The notes under the pieces were generated by a model, which did not search any database, was not told the DNA's origin, and worked only from the letters and a program-made list of their open reading frames with translations. The translations under genes and the position numbers were made by a program. From an uncultured delta proteobacterium (GTDB taxonomy: Bacteria > Desulfobacterota > Desulfobaccia > Desulfobaccales > 0-14-0-80-60-11): a stretch of DNA of 64,000 nt. This document shows positions 1 to 64,000 of this stretch, piece after piece. The stretch's first letter is position 1. The number at the start of each line of letters is the position of its first letter. The stretch is taken from assembly GCA_963834795.1 (NCBI GenBank), contig CAWIDL010000021.1, forward strand, positions 134,243 to 198,242, in the 5' to 3' direction.

Positions 1-8
1 GGAAAGCA

Positions 9-767
9 TCAGGCCACCGAAGAGGTGCTGCGTGCCATCACACAGAACAGACCGCAGGACAGCTTGTTCAGCAATGGCAAAGACTCCCACTTGGGACTGA
101 GCCAATCCAAAAACTGGGCAGCCCGGTCTGGGCAAAAAAGGGGGACCAGACTGGCAAAGCTGTCCTCCATCACCTGGCACCCCACCTTGTTCAACCAATA
201 ACGTATCTGGGCAGGAGAGAAAGATTTCTCATTGTGGGCCCGATGATAAGGAGACAACTTTTCGATCAGCTTCAGTAAAGGATTATACCCATTGGGCTCC
301 AATAATAGAACGTAGCGGGCCACCCGGGCCATCTCACCCAGACCCTGGACAGGCTGGTCCAAATGGTGAAGCACCCCCCGCATGACAGCCAGATCGAAGT
401 GCCCTAGTGGATAAGGGAGGCGATAGGCACTACCTTGTCGAAAGCTGATCCGCGGGTACTGATCCGCGAACTTTTTCTGCGCCAGTTGCCAGCCCTCAGA
501 AGGCTCCACCCCCACGGCTTCGGACACCCCGAGATATTCCGCCAACTCCACAGTGAAGGTGCCGTCGCCACAGCCCACATCCAGCAATGATTGACATCTG
601 GTCTTAATCAACCGGTATAGGGCCATAGAAGCGCGTTTATTGAACAGGTGCATGCTCAAACTGGAATTGGTGCCAGTATAAATGTAGCCCTCCATTTCTT
701 GGAGATCGCGGTTGTAGCGTAAAATGGTTTCCTTTTCAACTGACAACGGTTTTTCCCTCCGGCGCAA
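9..767 (-). CDS. class I SAM-dependent methyltransferase
   Basis: 252-aa ORF with SAM motif I LLDVGCGDGTFT and later MRGVLHHL. The track start is TTG, so the true start is uncertain. Confidence 0.8.
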   Translation of the reverse strand: MRRREKPLSVEKETILRYNRDLQEMEGYIYTGTNSSLSMHLFNKRASMALYRLIKTRCQSLLDVGCGDGTFTVELAEYLGVSEAVGVEPSEGWQLAQKKFADQYPRISFRQGSAYRLPYPLGHFDLAVMRGVLHHLDQPVQGLGEMARVARYVLLLEPNGYNPLLKLIEKLSPYHRAHNEKSFSPAQIRYWLNKVGCQVMEDSFASLVPLFCPDRAAQFLDWLSPKWESLPLLNKLSCGLFCVMARSTSSVA

Positions 768-843
768 TGCACAAATGATTAGAGAGGCTTATATAGAAAT
801 CTAAAAAAATTCTTCTGACCTCCTTTTGTCAGGTTGAGCCCAT

Positions 844-2838
844 TCATGGTCTGGGCGGGAGCCGGGAGCCCTCCATATCCAGGGCTTCGCGGATACGGCC
901 GCCTTTAATAAAGGCCCTTCTGATGAAAAGAGGCCGCCCTTTGGTCTCGTCCATGATTTTGCCCACATACTCTCCCACCAGGCTGACGGCCAGCAAATTG
1001 AGCGAGCCGAATAGGATAATCAACAAAGTAACCAAAGTGATTCCCCGGGGGGCTGAGTGCGGGAACCACAGCCTTATGATAACGGAGGCAGTTGCCGTCA
1101 ACGCGGACAGGCCGAAAAGCAATAACCCCATGAAGGTCAGAAAGTTCAGGGGAGCCTGACTGAAGGAAAAGATGCCCTTTTTGGCCCATTGGAAGTTCTT
1201 CCAAAGGCTATTAGTAGAACGCCCGAACATCCTTTCCGGTCGTATATAGTTCACTCCCTCCTGCTTGAAGCCCACGAAGGCCCGCAGTCCCCTGAGAAAC
1301 ATGTCTCTCTCCGGAAAGCTGAGAAGGTGTTGGACCACTCGCTTGTCAATCAGGGAGAAATCGCCAGCATCCCTGGGTATGTCTATATAGGAAAACCGGT
1401 CGAACACCCAGTAGAAGGCCTTGTAAGCCAACTGCATGTACCAGGGAGCCTCGCGTTGCACCCTGCGTCCGTAAACCACTTCGTAGCCCTGGCGCCACTT
1501 TTCCACGAATTGCCCGATGATTTCAGGAGGGTCCTGCAGATCGCCGTCCATAAGCACGCAGGAGTTCTTGCTAGCCAGTTCCATGCCACTCCGGAAGGCA
1601 GCCTGGGAGCCGAAGTTGCGTGAGTGGCTCACACCAATAACCCGATGGTCCCGGTGACTCAGTCTGCGGATAACTTCTTCGGAGTCGTCCGGGCTGTTAT
1701 CGTTTACGAAGATGATCTCATAGTCAATTCCCAGTTTCATGAACTCCGCGGTCAGTCGCTCATATATGATGGGAATCGCCTGACCGTCCTTGTAGGAGGC
1801 GACTACCACGGAGACGCTATGGGTGGTGTCCAAATCGGTCTGTTTGCTGTACCGGCTGTATTGGATGGGGCTTTCCAGGGAGCGGAACCAGCCAATGGTC
1901 CGTTCCAGGCCCTGGCGTAAGGGGACCTGAGATTCGAACCCCAGCCGTTCCCGGGCCTTTTCAGGATTGCCCTCCCAGTTCGGCACGTCCCACATGCGGT
2001 CCGGCATGGTTTCAAAGATCGGCTCTGGCTCTATTTGGAAAATCTCCCGGGACAGGTTGGCAATATCACGAATAGTAGTCTTGTGGCCGCTGCAGATGTT
2101 GAAGGAGAGGCCGTAATCCGAGGGCTCCAGGTTCAAGGCGGCCAGCAAAAAGGCCCGGCAAACGTCATCCACGTAAATGAAGTCCCTGGATATCGCCGGG
2201 TTCACCAGAGCAGGCAGTCTCCCTTGCAAGCCCTCGGTGATTAGGGTGGGAATCAGGCGAGATGGATCCTCATAGGGGCCATAAACCGAGTAGAGCCGGA
2301 GATTGGCGCAGGCCAGCCCACGGTGCTTGCCGGCGAAATACAGCAAAGCTGAAGTGGCTGACTTGGAGACGGCGTAGTTACTATTGGGGGTGGGAGTTGC
2401 CTCTTCGGTGGGTCGGTAAGCGTTGACCCCGTACTCCGAAGAAGAGCCCGAATGAATATAGCGGACTGACCTTCGTTGGAGAAGAAGCTCTACCAGGCGC
2501 ACGGTGAGGTTGAAGTTGGTGCTGTAAATCAGGCTGCTATCGTTCTGAAAGGAGTAGGCGCCGTAGGCCAGGCAGTTAAAGACGGTCTGCGGCCGAACCT
2601 TGTCAAGCAACCGCTCTAGATTGTCCCGTTGGAGCAGGTCCCCCACCATTATGTTGTCGGCAGGGCTCCCCTCCAACCGCCAGGCAGGCATGACGGAAGC
2701 GGTGCCGTAGACTACGTCGCTCGAGTTTTGGAGGAGGCGGAAAAGATTGGACCCTATGAATCCACTAGCTCCCAGGACTAGCACTGGGCCGGGTAATTTA
2801 CTGGCCAGTTCAATAGGTTCCACTTCTGTCTGTTCCAT
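844..2838 (-). CDS. fusion protein: N-terminal NAD-dependent epimerase/dehydratase (SDR) + C-terminal family-2 glycosyltransferase with C-terminal TM helices
   Basis: 664 aa. N-terminus has the Rossmann motif VLGASGFIGSNL and YAVSK (YxxxK). The C-terminal half has VSVVVASYKDG, NDNSPDDS and DGDLQDPPE (GT2, DPM1/ArnC-like), followed by hydrophobic helices. Confidence 0.85.
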   Translation of the reverse strand: MEQTEVEPIELASKLPGPVLVLGASGFIGSNLFRLLQNSSDVVYGTASVMPAWRLEGSPADNIMVGDLLQRDNLERLLDKVRPQTVFNCLAYGAYSFQNDSSLIYSTNFNLTVRLVELLLQRRSVRYIHSGSSSEYGVNAYRPTEEATPTPNSNYAVSKSATSALLYFAGKHRGLACANLRLYSVYGPYEDPSRLIPTLITEGLQGRLPALVNPAISRDFIYVDDVCRAFLLAALNLEPSDYGLSFNICSGHKTTIRDIANLSREIFQIEPEPIFETMPDRMWDVPNWEGNPEKARERLGFESQVPLRQGLERTIGWFRSLESPIQYSRYSKQTDLDTTHSVSVVVASYKDGQAIPIIYERLTAEFMKLGIDYEIIFVNDNSPDDSEEVIRRLSHRDHRVIGVSHSRNFGSQAAFRSGMELASKNSCVLMDGDLQDPPEIIGQFVEKWRQGYEVVYGRRVQREAPWYMQLAYKAFYWVFDRFSYIDIPRDAGDFSLIDKRVVQHLLSFPERDMFLRGLRAFVGFKQEGVNYIRPERMFGRSTNSLWKNFQWAKKGIFSFSQAPLNFLTFMGLLLFGLSALTATASVIIRLWFPHSAPRGITLVTLLIILFGSLNLLAVSLVGEYVGKIMDETKGRPLFIRRAFIKGGRIREALDMEGSRLPPRP

Positions 2839-3454
2839 TGCGCTTCCTCAAAAACGAGACATTTCTGCCGCATTTTGGTAAGTATTGGGCCCTGAGAATA
2901 TTCTGGACCCCCCCCTGGCCAGGACGGGTCACCGCCCGGATATCTGCCAGATGGTCACCTGGCTGGCCGGCCCTTGCCACCAGCGCCGCAGACTGGCCGA
3001 AGGTGAGATTTTTTAGGGTATTTCGGCATATTCGACAAGCAAAGTAGCCTTGGTTTTTGAAATAGTGCTGCTGAAAACTGCTGGATTTGTGGTGGTCCAC
3101 AAGGTATTAATGATAGCGAGACGGTTATCCTCAGGGTTAAGTCTCATGGCGAACTTATCCATTACATTGGCTCCAAACTCAAGAAAATCGGCCCTTCCGG
3201 CAATGCCGCTGAACGGTAAAAAGAGGCGGTGCGGTATTTATTGGACATAATCACTGCATTGGGTGGAGCTTTTTTCCGGAGGTAGAGCATTGATTGCAAC
3301 TCATTCGGGGAGAAGCTGACCTTTGCCGCCAGGACGATGACACGCAACGTCCTGATCAGCCGGTCGCTTTCCGGACAGGCCAGCACGGCATCCATGACTA
3401 CCCGTAATTTTTTCATAGACTTTATAAATACGCAAGAGCGATAATGTAATTCAC

Positions 3455-4099
3455 ATGCGATACTTTACTCAAAGCCGATTCCCTCGCCTTTGGCTCCTTT
3501 TTCAGAAGACCATTGGAGGAACAGTTGACAAGCAGAGACTTGCTGTACGCGCATGGAAAGGAGAAAAACGTATCCTTGAAGTCGGATGCTCTGTGGGCAA
3601 TGTTTCCGATGCGTTCCGGCGCTTTCCAGATGTTCAATTCACGGGGGTGGACATTGATCGCGTTGTCCTAGAAGTTGCCATTTCGCGTTTTGCCGACTGT
3701 AAGGGTTGGCGCTTCTTGAATGTTTCATTGGCCGATCTTCGCAACTGCGGAGAAACATTTGACTATATTTTATTCGCAGGGATATTCCATCATGTGGATG
3801 ATGCGGTAGTTCGTAATTTGTTAGCTGATGTGCAACGAATTATACTTCCTCACACTAAGATTGTCATATATGATCCGGTGGCGCCTCGATCTGACGATTC
3901 TTTTCTTGTTAAGTTGTATTACCGATTAGAAGAAGGTCGATTCCTCCGCCAACATACCGCGTTACGTCATCTTATTAAAGAGAGTGGTCTTATGATTCGC
4001 AAGGAGGAAGAAGATGTGCCCATTGCGCCATCAATTTTTCGTTTGCCACAAGTGAGCCGGTTTTCCTACTTTGTCGCATGCGGACAAAATCCTCTTTGA
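3455..4099 (+). CDS. class I SAM-dependent methyltransferase
   Basis: 214 aa with motif I ILEVGCSVGNVS and FAGIFHHV. It lies in a lower-GC stretch. Confidence 0.7.
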   Translation: MRYFTQSRFPRLWLLFQKTIGGTVDKQRLAVRAWKGEKRILEVGCSVGNVSDAFRRFPDVQFTGVDIDRVVLEVAISRFADCKGWRFLNVSLADLRNCGETFDYILFAGIFHHVDDAVVRNLLADVQRIILPHTKIVIYDPVAPRSDDSFLVKLYYRLEEGRFLRQHTALRHLIKESGLMIRKEEEDVPIAPSIFRLPQVSRFSYFVACGQNPL

Positions 4100-4166
4100 G
4101 TCATGCTTTGTCCGCATTCTAGCTGATGAAGGCACTCAGTTTGTTGTCCACCGAGGGCAAGTGCGC

Positions 4167-5102
4167 TCATGAGACTCCCCGCTGGCGCAACCACAAATCG
4201 AGAAAGGCGCTGGCGATGGCAGGCGCATCCAACCCGGCAAAAGTTAAGAGCTCGCTGCGGTTCAGGCAGGTCTTGGGATAGCCGAGGGGAGCACACAAAC
4301 AGCGCATGGGGTTGCCCAGACCGTGTTCGGCGATAAACAGGGCAATCCTTTGCCCCAGCCCGCCGGATTGAATGTGCTCCTCGGCGGTGACTACGGGGAT
4401 GCCCCCCGCCAGGATTTCGGCAAGGGTCTCGGCATCTAAGGGTTCGGTAGTGGGAAAATGGACCACCGCAGGCGCCACGCCCTCGGTTTGAATGGTTTCC
4501 ACGGCCCGCAAGACTTCGCTCAATAAAAAGCCATTGGTGATTATGACTCCTTCCCGGCGGTTGGGGCGAACGAAGGCCCGCCAGGGTGAAATAGTCTCCC
4601 TGGGATCGCGCAACACCGGCTCGCCATTCCGGCCAAGCCTCAGATAGGCAGGGCCGGTGAGATCAGGAGCCGCGCGGACGCAAGCTTGGACCTCCAAAGG
4701 ATCGGCCGGGGTCCATACGGTCATGTCCGGAATGGCGCTCATAAGGGCCAGGTCTTCCAGCCCGAAATGGGTGGGGCCATTGTGCCCATAACAATAGCCG
4801 CCGCCGACCCCGACCACAATCACGCGGCTGCGATTGTAGGAAAGGCTGATCTTGATCTGTTCCAGACAACGCAGGGTCACGAAGGGGGCGATGGAGTAAG
4901 CAAACGGGAGATGTCCGGCATGGGCCAGCCCGGCCGCGCAACCAATCATCAGACCTTCCCGCACGCCGACGTTGATGACCCTCTTGGGGTCGCAGGCTTT
5001 GAGGCGATCAAAAAGCTTATATCCCAGATCACCGGTAAGAAAGACTACCCGCCGGTCCGCCTCGAAGAGGTCGAAGAGCGCGGCGAAGAAGGCATCACGC
5101 AC
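4167..5102 (-). CDS. transketolase, C-terminal (pyrimidine-binding) subunit
   Basis: Homology-like sequence starts at VRDAFFAALF...FLTGDLGYKLF...GVREGLMIGCAAGLA. The GTG at 5102 overlaps the stop of the upstream subunit. The 451-aa track ORF has a spurious N-terminal extension. Confidence 0.85.
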   Translation of the reverse strand: MRDAFFAALFDLFEADRRVVFLTGDLGYKLFDRLKACDPKRVINVGVREGLMIGCAAGLAHAGHLPFAYSIAPFVTLRCLEQIKISLSYNRSRVIVVGVGGGYCYGHNGPTHFGLEDLALMSAIPDMTVWTPADPLEVQACVRAAPDLTGPAYLRLGRNGEPVLRDPRETISPWRAFVRPNRREGVIITNGFLLSEVLRAVETIQTEGVAPAVVHFPTTEPLDAETLAEILAGGIPVVTAEEHIQSGGLGQRIALFIAEHGLGNPMRCLCAPLGYPKTCLNRSELLTFAGLDAPAIASAFLDLWLRQRGVS

Positions 5103-6039
5103 GTAACAGACTCCGCCGGGCGCGTTCTCGGTCGGCACCCCTGACCGGGCGGTAATGCCACTCCAGATCACCCTCCATAAAGTTGACGCCGCCTCCTTTA
5201 ATGGTTCGGCAGAGGACCACCCGCGGCTGGCCGGGGGCGTTGGCCCTGGCAAAGCTGTCCACCAGAGCCTGAAAATTGTGGCCTGCCTGTATTTCGGTTT
5301 CCCACCCGAAGCCGGACCATATGGAAGGTAAAGACAGTCCCGGCGAGATGTCCTCGCAGCGGCCGCAGGCCTGATAGCCATTCCAGTCCACCAGAGCGGT
5401 AAGATTGTCCAGCCCATGGGCCTTGGCCGCGGCGGCCGCTTCCCACACCGAGCCTTCATCGCATTCGCCGTCACCCAACAGCACGAAAACCCTGGCCGGC
5501 AATGACTTGAGCCGCAAGCCATAAGCCAGCCCCACGCCGAAGGACAATCCGTGCCCGAGGCTGCCCGCGGCCAGTTCCACTCCGGGCAACTCCCCGGGCA
5601 TGGGATGTTCGGCCAGGCAGCACGTGCTCTCGCAGTAGCGCTGCAACAAGGCCGGATCGAAGAAGCCGGCCCGGGCCAGCACGGCGTAATGGGCCATGGC
5701 TGCGTGTCCCTTGGAGAGAATGAAGCGGTCTCGATCCTCGGCCTGATACTTAGCCGGAGAAATGTTCAGGGCTCCGAAGTATACGGCGGCTATCATATCG
5801 ATACATGACAGTGCGGAGGCCACATGCCCGGACCTCTGGGCCATGTCGACCACATCCCAGCGCAGCATCCGCAAGCATTCTTCGGGGTTACGCTGCATGT
5901 CTGTATACATGGAACCTCCCGGCGGCACGCTGGCCGTCCTCATCCAGGCCGATATCAAGTTGACCCTGGCCACAGGAATGCTTGAGGCGACCTTCTGCAG
6001 CTTGTCAGCGGGGAGCCAGTTGTTCCTTATGGCAAGCAC
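5095..6039 (-). CDS. transketolase, N-terminal (TPP-binding) subunit
   Basis: 314 aa with LSKGHAAMAHYAVLA, GSLGHGLSFGVGLA and VLLGDGECDEGSVWEAA. Confidence 0.9.
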   Translation of the reverse strand: MLAIRNNWLPADKLQKVASSIPVARVNLISAWMRTASVPPGGSMYTDMQRNPEECLRMLRWDVVDMAQRSGHVASALSCIDMIAAVYFGALNISPAKYQAEDRDRFILSKGHAAMAHYAVLARAGFFDPALLQRYCESTCCLAEHPMPGELPGVELAAGSLGHGLSFGVGLAYGLRLKSLPARVFVLLGDGECDEGSVWEAAAAAKAHGLDNLTALVDWNGYQACGRCEDISPGLSLPSIWSGFGWETEIQAGHNFQALVDSFARANAPGQPRVVLCRTIKGGGVNFMEGDLEWHYRPVRGADRERARRSLLRA

Positions 6040-6789
6040 ACCGAGGTGGCCTTGATCTTTGCCTACAATTCCCAGGGCTGGTCAAAATCCCCCGCCGCTA
6101 ACGGGCGCCCGCAATGAGTTTAATTGTAAATATACCATAAATATTAGACCGAAGGGAGTAATGGAATTGAATTATCAAAAAAAAAGTTATAATTTAAGGA
6201 ATTTTTTGATAAAATTCAATTCGGGAAATAATCGGCAATCTGCACTCATTCTGGAAATGAGGGTTGAATCCCAGCACCATTCAAGAGAAAATATGAAGCG
6301 CCTTCAAGGAGATTCCTCAGTCCAAAACACTTTCACCATCTTTTCGTCAGCCTTTTGTAAGGAATCCCAGATCCACTTTACGCTGTTGGCAAGAATCATA
6401 ACGGCCTATTGCCGGGTCAGACGTCCCAGAACATAAGTTTTTAACAACAAGAAGGAGGCCCTACGGCCTGAGGGGAAGCGGGGGCCGCAAGGATTGGCCG
6501 GTAAAAATTTCAGGGCATGATGATGGGACGTGCTCGGCCTGCCCCGTATGCACTGGGTGCCGACGGGCTGGGGGCAGGTCACCCCATTACTCTTCGAGAA
6601 AGATTTAACGTATGCATCTGTGACCTGCCCCCCAAAACCTGATCCACAATATTACCAATCGGCTGAAATCCCTTACCGAGTAACTCCCCATCAAACCAAG
6701 GCGCCTCATAAGGCAATCAGGCGCGGTTTCCCCGGCCGGGGAGAAGTCCAGGACCACACCGCGCCCCTGGGCCCAGGCCCATAAAAATT

Positions 6790-7155
6790 TTATTCTGTTA
6801 AATTGGAGGGTTGGGCAGAAAACGGCGGCGGCTTTTTCACCAGATTTCCAGGCGAGACCACTCTGGTGCACAAATTTATCTTACTACCGGTCTTTGCATC
6901 AAAAATGGTGGACGCCAGAACAGCCCCGTCTCCGTCAAGAACCACCATATTGAGGCCGCCCCGGTCCCTGGATTGCTCTAGTCCCGACACTTTTATGGAT
7001 GCCCGGTCGCCGAAGGGGACGCCCGCGGAATACAAGGCAATATCTTTGGTTAACCTGTCCTTCCCGATAAGTTCCCTCTTCCGCAGCTCAATTTTTACTG
7101 CGCCCTTATCGTCGATTTTCTCGAAAATCTTTGCGCCATGGCTAAATATCCCCAC
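6790..7155 (-). CDS. hypothetical protein, possible ILEI/FAM3-like domain fragment
   Basis: 121 aa with a GTG start. RGGLNMVVLDGDGAVLASTIFDAKTG resembles the ILEI-domain core. It starts 5 nt from the IS630 insertion site. Confidence 0.35.
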   Translation of the reverse strand: MGIFSHGAKIFEKIDDKGAVKIELRKRELIGKDRLTKDIALYSAGVPFGDRASIKVSGLEQSRDRGGLNMVVLDGDGAVLASTIFDAKTGSKINLCTRVVSPGNLVKKPPPFSAQPSNLTE

Positions 7156-7161
7156 ATATTA

Positions 7162-8269
7162 CTCAGAGCATTTAACTGATTAACTTTTTATGCTGCATAC
7201 TGTACGTGTTTTCCCTGGAAATAGTTGGCGACTATGTCCGGTTTGCATTGGCGACTCCGGAGATAGCTTCTGACCTTGCCCATCAACTCCGGTTGATTAG
7301 CTGGGCGTTGCCGACCCAGGGGATTGCTTTTGACATCTTGATTGAGCAATTCGTCCGGGTTGATCTCCGGACTATAGCTGGGAAGAAAAACTAACCGAAG
7401 TCGCTCCTCATTTTCTTTTACCCAGTTTTTCACCTTGAGGGAGCGGTGGACCGGGTGACAGTCGACGATGAGATATAGCCGGCGATCACTTTGACGAAGC
7501 AAGCGTCGGAGAAACTCTAAGAAAATTTGGGTAGTAAAGCGCTCTTTGAAAACCATGAAGTTTAAGCGCCCATGGTTGGTAATGGCAGAAATGATGTTGC
7601 AGCCGAAGCGCTGTCCAGTGGCCAAGATCACGGGCGTCTGACCTTTAAGGCCATAAGAGCGTCCCACGGCATGGTCTGACCGCAGCCCCATTTCATCACC
7701 CCAGTATATTTGGGCCTTCTCCCTCTGTGCCTGGCGGCGAATACTGGGATACTCTTTCTCCAGCCATTGCTGGACCTGCTCCGGATTTTGTTCCCAGGCC
7801 CAGCGCGCCGGTTTTTGCGGGGTAAAGCCCCAGCGTTTGAGATAGCGCCCTACGGTCCAGACTGACAACTGTAAACCAAAGCGGCGTTTAATGAGGAGCC
7901 CCACCGCTTCCCGGGTCCAGAGGTAAAAGGGCAATTTTAGTTGCTCCGGATGATGATCAATGACCGTCTTGGCAATTTGTGCAGCCTGCCAAGGCTGGAG
8001 CTTTCCTCCTTTCGGACGGCCTTTCCGTTTCGATTTGAGCGCTCCTGGACCCTGAAGGCGATACGCTTTAACCCATCCGCAGATGGTTTGCGGCGTAACT
8101 CCAAAGAGCTGGGCAACTTCCTTTTGCTTTTTACCGGCCAATACCGCTTTAACGGCTAATTGGCGAAGATGTTCTTGCGCAGATGACGATATGGAGCGAG
8201 CATCGACTTTTTGCAGGCAATATCTATAGCCTATGTCCCTAAATAAGTTAAGCTATTTATTGCACTGGG
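7162..8269 (-). mobile_element. IS630-family insertion sequence (copy 1)
   Basis: Imperfect terminal inverted repeats: CTCAGAGCATTTAAC... at 7162 versus ...TTATTGCACTGGG ending at 8269. TA dinucleotides flank it at 7160-7161 and 8270-8271, the typical IS630 target duplication. Confidence 0.8.
7188..8141 (-). CDS. IS630-family transposase (DDE)
   Basis: 317 aa with an N-terminal HTH (KEVAQLFGVTPQTICGWVKAY) and a DDE-type core (IYWGDEMG, LIVDCHPVH, LPSYSPEINPDE). The open frame continues about 75 nt upstream without an ATG, so the start is uncertain. Confidence 0.9.
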   Translation of the reverse strand: MAGKKQKEVAQLFGVTPQTICGWVKAYRLQGPGALKSKRKGRPKGGKLQPWQAAQIAKTVIDHHPEQLKLPFYLWTREAVGLLIKRRFGLQLSVWTVGRYLKRWGFTPQKPARWAWEQNPEQVQQWLEKEYPSIRRQAQREKAQIYWGDEMGLRSDHAVGRSYGLKGQTPVILATGQRFGCNIISAITNHGRLNFMVFKERFTTQIFLEFLRRLLRQSDRRLYLIVDCHPVHRSLKVKNWVKENEERLRLVFLPSYSPEINPDELLNQDVKSNPLGRQRPANQPELMGKVRSYLRSRQCKPDIVANYFQGKHVQYAA

Positions 8270-8397
8270 TAATAATAACTCAATGGCATGGACGATACCT
8301 TTTTGAGAGCGGCGTTATTATTAATCTCCAAACGGTGCAGCAGGGGGTGCAGTTGAATATTGTCCCCCAGGGTTTCAAGATTACCATGAAATAGAAA

Positions 8398-9072
8398 ATG
8401 AATACTCTCCGAGGGTATATTATCGGTGTCATTATCATAATCGCGGTCGTGCTTGGCATCGCTTGGTTCTATAACGGCGGTGAACACTTTAAGGGCGTGT
8501 CTTCGGTTTGTTATGGATTTTTGCTCGGATGGCTGTCTGGTGCATTCATAGCCATTAACACAAGGGGGGTAGGAGTCCCGTCCGGGGGGATGGCTTTTGG
8601 GGCCGCGAAAATATGGGGCACCAAGAGCTACCGGCAGGGGACCCGGGAGCCCGGCTGGCAGGACCGGACCCGCTCAACCCATGTCATTACCTTTGACCGG
8701 CGACCTTCCCTCTCAAACGCATTGAACGAAACCCTCACGCAAGATTTAAATGCTTTTCTACAGACCCAGACTTTTCCTGATCTCTACAGGGCTTACGCCT
8801 GGAAAAATGATACATACGCCAACGGCTTCCCCGACATCTATGGCCTTGAGTCCCGGTTGGTCATGATGGACCAGACCAGTGGGATAACCCTCTTAGATGT
8901 CAAATGCCTAGCGAAATGGGGCGCGATGCGCAACCCAGGACGCATTTCCAGGGAAGTGCCGTGGCTTCCCTCAAACAGGCGTTTCCCTGGCCGGGTCATA
9001 ATCCTCTATCTCAGAGTTCCCCGATTTGCCAGTGTCTCCCCTTTAAACTGTCTTTCCGGTGCCTTATTCTGA
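8398..9072 (+). CDS. hypothetical membrane protein
   Basis: 224-aa ORF with two N-terminal hydrophobic helices and no recognisable domain. It overlaps a 76-aa minus-strand ORF. Confidence 0.3.
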   Translation: MNTLRGYIIGVIIIIAVVLGIAWFYNGGEHFKGVSSVCYGFLLGWLSGAFIAINTRGVGVPSGGMAFGAAKIWGTKSYRQGTREPGWQDRTRSTHVITFDRRPSLSNALNETLTQDLNAFLQTQTFPDLYRAYAWKNDTYANGFPDIYGLESRLVMMDQTSGITLLDVKCLAKWGAMRNPGRISREVPWLPSNRRFPGRVIILYLRVPRFASVSPLNCLSGALF

Positions 9073-9251
9073 TTCGCCTGACATTCTACGGTTCCAAAGG
9101 CCCTTGGCCTGCTCGCAGCTGGTGCAACCAGGCCCTCATTCCGGATGGAACCAAGGTTGTGCAAAGGCGGAGGACATCTGCGGCAGCTGCTCTCTGATGG
9201 GCCTACTTTGGGAAATAGTCTGTCTAAGTTTGATAAGTTGGGATGATCGAT

Positions 9252-9593
9252 TTAATATTGCACCAGCCGGGCCTCGGGGTGCCAATGGTTTTTGACACTC
9301 AACCGCCTAGCCTCTCGCCAATATTCCTTGATTTCCCCCACACTGAGAGGTTGAGCGCCATATCCAACTTGTCTCACCTCGTGCAAAATTTCCGATGGCA
9401 CCTGCAATTCACCGAGAGGTAGGTTGCCGGCCTCCCGGGTCTCGCCAAGAATCACCACCACGGGCTTGCCGTAATGGCGCCCCGTCTCGGTCCAGGTGAT
9501 GGTGACCGGATAGCTGATACAGCCGTTTCTATCCAGCGCCTCACAATAAGCGTCAAATTCCGAGAAGATCGCCTTAACGTCTTTGAGTATCAT
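9252..9593 (-). CDS. hypothetical protein
   Basis: 113-aa ORF with an ATG start and coding-like composition. No domain recognised. Confidence 0.5.
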   Translation of the reverse strand: MILKDVKAIFSEFDAYCEALDRNGCISYPVTITWTETGRHYGKPVVVILGETREAGNLPLGELQVPSEILHEVRQVGYGAQPLSVGEIKEYWREARRLSVKNHWHPEARLVQY

Positions 9594-9712
9594 TTACGGT
9601 CTCCTATCCTTTTGTCGGCGGGCCTGTCGATGGATCTCTAGCTGAGGTGATTGCAAGCTAATTTTCATGTTATATTAGAAATTGCGTTTCCATAATATCT
9701 TTCTTTGGTGAA

Positions 9713-9874
9713 TTAGGAGTTAAAAACCCTGATGGTCGCATAAATATCATCTGGGGTTCCTATTAGGTGGCTCTGCCAAGCCTCCTCATTGTTCTCTCCA
9801 ACTCTCACCTGTATTATAGCCATCCGATAATCAAAATATTTCATTACTTCAGACTGGGGTTTGAATCTTGCCAT
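9713..9874 (-). CDS. small hypothetical protein (53 aa)
   Basis: Hand-translated: MARFKPQSEVMKYFDYRMAIIQVRVGENNEEAWQSHLIGTPDDIYATIRVFNS. It is below the track cut-off and lies upstream of the 9252-9593 ORF on the same strand. Confidence 0.3.
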   Translation of the reverse strand: MARFKPQSEVMKYFDYRMAIIQVRVGENNEEAWQSHLIGTPDDIYATIRVFNS

Positions 9875-10022
9875 AGTATTATTTCCTTTTATATTAAATA
9901 TTCAATATCTCTGTACGTCTGGGCAGTTAAATTGCCTCTGAGTAAATCTTTGGTCACCCCATGGATGTCTGATATTGACGCTAGCGGTCCCCTTTCCGAA
10001 CTATCACCTTCGACACAAGCGA

Positions 10023-10310
10023 TCACCGGCAGTTACGGCTGCGGCGGCCAAAGGAGCATTTTGACTGCGGCCAATCTTCCTTGACTACCAGGAGTCGCCC
10101 GCCTACCAGCCGGCCACTGAACATGGAAATGGCCTTTTGGCCCCCCTCTTGGGTTTCCATAGACACAAAGCCGAAACCACAGGTCTGTCCGTTGTGCAGA
10201 TAAGTGATAATCCTGGCTGAGGCTACCAGGCCGGCCTCAGAAAAAAGGGTCTGCAACTGTTCTACGGTCATTTGATGGGGGAGGTTGCCCACGGATAATC
10301 TTTTACTCAT
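10023..10310 (-). CDS. RRM-type RNA-binding protein
   Basis: 95 aa with RNP2 LSVGNL and RNP1 CGFGFVSM. Confidence 0.9.
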   Translation of the reverse strand: MSKRLSVGNLPHQMTVEQLQTLFSEAGLVASARIITYLHNGQTCGFGFVSMETQEGGQKAISMFSGRLVGGRLLVVKEDWPQSKCSFGRRSRNCR

Positions 10311-10522
10311 GATCTCTCCTCACCGATCTCACTTACCAGGCCTTCTGCAAGCGGAGTCATTTCGTCCAGGCTTTTTAAGTTCCCTCTGCAGCGGCCTCGG
10401 GCATTTCCTCCGCCGGCGAGGTAGTGGTTTTGCCGTGGCGAATGTTGCATTTTTTCGTCGTTCTTCTCTTTTCGGGCTATCTCTTTGGCGCGCTTTTGCC
10501 AGCCATAACGGTTTCGTGCCAA
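10307..10522 (-). CDS. small basic hypothetical protein
   Basis: 71 aa with a TTG start preceded by GAGAGG. Its stop overlaps the RRM start (ATGA), suggesting translational coupling. Confidence 0.45.
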   Translation of the reverse strand: MARNRYGWQKRAKEIARKEKNDEKMQHSPRQNHYLAGGGNARGRCRGNLKSLDEMTPLAEGLVSEIGEERS

Positions 10523-10548
10523 ATTCTACCTCTCTAAGCTCAAAATGC

Positions 10549-10583
10549 CGGAACTCCAGGATTCAGAGACCGCCGGAGTTCCG
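10549..10583 (-). terminator. possible hairpin terminator downstream of csp
   Basis: 9-bp stem CGGAACTCC/GGAGTTCCG, followed on the minus strand by GCATTTTG. The loop is long (17 nt), so this is weak. Confidence 0.4.
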
Positions 10584-10601
10584 ATCATCAGGGGTTACCG
10601 C

Positions 10602-10805
10602 CTAAAGTTTCACTACGTTTTGGGCCTGATCGCCCTTGGGACCCTTGACTACCTCAAACTCCACTGCCTGGTCTTCACTCAAGGAGCGGAAGCCCTCGCC
10701 CTGGATGGCGCTGTGATGCACGAAGACATCGGGGCCGTTATCCCGGCAGATGAAGCCAAAACCCTTGGAATCATTAAACCATTTTACCGTACCAGTTTCT
10801 TTCAT
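10602..10805 (-). CDS. cold-shock protein (CspA family)
   Basis: 67 aa: [15 protein letters not shown]...DVFVHHSAI. Confidence 0.95.
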
Positions 10806-11161
10806 TATGAAACCTCTTTCTTTGATACTGCAAAGATATACCCGCCAAAAAAGCAGGGCGCACAGCAGTCAGGCAAAAAAAATCGGCCGGGAGACTTAGC
10901 AACCCATCCGATCATTGTCCAGGACTCATGGCCCGGCTTTCAGTCTGACATGCTAAACTGCATACATTCTACAAGAAAATTGCTCAATGTCAAGCTAATT
11001 AAAATAAACGCCTGCAGCCCCTTGCGGTCTCCCATTGAGCCCCTAAAATAATTGGGGGATTATTCCATAAAGCACTCGTCCAGGGACTTAGGCGAAAAAA
11101 ATAGAATTTACTCAATATATAAGTTAAATTATTAAGTTAAGAGAGGAATAAGGAGTACTCT

Positions 11162-11635
11162 ATGCGCAAGCGCATTATCGGTCATGGCCCTCGTGATGTC
11201 TCAGCCGCCGAGCCGGGCTGGCTAGACCTTGAACACTTGGCACAGGTCGAAATCACCTCCGAAGATGCCGACTACCCGATTGAATCGGCACTGATTTCGG
11301 GTATTGGCTCGGGTTGGCGGGCCGCGCAGCCTGGGGAGCAAACGATCCGCCTCCTGTTTGCTGAGCCGCTGAGACTCAAACGGATCCACCTGGTGTTCTC
11401 TGAAGGTGAACTGGAGCGCACCCAAGAGTTCGTTTTACGGTGGTCACCAGACGGCGGTCAGTCGTACCGAGAGATTGTGCGCCAGCAGTACAATTTCAGT
11501 CCGCCGGACGCAGCGCGCCAGGTCGAAGACTACAACCTCGATCTCGACGGTGTAACGGCGCTTGAATTAAAAATTGTTCCGGACATAAGCGGTGGTGGCG
11601 CCCGTGCATCGCTGGCGCAACTGCGCGTTGCCTAG
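11162..11635 (+). CDS. galactose-binding-domain-like (discoidin/F5-8 type C-like) protein
   Basis: 157 aa with an RBS GGAG upstream. The overall pattern (ITSEDADYPIESAL...WRAAQPGEQTIRLLF...LELKIVPD) resembles small carbohydrate-binding-like proteins. Confidence 0.55.
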   Translation: MRKRIIGHGPRDVSAAEPGWLDLEHLAQVEITSEDADYPIESALISGIGSGWRAAQPGEQTIRLLFAEPLRLKRIHLVFSEGELERTQEFVLRWSPDGGQSYREIVRQQYNFSPPDAARQVEDYNLDLDGVTALELKIVPDISGGGARASLAQLRVA

Positions 11636-11721
11636 TTATCAGACTGACTTCGACTATTAGTGCCAGGGGAACAGCCTAACAGATCGCGGCAGCCTACGGC
11701 GCCGGATCAAAGGAGAGTGAA

Positions 11722-11946
11722 ATGAACGAACAGGAAGCCAAAAAGGAAATAGCACAAGCAAAAGAGGAACTTCTGAAAGCGAAAGCCAAACTAAAAGAAT
11801 TAAACGCTAAACTAATGGAACTCTCGGAGGTGGTGGAAAAAATAGAAGCCGCGCAAGGCCGGCTGCAGAAAGTAGAAGAGAAACTGTTTCTCGAAAGTTT
11901 TAGCAAAAAATCGTCTTTCGACCGCATCGGTAATGAAAAAGATTAG
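11722..11946 (+). CDS. small coiled-coil protein
   Basis: 74 aa, K/E/L-rich heptad-like sequence, with AAAGGAGAG upstream of the ATG. Confidence 0.4.
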   Translation: MNEQEAKKEIAQAKEELLKAKAKLKELNAKLMELSEVVEKIEAAQGRLQKVEEKLFLESFSKKSSFDRIGNEKD

Positions 11947-11990
11947 CAGGGCTTGAAAAAGCAGCGTAACCCTGGCCCAGGCATTCACTA

Positions 11991-13664
11991 TCATTTATCC
12001 TGGATAGCGCTGGAGGAAGAGAGTTCCAAGGGGGTTTCCGATAACCTGCCCTGGAGCGCCGCGGGAACCTCTAGCTGCCGTTCCTTGATGATGGCCGTGG
12101 CCTTTTCCCGCACTATCTCTCTCATGTCGAAAAGGTCCTCTCCCTCAACGCAGGTCACGAAATATTGCTTGAACCGTGTCGGGTTTTGTCTCCACATCCC
12201 GAGCAACTGGGTCCAGACCTGACGCCGGTACGACGGCCGCAACCCTTGCCACCAGAGGATTTTAAAAAACGCCTTAATTTCGATTAATATCCGGCGCCAA
12301 GTCAGTCCCTGGTCGGGGACGCGGTCCTTTGGCAAGGCGCCCCCTGCGGCGACCGCCTGGGCCCGGCGAACCGGCCGCATGGCCAGATAATAGCGGTAGG
12401 CCCTCGCCAGGTAACGGGATGGTTCGTACAGGTAGTCCCAGGCCTCGACGTATTCCTGCATGATCTCGGCTTCCGGTCGGTCAGGTTCGTAGTTCAAGGC
12501 TGAGAAGGTACCCGCGTCATCTCCCACATCCAGGCGCAGCCGCCCTTCTTTCTCCAATCGATGCCACAGGCTGGTATGCGGCGAGGCCTGCAGGACCCCA
12601 AGCATGGCCACGGGGATGTCAGTCTGTTCTATAAAGGCGCAGATGCGTTCGCCGGCCCCTTTCGTTTCCCCGTCCAGACCGATGATGAAACTGCCAATAA
12701 CCTCCATGCCATTCTTCTTGAGGGTGTACAGCGATTCTAGGAGCGGGTTCTTGATGTTGTGATATTTGTGGCTGGTTTGCAGTACATTCTCATCCGGAGA
12801 CTCGATCCCGATAAAAACTTCCCTCAGGTTGGCCGCGGTCATGAGGTCGATCATTTCCGGATCCTGCCCCAGGTTCACCGAGGCCTGCGTCAAGAACCTG
12901 TAGGGTTCACCCCGACTCCTCAACCAGGGGGTGAGTTCTTGCAGGAAGGCCCGGGCGTGCTTCTTACTGCCGATGAAGTTATCATCGCAAATGAACGCGG
13001 ATCCCCTGGCCCCTAGCCGGTGGAGGGTCTCCAGTTCGGCGATGACCTGCTTCGGGGTCTTGTAACGGGGCGTGCGTCCGAAAAGGTTCACCACATCGCA
13101 AAATTCGCAGTCAAACGGGCATCCCCGGGAAGTCTGAATCGTAAAGGTGACGTAATCTTTCAGTTGCAACAGATCAAACCGCGGGATCGGTGAGGTCGTC
13201 AGGTCCGGCTTTTCGCGGTTTTCGATTATCCCGGTCTTTCCGTGTCTCATCGCCTCCAGAAGCAAAGGAATCGTATTCTCGCCCTCGCCCCGCACCACAA
13301 AATCACATCCCGCCTCCAGGACGGCCTCAGGGAGGGAAGTGGGATGGGGTCCTCCGGCTACGACGGTTTTGCCGCGGCGCTTGGCTTCTCTCACCAGGGC
13401 CAACAAGCCCGCCCTTTGAATGTACATGGCCGATATCAAGATCAGATCGGCCCACTGCCAATCTTGTTCGGTCAGGCTTCTGGTGTTGAGATCCGCCAGA
13501 CGCAGTTCCCATTCCGAGGGCAGCAAGGCTGCCACCGTAAGCAAACCCAAGGGTGGATTAACCGTTTTAGCACCCAGGAGCCGGCAAGATTTCTGGAAAC
13601 TCCAAAAGGAAAGGGGAAATTCGGGACATACCAACAAAGCCCGCATAGCTGTAAAACTCCTCAC
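11991..13664 (-). CDS. B12-binding domain-containing radical SAM protein (DUF4070-type C-terminus)
   Basis: 557 aa with an N-terminal cobalamin-binding-like domain, the radical SAM cluster motif CPFDCEFCDV and a long conserved C-terminal extension. Confidence 0.9.
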   Translation of the reverse strand: MRSFTAMRALLVCPEFPLSFWSFQKSCRLLGAKTVNPPLGLLTVAALLPSEWELRLADLNTRSLTEQDWQWADLILISAMYIQRAGLLALVREAKRRGKTVVAGGPHPTSLPEAVLEAGCDFVVRGEGENTIPLLLEAMRHGKTGIIENREKPDLTTSPIPRFDLLQLKDYVTFTIQTSRGCPFDCEFCDVVNLFGRTPRYKTPKQVIAELETLHRLGARGSAFICDDNFIGSKKHARAFLQELTPWLRSRGEPYRFLTQASVNLGQDPEMIDLMTAANLREVFIGIESPDENVLQTSHKYHNIKNPLLESLYTLKKNGMEVIGSFIIGLDGETKGAGERICAFIEQTDIPVAMLGVLQASPHTSLWHRLEKEGRLRLDVGDDAGTFSALNYEPDRPEAEIMQEYVEAWDYLYEPSRYLARAYRYYLAMRPVRRAQAVAAGGALPKDRVPDQGLTWRRILIEIKAFFKILWWQGLRPSYRRQVWTQLLGMWRQNPTRFKQYFVTCVEGEDLFDMREIVREKATAIIKERQLEVPAALQGRLSETPLELSSSSAIQDK

Positions 13665-14015
13665 TAACTGATAGTCGGCGGCAACCAGACGCTGGCTGCC
13701 TTAACTTAGGTGATCTGAACTATTTTTCGAACTTCGCAACCATCCTCCTTGCGAAATTAACCCGACTTGTGAGAAGCATGATATCACAAAACTTTCCCAA
13801 AACCTCTCTCCGCAGTTTTTAGACGCCAGAGAAGATCAGTCCAGATCTGATTTCCAGCCTAATAACCCGAATAGCACCGATTGATAATGATAAGAAATGA
13901 AAGGCGAGGAGAAATAAACCTACTACGTCGCCTGGAGGCATCGACTCTGCTCTCAACCTTATTATCTGGTGGAGCGGGTATTTAGCTATTTTAAAAGATA
14001 AGCCAAGATAGCGAA

Positions 14016-14668
14016 GTCGAGTAGCGTGGGGGAATCTCACCCCCACGCCCTCACAGATCCGTACATGAGCCTCTCGGCTCATACGGCTCCTATCGACCAG
14101 CCGCAATTACCTGGCCTTGCCTTACCCAATGGCTCCTCCCATTGCTGGTTGGCCACCAAATAAGGCTGATCGATACAACCCCTTCGCTCCATCCCCATTA
14201 CGGGACTTCCTCGCTACTACGGGTTGTTCCGCCCCTGTGCCCCGCCTCGGTACTCTCACTCTCATGGGTCCTCCACTTGAGTTTCTCCCTTCACATCGGG
14301 ACGACAGGTTCCCACGTTCCGCACAAGAGCCTGGTTCAGGTTCACGCTACCTTTATGCCGGACGCCACCCAGGCAGTAAGCAGGTTCCCCCTGGGTTTGT
14401 CCTGGAGTCAAGATAGCCTCCAGTTTTGACGTCGTCTTTAGTGTTTCGACACCTCATCAGTGGTTCGCTGGTGCTCGTCTCCCTGAACCTCACCTGCCAC
14501 GGTCTTTAGCCATGACTTTCCCTTAACGCGCACCACCCTGGCTCTTTACCAGCGCAGCTTAAGGTGGTTTGGAGCCTGCTCCTGCAAGCCGGCTCCGGGG
14601 GGTCTGCCCCCATCTCTCGCGCAGTTGCGCACGCCTTCCCTATAACACCAAGCGCGCTCGTGGCGCAC
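14016..14668 (-). ncRNA. ORF-less group II intron ribozyme (5' boundary uncertain)
   Basis: Canonical 34-nt domain V at 14056-14089 (minus strand: GAGCCGUAUGAGCC-GAGA-GGCUCAUGUACGGAUC) with the AGC triad, a GNRA loop and a 2-nt bulge. A domain VI helix with a bulged A follows, ending ...CUACUCGAC at 14016. GUGCG 5' candidates lie at 14668, 14632 and 14533. No reverse-transcriptase ORF is present. Confidence 0.7.
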
Positions 14669-14726
14669 TATCTTGCTACTTTCAAAACTTTTTAAAAATT
14701 GCCAAAATTTCAAGGTCCTTCCGGGT

Positions 14727-14980
14727 TTAGCGTGGGTAGAGGCTGAGTCCCCCGCAAAAGAAATAGATGGCGGTTTTGAAATGCTCTTTGTTTCTATAGC
14801 CACAGGCCCGGCGCTTGATGGCCATGATCTTTCATAAAAGGAGATTATATGGCAACCTTGGTCACCGTGCTCAAAACATGGTTGTGGGACCTTGCGTCCA
14901 GGGAACAATTCTAAAAAGGTCTCTCTTCTTTCGGCCAAATCATCTTGTGGGAGCCAGGATAGCACAAATTTCCATCAAAT
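14727..14980 (-). pseudogene. ISL3-family transposase remnant
   Basis: Frame at 14727-14831 reads [34 protein letters not shown], the characteristic ISL3 transposase C-terminus. The upstream part is frame-broken or deleted. Confidence 0.65.
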
Positions 14981-15695
14981 TATATCTTTCCCCGCAGGTT
15001 TTGAACATAACACCGCCTTGGTTCGGAGTTTTTGGTATGGCGTGGGACTATGAACCCCAGGCCATCACCGCCCGATGATAATGGACTAAAGGAAAAGAAG
15101 AGCGAATTACTCGCCACGAATGGGACTTATCGGTGGAATGGGAAAAATTGCAGAGATGAGAAGGATATCTGGTAATTTTCATCCTCTGATAAGTATTCGG
15201 ACAATAGCAGAACTCAACAATTTCAATCTTCAGCTGCCGCTTTAATCACCCGATAATAAGCGTTGCCATGGCCAACGGTCCGGTTGCGAACACTCCGTTT
15301 AGACGAGGCGACCATGGCCAGAGGCTTGCCACCTCGCGCAAGATAGCGTCTTAAGAAAAGCGGCCTCTGGGGAGGAACACAGAGGGCACCTCGAGAGCGA
15401 TTCCGTTGCTGGGTTGGCCCTACCAGTCCGAAAAGTACAGATTAAAATATCAGGGATTCCCCGAGATAAAAATCAGGTTTATTCCAAGGCTTTCCCAGCC
15501 TTTTCCCAATTGCCTTAGACCCCAGGATGCTATTATTTTCATCAGATTGGGGATTTTTTACCCTACTGACAAGAGAGATCGGATGGTTTAAAGCGGGGCT
15601 CTCGCTTCTCCTGGGCTAAGCTCAGGAGTACCCCGGTTTCTCCCGGCTATTATTTGGTTCTTTGGCCGATTGGCCAGTTCCAGGAGGATGGCACT

Positions 15696-16697
15696 ATGTC
15701 TTCTTTCAGGTCTTGGCATTTTGTTTTGGGGAAACTGACCTTAAGCAAGTTCCTCCAGATGAAGTTCAACAATTTTCTTTTCCGGTTTCTGCCCTTCTTC
15801 CTTTCCCGGTGGTACATCGCCTGCATGGGCCGCTTTTACTACCTGCTGAACTGGCGGGATAAGGCCCTGATCGCCAAGACCATCCGCCACGTTCTCCACG
15901 GCAGGATATCCTCCGAGGAGGTCCACCAGAAGACCAAAGGGGCCTTTGGGGGGATCTTCGACCATTATCATGAAAAACTCTTCGTCGGATATTCCAACTT
16001 TCCTAAGTTACTGGATTTCTTCAGGACCCAGGTATGTTTCCAAGGTGAGCAAAAGCTAAAGGAAACCCTGGCGGCCAGCAAGGGCGCCATTCTGGTAACC
16101 GGTCATTTCGGAGCGGTGGAATTACTGCCGGGCACCCTGGCGGTACACGGCTTCCCCACCTCCATGATCTGCCGCTTCCAGACCAACCGACTCCGGGAAG
16201 CCCTGGGTCGCCGGGCCGAATGGATCGGCTTGCACCTGATCGACGCGGATCAAGGGAACAGCTTCCTCGCCGCGGTAAAGGCCCTCAAAGCGGGGAGGAT
16301 CCTCATCACCGAGTGCGATGAATTCGATGAATGGCGACCGGACCCGAACCAGGGAACCTCCTTTCTCGATCGCCGACTTACGGGGGACCGCACCTTGGAC
16401 ATTTTGAGCAAGCGCTCCGGCGCCCCGGTGGTCGCCGCCATGGTGAAACGAGATGGGGGGCAACAATATACCTGTCACCTCACCGCGCTGGACAATGGCG
16501 CCGCTCCGGTAAATATGTCTATCAGCCAAAGGTGTCTCATGATCCTGGATGGTTCGGTGAAGGCCCATCCGGAGCAATGGTATCAATGGAAGAAGTTTGG
16601 TAAACTGATCAACATTGACCCGGGGGTGGGGCATGATCGTCCGAAAGCTGGATATTTGGCACCTAGAATTGGCATTTCTCTACCCGATCAGGCATAA
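15696..16697 (+). CDS. lysophospholipid/lipid A (LpxL/HtrB-family) acyltransferase
   Basis: HX4E motif in GAILVTGHFGAVELLPG and C-terminal HPEQWYQWKKF. The ATG at 15696 has AGGAGG about 9 nt upstream. Confidence 0.8.
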   Translation: MSSFRSWHFVLGKLTLSKFLQMKFNNFLFRFLPFFLSRWYIACMGRFYYLLNWRDKALIAKTIRHVLHGRISSEEVHQKTKGAFGGIFDHYHEKLFVGYSNFPKLLDFFRTQVCFQGEQKLKETLAASKGAILVTGHFGAVELLPGTLAVHGFPTSMICRFQTNRLREALGRRAEWIGLHLIDADQGNSFLAAVKALKAGRILITECDEFDEWRPDPNQGTSFLDRRLTGDRTLDILSKRSGAPVVAAMVKRDGGQQYTCHLTALDNGAAPVNMSISQRCLMILDGSVKAHPEQWYQWKKFGKLINIDPGVGHDRPKAGYLAPRIGISLPDQA

Positions 16698-17766
16698 CCT
16701 GGTCACCCACCACGGGTCCGAAAACCTGGTGGTCAAAGTGACCGCCGACAGCCCCCAGCCGGGGTATGGGGAAGGGGTTCCCCGGAGCTTCGTCACCGGA
16801 GAAACCCTCCCGTCCAGCCTCGCCTTCCTGACGGGGACCCTGGCCCCTGCCATTGTAGGGAAGGAGTTCGCTTCACCCTCGCAGCTTCTGGAGGCGTTGA
16901 CAGAGCTGTTTCGCCAAACAGCCGGGGAGCGGCATCCCGGGGCCTTTTGCGCCCTGGAAACCGCGCTGCTGGATGCCGCCGGCCAGGCCTGGGACCTGCC
17001 TCTGCAAGCCTTCCTCGGACCCAAAGGAGACGCCCCCCTGATCTACAGCGCGGTGATCCCCATGGGGACGCCGGAGAAGATGGCTCAATTCCTGTACCTG
17101 GCGAAAAAACTGCAGATGTCTTTTCTGAAGCTGAAGGTGGGGAGCCCCGAAGACCTGGAAAACCTCAGGCTGGCCCGGGAGATCCTGGGTTGGCAGGTCG
17201 ATATCCGGGTGGACGCCAACTGTGCCTGGAGCGCCACCGAGGCCGTCCAGCGCCTCCGGGAGATGCAACCTTACCGGATCAGCGCCGTGGAGCAACCAGT
17301 GGCCAAGGATGATCTGGAAGGCCTGCGGGCGGTGAGCGCCGAGGCCGGGCTGCCCGTCATCGCCGATGAGTCATTGTGCCACGAAGGGGACGCCCAAAGA
17401 TTGATCGACCTCAAGGCCTGCCAGATCTTTAATATCCGCCTGTCCAAATGCGGCGGCCCCGGGGCCGCCGCCCGGATCAGGCGGATGGCCGCGGCGGCCG
17501 GGCTGCGTTGCCAGCTGGGCTGCCACGTGGGAGAAACCAGCATCCTTTCCGCCGCCGGCCGCCACTTCGCCGTCTGTGCCCCGGCGCCGGCCTATTTGGA
17601 AGGCTCCTTCTCGCCTTTCCTGTTTGCCCGGGAGCCGGTGGCCCAGAGCGTCATTTTCGGACCCGGAGGAGTGGCCCTGCCCCTTCCCGGCCCAGGCCTG
17701 GGGATCGAAGTTCTCGAGGCCGCCTTGCCTGATCTCGCCCTCGCCCACTTCCAACTGGGCGGCTAA
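16633..17766 (+). CDS. enolase-superfamily enzyme (dipeptide epimerase / mandelate racemase-muconate lactonizing family)
   Basis: Motifs KLKVG, IRVDANCAWS, VEQPV, IADES and FNIRLSKCGG. The ATG at 16633 overlaps the acyltransferase gene by 65 nt. Confidence 0.85.
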   Translation: MIVRKLDIWHLELAFLYPIRHNLVTHHGSENLVVKVTADSPQPGYGEGVPRSFVTGETLPSSLAFLTGTLAPAIVGKEFASPSQLLEALTELFRQTAGERHPGAFCALETALLDAAGQAWDLPLQAFLGPKGDAPLIYSAVIPMGTPEKMAQFLYLAKKLQMSFLKLKVGSPEDLENLRLAREILGWQVDIRVDANCAWSATEAVQRLREMQPYRISAVEQPVAKDDLEGLRAVSAEAGLPVIADESLCHEGDAQRLIDLKACQIFNIRLSKCGGPGAAARIRRMAAAAGLRCQLGCHVGETSILSAAGRHFAVCAPAPAYLEGSFSPFLFAREPVAQSVIFGPGGVALPLPGPGLGIEVLEAALPDLALAHFQLGG

Positions 17767-19168
17767 TCGCCGTTAAAATCAATTTTCTCCAAGAATTACA
17801 TATCCCACCTCAGCAAGTAAATATTCCATCACTGTTAAGCAACAGATCACTCCTATGGTCAAAACCAAGTAGCCAAGCCCCCCAGTATTCATTTTCGTAA
17901 ATAATCCAAGCCCGCCGACTATTCGTGGTTCTCTTTCTGGGTGGAACTGCAAGGAATCAAATCCAGGTACATAAGATGGGGGCCGATGTGCATTAGCTTG
18001 CCACTATACGCCCTTCCGCTAATCTTTCCATATGATTTATATATTGAAAAGCCTTTGCAAATGTAATTCGGATTTGGCAATTTTCTCGAAAAATTGAAAA
18101 ATCTCAGGGGCGATCATATTTCCCCGGGGAGAGGGAGTCCCAGCCCGAGGTTCCCGGATTCAGACCAAAGCCAGAGGTGCGGAACCGGACGGTGCTGACG
18201 CCAGAAGCAGCAAGCATTGAGGAATCGGCACGGGATGACGTGGCTCTGCTCCTGGCCGACCTCGCCCGCCGCGAGCACCGGCACCCTGAAATGCGCCCCC
18301 AAACCTCCCTTCGGAAAGATAAATCTACGGCGCACAGGGCCACTCACAGCCCCGCCACGGCCCGCAAAGGGGCAATCAAGGCGGAAATGGGGGGGGCTGT
18401 GAAATGTTTAAATCGCCGCAGGAAGGCCCCGCCAGCCTGCTATATTTTGCTCATAAAATTTTTGGGCCAGACCCATAACTGGGGGGGGCTGAAAAAAGAA
18501 ATTATGAAAAATTTGGCGGACAAAGCATTGACTATAGGGGGGCGGTAGGAGTCCCACTAGGGTTATGGGTTCCAGGGCCGAAAATCCTTCAGGCCAGGAT
18601 CGGGCGGGGCCGGAGCAACCGGCCGGGGGTGCTGGTGCACCACAGAGGCAGGTGGTGGACGGCAACGCGGACCCAAGGAAGGAACGCACCAGGCACCCTA
18701 TCCCAATGCCCCTCTCATCTCCGTTTACCTTTGGGGGCTCGCTTCCCCTCAAACGACCCTCTTAGAAGTCCTGCATTGAACGGAAAGGCCCACCCCTTAG
18801 CCTACCCTTGCCCCGGGGCCAATCGCTTAAAATTCCCCACCTGGACGGGGGAGAACTGGGAAATCGAGGACCTCTGAGATAGGATTATCGCCCTGCCAAG
18901 AAAAACGGCCGCATGAGAAGCGCCAGGAAGGGTGACTGAGACGCCCCCCTTGTCTATCACCTTCACACTATGGGGAGCGGCAAGGCTGGCCAGGGAAGTT
19001 TCGCAACTTTAGCAACTTTCGCAGAGGGTAATCCTCAAAACTGATTTTGTGGCCGGGTGAAGCTGTCTCCCCCGGTTAATTTTTGGCCTTGAAAGGGAAA
19101 TCATGCACACTATGTGCACACCGCAAAAAAGCCGGGTTAACCAATTTCAACTAAGCCCTTGAAATTAC

Positions 19169-19244
19169 TGGCGCGCCTGGCAGGATTCGAACCTGCGACC
19201 CACGGATTAGAAGTCCGTTGCTCTATCCTCTGAGCTACAGGCGC
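19169..19244 (-). tRNA. tRNA-Arg (anticodon TCT), CCA encoded
   Basis: A 76-nt cloverleaf was folded by hand. Acceptor GCGCCTG/CAGGCGC, anticodon stem ACGGA/TCCGT with loop CTTCTAA, T-arm GCAGG-TTCGAAT-CCTGC. Confidence 0.95.
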
Positions 19245-19323
19245 AGTGAGATGGATGGGGTCGCGATGAGATGCCCCCCTCTTTTCCTCCCCGCTTAAGA
19301 CGGTCCGGCAGCGAATTGGCCCA

Positions 19324-19418
19324 CCTTGGGCCAACGGAAAGTTGTAGGGTGCGTCTTACGCACCACAAGCCTTATTTTATAGGTGCGTAAGACGCACCCT
19401 ACAATTTGAGCCCAAGGC
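19324..19418. repeat. long palindrome (REP-like), perfect 23-bp arms
   Basis: TTGTAGGGTGCGTCTTACGCACC (19342-19364) and its exact reverse complement (19382-19404). The outer CCTTGGGC/GCCCAAGG extension continues the palindrome. Confidence 0.7.
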
Positions 19419-19743
19419 CCGCACAGGCGAGACGCCCGTGCCACCAGCAGTGTCCGGCAACAAAATTGCATGACGAAACTTAAACTATCTCACAGTTTAA
19501 CTCTAGACCATTGTAATTTCAACGATATCAATATTATACCGATGCAACCAAATCCCCTGGTATCTTTAAATGCAATACGGCACTTTGGCTAAGGCTAAGG
19601 TTAACAAAGAATCCAGGTGCTCAGGGGCAGCACCCGCCCTAGATGAGCTAAGGCAAAAGGCAAAAGTAAAAAGGCAAGACCCTGTTTTTTTTCTTTTATT
19701 TTACCTTTTACCTTTTAACTTTTACCTTTATTGCCTGGGGCGG

Positions 19744-20382
19744 TCAGTCCAGCCAGGCCAGGCATTCCCCGGCAGTCATCAAGCTTACGCCGATATTCTG
19801 CATTTCCCGGAGCGCCGCTTCATAGACGCCGGAGACCGCGTCCTGCACCAAGATAATCTTAAAATCCCGTTCGCTGGCTTCATAGATGGTGGTCCGGGGG
19901 CAATTGGGAAAGTTGCAGCCGCACAGCGCCAGGGTGTTGACCCCCAGGTCCCGCAGGTGCTGCTCTAAAGGCGTCTGATAAAAGGCGCCCCACCTGGGCT
20001 TATACATGAACCATTCCCTGGGTCCGCTGGCCTGGAGCCTGCCTGATAATAGTAAGGGCGCGTCCAGGCGCACCTGGGGAAAAGGCTTCAATTCCTCCAT
20101 GATTTCGGCGCCTGCGCTTCCGGGGACCACCATTTTTAATCCTTGTGCCATCGCGGCCCGGCGACACAGATCGACGTTGGAGCCGTCTTCGAGGTACAAC
20201 CGCACCACGTGGACGATGGGGAGTCCCTTTTGCCTGAATCTCTCGACCAGCCGGGACATCCGGGGCAGGGCCTCCAAGGTTCCGGGGATGAACCCCGGGG
20301 CGCCCGGGATGACAAAATCCTGCTGGGTGTCGATAATCACCAGGGCCAGGTGTGCTTTATCCGGCGAGGTGTAGTTGTTCAT
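19744..20382 (-). CDS. cysteine hydrolase / isochorismatase-family protein
   Basis: 212 aa with ALVIIDTQQDF and LALCGCNFPNCPRTT (catalytic Cys region). Confidence 0.9.
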   Translation of the reverse strand: MNNYTSPDKAHLALVIIDTQQDFVIPGAPGFIPGTLEALPRMSRLVERFRQKGLPIVHVVRLYLEDGSNVDLCRRAAMAQGLKMVVPGSAGAEIMEELKPFPQVRLDAPLLLSGRLQASGPREWFMYKPRWGAFYQTPLEQHLRDLGVNTLALCGCNFPNCPRTTIYEASERDFKIILVQDAVSGVYEAALREMQNIGVSLMTAGECLAWLD

Positions 20383-20488
20383 GAAGGATTATTAACCCAT
20401 GGAGGCGGGCCTTGGCAAATCATTAGAGGGACAAAATGCCCGAGGGCTGAAAAAAGTGGCGGACCGCGCCCGTCACTGGTGCATCTTA

Positions 20489-20640
20489 TTAATGGGAGCG
20501 GAAAATAGATTACCTTCCCCCTCACCCTTCCCCTCTCCCCTCGCCGGTAGGGGCGGCATCTCGCCGCCCGGGCGGGGAAACCCCGCCCCTACGGCGGGGG
20601 GAGAGGGGACAAATAAGAGACCCCATAATGCTCCCAATAA
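20489..20640. repeat. MITE/REP-like element (family A)
   Basis: Ends TTAATGGGAGCG ... GCTCCCAATAA are inverted. The interior has CCCCCTCACCC..CTCTCCCC / GGGGAGAGGGGACAAATAA palindromes. A related copy lies at 46665-46872. Confidence 0.55.
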
Positions 20641-20651
20641 TAACTGCCGGC

Positions 20652-21029
20652 TTACGGCAGCATGAATTTCAGGACATAGGCCTGGAGCAGGGTGATGAGA
20701 GAGATGATCAGCACCATGGCAACGCTGTGCTTCAAGGCAAACCGGAAGATGGAGCCTTCTTCCCCCACCATGCCGGTGGCCGCGGTGGCCACCGCGATGG
20801 ACTGGGGTGAAATCATCTTCCCGACCACGCCGCCGCTGGAGTTGGCCGCCACCATGAGGGTGGGGTCCACCCCGATTTGCTGGGCGGTGGTCTTTTGCAA
20901 GGCGGCGAACAGGGCGTTGGAGGAGGTGTCGGAACCGGTGAGAAAGACGCCGAGCCAGCCCAGGATGGGAGAGAAGATGGGGAACAGGGCGCCGGTGGCG
21001 GTGAAGGCCAGGCCCAGGATGGAACTCAT
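20652..21029 (-). pseudogene. L-lactate permease (LctP family), C-terminal ~125-aa remnant
   Basis: [17 protein letters not shown] and [12 protein letters not shown] are typical of the last TM helices of LctP. The roughly 430 N-terminal residues are absent, and only 113 bp separate it from the upstream gene. Confidence 0.75.
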
Positions 21030-21118
21030 GCGATTCGCAAAAAAAATCCGGCCAGAAGAGTAAGGTGTTTGGGAAGTCAGGGGTTAATCACCTCCTGTTC
21101 CCCTGGGCCAGGGAAAGG

Positions 21119-21129
21119 TGGTCTTACCA
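21119..21129. promoter_or_regulatory. GntR/LldR-type operator candidate TGGTCTTACCA
   Basis: Perfect TGGT-N3-ACCA palindrome, directly upstream of the lactate permease remnant. Confidence 0.45.
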
Positions 21130-21142
21130 GGCGGTTCCGCCA

Positions 21143-23311
21143 TCAGGTGGTGGATTTGGCTGCCTCGGCCACCACCTCGGCGATGTGCTGGACCTTGATC
21201 TTCCCGCCCCGCTTCTCAAGTCCGCCGCGGAGCTGCAGGACGCAGCCGGGGCAGTCGCTCACCAGGAGGTCGGCGCCGGTGGCTGCCACTGCGTCCAGCT
21301 TGTTCTTCAGCAGCTCTGCGGAGATTTCCGGAAAATCCACGGAAAAGGTGCCGCCCATGCCGCAGCAAACCTCTTCATTCTGGGCGGGCAGGTACTGGTA
21401 ACCCGCGATCTTCAGGAGTTCCCGGGGAGGCCGGGTCACCTTGAGACCCCGGCACAGGTGGCAGGGGGCGTGGTAGGCCACTTTCCGGTTCCGGGCCAGG
21501 AACTCTTCCGGGCTAACCTTGAGGACTTCGGTCAGGAAGGAGCTGAAATCCATCAACTTTGCCGCCAATTGGCGCGCCTTGACCCCCACTCCCGGTTCCC
21601 GGGCCAGGAGGAGGGGATAGGCGCCCTTGATATGCGAGCCGCAGGAGGCGCAGAGGGTCAGGATCTGATCGTAATCCGCCGGGTCCAGGGCCCGCAGGTT
21701 CTGGATGGCCACTTCCCGGGCCAGATCCAGCTCACCCATGCATTTGGCCGGTAGGCCGCAGCAGGTCTGCTCCAGGGGGTAGTCCACCCGGACCTGGCGG
21801 TCTCTCAGCAGCTTGACCAGGGCCTCGCCCTGTTCAGGATAGACAAAATCGACCAGACACCCGCCGAACAAGGCGACCCGGGTCCGGGGTTGAGCCGCCC
21901 CTTTGCCGACCAGCCGCGGCCAGCGGTCCCGCAAGGGAGTGGCGACCACCGTTGGCAGGCTGCGGAAATCATGTTCTTTGCCAAAGAAAAAGGGGAGATG
22001 GCGGATAAATCCTTTCCGGGCAAAAGGCCGCTGCGCCAGGGAGGCGCGGCGCAGGAGGAAATGGAAGAGACGGCGGTTCTTCAGGACCCTCCGCAGCAGC
22101 CGGTTCTTTAGCGGCCTCTCCCCCTCTTCGGCCAGGATTTCCCCATGGACTTCTTTGATGATCAGGGGGAGATTGATGCCTACCGGACACACCGCTTTGC
22201 AGGCCAGACAGTTGAGGCAGTTCTGCACGATGGCCCGGTCGTTTTGGCGGCCGTGGTAAAAATAGGTGAGAATCAAGCCGATGGCGCCGATATAGACATG
22301 CCCGTAATTGTGGCCGCCCACCAGCGAATAGACGGGACAGACATTGGCGCAGGCGCCGCAGCGGATGCAGCGCAGGACCTCGGAAAAGATCGGATCCTGA
22401 GCCAGGGCCAGGCGGCCGTTGTCCAGGAAGACCACGTGCATCTCTTTGCGGCCCCCCGGGCCGGGGCGGCACTCGGTGATCCCGGTGATCCAGGTGACAT
22501 AGGAGGTGATCACCTGGCCGGTGGCGTTCTTGGGCAGAACCTTCAAGATGCGCAAGGCGCTGGCCAGGTCCGGCACCAGTTTATCCAGGCCCACCAGGGC
22601 TACATGGATGGGTGGCAGGGTGGTGGTGAGGCGGGCGTTGCCCTCATTGGAAATGATTCCCAGGGTGCCGCTGGCGGCAATGGCGAAGTTGGCGCCGCTG
22701 ATGCCCATCCCGGCGGAAAGGAACTCCTTGCGCAGCTCCCGCCGGGCCACCTTCACCATCTTGCCGATGTCCTCTGGGTCAAGGGAATCCCCGGTTACCC
22801 GGGAGAATAACTCCGCCACTTGCCCGCGGGAGAGATGGATGGCCGGCAAGACCATGTGGGAGGGACCTTCGTGCCTGAGCTGGATGATCCATTCGCCCAG
22901 GTCGGTTTCCACCACGGTCAGGCCTTCCTGTTCCAGGTGGTCGTTGAGGAAGGTCTCCTCCGCAGTCATGGACTTGGATTTGACGATCTTCTTCACCCCG
23001 CGGTCTTTGGCGATGCCACAGATGATCTCGTTGGCCTCCCGGGCGGTCCCGGCCAGGTGCACCCTGACCCCGGCGGCCTCGGCCCTGGCCTTGAAAGCCT
23101 CATAAAGCTCTTCCAGGCGGGGCAGCGCCTGGTCTTTGCCCCGGGCGATTTCCTCCCGGAGGGCCTCGAAATCCACCCCGCTCAGGGCCCGGGCCCGGCC
23201 TTCCGGGTAGGCGGCGAAGAAGGCGGCCTGGGCGGCGCGCAGAAACTGGTTATCCAGGGCCTGCCGCAGGCGTTTCCGGTATTCCTCCAGGTCTTGGGCG
23301 GTATCGATCAT
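21143..23311 (-). CDS. LutB-LutA fusion: LUD-domain/4Fe-4S lactate utilisation protein fused to a CCG-domain Fe-S oxidoreductase
   Basis: 722 aa with an N-terminal LUD/DUF162-like region, ferredoxin motifs CIRCGACANVCP and CLNCLACKAVCP, and C-terminal cysteine-rich CCG repeats (CCGLPA, PCHLCRG, CCGMGGTFS). Confidence 0.9.
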   Translation of the reverse strand: MIDTAQDLEEYRKRLRQALDNQFLRAAQAAFFAAYPEGRARALSGVDFEALREEIARGKDQALPRLEELYEAFKARAEAAGVRVHLAGTAREANEIICGIAKDRGVKKIVKSKSMTAEETFLNDHLEQEGLTVVETDLGEWIIQLRHEGPSHMVLPAIHLSRGQVAELFSRVTGDSLDPEDIGKMVKVARRELRKEFLSAGMGISGANFAIAASGTLGIISNEGNARLTTTLPPIHVALVGLDKLVPDLASALRILKVLPKNATGQVITSYVTWITGITECRPGPGGRKEMHVVFLDNGRLALAQDPIFSEVLRCIRCGACANVCPVYSLVGGHNYGHVYIGAIGLILTYFYHGRQNDRAIVQNCLNCLACKAVCPVGINLPLIIKEVHGEILAEEGERPLKNRLLRRVLKNRRLFHFLLRRASLAQRPFARKGFIRHLPFFFGKEHDFRSLPTVVATPLRDRWPRLVGKGAAQPRTRVALFGGCLVDFVYPEQGEALVKLLRDRQVRVDYPLEQTCCGLPAKCMGELDLAREVAIQNLRALDPADYDQILTLCASCGSHIKGAYPLLLAREPGVGVKARQLAAKLMDFSSFLTEVLKVSPEEFLARNRKVAYHAPCHLCRGLKVTRPPRELLKIAGYQYLPAQNEEVCCGMGGTFSVDFPEISAELLKNKLDAVAATGADLLVSDCPGCVLQLRGGLEKRGGKIKVQHIAEVVAEAAKSTT

Positions 23312-23316
23312 GACAA

Positions 23317-23865
23317 TTAATCCTTGAGCAGCAAGAGGTGCAGTTCCAGGGGGCCGTGCACCCCCAGGGTCAGCACCCGCTCGATGTCGGCGGTGCGGGA
23401 AGCGCCGGTGATGAAGGCCAGATAATTGGGGGGGGACTGCATCAGGCGGTTCATCTCTTCTTCCAGGTCAGTGGCGGTGGCCCGCAGACGGGAGAGGGGC
23501 AGGACCGCAATGTGGATTTCGGAGAGCATGGTGGCCAGGCGGAGATCCTCGGAGCTGGAGTCCAGCACCAGGGTGCCGGTGTCGGCGATGCCCCAATCAG
23601 CCCGGGTGAGACCGGTATGGATGGCGCCGGCCCGCTCCCGCAGATTCTCCCCCAGCAACTCCAAACCGGCCCGTTGGCAGTCGGCCTTAAGGGCAGCCCG
23701 GCTCTCGGCGTCCCAGCCGGGAGCGGCAATGGCGGCGCCGCCTTGCTCCTTGGTGATCCTGATGGCGTAGGCAAAGGCGGCCTGGAGGCTGGACACCTGG
23801 GTGACCACCACCTGGACCGCTTCGGCCTTCTCCTTTAGGGTGGCGACCAGTTTCTTCGCGGCCAT
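23317..23865 (-). CDS. lutC: LutC-like LUD-domain protein
   Basis: Start moved to the ATG at 23865 (MAAKKLVATLKEK...) with GGGGAG upstream. C-terminus FITGASRTADIE is typical of LutC/YkgG. Confidence 0.85.
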   Translation of the reverse strand: MAAKKLVATLKEKAEAVQVVVTQVSSLQAAFAYAIRITKEQGGAAIAAPGWDAESRAALKADCQRAGLELLGENLRERAGAIHTGLTRADWGIADTGTLVLDSSSEDLRLATMLSEIHIAVLPLSRLRATATDLEEEMNRLMQSPPNYLAFITGASRTADIERVLTLGVHGPLELHLLLLKD

Positions 23866-23965
23866 GATTAGCTCCCCTGATCCGGTATGGTCTGAAAAAG
23901 CAGCGCCTCTGGGCGAGCAAGCTGACCAATTGCAAAAAAAAGCGGCAGATTTATCCATGCAAATG

Positions 23966-23982
23966 AATTGGTCAGACCACTT
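23966..23982. promoter_or_regulatory. LldR/PdhR-type operator AATTGGTCAGACCACTT
   Basis: A 17-bp near-perfect palindrome (one mismatch) with a TGGT-N3-ACCA core, in the lutC/gntR divergent region and overlapping the -35 box. Confidence 0.6.
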
Positions 23983-24009
23983 GACATGATCTTAAAAAAA
24001 CGGTAATAA
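23981..24009 (+). promoter_or_regulatory. sigma70-like promoter of the GntR gene
   Basis: TTGACA (23981-23986), a 17-nt spacer, then TAATAA (24004-24009), about 45 nt upstream of the ATG at 24055. Confidence 0.5.
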
Positions 24010-24054
24010 ATTGTCAAGGAAAAATTTTTGGGGGTAAAATGCCTTAGGGGGGCC

Positions 24055-24771
24055 ATGAACATCTTACTCAAGCCCATTAAGGCCAGACGGGTCTCGGACC
24101 AGGCCTTTGAGCAGATCCGGGACCTGGTCTTCCGGGGGCAACTCAAGCCGGGGGACCAACTCATGCCGGAGCGGGAGCTGGCCCAGGCCCTGGGCGTGAG
24201 CCGGCCCACGGTGCGGGAGGCCATCAGAAGGCTGGTGACCATGGGGTTGCTGGAGCACCAGCAAGGGGCGGGCACCTTTGTGCGCTCCCTCAACGCCCAG
24301 AGGGAACACAACCCCCTGGCCGCGGTGATCGAGGGCCATGACGCCACCCTGGAGGAACTGCTGGAAGTGCGCATGGGCCTGGAGGGCCAGGCGGCGCTCC
24401 TGGCGGCCCAGCGGGCCACCGCCGAGGACCTGCAGGTGATGGAGAAGGCCCTGGCGGCCATGCAGGCGGAGAACGCCGCCGGCCGCCTGGGGATTGACAA
24501 CGACGTCTCCTTTCACATGGCCCTGGCCTTTGCCACCAAGAACCCGGTACAGGTCTATATCATGAAGAATTTTTACAACCTGCTGCACCACGGCATCAAG
24601 GAGAACCTGCGGGCCCTCTGGGAGGAACCCGCCAGCCTGCCCATCATCGTCCGGCAGCACCGGGAGATTTATGAGGCCATTAAAGACCACGACCCGGAAG
24701 GCGCCTACCAGTCCATGAAACGGCACATCAGCTTTGTCCTGGATTTTGTCCGGAATCGCCAGGTTTCATAA
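24055..24771 (+). CDS. GntR-family (FadR/FCD subfamily) transcriptional regulator, LldR/PdhR-like
   Basis: N-terminal wHTH (LMPERELAQALGVSRPTVREAIRRL) plus an FCD-type helical C-terminal domain. Start set at MNILLKP. Confidence 0.9.
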   Translation: MNILLKPIKARRVSDQAFEQIRDLVFRGQLKPGDQLMPERELAQALGVSRPTVREAIRRLVTMGLLEHQQGAGTFVRSLNAQREHNPLAAVIEGHDATLEELLEVRMGLEGQAALLAAQRATAEDLQVMEKALAAMQAENAAGRLGIDNDVSFHMALAFATKNPVQVYIMKNFYNLLHHGIKENLRALWEEPASLPIIVRQHREIYEAIKDHDPEGAYQSMKRHISFVLDFVRNRQVS

Positions 24772-24886
24772 GGGGGCGGCGGCCGTAGCGGAAAAACTTC
24801 GGTATAGAAAAAGTCCTTTTCGGGTTTTTTATAAGCTATCGACTGACCAATGGGGATATGGCCGGAAGATCCGGTCTGTGAGTAAA

Positions 24887-24899
24887 ATGGTATTACCAT
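24887..24899. promoter_or_regulatory. GntR-type operator candidate ATGGTATTACCAT
   Basis: Perfect 13-bp palindrome with a TGGT-N3-ACCA core, about 80 nt upstream of the glcD-like start. Confidence 0.55.
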
Positions 24900-24979
24900 C
24901 TGCCGAACTCTTAACCTTTGGTAAACTCAGAGGGGAAAACCCGAACCGTCCCTGAGACGCCGTTGGTCCCGGAGGGGAA

Positions 24980-26362
24980 ATGATCAGCCAAGGCCTGATT
25001 AAAGAATTGCAGCAGATCCTGGGCCGGGAGCAGGTCATGGTGAGCGAAGCCGACCGGCTCACCTATGCCTATGACGCCGCGGTCCTGGAGCCGGTGCTCC
25101 CCGCCCTGGTGGTGCGGCCCCGATCTCGCGAGGCCCTGGGCCGGGTGGTGCGCCTCTGCAACGACCACGGTCTGCCCTTGACGGTGCGGGGGGCCGGCAC
25201 CAATCTCAGCGGCGGCACCATCCCCCACCCGGGGGGGGTGGTGGTCCTGACCAACGCCCTCAACCAGATCCTGGAGATCAACGAACCGGACCTGTACGCG
25301 GTGGTGCAGCCGGGGGTGGTCACCGCCAGGCTGGCCGCGGCGGTGGAGGCCAAGGGCCTCTTCTATCCGCCGGACCCGGGCTCCATGGCGGTCTCCACCC
25401 TGGGGGGCAACGTGGCGGAAAACGCCGGGGGGCTGCGGGGCCTGAAGTATGGGGTCACCCTGGACTACGTCATGGGCCTGGAGTTTTTCGCGGCCTCCGG
25501 CGACCTCGTCAAGACCGGCTCCCGCACGGTGAAGTGCGTCACCGGCTACAACCTCACCGGCCTCTTGGTGGGCTCCGAGGGCACCCTGGGGGTGATCTCC
25601 GAGATCATCCTGAAGCTGATTCCCCTGCCCCAGGCCCGGCGGGCCATGCTGGCCGCTTTCGACCAGGTGGGCCAGGCCTCGGAGACGGTGGCGGCCATCA
25701 TCGCCCACCGCATCGTGCCGGCCACCCTGGAATTTCTGGACAACTTCACCATCCGCAGCGTGGAGGATTACAGCCACGTCGGGCTGCCGGTGGACGCCGC
25801 CGCCCTGCTCCTCATCGAGGTGGACGGCCACCCCGCGGTGGTGGCGGAGGAGGCCGAGAAGGTGGAGGCCCTCTGCCGGAAGCTCGGGGCGACCCAGGTG
25901 CACACCGCCCGGGACGCGGCGGAGCGGGACCGGGTCTGGAGCGCCCGCCGGGCGGCCCTTTCGGCCCTGGCCAAACTGAAACCCACCGTGGTCCTGGAGG
26001 ACGCTACCGTGCCCCGCAGCCAGGTCCCTGCCATGATCCGGGCCATCGAAGAGATCGGCCGGAAATTTAAGCTGCCCATCGGCACCTTCGGCCACGCCGG
26101 CGACGGCAACCTCCACCCCACCATCCTCACGGACCGCCGCAACCAGGAGGAATGGCACCGGGTGGAGGCCGCGGTGGCGGCCATCTTCGACGCCGCCCTG
26201 GCCCTGGGCGGCACCCTCTCCGGGGAGCACGGCATCGGCAAGGCCAAGTCCCGCTTCCTGGAAAAGGAAGTGGGCCGCGGCACCATCTATTATTCCAAGC
26301 GAATCAAGGCAGCCCTGGACCCGAAGAATATCTTGAACCCCGGGCAGAGCATCGGGGAGTGA
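24980..26362 (+). CDS. FAD-binding oxidase, GlcD / D-lactate dehydrogenase family
   Basis: 460 aa with an FAD-binding PCMH-type region (VVRPRSREAL...LTVRGAGTNLSGG) and C-terminal GTLSGEHGIG. Confidence 0.9.
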   Translation: MISQGLIKELQQILGREQVMVSEADRLTYAYDAAVLEPVLPALVVRPRSREALGRVVRLCNDHGLPLTVRGAGTNLSGGTIPHPGGVVVLTNALNQILEINEPDLYAVVQPGVVTARLAAAVEAKGLFYPPDPGSMAVSTLGGNVAENAGGLRGLKYGVTLDYVMGLEFFAASGDLVKTGSRTVKCVTGYNLTGLLVGSEGTLGVISEIILKLIPLPQARRAMLAAFDQVGQASETVAAIIAHRIVPATLEFLDNFTIRSVEDYSHVGLPVDAAALLLIEVDGHPAVVAEEAEKVEALCRKLGATQVHTARDAAERDRVWSARRAALSALAKLKPTVVLEDATVPRSQVPAMIRAIEEIGRKFKLPIGTFGHAGDGNLHPTILTDRRNQEEWHRVEAAVAAIFDAALALGGTLSGEHGIGKAKSRFLEKEVGRGTIYYSKRIKAALDPKNILNPGQSIGE

Positions 26363-26363
26363 G

Positions 26364-26623
26364 GAAGCTGTCAGCTTTCAGCGTTCAGCTTTCAGCTTAT
26401 TAGCTTATTAGCTTATTAGCAGTTGGCAGTTGGCAGTCGGGGGTAGAGGTTCATCAAGTCCATTTTTTGGCTGCGGCAGCCTTGGCTACCGCATAAACAT
26501 CACAGGTACCACGGTTTTTGTCCCCACAGAGATATCGTCGGATGATTGGGCCATTATCCTATCAGATCTGTCTGTGGCTTAAGCTTCTTTGTTGACGGCT
26601 GATAGCTGAAGGCTGAAAGCTGC
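26364..26623. repeat. MITE-like intergenic element with inverted CAGC-heptad ends and internal microtandems
   Basis: The left end GAAGCTGTCAGCTTTCAGCGTTCAGCTTTCAGC is inverted against the right end GCTGATAGCTGAAGGCTGAAAGCTGC. Inside are (CTTATTAG)x3 and (CAGTTGG)x2. The same GAAGCTGTCAGC motif occurs inverted at 46840-46851. Confidence 0.55.
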
Positions 26624-26640
26624 TTTAAGGAGATTTAACC

Positions 26641-27972
26641 ATGTCCCGCCTGCGGGCGCTGACCCGGCTGATGAAGGAATTGGAAGACCAGTTGGTGGTC
26701 TGCATGCGCTGCGGCCTCTGCCAGGCGGTCTGCCCGTTGTTCGCCGAAACCGGCCGGGAAGCGGACGTGGCCCGGGGCAAGCTGGCCCTGCTGGACGGCC
26801 TCCTCAAGGAGATCCTGCAAAACCCCGGGGCGGTCCAGGACCACCTGAGCCGCTGTCTGCTGTGCGGCTCCTGCGCCGCCAACTGTCCCAGCGGCGTCAA
26901 GGTGCTGGACATCTTCATCAAGGCCCGGGCCATCCTGGCGGGTTATCTGGGTCTCTCGCCCTGGAAAAAGGCGGTCTTTCGAGGGCTGTTGGCCAAACCG
27001 GGGACCTTTAACCGCATCCTGGGCTGGGGGGCCAGGTTCCAGGGGATCTTCATCAAGCCGGTGGACGACCTCCTGGGTTCCTCCTGCGCCCGCGTCATGT
27101 CGCCGTTGCTCAGGGATCGGCATCTCAAACCCCTGGCCCCGGTGCCCTGGCACCGCCAGGTGGGCCGGGTGGATACCGGGCCTGGCGCCGCGGGCCTGAA
27201 GGTCGCCTTTTTTGTGGGCTGCCTGATCGACAAGCTCTTCCCCGAGGTGGCGGACGCGACCCTCAAGGCCCTGACGCACCACGGGGTGGGGGTGCTGGCG
27301 CCGCCGGAACAGGGTTGCTGCGGCATTCCCGCCCTGGCCGGCGGCGATCCCGAGACCTTCGCGGCCCTGGTGCGCCACTCGCTGGGACAGTTCGCCGGGG
27401 AGCCCTTCGATTACCTGGTGACCGCCTGCGCCACCTGCGCCGCCACCATCAAAAAGCTCTGGCCGGTGATGACCCAGGATTTCGCCGCCGCCGACCGGGA
27501 GAAGGTCGCCGCCCTGGCCGAAAAGACCCTGGACATCAGCCAGTTCCTGGTGGAGCGGCTGGACCTGGGGCCGGCGCTGCCCAAGCCGGCGGCCGAACCC
27601 ATCGACATCACCTACCACGACCCCTGCCACTTGAAGAAGTCCCTGGGGGTGGCGGCCCAGCCCCGGGCCCTGATCCGGGCCAATCCCCGCTACCGTCTCA
27701 AGGAGATGGCCGAAGCGGATTGGTGCTGTGGCATGGGCGGCAGCTTCAACCTGCAGCACTATGAAATCTCCGCCAGCATCGGCCGGCGCAAGCGGGATCA
27801 TATCCTCGACTCCGGCTGCGCCGTGGTGGCCAGCGGCTGCCCGGCCTGCATGCTGCAGCTTACCGACATGCTCTCCCAGGCGGGGGCCCGGGTGGCGGTG
27901 CGCCACGCGGTGGAAATCTATGCCGAGTCATTGCCGCCCCAGGTCCGGAGCGGCCGGAAGGATGGAACGTGA
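26641..27972 (+). CDS. (Fe-S)-binding oxidoreductase, GlcF-like (2x4Fe-4S + 2 CCG domains)
   Basis: 443 aa with CMRCGLCQAVCP, CLLCGSCAANCP, CCGIPA, PCHLKKS and CCGMGGSFN. An AAGGAG RBS lies upstream. Confidence 0.9.
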   Translation: MSRLRALTRLMKELEDQLVVCMRCGLCQAVCPLFAETGREADVARGKLALLDGLLKEILQNPGAVQDHLSRCLLCGSCAANCPSGVKVLDIFIKARAILAGYLGLSPWKKAVFRGLLAKPGTFNRILGWGARFQGIFIKPVDDLLGSSCARVMSPLLRDRHLKPLAPVPWHRQVGRVDTGPGAAGLKVAFFVGCLIDKLFPEVADATLKALTHHGVGVLAPPEQGCCGIPALAGGDPETFAALVRHSLGQFAGEPFDYLVTACATCAATIKKLWPVMTQDFAAADREKVAALAEKTLDISQFLVERLDLGPALPKPAAEPIDITYHDPCHLKKSLGVAAQPRALIRANPRYRLKEMAEADWCCGMGGSFNLQHYEISASIGRRKRDHILDSGCAVVASGCPACMLQLTDMLSQAGARVAVRHAVEIYAESLPPQVRSGRKDGT

Positions 27973-30641
27973 GGGAACCTTTCCTGGATCACTTCTTCAA
28001 GCCGCAAGCGGTGGCGGTGGTGGGGGCCAGCCCCAGGGAGGCGAGCATCGGCTTCACCCTGGTGAATAATCTCAAGAAGGGCGGGTTCCCCGGGAAGATC
28101 TATCCCATCAACCCAAAACATGAGGAAATCCTGGCTCTTAAGACCTACGCCTCCCTTGCCGCGGTGCAGGCCCCCATCGACCTGGCCATCATCGCCGTGC
28201 CCATCAAGGGGGCGCCGGCCATCCTTAAAGAGTGCGGCCCGGCCCAGGTGCCCGGGGCCATCATCATCTCCGCCGGCGGCAAGGAAACCGGAGTGGAGGG
28301 CGCCGAGATCGAAGCGGAGATCAAGGCCGCGGCGGAGCAGAGCGGGGTGCGCTACCTGGGGCCCAATTGCCTGGGGATCCTCTGCCCGTCCCAGCGGCTC
28401 AACGCCAGCTTTGCCGGGATCGAAGCCGCCCCCGGCAGCCTGGCCTTGCTCTCCCAGAGCGGCGCCATCTGCAGCGCTATCCTGGACTGGGCCGCGGTGG
28501 AGAATATGGGCTTCAGCCACTTTGTCAGTGTCGGCTCCATGGCGGACATCGACTTCGCCGACATGATCGACTATCTGGGCAATGAGGAGAAGGCCAGCAG
28601 CATCATCATTTACATGGAAAACCTGGTCCGGCACCGCAAATTTATGAGCGCCGCCCGCTCCGTTTCCCGGGTTAAACCCATCATCGTGGTTAAATCAGGA
28701 CGCAGCCGGGCGGCCGCCAAGGCCGCCGCCTCCCACACCGGCGCCCTGGCGGGGCAGGACGAAACCTACAATGCCGCCTTCCGGCGGGCCGGCATCATCC
28801 GGGTGGACACCATCTCCCAACTCTTTGACTGCGCCGAAACCCTGGGGAAGATGCCGCGCCCCGCCGGCGGCAGGCTGGCCGTAATCACCAACGCCGGCGG
28901 GCCCGGGGTGATGGCGGTGGACGCCTTCAGTAAATGGCACCTGGAGCCCCCCGCCTTGAGCGACGCCACCCTGCAAGCCCTGAATCAGTTCTTGCCCCCC
29001 ATGTGGAGCCACGCCAACCCCATCGATCTCTTAGGGGACGCCCGGCCGGAGCATTACCTGAAGGCGGTGCAGGTCTGCCTGGAGGCGCCGGAGCTTCAGG
29101 GACTGGTGGTCATCCTGTCGCCCCAGGCCATGACCGACCCCACTGCGGTGGCCCGGGCCCTGGCGGAGGTCACCAGCCGCGCCAAGCCGGTGATCGCCGT
29201 CTGGATGGGGGGCCGGCAGGTGGCCGAAGGGGTCAGCATCCTGATCCAAGCCGGTATCCCCACCTTCCCCACCCCGGAGGAGGCGGTTGACAACTTTATG
29301 CGGATGTACACCTATTCCCGGAATCTGGAGCTTCTGCAGGAGACGCCGCCCCGCCTGCCCCACGACCTTACGGTCAACAGCAAACAGGCCAAGACCCTCA
29401 TCGACGAGTGTTTCAAGCGGGAGGTAAAGGTTCTCACCGAAATCGAATCCAAGGCCATCCTGTCGGCTTACGGCATCCCGGTGAACCACACGGTGGCAGC
29501 TTCTTCGGCCGCGGCCGCAGTCAGGGCCGCCAAGACCATGGGCTTCCCGGTGGTCCTGAAGGTCCACTCCCCGGATATCTCCCACAAATCCGAGGTGGAC
29601 GGGGTGCGGGTCCACCTGCACAGCGAGGCCGATGTGCTGGCGGCCTATGAGGAGATTACCGGGAAGGCCCGGGAGGCGCTGCCCGAGGCCAGGCTCTACG
29701 GGGTGACGGTGCAGGCCCAGGTGCTCAAAGGAGACCTGGAACTGATCCTCGGCAGCAAACGGGATCCAGACTTCGGTCCCATCATCCTGTTCGGGCTGGG
29801 CGGGGTGCTCACCGAGGTCTTACGGGACACCGCGGTGGACCTGCCGCCCTTAAACCTGCTGCTGGCCCGGAGGCTGATGGAGAGGACCCAGGTTTACCGG
29901 CTGCTCCAGGGTTTCCGCAATATTCCCCCCGCCAACCTGGAGGCGGTGGAGGAAATCCTGGTGCGGCTCTCCCAGTTGGTGACCGATTTTCCGGAGATCG
30001 TGGAGTTGGATATCAACCCCTTACTCATCGCCGCCGGACAACCGGTGGCGGTGGACGCCCGCCTGGTCATCGAACCCAGCAGCCTGCCGGCGCCCCGCCA
30101 TCTGATTATCAGCCCCTATCCCAACCAGTATGAGAGCGATTGGCTCCTCGAAGACGGCACCCCGGTGTTGCTGCGTCCCATGCGGCCCGAGGATGAGCCC
30201 CTGGTGACGGAATTGCTGGACAACTGTTCGGACGATACCATCTATTTCCGGTATTTTCACCTGATCAAGAAGTGGACCCATCAGATGTTGATCCGCTTCA
30301 CCCAAAACGATTATGACCGGGAGATCGGCCTGGCTGCCTTCGGCCAGCCACCCGGGCCGGAGACCATGATGGGGGTGGGCCGGCTGGTCATGACCCCGGA
30401 GCGGCACACCGCAGAGTTTGCGGTGATTGTGGCCGACCCCTGGCAGGGCAAAGGCCTAGGGCAGAAATTGATTGAGCGAGTCCTGGAAATTGCCCGGGAA
30501 AATAGGGTAAATCTCTTGTGGGGTGAGGTCCTGGCCGCAAACCTGCCCATGCTGGAGTTGGTGAAAAAGCTGGGTTTCCGCGTCAGCAGAGACGAGTCGG
30601 ACGACACCAGAAGGGTGGAAATGGAATTTTCGCAGCAGTAG
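27969..30641 (+). CDS. bifunctional ADP-forming acetyl-CoA synthetase-family / GNAT N-acetyltransferase (Pat/PatZ-like)
   Basis: 890 aa with an N-terminal CoA-binding domain (VAVVGASPRE), a succinyl-CoA-ligase-like domain, an ATP-grasp domain and a C-terminal GNAT (VADPWQGKGLGQKL). The GTG start overlaps the glcF-like stop (GTGA). Confidence 0.9.
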   Translation: MREPFLDHFFKPQAVAVVGASPREASIGFTLVNNLKKGGFPGKIYPINPKHEEILALKTYASLAAVQAPIDLAIIAVPIKGAPAILKECGPAQVPGAIIISAGGKETGVEGAEIEAEIKAAAEQSGVRYLGPNCLGILCPSQRLNASFAGIEAAPGSLALLSQSGAICSAILDWAAVENMGFSHFVSVGSMADIDFADMIDYLGNEEKASSIIIYMENLVRHRKFMSAARSVSRVKPIIVVKSGRSRAAAKAAASHTGALAGQDETYNAAFRRAGIIRVDTISQLFDCAETLGKMPRPAGGRLAVITNAGGPGVMAVDAFSKWHLEPPALSDATLQALNQFLPPMWSHANPIDLLGDARPEHYLKAVQVCLEAPELQGLVVILSPQAMTDPTAVARALAEVTSRAKPVIAVWMGGRQVAEGVSILIQAGIPTFPTPEEAVDNFMRMYTYSRNLELLQETPPRLPHDLTVNSKQAKTLIDECFKREVKVLTEIESKAILSAYGIPVNHTVAASSAAAAVRAAKTMGFPVVLKVHSPDISHKSEVDGVRVHLHSEADVLAAYEEITGKAREALPEARLYGVTVQAQVLKGDLELILGSKRDPDFGPIILFGLGGVLTEVLRDTAVDLPPLNLLLARRLMERTQVYRLLQGFRNIPPANLEAVEEILVRLSQLVTDFPEIVELDINPLLIAAGQPVAVDARLVIEPSSLPAPRHLIISPYPNQYESDWLLEDGTPVLLRPMRPEDEPLVTELLDNCSDDTIYFRYFHLIKKWTHQMLIRFTQNDYDREIGLAAFGQPPGPETMMGVGRLVMTPERHTAEFAVIVADPWQGKGLGQKLIERVLEIARENRVNLLWGEVLAANLPMLELVKKLGFRVSRDESDDTRRVEMEFSQQ

Positions 30642-30660
30642 CCTTTGAGTTTCGAGTTGT

Positions 30661-30690
30661 AGGGGCGACCCGCTGGGTCGCCCTGATTTT
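30661..30690 (+). terminator. rho-independent terminator / REP hairpin
   Basis: AGGGGCGACCC-gct-GGGTCGCCCT followed by GATTTT, 20 nt after the stop codon. Confidence 0.55.
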
Positions 30691-30742
30691 GCGTTATGTA
30701 AGAAAAATGGATACTATTATATAGTAAAGGAGGGATAATCCC

Positions 30743-31132
30743 ATGCAAGACGTAGAATCGGTTCTTGAGAAACTTCAAAACCGCGTAGATTCTATTCTTC
30801 AAAAACTCAATAAAGGAAGCGACATCCAAAAGATCAGAAGCGAAATTGCAGACCTCATCTTGGAGCATCTCGAGTTAGTGAAGAAATCGTTAGGATATTT
30901 GAAAAAGATGTATTTTGCCTACGCTATAAGCGCACTTGCTTGGAATATCAATTCGTCACATAAACCACCTCTTGATTCTTGGCTTCGAGTATGTCTGGTT
31001 AGCCTTGAGAATGCATTTATTGCGCCCGAACAGTGGAGCGCAAACGAACCGGCAAGAAATAGTCAGTTCGACGCTATTACTTTTGATCAGCTTATTGAAG
31101 CTATCACTGAAATCCGTACAAGACTGCAATAA
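30743..31132 (+). CDS. hypothetical protein (partner of the TIGR02391-like gene)
   Basis: 129 aa, AT-rich, helical/coiled N-terminus, with GGAGGG upstream. Its stop overlaps the next start (TAATG). Confidence 0.5.
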   Translation: MQDVESVLEKLQNRVDSILQKLNKGSDIQKIRSEIADLILEHLELVKKSLGYLKKMYFAYAISALAWNINSSHKPPLDSWLRVCLVSLENAFIAPEQWSANEPARNSQFDAITFDQLIEAITEIRTRLQ

Positions 31133-31932
31133 TGGGACGAATCGAGCCTTTTGATTCTCAACATCTTGAAGCAGCATGCCCAGTGCTAGCCGACACTGAG
31201 CGCGGGCTTACCGGTTCTCAGATTGAACGACTTCTTCAGGAAATAAAGGTTGAAGACGTTTCGCCCGGATTAACAAAATGGAAGCGTCTTTTCAATGCGC
31301 TAGCCGAAGCTCAAAACAAGCACCAGCTCGGCAATCATCTGATCATGTTGATTAATCGAGCAATGAATCCGGTCAGCTACGCTCGCGATAAGGCTGCTTT
31401 CGACTGGCGACGAAGTGAGCTTAATGTCGTTCTTGCGTTTTCCGGCTTCGGAGTCAGAGAAGACGGGAAGGTCGTGAGATCGAGTAAAGAAACAACACTA
31501 GCAGGCGCTCGTGCGCGTGCAGGACGTCTCCAAGCTGCCCTTGAAAGCCGAAATGTCCATCCAGAGGTTCTTAAATACTGTCGTGCTGAACTGCTTGAAG
31601 AGAACTATTTTCATGCTGTCCTAGAAGCCACAAAAGGTATGGCGCAGCGCATTAGAGACATGTCTGGCTTGGGCACGGACGGTGCAGAACTAGTCAACGC
31701 GGCATTCTCCGGCAAAGCGCCAATTCTCACGCTTGGCTCACTTAAAACAGAGACTGAGAAAAGCGAACAGAGAGGTTTTTCAAATCTTCTGGTTGGCCTG
31801 TTTGGCGCAATTCGAAACCCGGTTGCCCATTCGCCGAAAATCTCATGGCCCATGTCTGAACTAGACGCACTGGACATCATGAGCTTCATTTCATTTGTTC
31901 ATAGAAAACTCGATGGCGCAGTCAAAGTGTAG
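31132..31932 (+). CDS. TIGR02391 (Hypoth_Ymh)-family protein
   Basis: 266 aa. The C-terminal signature LLVGLFGAIRNPVAHSPKISWPMSELDALDIMSFISFVHRKLD matches my recollection of the family. Confidence 0.7.
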   Translation: MGRIEPFDSQHLEAACPVLADTERGLTGSQIERLLQEIKVEDVSPGLTKWKRLFNALAEAQNKHQLGNHLIMLINRAMNPVSYARDKAAFDWRRSELNVVLAFSGFGVREDGKVVRSSKETTLAGARARAGRLQAALESRNVHPEVLKYCRAELLEENYFHAVLEATKGMAQRIRDMSGLGTDGAELVNAAFSGKAPILTLGSLKTETEKSEQRGFSNLLVGLFGAIRNPVAHSPKISWPMSELDALDIMSFISFVHRKLDGAVKV

Positions 31933-32103
31933 TGGCGCGGCCTAACAATCCGACTAAGACAAAACATAACAAATTATCTATTGGTAAAAACCCTGCACCT
32001 GTCAGGGCGCGGGTTTACTCGACCTACAAAATCCAAAACTCTAGACAAAATTATAAAATATAAAAATCAGTTGACAACGGTAACGTATATGTTACTGTAG
32101 CAT

Positions 32104-32424
32104 ATGACGATAACCGTTTGGGAATATTTAGACGAGAGGGGCGGGTCACCCTTTGCTCACTGGTTTGATGGTCTGCACGCTATAGCCGCCGCCAAGGTAG
32201 CCACGGCTCTTTACCGTTTAGAGCAAGGGAACTTTTCAAGAGTCGAAGGGATCGGCGGCGGCGTCTATGAGTGTAAGATTAATTTTGGTCCCGGTTATCG
32301 GGTCTACTTTGGTAAGGACGGGGAAGCGCTCATTATCTTGCTCGGCGGAGGTTCGAAGAAAAGGCAGCAAGCCGACATTTCGGCGGCGTTGTCTTGCTGG
32401 CAGGATTACAAGAGGCGGAAATGA
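32104..32424 (+). CDS. type II toxin, RelE/ParE superfamily (addiction-module killer, HigB-like)
   Basis: 106 aa with GGGVYECKINFGPGYRVYFGKDGEALIILLGGGSKKRQQADI, typical of TIGR02683-type killers. Confidence 0.85.
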   Translation: MTITVWEYLDERGGSPFAHWFDGLHAIAAAKVATALYRLEQGNFSRVEGIGGGVYECKINFGPGYRVYFGKDGEALIILLGGGSKKRQQADISAALSCWQDYKRRK

Positions 32425-32438
32425 TGGGAGGTGACGCC

Positions 32439-32753
32439 ATGGCCGTTACCAGAGAATTTCGCGCAACCTTGCTGGAACGCGCCCAGAAGGACGCCGAGTT
32501 TCGCAAAGCCCTGCTCAAAGAGGGCATTGACACCATGCTTGCCGGTGACGTGGAAACCGGCAAATCCATTTTGCGCGATTATATCAACGCGGCTGTTGGT
32601 TTTGGACGTTTGGCCGAAGCTACCCACATACCGGCCAAGAGTCTGATGCGCATGTTTGGCCCAAAGGGAAACCCACGGGCGGACAACCTGTTTCAGATCA
32701 TTAAACACCTGCAAGCCCGCGAAGGTATCCATTTGGAAGTGGCTCCGGGTTAA
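32439..32753 (+). CDS. addiction-module antidote (HigA-like HTH antitoxin)
   Basis: The ATG at 32439 follows GGGAGGTG. An alternative ATG at 32421 overlaps the toxin stop. C-terminal HTH region: HIPAKSLMRMFGPKGNPRADNLFQIIKHL. Confidence 0.8.
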   Translation: MAVTREFRATLLERAQKDAEFRKALLKEGIDTMLAGDVETGKSILRDYINAAVGFGRLAEATHIPAKSLMRMFGPKGNPRADNLFQIIKHLQAREGIHLEVAPG

Positions 32754-32789
32754 CTGGCCGGATCCGCAAACTTAAAACCAGGTGAGGCA

Positions 32790-33605
32790 ATGCCCAGACA
32801 AGCCGGGGCCCGGGCCATCATCACCCTGCTCAGCGATTTTGGGGTCCGGGACGAGTATGCGGCCTGCCTGAAGGGGGTGATCCTGGGCCTCAACCCCCAG
32901 GCGGTGCTGGTGGACCTGACCCACGCAGTGCCGCCTCAGGATATCCGCTCCGGGGCCTTTGTCCTGGCGGGGGCGGCGGCCTATTTCCCACCGGGGACCA
33001 TTCACCTGGCGGTGGTGGACCCTGGGGTGGGCACCGGCCGCCGGGGGCTGGCGGCGTACGGGCGGAGGCAGTTCTGGGTGGGGCCGGACAACGGCCTGTT
33101 TCATCTTATCTTTGCCGGGCAGCCGGAGCTTAAGATGGTCTCCCTGGAAAACCCCGATTATTTTCTTCCCCAAGTATCCCCAACCTTCCATGGCCGGGAC
33201 CTGTTCGCCCCGGTGGCGGCGCACCTTTCCCTGGGCCTGGAGCTGGGGCGTCTGGGGCCTCCCCTCACCGACCCGGTGCGGCTCCCCTGGCCGGAGCCGT
33301 CTGTCACCGCGGCGCTGATCCGGGGCGAAATTATCCATGTGGACCGCTTCGGTAACCTGGTGAGCAATATTGCCGCCGGCGTCTTGCACGCCTGGCTGCA
33401 GGGAGCAGAAAATAAATTTCAATTGCAGGTGGGGCGGCGCACCCTGACCCGCCTGGGGCGCACCTACGGGGAGGCCCCCCCGGGGGAGCTGCTGGCCCTG
33501 GTGGGCAGTCACGGTTACCTGGAGATCGCCTGCGCCGGGGACAGCGCCGCGGTCCGGCTCCAGGCGGGGACCGGCCTCTCCGTTGCGATCCGTCGGGGAG
33601 GTTGA
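32790..33605 (+). CDS. SAM hydrolase / SAM hydroxide adenosyltransferase family (DUF62)
   Basis: 271 aa with ITLLSDFGVRDEYAACLKGVI, HLAVVDPGVGT, GPDNGL and FHGRDLFAP. Confidence 0.9.
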   Translation: MPRQAGARAIITLLSDFGVRDEYAACLKGVILGLNPQAVLVDLTHAVPPQDIRSGAFVLAGAAAYFPPGTIHLAVVDPGVGTGRRGLAAYGRRQFWVGPDNGLFHLIFAGQPELKMVSLENPDYFLPQVSPTFHGRDLFAPVAAHLSLGLELGRLGPPLTDPVRLPWPEPSVTAALIRGEIIHVDRFGNLVSNIAAGVLHAWLQGAENKFQLQVGRRTLTRLGRTYGEAPPGELLALVGSHGYLEIACAGDSAAVRLQAGTGLSVAIRRGG

Positions 33606-33782
33606 AGGTCGCCGGCTACCAGCTTGAGCAAGAAGATTTCAATATCCCCGCTGAGGGACCTCTGCGAAAATCTAAAGGCAAGGTTTACAGATTTTTTCTC
33701 AAGGGCTCAGTTTTTACTTGTATATGGGATTGTTCTAAGGTAAAGGTTGTTTATACTATTTTTCTTATAGAATGGATGTCAT

Positions 33783-34241
33783 ATGCCCCGGGGAAAGAAC
33801 AAACGGATCAGAGCTGGAGAGGGTGGCGCAGACCTGTTTCTCATTAATGAGGTCTCCCGGTCGGTGAACCTTTCTCAAAAACGTATTCGGGAATATGAAA
33901 AAGAAGGGTTCCTCAAGCCCTTGCGGGAAAAGAACACCAACAACCGCCTCTATTCACCGTTCGACGTCACCCAGATCAACCAGATCAACAGCCTGATCCA
34001 TGATCGGGGTTTCACCCTGGCCTGCCTGCGCAACCTGATGGTGCTGGCGCCCTGCTGGAACATCTTTGACTGTCAGCAGAAAGAGAAATGCCCGGCCTTC
34101 CAGCTTCCCTGGCGCCTTTGCTACGAAGTGCGGGAATACCAGGACACCCTGTGCAACGGTCCCTGCGCCCGCTGCGCCGTCTACCTCAACCGGAACGTCA
34201 AGAAAGAAAAGATCCTGGAGCAATTTACTCCGGAATCATGA
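33783..34241 (+). CDS. MerR-family transcriptional regulator with Cys-rich C-terminal domain
   Basis: 152 aa with the MerR HTH (INEVSRSVNLSQKRIREYEKEGFLKP...NNRLYS). Eight Cys occur in the last ~70 aa. Confidence 0.8.
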   Translation: MPRGKNKRIRAGEGGADLFLINEVSRSVNLSQKRIREYEKEGFLKPLREKNTNNRLYSPFDVTQINQINSLIHDRGFTLACLRNLMVLAPCWNIFDCQQKEKCPAFQLPWRLCYEVREYQDTLCNGPCARCAVYLNRNVKKEKILEQFTPES

Positions 34242-34274
34242 CTTCCCGGAATTCTCCCTAAGCCTCTGCCCTCC

Positions 34275-34823
34275 ATGGCCAAAGCCCTCGCCATTGTGGG
34301 ACCTTCGGGCTCTGGCAAGACCGAGCTCATCTGCCGTTTGCTGGAGTGGTTTGCCCGTCGGGGCCTCAGGGTGGCGGTGCTGAAACATACCCACCATCGC
34401 GACCTGGGAGACCGGGACAAGGACACCTGGCGCTTTCGCCGGGCCGGGGCCCGGGTGGTGGCCCTGGCGGCTCCGGGTCTGCTCCAGGTCAGCCGCCAGG
34501 TCCCCGGCGAGCCCCCCCTCTCCGAGATTTTGGCGGCCTTGAGCCGGGAGGCGGACCTGATCCTGGTGGAAGGTTATAAATCCGGGCCGTTCCCCAAGAT
34601 CGCGGTGCTGCCTGCGTCCGCCAAAGAGAACCCGGCCCCCTCTCCCCAGGTGATCGCCATGGTGGGCCCGGCGCCATTGGCGGCGGAGCTGCCCGTCTTC
34701 CCGCCCGAAGAGCTGGAGGCCATTGGCGTCTTTATCCTGACCCATCTGGGTCTGCCGGGGCCGGCAGGCGACTCCGGGAGCGGCCAGGGTAAGGCGGATA
34801 CTCGCAGCCACGGCAAAAACTGA
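34275..34823 (+). CDS. mobB: molybdopterin-guanine dinucleotide biosynthesis adaptor protein MobB
   Basis: P-loop IVGPSGSGKT, VAVLKHTHH and LILVEGYK. Confidence 0.9.
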   Translation: MAKALAIVGPSGSGKTELICRLLEWFARRGLRVAVLKHTHHRDLGDRDKDTWRFRRAGARVVALAAPGLLQVSRQVPGEPPLSEILAALSREADLILVEGYKSGPFPKIAVLPASAKENPAPSPQVIAMVGPAPLAAELPVFPPEELEAIGVFILTHLGLPGPAGDSGSGQGKADTRSHGKN

Positions 34824-34865
34824 AAGGCGCTGGCGCACCGCCTGGCTTCCCAGCCGATGCAGGGA

Positions 34866-34996
34866 CGTAGGGCGCGTCTTCCGCGCCACGCCGGTGGGGC
34901 AGGCGTCTCGCCCGCCATTTTTTCTGGGGGCCTTACCGTAGGCGGGCGGGACGCCCGCCCCACGCGGGAATTTGGTGTGTGAAAGACGCACCCTGG
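34866..34996. repeat. cluster of GC-rich REP-like palindromic units
   Basis: GTAGGGCGCGTCTTCCGCGCC, GGGGCAGGCGTCTCGCCCGCC, GTAGGCGGGCGGGACGCCCGCCCC and GAAAGACGCACCCTGG. These are the same unit types as at 19342-19440, 20547-20592 and 30659-30684. Confidence 0.6.
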
Positions 34997-35065
34997 TATC
35001 TTGGGTTAAGATACGCTTTATTGAAGTCACGGCATGGTTAACGTTGGCAAAGGGGCAGCTGGGGT

Positions 35066-35770
35066 ATGGCAAGGAACGAGAGCCTGACCCCCGGGACGGA
35101 GAATCCTCCCCGAGTGACCGGGGCCATTCTGGCCGGGGGCTTCAGCAGCCGCCTGGGACAGGATAAGGCTTCCCTGTTGCTGCGGGGGAAACCCTTGACC
35201 CGCTGGGTGGCCGAGGCCCTGGCGCCGGTGGGGGGCGATTGCTGGCTGATCACCAACCACCCCGGGCCCCATCTGGCCCTGGGGCTGCCCCTGGTCACGG
35301 ATTTATGGCCCTTCCAGGGGCCGGCGGGCGGCCTGCGCACCGCCCTGTTCTACGCCCGGACTCCCTGGGTGCTGGCCGCCGCGGTGGACAACCCCTTCCT
35401 GTCCCCGGAGTTGCTGGCGGGATTAACGGCCAGGCTGGCCGGAACCTCCCGGCCGGCGGTGGTCTGTCGATCCGCCAGTGGTCTGGAGCCCTTCCCGGGG
35501 CTTTACCACGTGCGCCTGCTGCCGTCCTTGACTGCCTTTCTTAAGAGCCAGCGACGGGCCAGCCTCTTTCTGTCGGAATGCCGCCCTGAGGTCATACCGC
35601 CGGAGGAGGTAATGCGGCTGGACCCTGAGGGTCGCAGCTTCTTCAACCTCAACACCCCGGAGGACCTGGAACGGGCCGCCGCCTGGGGTGAGCCGGGAGC
35701 TCCCCCGGCCGCCGGCGGGGGGCCCCCGCCGGCCCCGCCGGACCCGGCGGGCCGCCACCGCCTCTCTTGA
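35066..35770 (+). CDS. mobA: molybdenum cofactor guanylyltransferase MobA (with P/A-rich C-terminal tail)
   Basis: GAILAGGFSSRLGQDKA, LITNHP and VDNPFLSPELL. Confidence 0.9.
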   Translation: MARNESLTPGTENPPRVTGAILAGGFSSRLGQDKASLLLRGKPLTRWVAEALAPVGGDCWLITNHPGPHLALGLPLVTDLWPFQGPAGGLRTALFYARTPWVLAAAVDNPFLSPELLAGLTARLAGTSRPAVVCRSASGLEPFPGLYHVRLLPSLTAFLKSQRRASLFLSECRPEVIPPEEVMRLDPEGRSFFNLNTPEDLERAAAWGEPGAPPAAGGGPPPAPPDPAGRHRLS

Positions 35771-35806
35771 CAGCACTCCGGCCTTTGGTTATAAAAAACC
35801 TCTATC

Positions 35807-35882
35807 CGGTCCCATCGTCTAGCGGCCAAGGACACCGCCCTCTCACGGCGGAGACACGGGTTCGATTCCCGTTGGGACTACC
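35807..35882 (+). tRNA. tRNA-Glu (anticodon CTC), CCA encoded
   Basis: 76 nt. Acceptor GGTCCCA/TGGGACT, anticodon stem CCGCC/GGCGG with loop CTCTCAC, T-arm ACGGG-TTCGATT-CCCGT. Confidence 0.95.
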
Positions 35883-36071
35883 AAAATCGTCCTTAACCTG
35901 CTTAAATTACTAAAGATAATTTTCAGAGACCCCCGAACGTTTCACCTTTCCGTCCACCTCCAGCAGCGCCTGACCTGCCCCCCAAAAACTGGTCCAAATA
36001 TTAAGTTAGAGATAAGCAAACCGATTCGAGTGGCGCGAGAAATGTCACCGCCTCCCCGCCTTAAGCAGCTA

Positions 36072-37184
36072 GTACTTAGTTGCATAAATCAGAGATACGA
36101 TTAGCCAAGCCTTTGGGATAAACATACCTTTTCCGCCATTGAAACGGTGCGGCTTGTGGATTGTAAGCCTGGACGAATTTATCGATAGCCTTCCTGACTT
36201 GTTGGGGGGAGGTGAAATTAGCCCCTTTGAGGGCACCGCGGCTGAGGATGCTGAACCAAACCTCGATTTGATTAAGCCAAGAGGCAGAAGTTGGAGTGTA
36301 ATGGAATTTAACCTGGGGATGCCTCTTCAACCACATATCGTTTTTGGGCTTATGGGTATTGAGGTTGTCTAAAATCACATGGAGTTCCTGATCAGGATAG
36401 TCAGCCAATATCTGGTTCATGAAGTCCAGAAATTCCACCCGCCGCCGTCGGTTATAGTGACCGGCTTTTACCTGACCGGTAGTCACTTCCAGGGCGGCAA
36501 ATAACGTGGTGGTGCCATGCCGCTTGTAACCGTGACTGAACCCCGTCAAGGTCTTGCCATTGGGAAGTTTCAGCCATCCCTGCGCTCTTTCCAGGGCCTG
36601 AATCTGGGGTTTTTCATCCACACAGATGACCACGGCGTTCTCCGGCGGGTCCAGGTAAAGTCCCACAATGTCCGCAGCCTTGCGGGCAAACTCGGGATCG
36701 GTGCTGACGCACCAGCTCCGGCGGCGTTCAAGACTGATGTTATGGCGCCGCAGGATGCGCCAGACCTGATGCTTGGTAACGTCACCCAAGGCTTCGGACA
36801 GAAGCCTGCCGTTCCAGCGGGCATAGCCTTCGGGAGGCGGTTCGTCCAGTTTTCTCAGCACCCGTTTTTCCGTGTCCTGCCTGTAGCTGCTGGGCTTCCC
36901 CGGTCTTTGGGCATCTTCCAAACCGGCCAGGCCTTCGCTGGCAAAGCGGGTCCGCCACTTGCTGACGGTGTTGGGGCGAACCTTCAAGTCCTTGGCAATG
37001 CCGCTGGTTTTTGCTCCCTGCGCCGCCGCCAAAATAATGCGAGCCCGCAGAACCTGGCGCTGTTCAGTTTTACTGTTACGTATCCTGGATTCGAGAATCC
37101 TACGGTCATCATCCGTCAATTGAATTTGAGTCGCTCTCATAATCGAGAGCCTATCATATATCGCTAATTAAAGCAACTATATAC
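36072..37184 (-). mobile_element. IS630-family insertion sequence (copy 2, different lineage from copy 1)
   Basis: TIRs GTACTTAGTTGCATAAATCAG (36072-) versus the reverse complement GTATATAGTTGCTTTAATTAG (-37184). TA duplications lie at 36070-36071 and 37185-37186. Length 1,113 bp. Confidence 0.85.
36076..37140 (-). CDS. IS630-family transposase
   Basis: 354 aa, intact, with N-terminal HTHs (RILESRIRNSK..., IAKDLKVRPNTVSKWRTRF) and the DDE core (VICVDEKPQIQALE, HVILDNLNTHK, TPTSASWLNQIE). Confidence 0.95.
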   Translation of the reverse strand: MRATQIQLTDDDRRILESRIRNSKTEQRQVLRARIILAAAQGAKTSGIAKDLKVRPNTVSKWRTRFASEGLAGLEDAQRPGKPSSYRQDTEKRVLRKLDEPPPEGYARWNGRLLSEALGDVTKHQVWRILRRHNISLERRRSWCVSTDPEFARKAADIVGLYLDPPENAVVICVDEKPQIQALERAQGWLKLPNGKTLTGFSHGYKRHGTTTLFAALEVTTGQVKAGHYNRRRRVEFLDFMNQILADYPDQELHVILDNLNTHKPKNDMWLKRHPQVKFHYTPTSASWLNQIEVWFSILSRGALKGANFTSPQQVRKAIDKFVQAYNPQAAPFQWRKRYVYPKGLANRISDLCN

Positions 37185-37309
37185 TAGACTGGCTCTATGC
37201 CAATAGAAGATTACTTGCCAAGAGCTACCCTTATCGGTGGTGGGGGAAAAATTCCAGATATGATTTGGCTAGCGAATTGGGGCTTTGGTGGAGGATTCAA
37301 GATTATTAC

Positions 37310-37353
37310 AAACAAAAGGCCGGTGGGTTTCATTACCACCGGCCCTTCTTTTC
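37310..37353. terminator. bidirectional rho-independent terminator
   Basis: Stem GGCCGGTGG/CCACCGGCC (37318-37326 / 37336-37344) with a 9-nt loop. T-runs occur on both strands (CTTCTTTT and, on the minus strand, TTTTGTTT). Confidence 0.55.
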
Positions 37354-37518
37354 AGGTTAGGCGTTCAGGAGCGCCCGAACCGCTTTAACCGCCCTCAGCC
37401 TCCCGGCGCTGTTCCTCCTGTTCCCGTTTCGCCGCCTCTCTCTGGCTGGCGAGAAAACAATCCTTCCCTCGTATGGGGCTGCCATCGACCAGGGTGATCC
37501 TAAGTCGGATGATTAATG

Positions 37519-39012
37519 CTAAAATAGCTCCGGGCCTTTCACTATGGGCTTCCCCGCCGCTCCGGCGATGGCTTCTAACATGCCCCGATAAACCCAGTGG
37601 TGGAAGGGAACCAGGCTATACCAGTAAACTATGCCTGCCAAGCCCCGGGGTAAAAATCTCGCGGTTTGTTTAAGTTCCACCTTGCCGTCTCCTTGCGGGG
37701 TGAGGTGAAACTCCAGGACTGCCTCCCCAGGCAGTTTCATTTCGGCCAGCAATAAGAGGCGACGTGGCGGTTCCACCTCCAGGACCCGCCAGAAATCCAG
37801 GGCGTCTCCCGGCCGGAGTTCCTGGGGATGGCGCCGGCCACCTCTAAAACCGATGCCGCCCAGGAGCCGGTCTATCCAGCCCCGCAGCCGCCACAAATAG
37901 TTGCCGAAATAGTAGCCGGTCTCTCCGCCCATCCTGATGATGGGCTGCCAGACGTCTTCGGGAGTAGCTTGTATCTGGACAGAGTAGCCGCACTCCAGAA
38001 TGGTGCCGCCGGCATAAGTGGTATCGCCACAGTAGGTCCATTCCGGGGGAATGGCGCCTCCGGCATCCATCCAACAGGTGTCGATTTGCTGCTGCTTCAG
38101 CCGTTCCAGCGCCAGCCGGATGGTTTGGCGGCAATCCAAAAGCTCTTGGGGAATAATGGCCCGGATGCGATTGTCCTTGCAAACTACAGGGTTACGAAGC
38201 CCCTCGGCCAGGGGCCTGGCGATGCTCGCCGGGACCGGGGTGATCAGGTGGATCCAGTAAGAGCTCAGGGTGGGAGTCAGGACTGGCACCGGGATGATGA
38301 GTCGGCGAAGAAGATGGGCTTCTTCTGCATAAATGTCGAATAAGTGCCGGTAGGTCACCACCTCCGGGCCGCCGATGTCGAAGGTTTGCCCTCGGGTTTC
38401 TTCATGTTCCAGGCAGCCTTGCAGATAATTGAGCACATTGCGGATGGCAATGGGTTGCACCGGGTTGTGAACCCAGCGGGGGGTTAGCATGACCGGCAGG
38501 CGGTCCACCAGATAGCGCAGAATTTCAAAGGAAGCGCTTCCCGAACCCAGAATCATCGCGGCCCGAAGGAAGGTGACCGGCACCGGACCGGATTGCAGGA
38601 TTTGGGCCACTTCATGTCGGGAGCGGAGATGCTTGCTCAGGAGGGGGTCCTCCGTGCTACCTAATCCGCCCAAGTAAATGATATGTTCCAGTCCGGCCCC
38701 GGCCGCAGCGCGTACCATATTTTGGGCCGCCGTGCGGTCAGTCTCGGTAAACCCCTTGGAGTCGGCCCCCATGGAATGGACCAAATAAAAGGCCGCCCGA
38801 CAGCCTTCCATCGCTTTTCGTAAAGATTCATAATCCAGTACATCAGCCGCGGCCAACTCCGCCAGTGGATAGTTGGCCCAAGGTCGGGCTTTCAACTTGG
38901 CTATCGATCTCCCCAGAGCCCGCACCCGGTAACCCGATCCCAGAAGTTTGGGTACCAGTCGGCCCCCTACATATCCAGTTGACCCAGCAACCAGCACAGG
39001 TTTGGTCGTCAT
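37519..39012 (-). CDS. SDR-family NAD(P)-binding protein with DUF2867-type C-terminal domain
   Basis: 497 aa with VLVAGSTGYVGGRL (Rossmann). The C-terminal half matches my recollection of the DUF2867/SRPBCC-like module commonly fused to NmrA-like SDRs. Confidence 0.85.
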   Translation of the reverse strand: MTTKPVLVAGSTGYVGGRLVPKLLGSGYRVRALGRSIAKLKARPWANYPLAELAAADVLDYESLRKAMEGCRAAFYLVHSMGADSKGFTETDRTAAQNMVRAAAGAGLEHIIYLGGLGSTEDPLLSKHLRSRHEVAQILQSGPVPVTFLRAAMILGSGSASFEILRYLVDRLPVMLTPRWVHNPVQPIAIRNVLNYLQGCLEHEETRGQTFDIGGPEVVTYRHLFDIYAEEAHLLRRLIIPVPVLTPTLSSYWIHLITPVPASIARPLAEGLRNPVVCKDNRIRAIIPQELLDCRQTIRLALERLKQQQIDTCWMDAGGAIPPEWTYCGDTTYAGGTILECGYSVQIQATPEDVWQPIIRMGGETGYYFGNYLWRLRGWIDRLLGGIGFRGGRRHPQELRPGDALDFWRVLEVEPPRRLLLLAEMKLPGEAVLEFHLTPQGDGKVELKQTARFLPRGLAGIVYWYSLVPFHHWVYRGMLEAIAGAAGKPIVKGPELF

Positions 39013-39034
39013 CAGATACCCCAGTGAGACCCAT

Positions 39035-39400
39035 TCAGAGCCATATCCTGTCTAACGCGCCACCGGGATCAGCACCTCGTCGGAGCAGGAACCAGGGCAT
39101 GAAAGGTGGATTGTACCTGGCAAAGACAGGCTCATCCGTTATTTTTAGACCCCTTTGCCGAATGAGTTCCTTGAACCGACTCTCCTTTTCCTCATAGCGC
39201 TCCCTGTCAGCCAGATCTGCCCAGTAGGCTACCTGGTCTCCCATGACTTTGGACTCCACTTCGGTCATGTTCTGAGTAAAGCTTGGCCTGGGAGGATTGA
39301 GCCTGCATAAGAAATACTTCATCTCCCTATCATTGGGGCGGGAAAAATTGCGGATATGATCTGGATAGGGGAGGTTTTCAGGGTCTTGATAAGTTCCCAT
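39035..39400 (-). CDS. hypothetical protein (possibly YciI/dimeric alpha-beta-barrel-like N-terminus)
   Basis: 121 aa. KYFLCRLNPPRPSFTQNMTEVESKVMGDQVAYW resembles YciI-like proteins, but the C-terminus diverges. Confidence 0.5.
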   Translation of the reverse strand: MGTYQDPENLPYPDHIRNFSRPNDREMKYFLCRLNPPRPSFTQNMTEVESKVMGDQVAYWADLADRERYEEKESRFKELIRQRGLKITDEPVFARYNPPFMPWFLLRRGADPGGALDRIWL

Positions 39401-39499
39401 TCATAGCAGTTATCTTTATCGTCAAGTTAACTGCCCGGCCACGCATTGAGAAGCCCGGTGCAGCACTTTGTTGGGCAGTATCATTAGCCGAAAACACAA

Positions 39500-41077
39500 T
39501 TATAAAACATCGGTTAGCGCATCCAGTTTTTCAAGAAGCGGTAGCACACAACGATTCCGAAGAGCATTCATTATATCTTTTGTGATAACCTTTGTCTTCT
39601 GGATATCACCCCATTGCTCTCGAAGGTCAATACTGCCAATCGTGCTTGAAATACCGACCAATCCTTCGGCTCCTTTGTCATCAAGGATGACAGGGATTAT
39701 GTGCTCTTTACGACCTGATTGGGTCATAATGTCCTTTTCGTATTTGGTCCATACCTTGTCCCGGTAGTTTTGGTCAAGAAAGGCGAGATAGTATCGGCAT
39801 GATTCAGCATAGATGCGTCCTAACGTTTGTTCCAAATCTAAAGCAAGCAAGAAAGCCTGCTGATCGTAGTCATAAAACGTTACAACATCTTCGGACTTGA
39901 GCTCTGAGTTGACAGCCTCAACAATCTGCCTTGCCTCTCCAGCGAATGAGAATCCTACATCGTAGGAGAAAACTTTTGAGCGTTCTACGCTCTCATTTTC
40001 GATGCCTAGGTCTCGGTAAAGATCCTTCGACTCGAGGTAAGATAGGAAATACCGAAAGAGCGGATCTTCGATAGAGAAGCCACCTTCGGGATCGAAAGCA
40101 ATCTGCTTTCTGAGATCAACTTGCTTCAGGGGATCGAAAATCACTTCGGCAATGCGAGGACGTATTGCTTTGATTCCTGGCTTCCGACGATCTGGAACCA
40201 TGTTTAATATCTTATCGTAAGTTACAACTGAGTCGGGTATCCGGCATACTGCTAGCAGTACCTCGAGATAAGGTTTATTTCCGCCAGGCCGCCATTTCTT
40301 GCCCTTGGCGAAAGTCCTTGCGATGGGCATGTACCGCTGCAAAAGCTCGGTCATCAAACGCTGCCGTATTGATAGAAGATCGAATGTTAATATCTTTACA
40401 TCTTCTTGGGTCTCAAATACTTCTTGCGAAGAACAGATCTTGTTGCAGATATATTGAGCAAGCCAAAAGTTTCCCGCACTCTCACTCAGCAAGATATCAC
40501 GGTCTTCGAATATAATATTTAGAGCTTGTTCCCCTGCATCAATCAGGCGGTCGATTTCTCTGTCCTTGGCTTTTGGGAAGCGATAGTTTCCAAGCCTGGG
40601 TCCGAGGTCATAGGCATCAGAAAGTAACGATAATCCAGTTGTTGGAATCCCAATTAAAATGGTTTTCGGCGGCGACGCCTGCTCAAAAGCACGATCGCTT
40701 AAGCGCTTGAGGCTTGCTCCAATTTCTGCTCGTTTTTGGGTTGTAATGAGATGAAAATCATCAACAACAATTATTGGAGGGGCTGGCCGGGTGCTACAAC
40801 TGGTGGTTTCAAAAAAAAGGTTAATCTGGTTCTCAGCATCGTCATCGCGGCAACTAATGTAATTGTAGTCAAGGTCTTTTTGCCAACCCAGTTCTTCAAA
40901 GACTTTGTAGACTATGCAAGTCTTGCCTATTCCAGAGGGACCTTCGATCAGGAGATGTTTGCCCGGCTGCTCAATGTCGGCGCGTACCTCTCCGTAATAG
41001 GAGGGCTTGACGTAGGTATAAGGCGGTAAACCCACGGTTTTAAATACCTCTGTCAGCTGTCTCTTTTCCAACATCAT
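39500..41077 (-). CDS. P-loop ATPase fused to C-terminal TIR domain
   Basis: Walker A LIEGPSGIGKTCIV and Walker B PIIVVDDFH. C-terminal TIR: YDVGFSFAGEAR...VTFYDYD...YYLAFLDQNYRDKVWTKYE...IIPVILDD. The ATG at 41077 is preceded by GGGAGA; the track's GTG alternative is at 41092. Confidence 0.8.
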   Translation of the reverse strand: MMLEKRQLTEVFKTVGLPPYTYVKPSYYGEVRADIEQPGKHLLIEGPSGIGKTCIVYKVFEELGWQKDLDYNYISCRDDDAENQINLFFETTSCSTRPAPPIIVVDDFHLITTQKRAEIGASLKRLSDRAFEQASPPKTILIGIPTTGLSLLSDAYDLGPRLGNYRFPKAKDREIDRLIDAGEQALNIIFEDRDILLSESAGNFWLAQYICNKICSSQEVFETQEDVKILTFDLLSIRQRLMTELLQRYMPIARTFAKGKKWRPGGNKPYLEVLLAVCRIPDSVVTYDKILNMVPDRRKPGIKAIRPRIAEVIFDPLKQVDLRKQIAFDPEGGFSIEDPLFRYFLSYLESKDLYRDLGIENESVERSKVFSYDVGFSFAGEARQIVEAVNSELKSEDVVTFYDYDQQAFLLALDLEQTLGRIYAESCRYYLAFLDQNYRDKVWTKYEKDIMTQSGRKEHIIPVILDDKGAEGLVGISSTIGSIDLREQWGDIQKTKVITKDIMNALRNRCVLPLLEKLDALTDVL

Positions 41078-41351
41078 ATTTCTCCCAAACACGCCACCCA
41101 GCGCGAACCGTTCTTCCCGAGGTTAACCCCGAGAAGATTCCTCTTTTTGTGGCCAAATTGTCTTGTGGAGGGCATGATAGCACAAATTTTGAATGGCAAG
41201 GTATCTTTTTTGAGAATTGGCCTTACCAACCTCTTCCATAATTAGCGATCACTTGCCATGATCGGCTCTCATCGTAGGAGCGGTGAAAATACGAGATATG
41301 ATCTAAATTTCTATAACTACCATTTCAAAACGGTTCGAGGCATCGCCAAAC

Positions 41352-42524
41352 CTATTTGGCTTCAATAAGTTCCTCTCGCTCTAGCACACGACGAACTTCT
41401 TCGAAAACTGCTTTTATGTCTCCCTTGGGGAAGCGAATCTGCCCCAGGCCCTCGATATTGCTGAACTCCTCGCAACCTTCCTCCAGTAGTATGATAGCTC
41501 TTGAAAATCCAAGACGTCCTTGAAACAGGCCTGCCTCGTGAACAACATTCATTCGCGCATGATGCTTCCCGTCAGCTTGCTCATCCTCCCCAGTCATGAT
41601 CAAAAAAGCAATAGCCGCGGCATCAAGCATCTCAGAAAGACGTGCAATATTCGTTAGCCCAGCGACAGGCACTCGATTGAACTCGTCCCAGGGCAAGCGC
41701 AATCGGTCCTGGACGAAGTCTTTCAGCTCCCGCCAGATCGGGGAACGTCCGTGTCCGATAAAGACGTTCGTGCCTATCTCCCGTGAACGTTTGGATCGTC
41801 TCTGTTGCCGAGCGAGGTGCGAACCGGCCTTCTGTGCGAGCTGAGCCAAGCGACTGCAGGCGGCTGGTGCTTGCCTGAGGGTGGTGACCTCAGAGAGGAC
41901 TAAAAGGTGGGGCGGCACCTGAAGACCTTGTGTTACAGCCATGGAGTCTCTCGACATCAACGGTCTAGAAGGCAATAACTGATGAAGCACTTGATCTTTT
42001 GACTGGATAGCTGCCTGTTCTACCTGCTCCCTGAGAGACGTGATGAAGGGGTCCTCTCGTTCAGCCAGAGCCGTAGTCAAAATGGATAGTATATCCGGCT
42101 TGCTACTCTGGAACGAGCTTTCTGCACTGGACGCCAGGTGTCGGGCCGGTCCCAGGTCCGGGTTCCCTGCGATTTCGTATATCGTCCTCTCGATATCGTC
42201 GGGATCGTACTCGACCCACTCACCCTCTGTTGCTACGACTGGCCATACGCCCTTCATCCCCCATTCTGGGCTGAAATGGGCCTGCGGCGGGGGCGGCTTG
42301 AGATCCTTGTAGTAGATTCGGGCATGATATCCGAGGCAGGAGCCACTCCAGGCCTTCCTAACGCTAGCAGCTGCCTCCTCCAGACGCTCCAACGGTTCTT
42401 TTACTTCGGGAGCGGTGGCCTTCTGCGACAGGTCCCCGAGCCTCTCGGCAATCTCAAACAGTTCTTCGCTATGGTCACTTGTTGCCATCACGGTAGCCGT
42501 CTCCCTTCCGTCCTCTGATGTCAT
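41352..42524 (-). CDS. protein with unknown N-terminal domain and C-terminal TIR-like domain of the Cap12/Pycsar-effector type
   Basis: 390 aa. The last ~135 aa (NVFIGHGRSPIWRELKDFV...AIAFLIMTGEDEQ...HARMNVVHEAGLFQGRLGFSRAIILLEEG...SNIEGL) follow the pattern of the 'predicted nucleotide-binding TIR-like' family. Confidence 0.75.
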   Translation of the reverse strand: MTSEDGRETATVMATSDHSEELFEIAERLGDLSQKATAPEVKEPLERLEEAAASVRKAWSGSCLGYHARIYYKDLKPPPPQAHFSPEWGMKGVWPVVATEGEWVEYDPDDIERTIYEIAGNPDLGPARHLASSAESSFQSSKPDILSILTTALAEREDPFITSLREQVEQAAIQSKDQVLHQLLPSRPLMSRDSMAVTQGLQVPPHLLVLSEVTTLRQAPAACSRLAQLAQKAGSHLARQQRRSKRSREIGTNVFIGHGRSPIWRELKDFVQDRLRLPWDEFNRVPVAGLTNIARLSEMLDAAAIAFLIMTGEDEQADGKHHARMNVVHEAGLFQGRLGFSRAIILLEEGCEEFSNIEGLGQIRFPKGDIKAVFEEVRRVLEREELIEAK

Positions 42525-42536
42525 GGATATTAAGAA

Positions 42537-43112
42537 TCACATGATACATAGCCCCTTGATGGGTTCATATTCGCCTTTTTTAATAGTCATAAAATTCTTT
42601 GCTATTGGATAACAACCCGCAATGCAATTAGTTAACTTTGACATATTGGACAGAGACAAACGAGCTTGCAGAACAAGGTTTTCAAAGGTATCAATGTCGT
42701 ATTTTAACTGTTTAGTAGCTGATCCAGTTTTCTTTTTATGCAGCTTTTGACCAAGAGCAATTGCTTGTTTCCTTCCTTCCAGTTCTTGCTCAATTAAAAA
42801 CCATTTTACATGTAGCAGGTTATTTCTATCTGGAATCAATTTTTGAAAAGTCGAAAATACATAATCGATTATTTTAGCGGTTTCGGCATCTGGTTTCAGG
42901 TGCTCATAACATAAGCTATGAAACAAAGCCCTTAGAGGTTCAGCTGTCAAGTCAGCTAACAAGATTTCTTGAACTCGGTCACTCTTGAGCCCTTCCATTG
43001 TAAGGATGGACCTAATCCCACTCTCCATCGTTTGGCAAACTTGCTCAAACTCAACGACAAATTTTCCAATGTTTCCATAAATGGAAGATATATTTTTTTC
43101 TTTCTCAGCCAT
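42537..43112 (-). CDS. HEPN-like protein (Rx4H motif)
   Basis: 191 aa, AT-rich, predicted helical, with an R-x4-H motif in LIPDRNNLLHVKW. It ends 12 nt before the next gene. Confidence 0.5.
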   Translation of the reverse strand: MAEKEKNISSIYGNIGKFVVEFEQVCQTMESGIRSILTMEGLKSDRVQEILLADLTAEPLRALFHSLCYEHLKPDAETAKIIDYVFSTFQKLIPDRNNLLHVKWFLIEQELEGRKQAIALGQKLHKKKTGSATKQLKYDIDTFENLVLQARLSLSNMSKLTNCIAGCYPIAKNFMTIKKGEYEPIKGLCIM

Positions 43113-43274
43113 GGCTATTCAGACCAGCGCACATAAGTAATCCGGGGTATAATAGGAAGGTCTATGCGTACTAGCTTGCCAAAAAAGAAATTATCCTCAA
43201 TCTCCAAAAAATTTCAGATATGGTTCGGATATGTTGAATTTCGGGAACTACCGCGCCTTTATCCATCCATGTAT

Positions 43275-43913
43275 TTAGACAAATCTCATCCCCAGGGATA
43301 GGGCCTTCTCACAATCCTTAGGAAAGACCTCCTGGCGCCTCCTGGTCTTCTTCTCTGGATCAAAGCGGTCCGCCACCACTTTGCTATAATCCTTAAACTG
43401 ATAAGTATCAAAACTGCAGAGTGACTCCGAAGCCCCGAACACCATCTGCAACAGCCTTTGATTATTATCAAAGAACTGCTGATAACCCCATTCTTTCATC
43501 TGCTCTTCTGTGACATTCATCGTATAAATAAATCCCGTAGGAATTTTTTTGGGGAAAAGCGACTGCGGCGGGTCCGTATAGGTAAAATAGGGAAACAGCA
43601 AACGCTCCATAAACGAGCGCATCTCTCCCGACACATTGCCGAAATAGATGGGGGAGCCCAAAATTAAGGCATCGACCGCCTCAATTTTTTTAAAGATCGG
43701 GCGCAGATCATCCTTGACGGCACACCTGCCATAACTTTTGCCGCCTCTGATCTTACAAGCAAAGCAGCTCGTGCATCCGGTAAATTTCAGATCATATAAA
43801 TGGATGAGTTCGGTTTCAGCCCCCTTAGAGGCGGCTCCTTTAAGGGCTTTCCCTATCAGGGTAGCCGTATTCCATCTCTTTCTTGGGCTGCCGTTAACTG
43901 CCATGACCTTCAT
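43275..43913 (-). CDS. flavodoxin-like fold FMN reductase / iron-sulfur flavoprotein family
   Basis: Start set at MKVMAVNGSPRK (GGAGGGA upstream). Motifs CTSCFACK and LILGSPIYFGNVSGEM. The 322-aa track ORF is over-extended. Confidence 0.8.
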   Translation of the reverse strand: MKVMAVNGSPRKRWNTATLIGKALKGAASKGAETELIHLYDLKFTGCTSCFACKIRGGKSYGRCAVKDDLRPIFKKIEAVDALILGSPIYFGNVSGEMRSFMERLLFPYFTYTDPPQSLFPKKIPTGFIYTMNVTEEQMKEWGYQQFFDNNQRLLQMVFGASESLCSFDTYQFKDYSKVVADRFDPEKKTRRRQEVFPKDCEKALSLGMRFV

Positions 43914-44128
43914 AACGCATCCCTCCATCTTTCCTATGTTGCTCCCCTTGAAGCTGAAAAATAAAACTAAATGAATATAATTCCGGTTAATTTTTGGGGG
44001 GACATGGTTTAAACCAAGATGGGCATTTATCAACCATGGCCTTGCCCTCAGCCAGATTGGCATGGCGGCGCTCTCGTATGTCGACCCGCCATCCGTCAGC
44101 GCAAGGCCGGGGTATGGGCCGAGAAAAA

Positions 44129-44773
44129 TCAGTAGCCCAGATCTTCGCCCACCAGCTTTACATGGATACGGTTTTCCAGCATGTGCCCTTCGATGATGGA
44201 CCACATATAGCAAATCCGCTCGGGGCTCTTGCAGTCCGAGCATAGGCCCGTTTCGACACAGGGGGTGGCTCGGCTAAGGCGGATGGCGTTGATGGGGGCG
44301 GCGTGGTGTTTCACCCGGGCCATGGCGGTTTCCAGGTCCGGGGCCACCTTGTTGAGACCCACCGCCAGGATGACCTTTTTGGGTCCGAAACACATGGCCG
44401 CCACCCGGTTGCCCATCCCGTCCAGGTTCACAAGTTTGCCGTCCAGGGTCAAGGCGTTGGTACTGGTGAGAAAAAAGTCGGCCAAGAGCGACTGGCGGCG
44501 CCGCTCTTGCGCTACCTCCGGGGCCAAACCCGGGAGGAAAGGGTCAATCACCTCCACCCCGGGTTTGTGGGCCAGGGCCTCCCAAAGGCCCATCTCCACC
44601 ACCGACATGGAACCGCCCCGGCTGACGGTGGCCCCGGCGGGAATCATGGCCAGGATTTCGTCCCGAGCCTGGGCCGCGGTAGGGGCGTAGCTAGCCTCCA
44701 GCCGCCGCCTGGTGAGTTGTTTGATCAGGTGTTCCGCCAGCTTTTCCCTGTAGGTGATCTGATGTCTGTCCAT
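44129..44773 (-). CDS. LUD-domain (lactate-utilisation-like, DUF162) protein
   Basis: 214 aa with FLTSTNALTLDGKLVNLDGMGNRVAAMCFGPKKVILAVGLNKV and a C-terminal Cys motif CSDCKSPERIC. Confidence 0.85.
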   Translation of the reverse strand: MDRHQITYREKLAEHLIKQLTRRRLEASYAPTAAQARDEILAMIPAGATVSRGGSMSVVEMGLWEALAHKPGVEVIDPFLPGLAPEVAQERRRQSLLADFFLTSTNALTLDGKLVNLDGMGNRVAAMCFGPKKVILAVGLNKVAPDLETAMARVKHHAAPINAIRLSRATPCVETGLCSDCKSPERICYMWSIIEGHMLENRIHVKLVGEDLGY

Positions 44774-45275
44774 GAGTTCTCATTTCTGGGAGATTTTTCT
44801 GTAACCTGCTACCAGCAGTTATACCAGGTTTTAAGTTAGGATAGGGTTCAAGTCAAGCCAGAGATGGTTTGACAAAGGTAAAGCGAAAATCTGGGACACG
44901 AAAGTTTCTAGAACTTGCCAATATCCGCTCTCCTGAGATCTTTGTATATAATTCGAATATGGAAATCTCTTAAAATGAAAAGCCCTGGGTTGAAATCCCC
45001 AGGGCTGCAAATGAGCTTTTACTTGATCCAAACTCTCAAATTTGAAATCAAACCGGCAAGAATACATGGCGAAATTTTCGCCAGTTTTGACTCAGATGTC
45101 GAAAGGCCTTCTGTCCAAGCCCTTGAAATTATTAGGCATGTAGATGCCAGTTTTTACAGGAAAAAGTCCCGTTGGGACTACCATGTGGCCAAGCCTGCCG
45201 CATAATCTCGGATTAAACGAGTTCATTGCACCAGGCAATGGCCTCCTCGTTGGAGAATCACTTCACATACGTCGT

Positions 45276-46151
45276 TCAGTCAATACCGGACTGTTCCCTT
45301 ATGCTGCGGGCCACAGCCGAGACGTCCTCGTCACCGTAACCTCTGGCGACAATACCGGTCTCGATTTGGTCCATCAGGGCTGCCACCGGCATGGTCACAC
45401 CGAGCTTTTTCGCTGTCTCCAGTGCGATCCCCAGGTCCTTATGGTGAAGCCTGACCCGAAAACCCAAGGGGTAGTTGTTGTTAATCATGTTTTTGGAGCG
45501 GTAAGTAAGCACCCAGGAGCCTGCCGCGCCCTCACCAATAGCCGCGACCACCTTGTCCATGTCCAAACCTGCCTTGAGACCCAGGACCATACCTTCGGCA
45601 ACGCTGAGATACACCCCGGCGATAATGGTTTGGTTGATTGCCTTGGTGAGTTGGCCTGCTCCGATGGGTCCCACATGTGTGATCTTGGTACCGATGGCTG
45701 TCAGCACGGGCATAACCCTTTCCACATCTTCGGGATCACCGCCCACCATGATGGCAAGGGTACCTTGTTTGGCGCCCTCGGAGCCGCCGGATACAGGAGC
45801 GTCGATCATCTTTATGCCCTTTGCTCTCAAAACCTGCTCAATCTTACGAGTGGCATCCGGGCTGATGGTGGACATATCCACCACCACCGAGCCCGGTCGG
45901 GCCCCATGAATGATGCCGTTGTTTCCCAGAACGACTTCCTCCACATCCGGAGTATCACTGAGGGAGGTTATGATCACTTCCGCCTCGAGCGCGGCTTCTC
46001 GCGGCGAGGCGGCACGTTTGGCGCCGTGAGCGGCCAACAGTTCTTCCTTGTGGCGCGTGCGGTTATGAACAATCAGATCGTGGCCGGCCTTCATGACGTT
46101 CAAGGCCATCGGCCCTCCCATGGTGCCCAGTCCGATAAATGCAACTTTCAA
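45276..46151 (-). CDS. NAD(P)-dependent beta-hydroxyacid dehydrogenase (3-hydroxyisobutyrate / tartronate semialdehyde reductase family)
   Basis: 291 aa with MKVAFIGLGTMGGPMALN, DAPVSGG and LHHKDLGIA. Confidence 0.9.
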   Translation of the reverse strand: MKVAFIGLGTMGGPMALNVMKAGHDLIVHNRTRHKEELLAAHGAKRAASPREAALEAEVIITSLSDTPDVEEVVLGNNGIIHGARPGSVVVDMSTISPDATRKIEQVLRAKGIKMIDAPVSGGSEGAKQGTLAIMVGGDPEDVERVMPVLTAIGTKITHVGPIGAGQLTKAINQTIIAGVYLSVAEGMVLGLKAGLDMDKVVAAIGEGAAGSWVLTYRSKNMINNNYPLGFRVRLHHKDLGIALETAKKLGVTMPVAALMDQIETGIVARGYGDEDVSAVARSIREQSGID

Positions 46152-46664
46152 CGGATTATCCTTTCGATATCAGCCGGAATTATGCGACGGTTTCGCCATT
46201 TCGGGGGTTTTTGGACCGGTGACCGGTCGCGGGCTGGTTCCTCTGGCCCCGAAAAGGCCCCCGTATGGTCCCCCACAAGGCCCGAGAGGGACAAAACCGC
46301 CGTCACGTTGCTGAAAAACCTGTATTTTCCTGTTTCTGAGCATACCTGACCGCACGCCCCGGGGCAACTGAAATCTTTGCTGCTAATCCTGGTCTGAAGA
46401 TAGGTTAATAGTGTCGAAGGAGAAGTCTCTCTGCAACTGTTGCAGACTAAAAACATTTTTTGAGCGCCATGGTCAAGAAACTGAAATTTTATTGTGAATT
46501 ATAGGAAAGTATAATTAGGCGCCCCTGAATTATTTCCCACCCCGCCTTATTTCTCCAAACATAAAAATAACCAATCATTAAATATAACCTAACAAAACTC
46601 GGCTATTATTTAACAATTATTTTTAAAGGAGAGCCTGCTTAACGCGGACGATGATGTAGAATGA

Positions 46665-46872
46665 TTAATGGGAGCGTAAGCGACATTAAATTCCCCCTCA
46701 CCCCAACCCTCTCCCCCATCGGGGGAGAGGGGATAAATAAAACACTAGATAACGCCGCCCCAACGGCTGAGAGGGGAAAAATAGAAAGATAGCACTTTCT
46801 TGTACCCTTAGCTGATTGCCTTTAGCTGATTGCTGATTGCTGACAGCTTCTAAATCATAATGCTCCCATTAA
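46665..46872. repeat. MITE/REP-like element (family A, longer copy)
   Basis: Ends TTAATGGGAGCG ... GCTCCCATTAA are inverted. It shares the CCCCCTCACCCC..CTCTCCCC/GGGGAGAGGGGATAAATAA core with 20489-20640 and carries GCTGATTGC heptad repeats related to 26364-26623. Confidence 0.6.
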
Positions 46873-46966
46873 TATTTCCCGGTTATTATGGTCACGAAAA
46901 GGTCTCGGCGCCGGCTGTAAATGATCGATTGGAGATGAAACCACTCTTAATCTTTCTTGATTAATT

Positions 46967-47608
46967 ATGGAATTCGTAACTTATTTGGTCACCAATTATG
47001 GCTATCTGGCAATATTTCTCTTACTGCTGCCGGGGGCCTTCGGCATTCCCATCCCAGATGAATTATTATTGACCTTTACCGGCTATCTGGCGCTTCGGGG
47101 AGAATTGAGGCTGATACCTGCGATGGCTGTGGCCGTCTCGGGCGCCGTCCTGGGCATAACTTTGGATTATTGGGTGGGAAGAGCAGCAGGCGCCAGGTTA
47201 ATCGGGGAGTCCGGGGCTTTTTTCCGCCTCAGGCGTGACAAGTTTAAGAGCCTGCAGGAGTGGCTCCGGCGTGGCGGCGGCTGGAGATTATGCCTGGGAT
47301 ACTTTCTCCCGGGGGTAAGGCACTGGGTCGCCATCGCCGCCGGGATCACCAAATTCCCGCTAGCAGACTTTACCCGGTTTGCTTATTTGGGGGTCCTGGC
47401 CTGGTCCCTGGTCTATATTTTGTTGGGATATTTCTTGGGTCAGGAGGCGGGCCTCTTAGTAGAAAGGATTGGCGCCCACTGTCGATGGGCCAGCGGGCTA
47501 ATCGTCGCCCTGCTCCTGGGTTATGTTCTTATCCGGGGGAAATGGCTGCGGCTGAAATGGCCGAAAATCCCGGGTAAAGTCTCTCACGGTTACCCCTTGA
47601 AGCGATAG
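46967..47608 (+). CDS. DedA-family membrane protein
   Basis: 213 aa with YGYLAIFLLLLPGAFGIPIPDELLL and a multi-TM profile. Confidence 0.9.
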   Translation: MEFVTYLVTNYGYLAIFLLLLPGAFGIPIPDELLLTFTGYLALRGELRLIPAMAVAVSGAVLGITLDYWVGRAAGARLIGESGAFFRLRRDKFKSLQEWLRRGGGWRLCLGYFLPGVRHWVAIAAGITKFPLADFTRFAYLGVLAWSLVYILLGYFLGQEAGLLVERIGAHCRWASGLIVALLLGYVLIRGKWLRLKWPKIPGKVSHGYPLKR

Positions 47609-48276
47609 CCCACCCCCCGGACGGTTTCGACATACTGGGCGGCGGGGCCCAGTTTCTTGCGCAGCGCCACGATTTTCACATCCACCGCCCGGTCCGTCAC
47701 CGGATAATCATCGCCGTGAATGCCCTCGACAATATGAGCCCGGGTGAGGACCCAGCCCGGGCGGCGAGCCAGCAGATGGAGGAGGCGAAACTCGGTGGCC
47801 GTCAGGTCAACAGGCTGCCCCTGGACCAAAACCTCGTGGCGGCCGGGGTCGATGACCAGGTCATGGATCTTGAGAAGCGCGTCTTCACCCGGCGGCGCGG
47901 TGCGGCGGCGGCGCAGCACCGTCCGGATCCGGGCCAGCAAGACCCTGGTACTGAAAGGCTTGGTGATGTAGTCCTCCGCTCCCAACTCCAGACCGGTGAC
48001 GATGTCCGCCTCTTCTCCTTTGGCGGTGAGCATAATAATCGGCGCCAGCCGGGTCTTGGCGTCCATCTTGAGACTCCGGCAGACCTCCAGTCCGTCCACT
48101 CCCGGGAGCATCAGATCCAGCAAGATCAGGTCCGGCGTGGTCGAGTGGGCGAGGCGCAATCCTTCCTCCCCCGTAGTGACTGCGGTTACCCGGTACCCCT
48201 CCTTGGCCAGGTTGTATTTGAGGAGTTCCAGGATGTCTTCGTCATCTTCAACCACTAAAATGCTTTCGTGGGCCAT
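47590..48276 (-). CDS. OmpR/PhoB-family response regulator
   Basis: 228 aa with receiver motifs ILVVEDDEDI and LDLMLPGVDG, and the winged helix VETVRGVGYRFK. No adjacent histidine kinase. Confidence 0.95.
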   Translation of the reverse strand: MAHESILVVEDDEDILELLKYNLAKEGYRVTAVTTGEEGLRLAHSTTPDLILLDLMLPGVDGLEVCRSLKMDAKTRLAPIIMLTAKGEEADIVTGLELGAEDYITKPFSTRVLLARIRTVLRRRRTAPPGEDALLKIHDLVIDPGRHEVLVQGQPVDLTATEFRLLHLLARRPGWVLTRAHIVEGIHGDDYPVTDRAVDVKIVALRKKLGPAAQYVETVRGVGYRFKG

Positions 48277-48332
48277 ATATCCTCATTATCTAATAATAAA
48301 CGCCACCACCTTGATACCTTGAGAAAATTATA

Positions 48333-48764
48333 TCAATCCAACTCGCTTTCACGTAACCACAACTTTATCCGCGCCGCTATCTGATCCCGCACTTCCCGAA
48401 ATTTTGCCAGCTTTGCTTCTTCCGAGCCGACAAAGGCCACCGGATCTTCGAAGGGCCAGTACATCCGATACCTGAAGCCGGGGAAGGTTATGGGACAATT
48501 TTCCTCTGTCTTCTCACAAACAATGATTAAATAGTCAACGGTCATTTTGCCCATGAATTCTTTGAGGCTCTTGGACCGCTGCTCACTGAGATCAAGGCCC
48601 GCTTCCGCCATCACTTTTTGGGCCTGGGGATCGATTTCCTTCAGTTCATAGCCGGCGCTGAACACCTCAAAGCGATCGCCGGCGAGCTTTTTCAGGAAGG
48701 CCTCGGCCATCTGGCTCCGGGCGGCATTATGGGTGCAGAGGAAGAGGACCTTGGTTTTTTCCAT
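48333..48764 (-). CDS. arsC: arsenate reductase (LMW-PTPase type)
   Basis: 143 aa with VLFLCTHNAARSQMAE (CX5R P-loop). Confidence 0.9.
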   Translation of the reverse strand: MEKTKVLFLCTHNAARSQMAEAFLKKLAGDRFEVFSAGYELKEIDPQAQKVMAEAGLDLSEQRSKSLKEFMGKMTVDYLIIVCEKTEENCPITFPGFRYRMYWPFEDPVAFVGSEEAKLAKFREVRDQIAARIKLWLRESELD

Positions 48765-48813
48765 GGAAGTTTTCTCCGCAAGCCTCGTTCAGGCAAGCTC
48801 TGCTCGGCCGGCG

Positions 48814-49464
48814 TCAAAAGAAAATTTCGCAGACGCCAACGAAAATGAGGATCAAGCCGGAGATCACCCCGGTTAACTTGCCCAGCCGGTGAAATCCGAA
48901 TTGACCGCCTGATATGCCAATCCAGATCGTCATGATGCTGAACCAGAAGACGGAAATCGTTAATAAAATGGGACTTAGGCCCAACATCCCCGCCCCGACG
49001 CCATTGGGGATATTATTTATAGTCAGGCCCAGGGATAATGCGGTGGCTTCCCTCAGGTCGATATGCCCGGAGAAATCCCAGTCGGCAATAATCGGGTTGT
49101 CGAGAATCGAGACTATTTGACGAAAACCAAATCTGGGGAGACCGGTTTCAGCAACCAGTCGTGTCTCTTCCTGGGGCTCTTGGCCCCGGTGCAGGACTTT
49201 CTCCTGGAAGATTACCCAGATCCCGGCGGCGATTATGATGCCTCCCCCCAATAAACCGGCCATTTCAGGGCTTATGAACAGATAGATGCTCTGACCGAGG
49301 AGTACTGACAAAAGGGTGCCGCATGAGGTTACTGAGGCAATGAGCAGGTTGGAGGTAAAGGGAATGTTAATCTTCCTGATTCCGTAAGAAACGCCCACTC
49401 CGATATTGTCAAGATTACTGGATAATGACAGTAACAAGATGGTCGCCAGATGCAGTATTTGCAC
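48814..49464 (-). CDS. MntP/YtaF-family (DUF204) membrane protein
   Basis: 216 aa with the repeated DNIGVG/NNIPNGVGAG motifs typical of DUF204 duplicated-domain transporters. Confidence 0.75.
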   Translation of the reverse strand: MQILHLATILLLSLSSNLDNIGVGVSYGIRKINIPFTSNLLIASVTSCGTLLSVLLGQSIYLFISPEMAGLLGGGIIIAAGIWVIFQEKVLHRGQEPQEETRLVAETGLPRFGFRQIVSILDNPIIADWDFSGHIDLREATALSLGLTINNIPNGVGAGMLGLSPILLTISVFWFSIMTIWIGISGGQFGFHRLGKLTGVISGLILIFVGVCEIFF

Positions 49465-50664
49465 TTAACGTTCCTTGAGCATCTCGGCCTTGTCGGTAAC
49501 TTCCCAAGGCAAGTTAAGGTCGAGGCGCCCCACCTGGCCATAGGCCGCCAGCTTCCGGTAAAAGCGTCCTTTATTCAGGGCGGGAAGGTGCCTCAGGTTG
49601 AAATCCCGCAGGATGGCGGCCAGGCGAAAATCGAAGTGCCGCTCCAGCAGGTTGGCCAGTTCCTCATCCGGGAACTTGCCGGTGCCGAAGGTTTCCACCT
49701 GAAGACTGACCGGTCGGGAAAAGCCGATGGAATAGCTTAACTGGACCTCGCATTCCTCCGCCAGTCCGGCCGCCACCACATTCTTGGCGGCATAGCGCGC
49801 CGCATAAGCCCCCACCCGATCGATGTGCACGGGGTCCTTGCCGCTCAAGGCGTTGCCGCTGGTCCGGGCATATTCGCCATAGGTGTCAACGGCGGTTTTG
49901 CGGCCCGTGAGCCCGGAATGCACCCCCGGGCCGCCTAAAATGAGGTGTTTCATCGGATTGACAAAGATCAGGGTTTGGTCATCCGGTTTAAGCTCTTCAT
50001 CGGCGAAGGCCGGTTTGATCACCGCTTCCCGGATATCGTGGTGCAATCGCTCATCGGGTATCTCACGGCACGCGGCGTTGGAGCTGCCGGCGATGACCGT
50101 AACGCTATGAATCCGGAAGGGCCGGCGGTTTCTATACTCCACCCCTATCTGGGTCTTGCCGTCCGGCGACAGATAGGGCACATGATTCTGAATCCGGGCG
50201 GTGACGATTTGCCGGGCCAGTTGGTGCGCCAACCAAATGGGCAGGGGCATCAAGGCCGCGGTCTGGCGGCAGGCAAAACCGAAGACTGTGGCCTGCTGCC
50301 TCACATGGATGTTTTCCACTTGCTCTTCCGTCAGTTGGTTCTCATTGAAAAAGAGATCCGCATCCGGCGGATATTCTTGCAGGCTGGTTAAAATGCTACA
50401 GGTGGGGGCGTCAAAGTCAGGTTTCACATAGCCGAGCTGGCCGAGGAACTTGCGGGCCACACCGGGGATATCGACTTTAATTTCAGAGACAAACCGGGCG
50501 GCAATGAACAGGATGGAAGTGGCCACGCCACATTCGGCCCGCACATGGGCCTGGGGGTCTTGCGCCAGGAAATGATCCACGATGGCATCGCTGATCTGAT
50601 CGCAGATCTTATCCGGATGCCCCTCGGTTACCGACTCCGACATGAAGATAAAGTCATTTTTCAT
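49465..50664 (-). CDS. metK: methionine adenosyltransferase (divergent MetK)
   Basis: 399 aa with SESVTEGHPDKICDQISDAIVD, GLTGRKTAVDTYG and SGKDP. Confidence 0.9.
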   Translation of the reverse strand: MKNDFIFMSESVTEGHPDKICDQISDAIVDHFLAQDPQAHVRAECGVATSILFIAARFVSEIKVDIPGVARKFLGQLGYVKPDFDAPTCSILTSLQEYPPDADLFFNENQLTEEQVENIHVRQQATVFGFACRQTAALMPLPIWLAHQLARQIVTARIQNHVPYLSPDGKTQIGVEYRNRRPFRIHSVTVIAGSSNAACREIPDERLHHDIREAVIKPAFADEELKPDDQTLIFVNPMKHLILGGPGVHSGLTGRKTAVDTYGEYARTSGNALSGKDPVHIDRVGAYAARYAAKNVVAAGLAEECEVQLSYSIGFSRPVSLQVETFGTGKFPDEELANLLERHFDFRLAAILRDFNLRHLPALNKGRFYRKLAAYGQVGRLDLNLPWEVTDKAEMLKER

Positions 50665-50707
50665 ATCTTGCGTCCCTTAACCAAAAAAACCAAAAACCTG
50701 CTGCGGC

Positions 50708-53700
50708 TCACTCCAGGGCCGGCTCCGGGACTTCGTTTACGCCATCCGCCGGCGGTTTCTTGGTGGCTTCGTTCACCACCAGGGGCAGCAGGGCGCTGCC
50801 GGAAATCACCAGGCCGTCCAGCAGGCCCACCGGGGCCAGGCCCAGCAGACTTCTCAGTCCGGGGACCGCCAGGGTCAAGAATTGCACCGCCAGCGAGCCC
50901 CCCACGGCCAGGGTCAGGTAGTGGTTGGGAGGCAATTTCCCCGAGCTAAAGAGGCCGTGGGTTTCCGAACGGCAACTGATGGCGTGCAGGAGCTGCCCGG
51001 TGGTGAGGCTGTGAAAGGCCAAGGTGCTGGTTTGAGCCCCCAGGCCGTAGCGCATCAGGCCATAGCCATAGGCCCCCAAAGCCCCGGTGGTGATGGCCCC
51101 GGACTCGAAGGCCATCCTCTTAAAGTCGCCGCCGGTGAAGATCGGCCGGGCGGGATCGCGGGGCGGGCGCTCCAGGATATCGGGCTCCGGCGCTTCCATC
51201 GCCAGGGCCAACCCGGGAAAGATATCGGAAATCAGGTTGATCCACAGAAGCTGGGCCGCGGTCAGGGGAGACCCCAGGCCGACGGCCATGGCCACAAAGG
51301 TCAACATGATTTCGCTGAGATTGGTGGCCAGGAAGAAATGCACCGACTTTCGGATGTTGATATAGATGGTGCGGCCGTCCCGGATGGCGAGGATCAAGGT
51401 ATCGAGATTATCCTTCTCCAGGACCACGTCCGCCACTTCCCGGGCGATATCGGTGCCGGTGCGGCCCATGGCGATGCCCACGTCCGCCGCCTTGAGGGCC
51501 GGGCCGTCGTTGATGCCGTCGCCGGTCATGGCCACCACCTTGCCGGCCGCCTGCAAGGCCTGGACGATCTCAAGCTTATGGGACGGGCTGACCCGGGCAA
51601 AGACCTGGGCCCTCTTGACCAGGGCCCGCAAGACCTCCGGCTCGATCTCCGCCAGGTGGGTGGCGTCCAGGATTTCCAAGGGGCCCCCCCGGCTCAGCTC
51701 CAGTTCCTTGCCGATGGCATAGGCGGTGGGACTCTGGTCGCCGGTGATCATCACCGTCTCGATCCCCGCCCGATGGAAGGCCCGAATCGCCTCGCCCACC
51801 CCCTCGCGGATGGGATCGGCCATGCCCACCATGCCCAGCCAGACCAGGTCATCGAGTTCCTCAAACACGGACTCATCCGGACCCAGGGCATAGGCCAGCC
51901 CCAGGACCCGCAGGGCGTCCCCCGCCATCTCCTCGTTCTTAGCCTCGAGGCGCTGCCGGTCTGCATCGGTAAGCGGCAATTTCCGGCCATCCTGGAGATG
52001 CCAGGAACACCGGGCCAGAACTTCCAGGGGGCTGCCTTTGAGGGCAAAAAGCCTTCCGGCGGGCGGATCATCATGCAACGTGCCCATAAACAGGCGGTTT
52101 TCCGAACGGTGATTGATTTTTATTAGGGGATAGCGCCTCCTCAGCTCGGCGACGTCGAGACCCACCAGGATGGCCAGGTGCACCAGGGCGCCCTCCGTGG
52201 GGGTCCCCCGGAGTACATAATCCCCGCCTTCCTGATAGATTTCGATTTCGTTGCACAGCACCGAGACCTTTAGGAGCTGCTCCAATTCCTCACAGGCGAA
52301 GGGGGGAATCGGCCCATCGGGCCCCAGGAATTGCCCGTCCGCCACCTTGATAGTCTTCATGCAGGCAAAGATTTGGAGCACGGACATCTGGTTGCGGGTG
52401 ATGGTCCCGGTCTTATCCAGACAGACGGTCTGCACCGAACCCAGGGTCTCCACCGCGTTGAGATGGCGGATCAAGACATAGTGTTTGCGCATGTCCCGGA
52501 TACCCATGGCCAGGGTGGTGGTGGCCACGGTGGGCAGCCCTTCCGGCACCGCCGCCGCCGCCAGGCAGATGGAGGTGCGCAGCATCTCCAACCAACCGAA
52601 GCCCCACATGAACCCCATGACAAACACCACCCCGCAGACACCGCAACAGAGGAGGACCAGTTGATTCCCCAACTGGCCGAGCTGCCTCTCCAGAGGGGTT
52701 TCCGGGCTGGCGGCTTCGCCGATCAGAGACTGGATCAGGCCGATTTCGGTATAAATCCCGGTGGCCACCACCACCGCCATACCTTCGCCGCCAGTCACCA
52801 GGGTGCCCATGAAGACCAGGTTGATCCGGTCTCCCAAGGGGATATGATCCCGTTCCAGGGCCCGGGTATTTTTAGTCACAGGCAGGCTTTCCCCGGTCAG
52901 GGCCGACTCATCCACGGACAGGTGGCTGGCCTCTATCAGGCGCGCATCGGCGGCCACATAGCTGCCGGGGCGCAGTACCAGGAGGTCTCCCGGGGTCACT
53001 TCTTCGGAGGGAATTTCGCTCAGCCGTCCTTCCCGTAAGACCAGGGCGGCAGGCCGCACCAGGGTTTGCAGGGAGCGAATGGTTTTTTCGGATTCGCTTT
53101 CGGTTTTATAGCCGATGAAGGCATTGACGATCACTACGCCGGAAATCAACACGGCGTCGGCCAGCCCTCCAATGACGACGGAAAGACCGGCGGCCGCGCC
53201 CAGGAGGGCTACCGGGAGCGATTTAAACTGATCCAGGAAGATTCCCCAGCCGGACCGGGGCTCGGCTTCCGGCAAGAGATTGGCGCCGTATTTCTGGCGG
53301 TTTCTCTGGACGGCCTTGAGGGACAACCCCATTTCCCTGGAGGTCTGCCATTCGGCCAACACCGCCTCGGCTTCCAGCCGGTGCCAGGGTTGCGCCGGCT
53401 GCTCTGCCGGATAGGCAAAGAGACCTTTGAATCTGTCTAAGACGGTGGCCTGATCTTCCGGCCCGGTGGCAGCCCCGGCTTTACTGGGGACAGGAAATGA
53501 AGAGCCCGGCTGAGGTTGGCTCAGGCAATCGGAGACGATCCCTTCAATTAAGGCCGCAATGGTTTGGGGATTGTTATCCGAATTGTAGCAGACCAGAACA
53601 TTGCCGGTGAGGGCATTGGCCGAGGCCAGGGAAATATCCTGCAGCCGCGCCAGTCGCGACTCCAGCAGCTTCTCCAGGGATTTCGAGCGGTACAGGCCCT

Positions 53701-53752
53701 CAACCTTAAACCTCGCCCTGCCCGCCACCGCGGTATGTATCGCCTCGACCAT
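50708..53752 (-). CDS. P2-type cation-transporting ATPase with N-terminal CxxC-less HMA-like (HMA_2-type) domain
   Basis: 1014 aa with DKTGTIT, PEGLPTVATTTLA, TGDQ, MTGDGINDGPALK and a cation-ATPase-N region (HRLEAEAVLAEWQTS..GLS). The first ~75 aa (GRARFKVEGLYRS...ANALTGNVLVCYN) are paralogous to three small ORFs nearby. Confidence 0.95.
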   Translation of the reverse strand: MVEAIHTAVAGRARFKVEGLYRSKSLEKLLESRLARLQDISLASANALTGNVLVCYNSDNNPQTIAALIEGIVSDCLSQPQPGSSFPVPSKAGAATGPEDQATVLDRFKGLFAYPAEQPAQPWHRLEAEAVLAEWQTSREMGLSLKAVQRNRQKYGANLLPEAEPRSGWGIFLDQFKSLPVALLGAAAGLSVVIGGLADAVLISGVVIVNAFIGYKTESESEKTIRSLQTLVRPAALVLREGRLSEIPSEEVTPGDLLVLRPGSYVAADARLIEASHLSVDESALTGESLPVTKNTRALERDHIPLGDRINLVFMGTLVTGGEGMAVVVATGIYTEIGLIQSLIGEAASPETPLERQLGQLGNQLVLLCCGVCGVVFVMGFMWGFGWLEMLRTSICLAAAAVPEGLPTVATTTLAMGIRDMRKHYVLIRHLNAVETLGSVQTVCLDKTGTITRNQMSVLQIFACMKTIKVADGQFLGPDGPIPPFACEELEQLLKVSVLCNEIEIYQEGGDYVLRGTPTEGALVHLAILVGLDVAELRRRYPLIKINHRSENRLFMGTLHDDPPAGRLFALKGSPLEVLARCSWHLQDGRKLPLTDADRQRLEAKNEEMAGDALRVLGLAYALGPDESVFEELDDLVWLGMVGMADPIREGVGEAIRAFHRAGIETVMITGDQSPTAYAIGKELELSRGGPLEILDATHLAEIEPEVLRALVKRAQVFARVSPSHKLEIVQALQAAGKVVAMTGDGINDGPALKAADVGIAMGRTGTDIAREVADVVLEKDNLDTLILAIRDGRTIYINIRKSVHFFLATNLSEIMLTFVAMAVGLGSPLTAAQLLWINLISDIFPGLALAMEAPEPDILERPPRDPARPIFTGGDFKRMAFESGAITTGALGAYGYGLMRYGLGAQTSTLAFHSLTTGQLLHAISCRSETHGLFSSGKLPPNHYLTLAVGGSLAVQFLTLAVPGLRSLLGLAPVGLLDGLVISGSALLPLVVNEATKKPPADGVNEVPEPALE

Positions 53753-53813
53753 TGGGGCCGGATAACCTTGCCTATTCGACTCTGTTTAGCTAATAGGGAT
53801 ACTGCGGCTATGC

Positions 53814-54479
53814 TTATCCCTTCGTCTTCTTTTCCGGAGGGGCTTCGGGAGCCGGCTTGGAGGCCGTGGGGGACCCCGCCTTGGATTTCGGCCAGGCGGC
53901 GCAAGCTACGTCCTTGATGCCAGAGACCGCACCCATCAGGATGTCGCTGACGGCCTTGACCGCCGACTGACCCAGGCTGCCGGCGGCGTCGATGGCGCCG
54001 CCCACCGCCGCCTTGGCGGCCCCGCCCACATTGCCGCCGATCTCGGAAGTGGCCTCGATGACGCCGGTTACCGCGCTTTTGGCCACCTGGGCCACGTCTC
54101 CGCCGACTTCCGCGGCCCCTTTGACCGCGCCTTTGGCCAGTTGGGCGGCGGCCTTTTCGGCATCTCCGCCCAAGTCGGTGACGCCCAGGAGAATGCCCTT
54201 GGCCACATCCTTGGTGGTCACCAGCAGGCCGGCGCCCACCTCTTCGGTGGCCTTCAGCGCCCCTTTAAAGACGTCCTTGCTGATATTGATGGTCTCGTTG
54301 GCCACGCTGCCGGTGCCCTTCAGGACGTCGGTCACGGTGTTTCTCGCCAAACTGACGATTTGGGCTTCAATCTCGCTTAGCCCCTTGAGGCTGCCGACGA
54401 GGCCGTCTTTCACGGTGGCGCCGGCTTCGCCCAGCATTTCCCCAATACCCTTGCTCTCTTTGGTTTCCTGGGGGGACAT
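53814..54479 (-). CDS. G/A/V/K-rich repeat protein (amphipathic-repeat, LEA/phasin-like composition)
   Basis: 221 aa from the ATG at 54479 (GGAGGT upstream). Degenerate repeats: KGAVKGAAEVGGDVAQVAKSAVTGVIEATSEIGGNVGGAAKAAVGGAIDAAG. The tail is P/K-rich. Confidence 0.6.
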   Translation of the reverse strand: MSPQETKESKGIGEMLGEAGATVKDGLVGSLKGLSEIEAQIVSLARNTVTDVLKGTGSVANETINISKDVFKGALKATEEVGAGLLVTTKDVAKGILLGVTDLGGDAEKAAAQLAKGAVKGAAEVGGDVAQVAKSAVTGVIEATSEIGGNVGGAAKAAVGGAIDAAGSLGQSAVKAVSDILMGAVSGIKDVACAAWPKSKAGSPTASKPAPEAPPEKKTKG

Positions 54480-54603
54480 ATGGACCTCCAAAAATTTTGG
54501 TTAACTACAAGATAGTAATTTAAAGATACATTTCCAGGTCTGTGATGCCATTCCGGCGATGAGCCGGCCTGGCCCCCCTCCATGGCGGCTTAAAGGAAGG
54601 GTT

Positions 54604-54891
54604 TCAAAGACTGCGACTTATCGAGGCAGCCAGTTTGGTGGCGCTGACTTCAGGAAATAGGGAGGAAAAGGTCTCCTTCAATTGCAACAGAAAACTCAGG
54701 GAGGATAACCGCTGTCTGTCATAGTCGATGGACACCAGTCCCTGGACGGCGTCCGCTTCCACCCGGAGAATCCCTCTGATAGCCCCCAAGCGGTCCTGCA
54801 ACTCCCGCGCCAGGACTTCATTGCCCTTAACCCGGGTTATGGCCAGACTGAGCTGGCCCGGCCGGGATACGATGATCTCGAGGTCCTCCAA
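54604..54891 (-). CDS. stand-alone HMA_2-like domain protein
   Basis: 95 aa with a TTG start. GQLSLAITRVKGNEVLARELQDRLGAIRGILRVEADAVQGLVSIDYD aligns with the ATPase N-terminus. Confidence 0.6.
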   Translation of the reverse strand: MEDLEIIVSRPGQLSLAITRVKGNEVLARELQDRLGAIRGILRVEADAVQGLVSIDYDRQRLSSLSFLLQLKETFSSLFPEVSATKLAASISRSL

Positions 54892-55103
54892 GTTCTTCCC
54901 CCTTTTAGGAGAGCCGTCACCCGTGAGATAGAGAAAAAAATGGTTTAAACCCCAAAATGGCTTATTGTATTAAAAATATAATGACAAATGCAAGGCCTAC
55001 AACGATGGGGCGACGATATATATCGGGAGACGATGCTGGTGGGAGCTCACTTCCACTGAAAAGCCAAAGTGGGAAAGTGAACCTTGATTTTCCACCTGCT
55101 TAT

Positions 55104-55557
55104 TTATAACAATCTGGCCCCCAATTCAGCGACGCCGGACCTTTCCCCCTTTATCAGGGTTATATGGCCGGAGATATTCTCGTCTTTAATCCTTTCCACC
55201 AAATAACTCAAGCCATTGGAAGAGGCGTCCAGATACGGGTGGTCGATCTGTTCCGGGTCTCCGGTGAAGACGATCTTGCTGCCCCGGCCCACCCGGGTAA
55301 GGATGGTCTTGATCACCTGGGGGCTGAGATTCTGGCTTTCATCGCAAATAATGAACTGGCGAGGGATGCTGCGGCCCCGAATATAGGTTAGGGCCTCCAA
55401 TTCAATCTTGCCGCTGCTGAGCAAATACTCGGTGGAGCCGTTGGGCCGGATATGCTCGTTACAGAGATACTCCTGTATTATGCGGCACAATTTGATGGAT
55501 TTATGGACAACTACTTGATATAAGGGGGGATAATTAGCATAGCGGGGGGTTAAAAGG
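55104..55557 (-). pseudogene. PIN-PhoH (PhoH2) ATPase, C-terminal fragment
   Basis: ELEALTYIRGRSIPRQFIICDESQNLSPQVIKTILTRVGRGSKIVFTGDPEQIDHPYLD (Walker B region and after). It is in phase with the N-terminal fragment once the insertion is removed. Confidence 0.85.
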
Positions 55558-56846
55558 TGCTCGCTAATGGTGAAAGCCAAAAAGAGATGATTCGGCCGGA
55601 TTTTAACCGGGCCATCATGATAGATTTCCAAGGCGCCCAGATCTCATCCGACACCGGCTTTATCCTATTGAGAGAACTAGATGAGCGCTTCAGCATCATT
55701 GACCCCATGAGAGACTGCCTGGAAGACTTGAGATCACCTGCTCATACGAAACATGCCTTGGTCCAGATGGTTCGTCAAAGGGTTTACCAGATAGCTGCCG
55801 GTTATGAAGATTGCCACGACGCAGATTTTCTCCGCATAGATCCAGCTCTCAGGCTGGCGATTGGTAAAGACCATAAGGTAGGGGCCAGCCAATCTATGCT
55901 CTCCAGATCGGAGAATGACGTTCTTGGTAATGCATTTGGGTTAGCGGCTCTGGATGCGGCTTTGACCCGTTCAACTGATGCCCTGTTGCGCAGGAAGAAT
56001 AAGCGGCGGCTGATTATCGACTTGGATTCTACCGAGGACGCTGTGCATGGCAAGCAAGAGTGTGTGGCCTACAACGGTCATTTTGGCAAGAACTGCTTTC
56101 ACCCCCTGTTTTGCTTTAGCAGTGACGGAGATTGTCTTGGGGCAAAGCTGAGACCGGGCAAGGTTCACTCAGCCGATGGCGCTCTGGATTTTATCACCCG
56201 CTTGGTGGAGCGTTACCGCCCTCGGTTCAAGCTCTTTTGGCTGCGTGGCGATGCTGCCTTTGCCAACCCGGAGATCTACGAGTATTGCGAAGATAAGCGG
56301 ATCACGTACTTCATTCGATTACCGGCCAATAGAATCCTGATGGGTTTGATCGAGTCCCACCTTAACCGGCCCGTGGGCCGTCCCCCTAAGTCCGGGGTGC
56401 AAGTCAAGATGGTTGATTTGCAGTACCAGGCGAAGAGCTGGAGCAAGTCCCGCCGGGTGGTGGCCAAGATAGAGTGGCACCGGGGCGAGTTGTTCCCCCG
56501 GATCGGTTTTGTGGTCACCAACTCCAGATTGCCAGCCGCCCAGGTGATCAAGGTCTACAATGGGCGGGGCGATGTGGAAAACCGAATCAAGGAAGGCAAA
56601 AACACTTTGCGGTGGGATAAGACCAGCTGCCAACGGTTCGAGGCCAACCAGGCCAGGCTGAAGATGGGGGTTTTGGCCTACAACCTTCTGCATATGATCC
56701 GGCAGTTCTATGTTTGGGGTGAAGAAGTTAAACGGTCCATAGAGTGGCTGATCAAGCGATTAATCAAAGTGGGCGCCAGGGTTTCTTATCATGCCCGGAG
56801 ATGGTATGTCCATGTGGCCTCCGCCTTTCCTCTGGCACGCCACTAG
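55557..56846 (+). CDS. IS1380-family transposase (DDE)
   Basis: 429 aa with ISSDTGFILLRELDERF, IIDLDSTEDAVHGKQE, YNGHFGKNCFHPLF, FWLRGDAAFA and VENRIKEGKN. The start may be the ATG at 55587. Confidence 0.9.
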   Translation: MLANGESQKEMIRPDFNRAIMIDFQGAQISSDTGFILLRELDERFSIIDPMRDCLEDLRSPAHTKHALVQMVRQRVYQIAAGYEDCHDADFLRIDPALRLAIGKDHKVGASQSMLSRSENDVLGNAFGLAALDAALTRSTDALLRRKNKRRLIIDLDSTEDAVHGKQECVAYNGHFGKNCFHPLFCFSSDGDCLGAKLRPGKVHSADGALDFITRLVERYRPRFKLFWLRGDAAFANPEIYEYCEDKRITYFIRLPANRILMGLIESHLNRPVGRPPKSGVQVKMVDLQYQAKSWSKSRRVVAKIEWHRGELFPRIGFVVTNSRLPAAQVIKVYNGRGDVENRIKEGKNTLRWDKTSCQRFEANQARLKMGVLAYNLLHMIRQFYVWGEEVKRSIEWLIKRLIKVGARVSYHARRWYVHVASAFPLARH

Positions 56847-57625
56847 CGATCAGTGCTGGCCTGGGGTCCTTAAGCTCCATCGCAGTGAGGTGTCTGGGTT
56901 CTGATGGTTTGGTATGCCAAAATTTCTGGAAAAATTACTATATCCGGCAGATTGGTTGACAAATTCATTGAAATTTATGCTATCATTGCTGTCACCCGAC
57001 AATTCGGCTGCAAAAGAGGATGCTTCTCGGGGTTAAACTCGGGGAGATGACTCCACAAAACCGTTTTTTGACCGCGGTGGCCCAGGCTGCCGCATAATCT
57101 CAGATAATAAGGACCAGGAAAGGAGGTCAATAAAATGGACCAACCGATGTGTGTGCGCATTCTAATGACCATATGGCCAAAAAAAGGCCAAGCAGCGATG
57201 CGAAAGCATTGGCTGCGGGAAGGGGTTCGGTATTTCAAGGATGGGAAACCAGAAAAAGCAATAGCCACATTATATAATGTGACCAGTTCTCAGCGGGGCC
57301 CAGAGGACCAAGCGGGTCAAGCAGCATACTGCACGGCAGTCTATTATTCAGGGCTGGCCTATGCAGCTCTCGGGGACCTGGATTCTGCATGGGAGTGCTA
57401 TAGCGTTGTCAAAGACCTGAATCCTCCTAATAAAGAAATAGTGGAGGACCTTCGTGTAGCGATTGAAAAGAGTTAAGCGTAAGGGGCCATAAACGGGGAT
57501 TTGGGTCCTGTGGCCCCCATCAGTACTAACTACCATCTCTTGCTTCAGACAATCTTGAAGCAGGGTCGTGGCAATATCTACAGGGGCCATGGCGTACAAG
57601 TGGCGGACAAAATTTTAGAGGCCCC
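55558..57625 (+). mobile_element. 2,068-bp insertion: IS1380-family transposase gene plus a passenger TPR ORF
   Basis: Bounded by the 10-bp direct repeat GGTTAAAAGG (55548-55557 and 57626-57635). Removing it restores a continuous 464-aa PhoH2 frame. I could not identify terminal IRs. Confidence 0.7.
57135..57476 (+). CDS. small TPR-like protein (passenger in the insertion)
   Basis: 113 aa with AGGAGG 7 nt upstream. TPR-like: GKPEKAIATLYNV...YYSGLAYAALGDLDSAWECYSVVKDLNP. Confidence 0.55.
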   Translation: MDQPMCVRILMTIWPKKGQAAMRKHWLREGVRYFKDGKPEKAIATLYNVTSSQRGPEDQAGQAAYCTAVYYSGLAYAALGDLDSAWECYSVVKDLNPPNKEIVEDLRVAIEKS

Positions 57626-58576
57626 GGTTAAAAGGGGATACTCCAAATTATCATATATGGGCTGCATCCAGGGGCGGATCTTGTCTTCTTTATCCCCGGG
57701 AAGATAGCCCAGATCGTTGCCCAAGGGCACAATTGGCCTGGTGATGAGCAGGCGGTTAAATTTGCCGTTATCCTCAAAAACTCTTTCCAGGCCGGCAGCC
57801 AACGCCAGGATGGTCTTACCGGTCCCGGCCTTGCCGACTAAAGTAACGATCTTGATGTGATCATCCAGCAGCAGTTCCAGGGCAAATCTCTGTTCCTTAT
57901 TCAGTGCTTTGATGCCATAAGCCGTCTTGCCGTCATAAGTGAGCCTATGGATTTTATTATCACAGTATCTGGCCAGGGCTGAAATGGATGGAGTTTCACG
58001 AGACTTGATGATACAGAATTGGTTGGGATGAAGATTATCCTGGCTGGAGTCAACCGACCCTTCTTGATAAAACCGGTCTATTTCGGCCTGAGAAAGAATT
58101 GATTCCTGAACTCCCTTATATAACTTACAATAATCCACTTTATCGCTATAAAAATCTTCAGTCGGAATCCCCAAAACATCTGCTTTTATCCTCAGATTTA
58201 AATCCTTGGTAACCAAAACCAGCGGGCTATTTTCACTGTTCTTTAGATAATAGGCCAGGGCCAGGATTCTATTGTCAACGATGTTCAAATCGACCCCGTT
58301 CAACAGGTCGTAAGTTTTAATGCCGTTTAATTCAATGCGGATGGAGCCGCCTCCCGGGAGTTTGACCCCTTCCGCCAGACGACCCGTCAACCTCAATTCA
58401 TCCAACTTTCTGGAGGCGTCCCGGGCATTTCTGCCCACCTCATCCCCCCTCCTCTTGGTGCGGTCTAATTCCTCAATCACTGAAAGCGGCAAAACTATGG
58501 AGTTGTCTTCGAAAGCAAATAAGGATTCCGGATCGTGCAATAAAACGTTGGTATCCAAAATATAGATTTTTTTCAT
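57626..58576 (-). pseudogene. PIN-PhoH (PhoH2) ATPase, N-terminal fragment
   Basis: PIN domain (KIYILDTNVLLHDP) plus the PhoH Walker A (LVGKAGTGKTILALA). The frame runs into the insertion after ...PIYDNLEYPLLT. Confidence 0.9.
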
Positions 58577-58802
58577 TTGCCCCCTCTGGCAGCTACTGAG
58601 TCATTCGCTGCTAGTTGGCCATATACCGGATATTTTGGGAAGGGTTTTTCCCGGAAGAGAAGATGGGCGGATGAATGATATTTTCCTGATAGTCTAAGGC
58701 ATTAGACAAAATTAACCAAATTTTAACATTAAAAATATTAAATCATAACTTTCATGGGAAACAATTCAGATCAAAACAGCTTGATTAAATCGGAGGGTTG
58801 CC

Positions 58803-59174
58803 ATGCATGTGGATTCCGCATACGTACACGCCCTGGCAGGGAGGCTGCGGATCAAGATTCCCAAGATTAAAGGGGCGGCCGACAAGGCCCAGGAACTTGA
58901 GCAGCACCTGCAGCAATTTACCGGTATAGAATCCGTTTCCGCCAATCCTACCACCGGCAACGTGCTGGTCCTTTACAATCCCCACCGCATCGACCAGTGG
59001 AACATCATCTTATCCTTGAAAGATTTGGGGTATCTGTCTCAAGCCGCTTCGACGGTTAGCGTCATGGTGAGCCCCCAATCTTCTCCGCAGGGGGTGGTGG
59101 AAAAAGTAACCGCCGTCGTGGCCGCCACCTTGATGGAGGTCGCCCTGAGCCGGTTGGTCGGCGGCCTGATTTGA
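58803..59174 (+). CDS. stand-alone HMA_2-like domain protein
   Basis: 123 aa. VHALAGRLRIKIPKIKGAADKAQELEQHLQQFTGIESVSANPTTGNVLVLYNP is the closest paralogue of the ATPase N-terminus. Confidence 0.7.
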   Translation: MHVDSAYVHALAGRLRIKIPKIKGAADKAQELEQHLQQFTGIESVSANPTTGNVLVLYNPHRIDQWNIILSLKDLGYLSQAASTVSVMVSPQSSPQGVVEKVTAVVAATLMEVALSRLVGGLI

Positions 59175-59196
59175 GCAGCCCCGAAGGAGGGGGATC

Positions 59197-59310
59197 ATGT
59201 GGTATGTTATCAGCCTGATTATCGGGGCGGTCCTGGGTTTTTGGGGACGCTATTGGTTGATGGAGGTGAAATGCCGGGACTGTGGCGCCGCATATCTCGA
59301 ATATCCCTGA
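59197..59310 (+). CDS. small membrane peptide (37 aa)
   Basis: Hand-translated: MWYVISLIIGAVLGFWGRYWLMEVKCRDCGAAYLEYP. GAAGGAGGGGG lies upstream, 22 nt after the preceding stop. It is below the track cut-off. Confidence 0.4.
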   Translation: MWYVISLIIGAVLGFWGRYWLMEVKCRDCGAAYLEYP

Positions 59311-59506
59311 GGCGCCTTCAGGGTTGGCAGAGTTCAGATGGCGCCGGGAGGGCTTTTTCCTCCATTTTTCTGCGAATATGCCAGACCTGAGCGCCGCCTC
59401 CTGGAACGACACCAGAAAATAGCCCTTTCCCTGGGCTCTCACCTAGTCTTTAGCCTCGTTCAGGTCCTGCCGGTAATCCTTCCATAAAAAACTTAACCTG
59501 AGCAAA

Positions 59507-60079
59507 TCAGGCTTTTCTTGCCGCCGCGGTCCCGCTACTGCCTTCCACCAGGCCGCGGTTCAGCATGATAAAGCTGGCAAAGCCAAACCAGAGATAGTCG
59601 GACCAGGAAGGGAAAGTGACCTTCTCGGCGGCCCAAAGCCTGCTTAAGCCGAAGAAGATCAGGGTGAGCGGCACCAGGAGTTTCAGGTCCAGCCCCCCGG
59701 TAAGTTTGGCCAGCTGAGTATTGGCGGCCTGCAAGGAACCGGTCAAGCCGGCGGCAATTGCCGGGCCGGTCCCGGCGCCGGGATTCTCCGCCAGGGAGGC
59801 CAACCAGGCGGCCAGGGTGAGGACTTCGATCTCAGGAAAGAGTTCCCCCAAGGTCTCCGACAGGATTTCCAGGGAGGCCGTGGAGAATAAATGGTCCAGG
59901 TCGTAATGGATCAAGAGGCTCCCGGTGCCGGGTTTAGCCTCGACCTGCCGGATGCCCGGCACCTTGGCGAGCTTTTCCTGGGCCTGGCGGGCCAGGGCCG
60001 GGTTTCCCTTAATCTTGGCGGCCTTGAGACGCACCCGCCCCCGCAGGGCATGGACGACTTTGAGGCCCTCGAGTTCCAT
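59507..60079 (-). CDS. HMA_2-like domain protein with C-terminal membrane segment
   Basis: 190 aa with VHALRGRVRLKAAKIKGNPALARQAQEKLAKVPGIRQVEAKPGTGSLLIHYD and C-terminal hydrophobic helices (LLVPLTLIFFGL, YLWFGFASFIML). Confidence 0.7.
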   Translation of the reverse strand: MELEGLKVVHALRGRVRLKAAKIKGNPALARQAQEKLAKVPGIRQVEAKPGTGSLLIHYDLDHLFSTASLEILSETLGELFPEIEVLTLAAWLASLAENPGAGTGPAIAAGLTGSLQAANTQLAKLTGGLDLKLLVPLTLIFFGLSRLWAAEKVTFPSWSDYLWFGFASFIMLNRGLVEGSSGTAAARKA

Positions 60080-60097
60080 TCTCTGCTCCGAGAAGGG

Positions 60098-60403
60098 TCA
60101 ACTGCCTGGTTTAACTTTGGATGTGGCTACCGCCTCGGCTGTTGCGGCTACCGCCTCGGCTGTTGCGGTTGCCTCGCGTTCGGACTGGACCTCGGCCATC
60201 AGGTCGCTGATCTGCTCCCCGGCCTCGGCCGCGAACTCCTTGGCCATATCCGACAAGGTCAGATAGCCCCTGATCAGGGTCTTGGCCAGGGGGCGAGACA
60301 CCGCCGCCACGGCGGGAAGAACGATGGGGGCCGCCAGGGCCACCCCTAACACCACCAGAATGCTGGGAACTGCGCCCTTCAGACCTTTATCCAAAACGGC
60401 CAT
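60098..60403 (-). CDS. DUF5132-like small membrane protein
   Basis: Start at the ATG at 60403 (GGAGGAAGG upstream). It has an N-terminal TM segment, then LAKTLIRGYLTLSDMAKEFAAEAGEQISDLMAEVQSE, and ends in a tandem ATAEAV repeat. Confidence 0.6.
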   Translation of the reverse strand: MAVLDKGLKGAVPSILVVLGVALAAPIVLPAVAAVSRPLAKTLIRGYLTLSDMAKEFAAEAGEQISDLMAEVQSEREATATAEAVAATAEAVATSKVKPGS

Positions 60404-60516
60404 GGCCTTCCTCCTTTTCCAAGGCAGCAATTTGAAAATTTAACATAGTGATTATTTAACCAAAAATCAATGAGACCTTAATAATTTCCTAACAGATATA
60501 TATCAGTATTCGATAT

Positions 60517-60867
60517 ATGGATTTCCAAAGACAAATCTCCCAGGGCTTCTGGCAGGGTATGGTGAAACTCATCGTCCTGCACCAGGCGAATCTGGGGCCG
60601 GTCTACGGCGGCCGGCTGAGTAAGTATTTCCACGGCCTGGGCTACGCAATCAGCCCCGGAAGCCTGTACCCTTTGCTCCATAGCATGGAAAAGGCCAACC
60701 TCATGCGCTGTCACATCAGGATCTTCAAGGGGCGGGCGCGCAAATATTATGAGCTTACTCCACAAGGGCAAGACTGCCTGGAGGCCTCGCGCCAGGAAGC
60801 GGCAGAAATTGTCCGTGAGGTGATCCTGAGCGGCCTGCCGGATGAAGCTCTAGTGAATTCAGATTAA
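60517..60867 (+). CDS. PadR-family transcriptional regulator
   Basis: 116 aa with LIVLHQANLGPVYGGRLSKYF...ISPGSLYPLLHSMEKANLM...RKYYELTPQG. Confidence 0.9.
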   Translation: MDFQRQISQGFWQGMVKLIVLHQANLGPVYGGRLSKYFHGLGYAISPGSLYPLLHSMEKANLMRCHIRIFKGRARKYYELTPQGQDCLEASRQEAAEIVREVILSGLPDEALVNSD

Positions 60868-61156
60868 CTTTTACGGCTCTTCGCCCTCTCCCCTATTTCC
60901 CCTTGCTTTTGATTTAAGCGGTCACCCCACCCAACTCTCCCTTGATCATCCCCGCAAAGAGACTTAATTATAAGCAAGCTTTCCACTCGGGCACTAAGCC
61001 TACCTGGGGTATTTTTGCCACAAGTTACAATTAACTAAAAAATAACCTAATTGAAATACGATATTAATATAAAAGTGATAGTAATTGCGCAATTTGCACC
61101 CAGGATTTAACAGTCTTTACTTATTACATCATTTCAAAATAATTTAGGAGGTTCCG

Positions 61157-61852
61157 GTGATGGGAGATTTTAGCTTAAGCATTGATCTTCTCAAGGATAT
61201 CCTAAAAGTTGCCAAGCCTTTTGGCCACAACGAAAAGACCAGGGAACTGAACATAGGGTTCGGCTTTATTTATTATGGGATAGTTAGGGCCTTAAGACCG
61301 GATCATATCTTAGTGATAGGATCAGGATATGGCTTCAGCGTCGTCTGTCTGGCCTTGGGTCTAAAGGACAACGGCCGGGGCAGGTTAAGTTTTGTCGATC
61401 CGGCCTATTCTTTATTAAAGAATGGGCCCCTCATGACCGTGGGCGGACGGGGCGTCTGGACCGATGAGTCTTATGTTAAAGCCCATTTCGGGCGCTTCGG
61501 CGTAGAAAACCTGGTCACTCATTATAAGATGCGGAGCGATGAGTTTTTCCCCAGTTTCCAGGAGCTAAAATTACCTCCCATAAATCTGGCCTTCATTGAC
61601 GGCAGCCATGCCTACAAAGACGTGAAATACGATTTCATCAAGGTCTTGGAGCAGTCGCATAGGAATACCTATATCTTTCTGCACGACACCAACATTTACC
61701 TCCGGGAATTGGTAAAGCATGCGGGGGTGAAGAAATGGTTGAAATTCATCAAGAAGGAGGAGGAATCTTTTGAGGTAATCGATTTTCCCTTTTCCTCGGG
61801 CGTCGCCCTGGTCCGCGTCTTGGACCCCTCCGCCTGGAAGAGACTCCATTGA
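61157..61852 (+). CDS. class I SAM-dependent methyltransferase (O-methyltransferase-like)
   Basis: 231 aa with ILVIGSGYGFSVVCLA and AFIDGSHAYKDVKYDF. The start is GTG; AGGAGG lies upstream. Confidence 0.7.
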   Translation: MMGDFSLSIDLLKDILKVAKPFGHNEKTRELNIGFGFIYYGIVRALRPDHILVIGSGYGFSVVCLALGLKDNGRGRLSFVDPAYSLLKNGPLMTVGGRGVWTDESYVKAHFGRFGVENLVTHYKMRSDEFFPSFQELKLPPINLAFIDGSHAYKDVKYDFIKVLEQSHRNTYIFLHDTNIYLRELVKHAGVKKWLKFIKKEEESFEVIDFPFSSGVALVRVLDPSAWKRLH

Positions 61853-62535
61853 CCGGGCTAACCATATCTCTCCTGCTGGCCATACTTACGGGGTATCTAT
61901 ACTGGCGCTACGTCTGGTTTTTTCGCAATCCCCCGCGGGTCCCGCCGCCGGGAGAGAGCATGGTCAGTCCCGCCGATGGCACCGTAGTCTATGTCACCAA
62001 GGTGGCGCCCCAGCAAGAGGTAATAATGATCAAGCAGGGGCTGCCGGCGACCCTCACCGACATCGTCCGGGAAGACCTGGACTCTCCCAAAATCCTGATC
62101 GGCATCTTTATGAGCCCCTTCAACGTCCACTACAACCGGGCCCCGCTTCCCGGGAAGGTCAACTTTATCCGGCACCACCCCGCCAAGGTGAAGAATTTTT
62201 GCATGGCTCCCATGCATTGGCGGACCCTGCTGAAACGGGCGCCCTTTTATGAGAATTCCAGACACATAATCCACAATGAACGATTGGTGACCAATGTGGA
62301 GGGCAGATTTAAGGGAGAGGCGCTCTCCTACTATGTCGTGCAAATCGCCGGGAAGAGTGTGAAGGGCATTGATAGTTATGTTAACCCGGGAGAGCAGGTC
62401 ACTAAGGGTGAAGTCTTCGGCATGATCCGCATCGGCTCCCAAGTGGACCTGGTGGCGCCGCTCCTGCCCGAGATGAGCATCATGGTCCAGCCGGGGGATA
62501 AGGTCCGGGCCGGAGAGACCGTCTTAATCGCTTAA
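61849..62535 (+). CDS. psd: phosphatidylserine decarboxylase-family proenzyme (short, archaetidylserine decarboxylase-like)
   Basis: 228 aa with VSPADGTVVYV, FMSPFNVHYNRAPLPG and the cleavage-site-like GMIRIGSQVDL. The TTG start overlaps the upstream stop (TTGA). Confidence 0.85.
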   Translation: MTGLTISLLLAILTGYLYWRYVWFFRNPPRVPPPGESMVSPADGTVVYVTKVAPQQEVIMIKQGLPATLTDIVREDLDSPKILIGIFMSPFNVHYNRAPLPGKVNFIRHHPAKVKNFCMAPMHWRTLLKRAPFYENSRHIIHNERLVTNVEGRFKGEALSYYVVQIAGKSVKGIDSYVNPGEQVTKGEVFGMIRIGSQVDLVAPLLPEMSIMVQPGDKVRAGETVLIA

Positions 62536-62558
62536 TCCTTGAAAGAAAGGGGGGAACT

Positions 62559-64000
62559 ATGAAGATCGATCTGCACGTCCACTCCAAATACTCCACGCGA
62601 CCCTCCCAATGGGTCTTGCAAAAGTTGGGCTGCCAGGAGTGTTATACGGAGCCCCGGACCCTATACCGCCTTGCCAAAAAGCGAGGCATGTCCCTGGTAA
62701 CCATTACGGACCACAACGTCATTGACGGCTGCCTGGAAATCGCCGGCCTCCCCGACACCTTTATCAGCGAGGAAGTGACCACCTATTTCCCGGAGGATCG
62801 CTGCAAGGCCCACGTCTTGGTTTACGATATTAATGAGAAACAGCATCAAGACCTGCAGGAGGCCAGGGAAAATATCTTTGACCTGGCGCAATATCTGCAA
62901 GAAAATCATATTTCCCACGTCCTGGCCCATCCCTTCTGGTCCGTCAACGATCGCTTGACCCCGGTCCATTTCGAAAAATTTCTGCTGCTCTTCAAAAATT
63001 TCGAACTGAACGGGGCTCGGGATACCCGGTTGAACGATTGGCTCAAGGCCTTGTTGTCCCAACTTACCCCGGGAGACCTAGGCGCATTGGCCGATAAGTA
63101 TGGGATCGCGCCCTGCATTCATAACCCCTGGCAGAAGAATCTTACCGGCGGTTCCGATGACCATAGTTCTCTCAACATTGCCCGGATGTTTACCCAAGTG
63201 GAGGGGGCTATATCCTTAAAGCATTTCTTTCACGGCCTCAATGTCGGCCAGGCTAAGCCCCAGGGGCAGGCCTGCACGCCCTTAACCCTGGGTTACAATC
63301 TTTATAGTATCGCCTACCAGTTCTATAAAAAGAAATACGACCTGGGTAAGTATGCCGATTCCAGCATTTTCATCAATTTTTTCGAAAGATTTTTGCAGAC
63401 AGACTTAGACCCTAAAAATTTGCCCACCAGGTTTCAATACTATCGGGACAAGATTAAATATTTTTTCAAGAGTTCTTCGAAAAGCAGCCAAACTGACCCA
63501 CTCTTGTCTCTAATCGTCAATGAAACCATCAAGGCTCCGCAGAAATCGCCAAACCGGCCCGGGATGCAGTGGTTCCAGATACTCAATGACATCTCCACCA
63601 CCATCTTGAAGCAGTTTCACGAACATTTCCGCCAGGCGGTGACGGGAGCCAATCTCTTTGATTTGATTAATTCCCTTACCTCTTCCGGGATAATTTATCT
63701 GGGGTTGACTCCTTACCTGGCGGCCTTCTCTTCCTTCTCCAAGGACCGGAGCCTCGGATCGGAAATCCTTCGCAGTTTTTCAGAGCGCGCCTCTGCGAGC
63801 ACTGGGGATGGGAAGAACCGACTCAACCTGGCGCACTTTACCGACACCTTTTATGAGATCAACGGGGTGGGACTCACTCTCCGGCGCCAGGTGAAGGCCG
63901 CGGTCAGCGCCAATAAGAGATACACCATTATCACCTGTGATTCCGAAGTCCGGCCGCAACTGCCAGGGATTCGCAATTTTGTTCCCATCGGGGTCTTTCA
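62559..64000 (+). CDS. PHP-domain protein fused to a GT4-like glycosyltransferase (partial, runs off the window)
   Basis: Hand-translated open frame with no stop to the window end. MKIDLHVHSKYSTRPS...ITDHN (PHP metal site), GGSDDHS, and later LAHFTDTFYEINGVGLTL (GT4 N-terminus). It is absent from the track because it has no stop. Confidence 0.8.
   Translation, partial: MKIDLHVHSKYSTRPSQWVLQKLGCQECYTEPRTLYRLAKKRGMSLVTITDHNVIDGCLEIAGLPDTFISEEVTTYFPEDRCKAHVLVYDINEKQHQDLQEARENIFDLAQYLQENHISHVLAHPFWSVNDRLTPVHFEKFLLLFKNFELNGARDTRLNDWLKALLSQLTPGDLGALADKYGIAPCIHNPWQKNLTGGSDDHSSLNIARMFTQVEGAISLKHFFHGLNVGQAKPQGQACTPLTLGYNLYSIAYQFYKKKYDLGKYADSSIFINFFERFLQTDLDPKNLPTRFQYYRDKIKYFFKSSSKSSQTDPLLSLIVNETIKAPQKSPNRPGMQWFQILNDISTTILKQFHEHFRQAVTGANLFDLINSLTSSGIIYLGLTPYLAAFSSFSKDRSLGSEILRSFSERASASTGDGKNRLNLAHFTDTFYEINGVGLTLRRQVKAAVSANKRYTIITCDSEVRPQLPGIRNFVPIGVF

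Follow-up and report, generated by a model that had tools for sequence, protein, structure and literature searches.

A candidate stand-alone sensor-effector protein joining an undescribed N-terminal domain to a Cap12/Pycsar-type TIR-like domain in an uncultured delta proteobacterium

We describe a gene from an uncultured delta proteobacterium whose product joins an N-terminal domain of no described family to a C-terminal Cap12/Pycsar-type TIR-like domain. We see an even chance that this protein is a self-contained sensor-effector of abortive-infection-type phage defence, equipped with a new sensor domain. The TIR-like domain would be the toxic output, an NAD+ glycohydrolase active only once TIR domains pack together, and the N-terminal domain (N-domain) would be the input, its variable helices forming a scaffold around an invariant core rich in aromatic and charged residues (WSGS-x2-GY, EWG, G-x-W-x-E and RD-x2-A-x2-QG-x3-PPH). 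This core may bind a conserved infection-associated cue, upon which the protein would oligomerise and the TIR-like domain would be switched on, with no cyclase or partner gene required in cis. The testable parts of the original prediction all held up. It cast the protein as an effector that answers to cyclic nucleotides but lacks its sensor, whereas a stand-alone sensor-effector fits the data equally well or better.

The window, the whole 64,000-nt stretch of DNA that was analysed, carries the target gene on the minus strand. Its longest reading frame in the window's ORF list (41352-42524, 390 aa) matches the sequence quoted in the original prediction, and residue numbers below follow this frame. 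The product is probably 378 aa, encoded at 41352-42488 and starting at M13, because the position equivalent to M13 is the start of all close homologues in the alignment and the ATG at 42488 is preceded, at a distance of 12 nt, by GGGAG, which resembles a Shine-Dalgarno motif. No such motif was seen in the sequence before the first ATG (42524), and in another assembly a gene caller likewise predicted a product of 378 aa at this locus. Promoter and terminator scans at the locus performed no better than on shuffled sequences.

The predicted C-terminal TIR-like domain (aa 253-383; 41376-41768, minus strand) was recovered by Pfam, Foldseek and phmmer. PF10137 (CAP12-PCTIR_TIR) matches aa 253-365 with an E-value of 2e-19. 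The score of 70.2 bits is well above the Pfam gathering cut-off of 24.7, and the match spans positions 1-117 of the 119 in the profile. In the AF2 model, the alternating beta/alpha pattern over aa 253-383 is that of a TIR/flavodoxin-like fold, and the best Foldseek matches are the TIRs of TIR-STING (9lmq and 7un8, E about 1e-4), followed by those of MyD88, SPARTA and TLRs. The phmmer search also links the domain to Cap12 7un8 (SfSTING). In this alignment, E330 (E318 in the 378-aa numbering; codon at 41535-41537, minus strand), the predicted catalytic glutamate within the motif R-x-N-V-V-H-E, falls on the Glu of SfSTING NVVFEFG. Furthermore, F255, W279, R324, N326 and E330 line up with SfSTING F6, W33, R78, N80 and E84, of which E84 is the catalytic Glu and the others belong to the NAD pocket (PMC9402430). 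Among 38 homologues, E330 and R324 are invariant, and F255, W279 and N326 are nearly so. This conservation points to an NAD+ glycohydrolase as the most likely identity of the domain. Two SfSTING active-site residues are substituted, S10 by Gly259 and D110, which completes the active site in trans (PMC9402430), by Asn356, so the chemistry may differ from that of SfSTING.

Cap12 (SfSTING; CBASS; 7un8, 9lmq), whose TIR shares PF10137, is the best PDB match to the target in both structure and sequence, including the catalytic Glu and the R, N, W and F residues of the pocket. By analogy with Cap12, NADase activation in the target would probably depend on oligomerisation. However, the domain order is reversed, the presumed sensor being N-terminal and the TIR C-terminal in the target, which has neither a STING domain nor a CD-NTase operon. 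On the target, the Cap12 equivalog models of NCBIfam reach just 32 and 26 bits, where the cut-off is 450, and they cover the TIR part only. PycTIR is a two-part protein of the same TIR-like family with this domain at its C-terminus, as in the target, and the PADLOC PycTIR model aligns target aa 228-378 with profile positions 129-272 of 288 (E 6.9e-9). In contrast to PycTIR, the N-terminal part of the target is left unmatched, no cNMP-binding Pfam match was obtained, and no pyrimidine cyclase (PycC) lies nearby. The best PADLOC matches are five PDC-S35 models (E 2.6e-11 to 1.9e-8), which cover aa ~226-381 only. Like the target, PDC-S35 proteins stand alone and combine a C-terminal PF10137 domain with an uncharacterised N-terminal part, and they occur in defence islands, but they are about 230-290 aa long and their N-terminal part of about 100-140 aa is unrelated to that of the target. 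Bona fide PDC-S35 genes, which score about 1e-99 (best 9.4e-99), adjoin relatives of the target at two loci (L028, L058). As for Thoeris (ThsB TIR plus ThsA), no ThsA-type partner lies among the annotated genes near the target, no partner is conserved across 80 loci of relatives, and the ThsB PADLOC models match only the target's neighbours, weakly (E 0.027-0.034).

The N-domain (aa 13-243; 41796-42488, minus strand) is presumed to be a sensor or regulatory module. Its AF2 model is confident (pLDDT 93.4, pTM 0.85) and mostly alpha-helical, with a small beta-meander. The original prediction had recognised no SAVED, CARF, cNMP-binding or STING motif here, and this held up: neither profile nor fold searches revealed similarity to these, to SLOG or to Macro domains. 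Residues 1-250 gave no significant match in Pfam, PADLOC or NCBIfam, the N-domain had no match among PDB sequences, and 20 homologues scanned singly against the profile libraries yielded no consistent match. With Foldseek, the model matched nothing in the PDB, where the best candidate had an E-value of 0.32 and a TM of about 0.2, not even the STING structures present in that library, and there was no fold match in BFVD; the same PDB library did return TIR-STING for the C-terminal domain. TIR-SAVED (cited in PMC9402430) and the CARF- and SLOG-linked effectors of CBASS, type III CRISPR and Thoeris (ThsA) resemble the proposed arrangement in that a ligand domain gates a toxic domain via oligomerisation. 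The N-domain differs from theirs in being mostly alpha-helical, in matching none of their profiles or folds and in having no linked synthase. Several candidate identities were rejected. Scattered matches to Bac_luciferase (E 0.09) and, in single family members, to OloA and PbeC (about 0.015) are chance matches. Two fusion proteins weakly matched PDC-M14A/B (E about 0.002-0.008), but this was not reproduced across the family and was set aside as noise. A HEPN Rx4H reading of "ARKAGSH" fails on a variable Arg (Q in the target; K, E, N or I elsewhere), and the spacing of WSGSxLG does not suit a serine-hydrolase GxSxG motif.

Conservation within the N-domain centres on three motifs, all on the minus strand. 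Motif 1, WSGSxLGYHxxxYY...PPPPxxHFSxEWG (aa 59-89; 42258-42350), contains the invariant residues S62, G65, Y66, Y71, F84 and G89. Motif 2, G-x-W-x-E (aa 101-105; 42210-42224), sits on a short beta strand of the model and includes the invariant W103. Motif 3, RDSxAxxQGxxxPPH (aa 192-206; 41907-41951), has R192, D193 and A196 invariant, and H206 invariant across the wider family; motifs 1 and 3 were also checked against the translation, as were the TIR-like domain and the E330 codon. When the alignment is set against the AF2 model, the invariant residues are concentrated in loops and the beta-meander. From their sequence positions and secondary structure alone, we infer that they form one pocket. 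Overall, pairwise identity is 46% for the N-domain versus 79% for the TIR-like domain. A long helix closed by QQRR ends the N-domain, followed by a basic linker, SKRSREIGT (aa 244-252; 41769-41795, minus strand), modelled with low confidence (pLDDT about 60).

A profile search with the N-domain retrieved 1,287 cluster representatives at 50% identity, and the family occupies 220 loci in species genomes of many phyla. Its members occur in soil and sediment bacteria, on Agrobacterium and Klebsiella plasmids, in one cyanobacterium and in one archaeal metagenome-assembled genome; the homologue on Klebsiella variicola pKGB1a (WP_228298560.1) is 43% identical to the target. The distribution is patchy, with plasmids and islands among the sites, and pseudogenised copies are present. 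Members carry only generic names such as "nucleotide-binding protein" or "TIR domain-containing protein". We found no published experiments that show defence, NADase activity or binding of a ligand by a family member, and searches on PDC-S35, COG4271, the combination DpnII-MboI, TIR and HEPN, and stand-alone TIR-like sensors returned nothing relevant.

The search for the N-domain on other effectors was positive, with many partner classes. When tails of at least 40 aa were considered among the 122 top representatives, PF10137 was the tail in 76 of 108 (~70%). The alternative C-terminal partners are TIR_2, Pkinase, PNP_UDP_1, GGDEF, a DpnII-MboI REase, Hypoth_Ymh (HEPN-type), a PDC-S05-type C-terminus and modules with one to three hydrophobic, TM-like segments. 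These effectors are swapped at the same linker; for example, the sequences of P0021-P0028 diverge directly past SHLARQ. That the N-domain is joined elsewhere to so many toxic modules suggests that it detects infection by an undescribed route. GGDEF and protein kinases do not count among the classical suicide effectors, and their fusions could mean that the N-domain is a general signalling input.

Single polypeptides that combine a sensor with a toxic domain, require no partner gene and reside in defence islands include Avs/AVAST, CapRel, DSR2 and SpbK. The target family shares with them the one-protein plan and swappable effectors, but its N-domain has no detectable sequence or fold kinship with their sensors. 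The invariant core of the N-domain would be more in keeping with a conserved ligand than with a phage protein that varies. SpbK is presented as a TIR NADase defence protein in PMC12847820. A broader proposal, which we advance tentatively and with the balance of probability against it, is that the N-domain constitutes an undescribed, phylum-spanning immune sensor fold that fires at least eight output classes interchangeably in response to a conserved infection cue. The outputs would comprise TIR-like, TIR, PNP, REase, HEPN-type and membrane modules, kinase and GGDEF, and the cue, recognised by the invariant aromatic and charged core, would be either a small molecule or nucleotide that no linked synthase makes or some conserved feature of a nucleic acid or protein.

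The gene neighbourhoods of relatives suggest that the target gene is stand-alone and needs no partner in cis. When neighbours within three genes on either side were clustered across 80 loci, no neighbour family was found at more than four loci. By direct listing alone, defence and mobile genes appear abundant among the neighbours: the adjoining genes include type I, IIG and ISP RM systems, Avs2, AriA (PARIS), DpdF, BilD, PsyrT, HEC-01A, SIR2_2, an AbiEii-type AAA_21, the bona fide PDC-S35 genes and phage integrases, and TA systems are frequent beside family members. Several other loci are flanked by housekeeping genes only, among them that of the closest homologue (81% identity).

In the window, the target lies between two genes on the same strand. 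Upstream is orf191 (42537-43112, minus strand), a conserved hypothetical gene that ends 48 nt before the M13 start, has nine homologues and matches no family in Pfam, PADLOC or NCBIfam. Downstream is a gene for a 530-aa P-loop AAA/STAND-like NTPase with a TIR_2 domain (39500-41092, minus strand; AAA 3.9e-6, TIR_2 2.5e-9), with PADLOC matches to PDC-S59 (3e-11) and PDC-S66 (2e-6), which is probably a separate defence gene. The annotated genes in the vicinity include no SIR2, SLOG or Macro gene. The target and its two neighbours lie in a low-GC island of ~9.3 kb between two copies of a 17-nt exact direct repeat, TCCCGTTGGGACTACCA, which is att-like and was matched twice in the window against an expectation of zero in 100 shuffles. 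The left copy (35867-35883, plus strand) forms the 3' end of a tRNA-Glu(CTC) gene (35808-35883, plus strand), and the right copy lies at 45167-45183 (plus strand). In place of an island-encoded integrase, only an IS630-family DDE transposase (DDE_3 and HTH; 36076-37140, minus strand) was found, and the small ORFs at the right end of the island have no Pfam match.

The target had been judged more GC-rich than both neighbours, and per-gene calculation bears out the difference: GC is 0.551 for the target, 0.453 for the AAA-TIR_2 gene and 0.368 for orf191, and GC3 is 0.58, 0.46 and 0.35, respectively. However, the target's GC is only that of the window average (0.556), and its GC3 is slightly below the window mean of 0.70 +/- 0.12. 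The compositional outliers are the two neighbours, and the target is not GC-rich relative to its host. GC3 z-scores are -1.0 for the target, -2.0 for the AAA-TIR gene, -3.0 for orf191 and -1.3 for an ORF with an FMN_red domain, and the epimerase and LUD genes within the repeats look host-like in composition. The mosaic origin hinted at for the locus is supported by the unrelated neighbours in other genomes and by the tRNA-flanked island.

An unlikely alternative, though the likeliest of those considered, casts the N-domain as a receptor of new fold. Its signal would derive from a nucleotide and come from a synthase encoded elsewhere in the genome or by the phage, and the protein would work in the manner of the effectors of CBASS, Pycsar or Thoeris, but detached from the cyclase. 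Membership of the target's TIR-like domain in the Cap12/PycTIR clade speaks for it, as do the family's effectors (TIR, PNP, nuclease, TM), which mirror the CBASS and Pycsar repertoire. Moreover, an aromatic and charged core that stays invariant from phylum to phylum is easier to reconcile with a small, conserved ligand than with phage proteins, which evolve fast. It counts against this alternative that effectors dependent on a signal usually share an operon with the synthase. As originally noted, no cyclase lies nearby: neither a cyclase nor a CD-NTase was found among the window genes from about 31 to 49.5 kb or within about 10 kb of the target, no cyclase is a conserved neighbour at the 80 loci, and neither cyclases nor CD-NTases are among the 25 commonest of the 136 Pfam families of immediately adjacent genes there. 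Additionally, the N-domain fold is unlike any known nucleotide receptor, and the GGDEF fusion places it upstream of a cyclase-type output, which is the place of a primary sensor.

It is less probable again that the family serves non-immune signalling or nucleotide metabolism. The N-domain would then be a general stress or metabolite input, and the TIR-like domain, instead of being a suicide NADase, would be an N-glycosidase that acts on nucleotides or nucleosides, of the type of MilB/CMP hydrolase or 2'-deoxyribosyltransferase. This would accommodate the kinase and GGDEF fusions, the loci with purely housekeeping neighbours and the Gly259 and Asn356 substitutions in the pocket. A phage record of a TIR-like fragment, 56% identical, is annotated as a CMP/hydroxymethyl hydrolase, and the SfSTING TIR has itself been compared with the hmCMP hydrolase MilB (PMC9402430). 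Nevertheless, toxic effectors of the classical kind make up most of the fusion partners (TIR, PNP, REase, HEPN-type Ymh, TM), and the patchy spread, with copies on plasmids and in islands next to genes of RM, Avs, PARIS and TA systems, the pseudogenised copies and a composition atypical for the host all argue against it.

We attach a slim probability to a fused toxin-antitoxin, in which the N-domain would act mainly as a cis-acting autoinhibitor, released by proteolysis or by blockage of its own synthesis at phage shut-off. That one N-domain restrains many unrelated toxic modules, that a flexible basic linker separates the domains and that TA systems are frequent neighbours would be in keeping with this. 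A pure inhibitor, however, must fit structurally unrelated effectors, TM modules included, and the invariant polar and aromatic residues borne on loops point to a specific binding or catalytic site, not to a generic clamp.

Finally, a co-transcribed multi-gene system with orf191 as partner or antitoxin, the AAA-TIR_2 protein as co-effector, or both, is very improbable: the three genes share a strand, the gap between orf191 and the probable start is just 48 nt long with no terminator predicted in it, and two TIR-type proteins stand side by side, as the Klebsiella plasmid homologue also stands near other TIR genes, but their GC3 values are strongly unequal and the proposal is largely refuted because the neighbours are not conserved, neither of them accompanying the family at the 80 loci or at the closest homologue, a 62%-identical orf191 homologue adjoining ParA-like and Fic genes without a target-family gene, and the small upstream ORFs of two other loci (L001, L010) being unrelated to orf191 and to each other.

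In summary, the N-domain family is large (about 1,300 clusters), neither Pfam nor PADLOC includes its defining domain, and no solved structure is related to it. A 2025 bioRxiv survey of TIR signalling systems expressly left out stand-alone TIR proteins, so how these sense infection is largely unstudied. As one N-domain is wired to many toxic outputs, the identity of its trigger would explain the activation of the whole effector set, and the trigger, once identified, could bring an infection cue to light that is new. In enterobacteria, the sensor-effector idea is within direct reach through the homologue on the Klebsiella plasmid. If the N-domain does prove to be a phylum-spanning immune sensor fold, the family would represent a new group of defence systems that consist of a single gene, perhaps with an immune trigger or signal that is new as well.

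We found that the gene at 41352-42524 on the minus strand joins an N-terminal domain (aa 13-243), presumed to be a sensor, to a C-terminal TIR-like domain, and the most economical reading is that its product is a single-polypeptide sensor-effector. The open reading frame translates to 390 aa, identical to the sequence quoted in the original prediction, and residue numbers here follow this frame. However, the frame begins 12 codons 5' of the start common to homologues (42524 versus 42488). Every close homologue begins where M13 stands, and a GGGAG motif lies 12 nt 5' of the M13 ATG (42488), whereas none stands ahead of the first ATG (42524); the true protein is therefore likely to have 378 aa (41352-42488). 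At the same locus in other assemblies (L099-L101; protein P0015), gene callers give 378 aa, 390 aa or a frameshifted pair of 89 + 298 aa, which looks like an assembly error.

The Cap12/Pycsar-type TIR-like domain predicted at the C terminus was confirmed by Pfam (PF10137, CAP12/Pycsar TIR-like; aa 253-365, E 2e-19, 70.2 bits against a cut-off of 24.7) and by structural matches to TIR-STING. Matches to the PADLOC models PDC-S35, CBASS "Effector TIR" and PycTIR are confined to aa ~226-381, and the scores with the NCBIfam Cap12 equivalogs are 32 and 26 bits, where the cut-off is 450. In the full-length AF2 model (38-sequence alignment, mean pLDDT 85), aa 253-383 form an alternating beta/alpha domain, and a Foldseek search of the PDB with this model placed the TIR domains of TIR-STING (9lmq, 7un8; E about 1e-4) at the top, ahead of those of MyD88, SPARTA and TLRs. 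In SfSTING, E84 is catalytic, F6, W33, F37 and L47 form the nicotinamide-stacking set, S10, R78 and N80 form the polar set, and D110 is supplied in trans by the dimer mate (Nature 2022 filament paper, PMC9402430). A phmmer alignment to SfSTING/Cap12, corrected for eight extra N-terminal residues of the deposited chain, pairs E84, R78, N80, W33 and F6 with E330, R324, N326, W279 and F255, respectively; across 38 homologues, E330 and R324 never vary and N326, W279 and F255 hardly do. In contrast, S10 and D110 are replaced by Gly259 and Asn356. This alignment and conservation make an active glycohydrolase pocket likely, its exact chemistry not being certain. Separately, a 79-aa ORF of Microcystis phage vB_MaeS-yong1 (MT855965.1, 3406-3645), annotated as 'CMP/hydroxymethyl hydrolase' and adjoining a DDE transposase, is 56% identical to aa 284-362 and probably represents a piece of a gene picked up by the phage.

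Residues 1-250 have no significant match in Pfam, PADLOC or NCBIfam. Modelled on their own (AF2, 20-sequence alignment), aa 13-243 give a very confident structure (pLDDT 93.4, pTM 0.85) with long helices (3-23, 27-44, 113-143, 147-158 and 193-230 in domain numbering) surrounding a short beta-meander and loops. In Foldseek searches with this model, the best E was 0.32 in the PDB (TM about 0.2, matches to generic helical bundles) and 0.33 among predicted viral structures, neither being significant, and a profile search of PDB sequences retrieved only de novo helical proteins, on the first helix. STING is present in the PDB library, as the full-length model retrieved TIR-STING there, and the library also contains SAVED, CARF, SLOG and cNMP-binding folds. 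Hence the domain is not recognisable as belonging to any known nucleotide-sensor class, in agreement with the original prediction that it has no SAVED, CARF, cNMP-binding or STING motif.

Conservation within the N-domain is very uneven: the helices are variable, and three loop/strand segments are invariant or nearly so, at aa 59-89 (W-S-G-S-x-L-G-Y-H...Y-Y...P-P-P-x-x-H-F-S-x-E-W-G), 101-105 (G-x-W-x-E) and 192-206 (R-D-S-x-A-x-x-Q-G-x-x-x-P-P-H). Mean pairwise identity is 46% in the N-domain versus 79% in the TIR-like domain. Such a small-ligand-like pattern is what the main rival explanation draws on, namely that the protein is an orphan receptor whose signal is produced in trans. Against it, there is no linked synthase; as predicted, no cyclase lies near the gene among those at ~31-49.5 kb of the window, and the N-domain itself occurs fused to GGDEF in another protein.

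This GGDEF fusion belongs to a large family defined by the N-domain. A word-indexed search retrieved 69 proteins, nearly all of ~378 aa with PF10137, and a HMMER profile run against 1.84 billion cluster representatives gave 1,287 at E <= 1e-3, including 505 at E <= 1e-30. A scan of one genome per species located 220 loci, spread over Deltaproteobacteria/Desulfobacterota, Alpha- and Gammaproteobacteria, Planctomycetota, Acidobacteriota, Chloroflexota, Actinomycetota, Nitrospirota, Verrucomicrobiota and other phyla, as well as one Methanothrix metagenome-assembled genome. The source databases give members only generic names ("nucleotide-binding protein" or "TIR domain-containing protein"). Plasmids of Agrobacterium, Ciceribacter and Klebsiella variicola bear full-length homologues. 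The K. variicola protein (WP_228298560.1, 'nucleotide-binding protein', 43% identity) is encoded on the conjugative IncF plasmid pKGB1a (NZ_CP071736.1, 28894-30033) near a DUF4231 gene, two small TIR genes, a TPR protein, Tn3 and a recombinase. Copies at three other loci (L029, L048 and L085) are split into two or three ORFs, with about 1 kb between the last N-domain fragment and the TIR-like part in L085; they resemble pseudogenes or insertion events, which suggests gene turnover.

A C-terminal tail of 40 aa or more is present in 108 of 122 top representatives; 76 of these tails cluster with the TIR-like tail, leaving about 30 others. The N-domain is also fused to a canonical TIR_2 (P0151, 2.3e-25), a protein kinase (P0092, 2.4e-32), a PNP_UDP_1 phosphorylase (P0161, 5.6e-11), GGDEF (P0087, 4.1e-16), a DpnII-MboI-type restriction endonuclease (P0193, 5.2e-52), Hypoth_Ymh (P0120, 1.8e-34), which is a HEPN-type family, and the C-terminal part of PADLOC PDC-S05 (P0216, 8e-28). 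TM-like modules, each with one to three hydrophobic segments, occur in P0070, P0084, P0098, P0110 and P0116, and the P0096 cluster, of the same TM-like group, has a hydrophobic C-terminal helix. In a close subgroup (P0021-P0028, 64-68% N-domain identity), a ~140-aa module replaces the TIR-like domain right after "SHLARQ"; its hydrophobic segment falls slightly under the hydropathy threshold used. This swapping of tails is the pattern expected for a shared input module with interchangeable outputs. The GGDEF fusion (L094, 2135-3352) also stands alone, beside MurJ, GFA and autotransporter genes, with no evident effector gene nearby able to read a GGDEF product.

We compared neighbours within +/-3 positions at 80 genome loci, using crude gene calls and all-against-all clustering, and found no conserved neighbour: no neighbour family occurs in more than four loci, and the 81%-identical homologue (L011) adjoins an RNase E/G gene. 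The upstream neighbour in the window, orf191 (42537-43112, minus strand), is very AT-rich and has no family match. A database of 5.8 billion proteins holds just nine homologues of it (42-100% identity); the 62%-identical one, from Desulfobaccales, adjoins ParA-like and Fic/DUF1488 genes, with no member of the N-domain family nearby. Small upstream ORFs at other loci are unrelated to orf191 or to one another. With no conserved neighbour across loci and the orf191 homologue apart from the family, the gene is a stand-alone unit.

In a qualitative sense, defence genes are enriched around the family. Pfam matches among 150 immediate neighbours are led by Phage_integrase (4), PF10137, Eco57I and N6_Mtase (3 each), and Type ISP, AAA_21/AbiEii and SIR2_2 (two each). 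PADLOC (E <= 1e-10) identified type I and IIG RM, mad2/mad3, AriA (2), Avs2, DpdF, BilD, PsyrT, HEC-01A and two bona fide PDC-S35 genes in this set. The latter (E down to 9.4e-99) lie directly downstream of a family gene on the same strand, in a Thermodesulfobacteriota (L028, 7146-7949) and a Thermoleophilaceae (L058, 7413-8276) metagenome-assembled genome, and encode 267 or 287 aa with their own N-terminal part and PF10137, forming tandem TIR-like genes. Single look-ups added AbiJ_NTD4, an XcyI RM system, type I RM with PDDEXK_4, an OLD-like ATPase with HEPN_AbiU2, IS630 with a resolvase, VapC/Phd TA modules and DUF4231 with TIR genes; some loci have housekeeping neighbours only. These housekeeping contexts, together with the kinase and GGDEF fusions, keep alive a second rival explanation, a non-immune signalling role.

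In the window, the genes at ~31-49.5 kb are a Ymh-domain protein, SAM_HAT, MerR, MobB, MobA, tRNA-Glu, IS630 transposase, NmrA/DUF2867 protein, orf121, an AAA-TIR_2 gene, the putative sensor-effector gene, orf191, FMN_red, LUD, a HIBADH-type (3-hydroxyisobutyrate dehydrogenase) NAD-binding dehydrogenase, VTT/DedA, a response regulator (by eye) and MntP. The AAA-TIR_2 gene (39500-41092, minus strand) encodes 530 aa with an N-terminal P-loop AAA/STAND-like NTPase and a C-terminal TIR_2, partially matches the PADLOC candidates PDC-S59 and PDC-S66, and is probably a defence gene in its own right. The putative sensor-effector gene was expected to be more GC-rich than its two neighbours, and calculation bears this out (0.551 versus 0.453 for AAA-TIR_2 and 0.368 for orf191; window mean 0.556). 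Relative to 35 crude gene calls outside the island (GC3 0.70 +/- 0.12), GC3 is 0.58 (z -1.0), 0.46 (z -2.0) and 0.35 (z -3.0), respectively; the compositional outliers are the neighbours, and the gene itself is only mildly atypical. The last 17 nt of tRNA-Glu(CTC) (gene 35808-35883), TCCCGTTGGGACTACCA, lie at 35867-35883 and have an exact second copy at 45167-45183 (0 expected matches in shuffled sequence). These repeats bound a 9.3-kb island containing the IS630 transposase, the NmrA/DUF2867 gene, orf121, the AAA-TIR_2 gene, the putative sensor-effector gene, orf191, FMN_red and LUD, in which no integrase was found. Such an island, with its three low-GC genes and transposase, supports the suggested mosaic origin.

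A ~44-nt direct repeat (core AAAAT-N4-GATATG) is also present in four same-strand copies about 2 kb apart (37229-37272, 39325-39368, 41267-41310 and 43189-43232). Three are intergenic, upstream in the minus-strand sense of the IS630 transposase, the AAA-TIR gene and orf191 plus the putative sensor-effector gene; that at 39325 lies inside the longest orf121 frame, just ahead of internal Met27, and one copy overlaps a weak sigma70-like site (43217-43190). The core, a pattern derived post hoc from these copies, has no other match in the 64 kb, and the repeat could be a shared promoter/operator or an IS-end remnant. Elsewhere, the Ymh gene (31132-31932, plus strand; 266 aa, GC3 z -2.2) combines an unassigned 140-aa N-terminus with a C-terminal Hypoth_Ymh (E 1.5e-44), the domain that replaces the TIR-like effector in P0120, and is probably another stand-alone defence-type gene. 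A strongly atypical class I methyltransferase gene (3455-4099, plus strand; GC 0.456, GC3 0.40, z -2.55) may be another horizontally acquired gene.

The analysis establishes the domain architecture, the conserved catalytic residues, the modular tails, the absence of partner genes and the genomic setting; ligand recognition, activation mode, activity and defence phenotype are inferred for a single-polypeptide sensor-effector, as follows. The invariant core of the N-domain would recognise a conserved cue, and the helical scaffold would pass the signal on by a change of oligomeric state. Packed TIR-like domains would then complete the active site, in the manner of TIR-STING and TIR-SAVED filaments (PMC9402430), and loss of NAD+, or a related glycohydrolase activity, would arrest the infected cell. 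Neither Pfam (2025 copy), NCBIfam 20 nor PADLOC 2.0 contains the N-domain, Foldseek detected no solved structure related to it, and literature searches did not find it; it may have been named in some computational survey beyond the literature searched. Stand-alone TIR proteins are acknowledged, yet a recent systematic survey explicitly left them out. The TIR-like effector was already known, and what is new here is the presumed sensor domain of a putative sensor-effector defence protein.

Follow-up and report, generated by a model that had tools for sequence, protein, structure and literature searches.

Closest described systems

The nearest described counterpart of the gene cluster analysed here is the ccyA neighbourhood of Microcystis aeruginosa PCC 7806. 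Calcyanin is a marker of intracellular amorphous calcium carbonate (iACC), and the N-terminal domain of its W-type form is CoBaHMA, the domain listed in Pfam as HMA_2 (PMC8890360); a passage in bioRxiv 10.1101/2024.07.07.602159 citing Gaschignard 2024 makes the same identification. In Microcystis, genes for a DUF5132 protein, a CoBaHMA protein with a C-terminal TM hairpin and a CoBaHMA monodomain protein are neighbours of ccyA and cax and are expressed together with these (bioRxiv 10.1101/2024.07.07.602159). The present cassette has the same three kinds of protein next to a probable Ca2+ transporter, and its domains likewise have an HMA fold with an extra β0 strand carrying a conserved His, with basic residues and without CxxC (PMC8890360). 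On the other hand, it lacks calcyanin or any GlyZip protein, a CoBaHMA-fused P2A ATPase replaces the CAX exchanger, and a 22-residue-repeat solenoid, a variant MetK and a PadR regulator are added. The hosts are anaerobic Thermodesulfobacteriota and Nitrospirota instead of cyanobacteria. The initial annotation considered the function of such HMA_2/ATPase clusters unknown; the family itself, however, has been published as CoBaHMA, and a DUF5132 and CoBaHMA neighbourhood has already been described in Microcystis.

Other systems are similar in part. The cassette ATPase shares with P2A Ca2+ ATPases (LMCA1, SPCA1/PMR1 and SERCA) all P-type core domains and motifs and the Ca-site residues in TM4, TM5 and TM6, whereas it has an additional N-terminal CoBaHMA domain with a linker of about 45 aa and scores below the equivalog cut-offs of the curated enzymes. 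P1B ATPases and CopZ chaperones also combine an HMA-fold pump N-terminus with free paralogues encoded nearby; the cassette has neither the metal-binding cysteines nor the CPx motif, and its pump belongs to another subfamily. Ferrosome (fez) operons, a subject of work by Grant et al. in 2022, reportedly encode a P1B-6 ATPase with small membrane proteins and form iron inclusions. They resemble the cassette in pairing a P-type ATPase with small membrane proteins that have no known function, and in occurring in anaerobes, although the ATPase class differs, no proteins are shared, and inclusions are not documented here. As a whole, the tightly conserved cassette, carried here by a soil bacterium, combines a calcium-type pump and four copies of the recently named CoBaHMA with two other proteins of no assigned function, its own repressor and an odd MetK, an altered form of the enzyme that ordinarily synthesises S-adenosylmethionine.

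Gene content and conservation

Positions refer to the window, which is the whole 64-kb stretch of DNA analysed. The cluster noted initially spans 50708-60867, and all of the genes listed for it are present where they had been placed. A PIN-PhoH gene split by an IS within this span went unmentioned, and the MetK-like gene, which is the most conserved partner, and the phosphate context were overlooked. The operon runs on past 50708 to 47590 through genes for MetK-like, YtaF, ArsC/LMW-PTP-like and PhoB-like proteins. New relative to the initial annotation are the palindrome at both promoters, the soluble-solenoid model, the divergent MetK clade and the phosphate context.

47590..48276, minus strand: OmpR-type response regulator, final operon gene (best match PhoB)
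48333..48764, minus strand: LMW phosphatase/ArsC-like protein (Pfam LMWPc, E 1.5e-19)
48814..49464, minus strand: YtaF/MntP-family membrane protein (TIGR02840, 162.5 bits, cut-off 149.6; Pfam Mntp, E 1e-8)
49465..50664, minus strand: MetK-like gene of a divergent clade (TIGR01034, 362.7 bits, cut-off 309.4)
50708..53752, minus strand: 1014-aa P2A-type ATPase with N-terminal CoBaHMA domain, aa 5-74 (Pfam and solved-structure relatives)
53814..54479, minus strand: 221-aa protein of 22-residue repeats (periodicity, AF2)
54604..54891, minus strand: 95-aa degenerate CoBaHMA paralogue (HMA_2, E 5e-5, 23.8 bits, below cut-off)
55015..55024, unstranded: PadR box 2, GATATATATC, about 125 nt 5' of the 95-aa gene and directly next to a sigma70-like -35/-10 pair
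55104..55473, minus strand: C-terminal part of the PIN-PhoH gene (Pfam PhoH positions 93-186)
55474..57636, plus strand: 2163-bp IS insertion (boundaries from alignment to the intact gene of locus L009)
57637..58576, minus strand: N-terminal part of the interrupted PIN-PhoH gene (Pfam PIN_4 and PhoH)
58803..59174, plus strand: 123-aa CoBaHMA monodomain protein with the basic signature (HMA_2, E 8e-14)
59197..59310, plus strand: 37-aa ORF, one TM helix followed by CRDC (conservation in relatives)
59495..59513, minus strand: terminator-like hairpin 3' of the DUF5132/190-aa operon (consensus scan, pattern match only)
59507..60079, minus strand: 190-aa CoBaHMA protein with C-terminal TM hairpin (HMA_2, E 4e-19, whole model including the TM part)
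60098..60430, minus strand: DUF5132 single-pass membrane protein (Pfam DUF5132, E 5e-7, 30.1 bits, cut-off 25)
60495..60504, unstranded: PadR box 1, palindrome GATATATATC between padR and the DUF5132 gene, 12 nt 5' of the padR start
60517..60867, plus strand: PadR-family regulator, divergent from the DUF5132 operon (Pfam PadR, E 5e-14)

Judged by conserved gene order, the cluster genes are a dedicated system and not chance neighbours, as the initial annotation had held. The order DUF5132, CoBaHMA-TM, 22-residue-repeat protein, CoBaHMA-ATPase and MetK recurs in 80 species genomes, and the cassette-bearing genomes found are all metagenome-assembled genomes. In the synteny census, which spans Desulfobaccales, Syntrophobacterales, Nitrospirota, Binatia and others, the DUF5132 gene lies upstream of the repeat gene in 51/62 loci and a CoBaHMA gene in 50/62; the ATPase gene is 3' of the repeat gene in 65/72, and a MetK-like gene comes after the ATPase in 54 of 61. 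That unrelated genes fortuitously surround an ordinary Ca2+ efflux pump is scarcely credible. Such a juxtaposition would fit the presence of an IS element and a PIN-PhoH gene within the cluster, which means that the region tolerates insertions, while it conflicts with a gene order shared by dozens of species genomes from different phyla, with a putative operator shared by two promoters and with the overlapping start and stop codons in L003 and L005; the census refutes it. The IS, which has the 8-bp direct repeat GATACTCC on either side, carries a DDE transposase (55557-56846; Pfam DDE_Tnp_1_4, E 7e-122) and a 113-aa TPR-like ORF (57135-57476). PIN-PhoH is intact at the same position in L009-L020.

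The interpretation preferred here, to which we give an even chance, is that the cassette is a PadR-controlled pump module for divalent cations, linked to the status of phosphate or of anionic lipids.

CoBaHMA domains

The HMA_2 scan suggested initially matches the ATPase N-terminus (E 9e-8, 32.6 bits, Pfam cut-off 30) and the 95-, 123- and 190-aa proteins, the 95-aa one below the cut-off, and the four modules are paralogous as had been proposed. HMA_2 corresponds to CoBaHMA, the domain published for cyanobacterial calcyanin, which is an HMA-fold module in which the metal-binding cysteines are lost and a conserved His and a basic patch are found instead; inspection of the four HMA_2 domains of the cluster for CxxC found none, in agreement with the initial annotation. 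The basic patch points to an anionic ligand and not to a metal. In this regard, CoBaHMA has been proposed to bind anionic partners, in a passage of bioRxiv 10.64898/2025.12.07.689555 that cites Gaschignard 2024.

The ATPase and the 123- and 190-aa proteins retain the signature. For the ATPase, all 110 aligned sequences that include the N-terminus share H6, G11, R12 and R14; in the 190-aa protein H10, R15 and R17 are invariant; and the consensus of 40 orthologues of the 123-aa protein keeps the H, GRxRxK and TG. The AF2 model of the 190-aa protein has β0 (6-12), β1 (15-20), α1 (27-38), β2 (43-49), β3 (54-59) and α2 (61-80), followed by TM helices at 132-150 and 159-173, and its fold matches are HMA domains. 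The 95-aa paralogue is 37% identical to the 190-aa one over 92-99 aa (tblastn, E 7e-15 and 2.5e-12) and has an LFPEI tail in common with it; it is without the His and basic patch, and H and RxRxK are likewise missing from the consensus of 25 orthologues.

The P2A ATPase

The pump had been classified as P2-type, and its best solved relatives, Listeria LMCA1 (E 4e-148), SPCA1 and SERCA, bear this out. Besides HMA_2, it contains the Pfam domains Cation_ATPase_N, E1-E2_ATPase, Hydrolase and Cation_ATPase_C. Among the NCBIfam models, those for PMR1-type and SERCA-type Ca2+ ATPases score best, although every equivalog cut-off is missed (PMR1-type, 616.6 vs 798.3). Residues E404, N811, E814, N839, S842, D843 and Q920 are invariant in 116/116 aligned sequences, and the ion site has the equivalents of SERCA E309, N768, E771, N796, T799 (as Ser) and D800, invariant in 116 homologues. 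The E771 equivalent is a difference from LMCA1. The position of SERCA Glu908 is occupied by Gln, and by Arg in LMCA1. Na,K- and H,K-ATPases carry Gln at this position, so that a monovalent ion is conceivable.

A pump for Na+ or K+, in which the MetK-like link would reflect the K+/Mg2+ requirement of the adenosyltransferase, would account for this invariant Gln, for the translational coupling of the ATPase and MetK-like genes in several loci and for a pairing that persists to 40% MetK identity. We consider it quite unlikely, because TM6 has N..SD as in SERCA and not D..TD as in Na,K-ATPase, Ca2+ pumps are the best whole-protein matches, and the recurrent neighbours YtaF/MntP, CorA and CDF are divalent-cation proteins. 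Classical heavy-metal resistance, with an HMA-domain pump and free metallochaperones under a metal-sensing repressor, is disfavoured and very improbable. The pump N-terminal domain with free paralogues is a CopA/CopZ-like architecture, the 123-aa protein has weak CopZ/HMA matches (E 0.002-0.004), the PadR is nearest to the Rv3488 family and the 37-aa peptide bears CRDC; against these, CxxC occurs in 0/4 domains, the pump is P2A and not P1B, heavy-metal ATPase models reach only 243 bits, compared with 617, and TM6 reads WINLISD with no CPx motif.

DUF5132, repeat protein and small peptide

The gene described initially as DUF5132-like passes the Pfam cut-off, and its start is likely Met10 at 60403 (101 aa). 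The product keeps 78-84% identity in loci in which that of the ATPase falls to 67-70%.

The 221-aa protein shows a clear 22-residue periodicity and 58-62% identity in distant loci, and a Pfam search of it returned no family. It is predicted to be a soluble helical-repeat solenoid with a disordered basic/Pro-rich tail; the AF2 model (pLDDT 78, pTM 0.65) has seven helices in a compact helical-repeat solenoid, and its PDB structural matches are designed helical-repeat proteins only, DHR4 being the best. Members of the family are present in at least 208 species genomes, and fusions of the repeat domain to MucR (DNA-binding) or receiver domains occur among homologues, so that a regulator fits better than the coat-like amphipathic protein envisaged initially.

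This bears on the possibility that the cassette serves to make or supply a mineral or polyanion inclusion inside the cell, such as iACC-like Ca-carbonate or Ca/Mg-polyphosphate, with the ATPase loading the cation and the CoBaHMA, DUF5132 and repeat proteins organising the compartment surface. CoBaHMA begins W-type calcyanin, the iACC marker (PMC8890360); in Microcystis the DUF5132, CoBaHMA-TM and CoBaHMA trio adjoins ccyA and the gene for a Ca2+/H+ exchanger (bioRxiv 10.1101/2024.07.07.602159); for the iACC of Achromatium, P-type Ca2+ pumps have been suggested (PMC11773610); certain Nitrospirota are reported to contain iACC (bioRxiv 10.64898/2025.12.07.689555); and a phosphate-rich inclusion would suit the Pst/PhoU adjacency described below. 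Nevertheless, calcyanin is absent, the repeat protein is modelled as a soluble solenoid of 22-residue charged repeats without the Gly-Pro-centred, apolar GlyZip of about 50 aa, the examined flanks contain no carbonic anhydrase, bicarbonate transporter, ppk or CHAD genes, inclusions are not documented for these lineages, and the domain fusions favour a regulator over a coat. We regard such an inclusion as unlikely, and the sequestration proposed initially is still a conjecture.

The 37-aa ORF is 76-91% identical in the close relatives L009-L020, and related TM and CxxC peptides occur in the more distant L012, L027, L030 and L037; neither the ORF nor a related peptide was found in L003, L004 or L086.

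The MetK-like gene

The MetK-like protein resembles canonical MetK in its three-domain fold and in keeping GHPDK, Lys165, GRK, Lys265 and Asp271. In contrast to canonical MetK, GAGDQG is replaced (by HVRQQA here), Asp238 is His, Lys269 is His or Arg (His here; alignment to PDB 7r3b), and GGGAFSGKD becomes SGxALSGKD. The substitutions are kept in 66 cassette orthologues and the nearest representative clusters, and the enzyme has putatively been neofunctionalised. The clade is tied to the CoBaHMA-ATPase, always coming after that ATPase type. Separately, the MetK-like partner fits no place in a simple pump-regulation model.

It is also conceivable, if decidedly unlikely, that this enzyme is central and makes a SAM-like compound, or another adenosylated or phosphate-derived one, for membrane-lipid modification in phosphate stress, the pump and CoBaHMA being accessory. 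The clade keeps the triphosphate/Mg residues while the altered ones are those that hold the methionine moiety in MATs; OlsB/OlsA-like acyltransferases follow the MetK-like gene in at least nine loci, and a Methyltransf_24 and PS-decarboxylase pair adjoins the cluster here and in relatives. This is countered by Nitrosovibrio sp. Nv6, which has the DUF5132, CoBaHMA-like and repeat-protein trio without MetK or the ATPase, by the lineage-specific distribution of the lipid genes and by a variant clade without known activity.

PadR and its putative operator

The gene noted initially as a divergent PadR regulator (72.7 bits against the NCBIfam Rv3488 family, cut-off 140 not reached) lies upstream in 19/57 evaluable loci, and the conserved palindrome supports its membership of the cluster. 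Box 1 is the sole zero-mismatch match to the 11-mer TGATATATATC within the window, and its position is kept in at least 20 PadR-bearing loci. Box 2 is kept in relatives, followed by TTG..N17..TATAAT-like elements. Across 1.4 Mb of loci there are 48 copies of the form GA[TC]ATAT[AG]TC, almost all of them at two fixed promoter positions of PadR-bearing loci beside -35/-10 elements, and every locus with PadR has the palindrome at its two promoters. Through this putative operator, PadR would control the pair.

Proposed mechanism and genomic context

In the preferred interpretation, the cassette would be self-contained, centred on the SERCA/LMCA1-like P2A ATPase and under PadR control through the GATATATATC box at both promoters. 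The pump most likely exports a divalent cation from the cytoplasm, with Ca2+ as the first candidate and Mn2+ as the second. Its own N-terminal CoBaHMA and the three free paralogues (anchored by a TM hairpin, soluble, and degenerate without the patch) would be completed by the single-pass DUF5132 protein and the soluble 22-residue-repeat solenoid, and these accessory proteins might form a membrane-proximal regulatory or scaffolding assembly. Such an assembly would couple pump activity to an anionic cue, presumably anionic phospholipid head groups or (poly)phosphate, and the trigger would probably be phosphate limitation or lipid remodelling.

Phosphate-linked genes within the window are PIN-PhoH and the PhoB-like regulator (TIGR02154 PhoB, 246.5 bits, cut-off 296.2 not reached). 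The YtaF/MntP gene start abuts the MetK-like stop, and the LMW phosphatase/ArsC-like protein scores 119.8 bits against the arsC_pI258 family, below its cut-off of 174.3. Pst genes lie within 10 kb of the cassette in 23/49 long loci, and in Nitrospirota the cassette abuts pstSCAB-phoU. This adjacency is concentrated in Nitrospirota-type loci (0/19 in the Desulfobaccales-type loci L009-L027), so that part of it may be inherited synteny and not repeated selection. CorA genes also follow the MetK-like gene in other lineages, and the pstSCAB-phoU, OlsB/OlsA-like and CorA neighbours place the cassette in divalent-cation and phosphate homeostasis.

Gene organization and conservation of the cassette

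Comparison with related loci firmly supports a dedicated conserved cassette around a Ca2+-type P2A pump and its CoBaHMA accessory proteins. The window carries five transcription units at 47.6-60.9 kb; the last is a minus-strand operon of seven genes separated by 0-124 nt.

Transcription units of the cluster (window coordinates, strand, product)
60517-60867, +, unit 1: padR
60098-60430, -, unit 2: DUF5132 gene
59507-60079, -, unit 2: 190-aa CoBaHMA protein
59495-59513: terminator-like hairpin 3' of unit 2, after the 190-aa gene
58803-59174, +, unit 3: 123-aa CoBaHMA protein
59197-59310, +, unit 3: 37-aa ORF (one TM helix, then CRDC)
59347-59363: hairpin 3' of unit 3
57637-58576 and 55104-55473, -, unit 4: PIN-PhoH gene, split in two
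55474-57636: IS insertion, 2163 bp
54604-54891, -, unit 5: 95-aa CoBaHMA-like protein
53814-54479, -, unit 5: 221-aa repeat protein
50708-53752, -, unit 5: 1014-aa ATPase
49465-50664, -, unit 5: MetK-like gene
48814-49464, -, unit 5: YtaF-family gene
48333-48764, -, unit 5: LMW-phosphatase/ArsC-like gene
47590-48276, -, unit 5: OmpR-type regulator

The cluster proteins are also present on metagenome contigs, and homologues with 84-97% identity are labelled Desulfobaccales. An Rfam scan of the whole window detected no riboswitch or other RNA family within the cluster. CRDC of the 37-aa ORF is the sole CxxC of the cluster; related peptides with a TM helix and CxxC are encoded 3' of the 123-aa gene in loci L012, L027, L030 and L037, and a 65-71-aa ORF ('MAW...KRxC') takes the place of the 37-aa ORF in L003, L004 and L086. 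The IS that splits the PIN-PhoH gene contains a 113-aa TPR-like ORF besides a DDE_Tnp_1_4 transposase and is flanked by an 8-bp direct repeat, GATACTCC, as a target duplication; a search for terminal inverted repeats of this IS found none. PIN-PhoH itself is rejected as an insertion into the cluster, since the closest relatives have an uninterrupted copy between their 123-aa and 95-aa genes; the IS alone is the insertion. A near-identical contig, L001 (99-100% protein identity), has a different insert of ~993 bp with an IS1595-type transposase (L001 7287-8280) at nearly the same site.

Gene order is shared around ATPase homologues with 61-70% identity. Two loci at 67-70% have divergent padR, DUF5132 and CoBaHMA-TM, an antisense CoBaHMA gene of 123 aa, and then genes for a ~100-aa CoBaHMA protein, a ~220-aa repeat protein, the CoBaHMA-ATPase and MetK; L005 (61%) keeps the core without padR and without the ~100-aa CoBaHMA gene. 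The genes for the ATPase and MetK overlap at their stop and start, respectively, in two of the loci at 61-70%. Relatives of the repeat protein, sought with a 4-sequence alignment in one genome per species, are present in 208 species genomes, from which 80 loci were fetched, all of the cassette loci among them being from MAGs. They come from Desulfobaccales, Syntrophobacterales, Thermodesulfovibrionia and other Nitrospirota, Dissulfurispiraceae, Binatia, Syntrophorhabdaceae and others. Counted by tblastn over the evaluable loci among these 80, the ATPase gene is directly 3' of the repeat gene in 65 of 72 and is followed by MetK in 54 of 61; DUF5132 and a CoBaHMA gene are upstream in 51/62 and 50/62, respectively, and PadR is found in 19/57. 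Chance juxtaposition is effectively excluded.

A partial system, without ATPase and MetK, is found in an isolate, the cultured ammonia oxidizer Nitrosovibrio sp. Nv6 (L006 8853-10947), where genes for DUF5132 (154 aa), a 94-aa CoBaHMA-like protein and a 203-aa repeat protein are accompanied by antisense DUF3562. Being culturable, it is a possible experimental handle. A Na_Ca_ex gene is located 6 kb off in L006. A search of a plasmid collection with the 190-aa and repeat proteins gave no match.

PadR and its predicted operators

The initial annotation had included a PadR regulator, which is borne out by Pfam (52.4 bits versus a cut-off of 27). In the padR/DUF5132 intergenic region, 12 nt from the padR start, there is a palindrome, GATATATATC, the core of which occurs only twice in the 64-kb window, at 60495-60504 and at 55015-55024, the latter ~125 nt upstream of the 95-aa gene. 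A relaxed core, GA[TC]ATAT[AG]TC, has 48 copies in 1.4 Mb of related loci, nearly all of them at the same two positions and essentially in PadR-bearing lineages only. The box upstream of the 95-aa gene abuts conserved TTG..N17..TATAAT-like elements. Since the palindrome is fixed at both promoters essentially in PadR-bearing lineages only, comparison of the loci gives good evidence of a PadR regulon with two promoters and a predicted operator pair. Co-regulation of the cassette in these lineages is a prediction with firm support.

CoBaHMA domains and DUF5132

Pfam HMA_2 (PF19991) is the CoBaHMA ('Conserved Basic residues HMA') domain, which was originally recognized at the N-terminus of W-type calcyanin, the product of ccyA, a cyanobacterial gene that marks intracellular amorphous calcium carbonate (iACC) (PMC8890360). 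It differs from the metal-binding HMA domain in an extra strand β0 with a conserved His, in conserved basic residues and in loss of the cysteines, and its proposed ligands are anionic, lipids for example (Gaschignard 2024, as far as summarized in bioRxiv 10.64898/2025.12.07.689555). In Microcystis PCC 7806, ccyA has on its flanks a gene for a Ca2+/H+ exchanger, two for DUF5132 proteins and two for CoBaHMA proteins, one with a helical hairpin at its C-terminus and the other a monodomain protein, and several of these genes are co-expressed with ccyA (bioRxiv 10.1101/2024.07.07.602159).

Four HMA-like modules had been proposed in the cluster, and three of them are recognized by HMA_2 above its cut-off of 30 bits: the ATPase N-terminus (residues 5-74, 32.6 bits), the 123-aa protein (52.3 bits, E 8e-14) and the 190-aa protein (69.5 bits, E 4e-19). 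The module of the 95-aa protein falls under the cut-off (23.8 bits, E 5e-5), and its assignment stands on its tie to the 190-aa paralogue, with the first ~95 residues of which it is 37% identical (tblastn, E 7e-15 and 2.5e-12). The metal-binding CxxC is absent from all four domains, as had been claimed; the classical motif GMxCxxC is likewise missing, and matches to Pfam HMA reach just E 0.004-0.04. In the ATPase module H6, G11, R12 and R14 are invariant and K/R16 is conserved (110 homologues with the N-terminus present), the 190-aa family has H10, R15 and R17 without exception, and the His and GRxRxK are retained in the 123-aa family. The His in β0 and the basic residues in β1/β2 that characterize CoBaHMA are thus found except in the 95-aa paralogue, where they are all missing in 25 orthologues; judged by its sequence, this protein is a conserved degenerate CoBaHMA paralogue.

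In an AF2 model of the 190-aa protein (domain pLDDT 81-87), β0 (6-12)-β1-α1-β2-β3-α2 is followed by two TM helices, with the last strand not modelled. It has the ferredoxin-like fold of HMA with the extra N-terminal β0 of CoBaHMA, and Foldseek returns HMA domains and KipI-N as its compact matches, every one at E > 1e-3. The assignment of DUF5132 also holds (Pfam, 30.1 bits versus a cut-off of 25): besides the profile match, this protein has an N-terminal TM segment, visible in the sequence as the hydrophobic VPSILVVLGVALAAPIVLPAVAAV, and a long helix.

The P2-type ATPase

As had been noticed initially, HMA_2 of the 1014-aa protein is followed by a full P2-type core (Pfam), including DKTGT, PEGLP and Cation_ATPase_N/C. 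The closest solved relatives are Listeria LMCA1 (E 4e-148), SPCA1 and SERCA, and in NCBIfam the top-scoring models describe Ca2+ pumps of the PMR1 and SERCA types, although the equivalog cut-offs of the PMR1, SERCA and PMCA types are all missed (616.6 versus 798.3, 521.9 versus 703.4 and 414 versus 507, respectively). TM6 reads WINLISD without a CPx motif, and the P1B subfamily model gives 242.9 bits, under its cut-off of 346 and far under the P2 models. Classical heavy-metal resistance is effectively excluded, and a classical metallochaperone role of the CoBaHMA proteins is rejected because of the lack of cysteines and the P2 class of the pump.

The ion-site residues E404 (PEGLP), N811 and E814 (TM5), N839, S842 and D843 (TM6) and Q920 (TM8) do not vary among 116 homologues. 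The TM5 Glu and TM8 Gln of the present ATPase correspond to Ala and Arg, respectively, in LMCA1. In SERCA numbering, all site residues but E908, which is Gln here, are kept, and this fits Ca2+. Na,K-ATPases also carry Gln at the E908 position, and Ca2+ is for that reason a specificity that we only infer. The same Gln speaks for a pump of monovalent cations, which in view of the other retained site residues seems quite improbable.

The 22-residue-repeat protein

The 221-aa protein matches no Pfam family and is conserved like the pump, with 58-62% identity in distant loci. It had been described as a coat-like amphipathic-repeat protein; the repeats prove to have a sharp 22-residue periodicity, and the coat gives way to a compact solenoid in the AF2 model (37 homologues), which consists of seven helices of ~19 residues with GG[DN] turns between them (pLDDT 78 overall, >90 in the C-terminal half; pTM 0.65). 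Its structural matches are designed helical-repeat proteins only (DHR4, TM-score 0.62/0.69). In nature, the repeat domain is fused to a C-terminal MucR/Ros zinc-finger domain and, more distantly, to a receiver domain (database proteins P0122-P0125, P0130, P0131, P0211, P0214 and P0218; L008 8001-9659), the MucR fusion of L008 being followed by a DUF5132 gene. The solenoid model, the designed-repeat matches and these fusions point to a putative soluble interaction module rather than a coat. Another database protein, P0202 (126 aa), has a DUF5132 N-terminus and TM segment joined directly to the C-terminal repeats, and is either natural, by fusion or deletion, or an assembly artefact.

By its published description, calcyanin carries a C-terminal (GlyZip)3 of ~50-aa apolar zippers of Gly and small residues with a central Gly-Pro. 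The repeat protein is set apart from it by the 22-residue period, 10% Lys, 11% Asp+Glu and the absence of Gly-Pro from the repeats. An inclusion-forming role of the system, which the shared CoBaHMA domain might bring to mind, is considered unlikely.

A MetK-like partner

The MetK-like protein scores 362.7 bits with TIGR01034, beyond the equivalog cut-off of 309.4, and would therefore likely be annotated as an ordinary SAM synthetase. The signature motifs of MetK and Asp238 are nevertheless missing: in alignment to solved bacterial MetK, GAGDQG is replaced by HVRQQA, GGGAFSGKD by SGNALSGKD, the Asp of GGPxGD (E. coli Asp238) by His and E. coli Lys269 by His. These substitutions are conserved in 66 cassette orthologues from loci L003-L091 (Lys269 to His/Arg; SGxALSGKD), which keep GHPDK, Lys165, GRK, Lys265 and Asp271, and they also occur in the nearest representative clusters. 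A search was exhaustive over 1.84 billion representatives, and its best 150 hits were examined. About twenty of the ~115 near-full-length proteins among these hits, including most of the closest matches, have no GAGDQG and carry His in place of Asp238, with canonical MetKs mixed in from ~50% identity down. Three of the variants, at 54%, 46% and 40% identity, are each encoded directly 3' of a homologous P2 ATPase, and an antisense HMA_2 gene adjoins two of them.

In MAT, the positions changed here hold the methionine amino-acid moiety, and the conserved ones bind triphosphate and Mg2+. These roles would suggest that the enzyme has changed its substrate or has kept a triphosphate chemistry, as a lead rather than a result. 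A SAM-synthetase annotation of this clade may mislead metabolic reconstructions. The pairing of a pump with a MetK-like clade devoid of the canonical signature motifs is unexpected; that the system is centred on this enzyme, to which the pump would then be subordinate, is hardly probable, the partial system of Nitrosovibrio sp. Nv6 having no MetK.

Neighbouring genes and possible function

Among 148 flanking ORFs pooled from 12 diverse loci, the commonest Pfam families are HMA_2 (10), Pst permease (9), PstS-type binding protein (7), a small Zn-ribbon protein (7) and ABC ATPase (6), with PhoU (4), acyltransferase (4), OlsB-type GNAT (3), CorA (3) and LMWPc (3) as further ones. Pst genes are found within 10 kb in 23 of 49 long loci, all Pst-bearing loci being outside the Desulfobaccales-type group L009-L027. 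The pstSCAB-phoU genes adjoin the cassette in Nitrospirota-type loci (L031, L040-L042, L046, L047, L051, L054, L061, L066, L067, L071, L082 and others), mostly upstream on the opposite strand, and in these loci MetK-like is followed by OlsB-like and OlsA-like acyltransferases or CorA. An OlsB-like/OlsA-like pair follows MetK-like in 9-10 of the 49 long loci, CorA occurs in 4/49, and the small Zn-ribbon protein is beside the antisense CoBaHMA gene in 22/49. The counterparts in the window lineage are PIN-PhoH in the cluster, a PhoB-like regulator (246 bits, under the cut-off of 296) and YtaF/MntP in the operon; inspection by eye of the promoter upstream of the 95-aa gene revealed no convincing Pho box. 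The phosphate/cation signal of the neighbours may partly be inherited synteny. Literature searches on Ca2+-ATPases in relation to the Pho regulon and on YtaF returned nothing relevant.

At 61157-62535 (+) of the window, overlapping genes of Methyltransf_24 and a short PS-decarboxylase-family protein are followed by a large GT4 glycosyltransferase gene. The Methyltransf_24 and PS-decarboxylase pair is also near the cassette in L004, L024, L030, L037, L038, L072, L083 and L086, and in L004 it is beside an acyltransferase and a FeeM-like gene.

The most likely reading, although about evenly poised between right and wrong, is that an anionic cue would make the CoBaHMA, DUF5132 and solenoid proteins act as regulators of, or a scaffold for, the pump at the membrane, as part of a system for homeostasis of divalent cations and phosphate. 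A bolder reading, which is rather unlikely, would see an unrecognized and widespread phosphate-linked machine of anaerobic soil and groundwater bacteria, composed of a CoBaHMA-gated Ca2+/Mn2+ P2A pump, a neofunctionalized MetK-like enzyme whose triphosphate site is intact and whose methionine site is rebuilt, and a DUF5132/CoBaHMA/solenoid reader of an anionic polymer or lipid, possibly driving deposition of intracellular Ca/Mg-(poly)phosphate or carbonate outside cyanobacteria.

The CoBaHMA domain, its fusion to transport proteins and its association with DUF5132 are already in the literature, and CoBaHMA and DUF5132 have hitherto been discussed only as candidate parts of a cyanobacterial intracellular-carbonate toolkit. 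In the literature searched, no description was found of the solenoid protein as part of an ordered cassette, of the paired PadR operators, of the phosphate-related neighbourhood or of the variant-MetK partner. The occurrence of CoBaHMA, DUF5132 and the solenoid protein with a calcium-type pump as an ordered cassette in unrelated anaerobes (the 208 species genomes refer to repeat-protein relatives, and the order was counted in the fetched loci) argues for a general cation-handling module rather than a cyanobacterial curiosity. Its testable parts are the two-site PadR regulon, the pump with a removable regulatory domain and the partial system of Nitrosovibrio sp. Nv6.

Other features of the window

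Adjacent TIR-domain genes at 39500-42524 (-), encoding a 530-aa AAA + TIR_2 protein and a 390-aa CAP12-PCTIR_TIR protein, are a candidate anti-phage defence pair. Group II intron domains are matched by Rfam at 14016-14611 (-) (RF01999, 107 bits; RF00029, 58 bits), and the large ORF beside them (11991-13664) encodes a B12-binding radical SAM protein rather than a reverse transcriptase. The block 20000-30700 has a G+C content of 62-65% versus ~52% elsewhere and carries LUD/CCG/Fe-S genes of the lactate-utilization type, an FAD-linked oxidase gene and a gene for an 890-aa fusion of ADP-forming acyl-CoA synthetase and GNAT.
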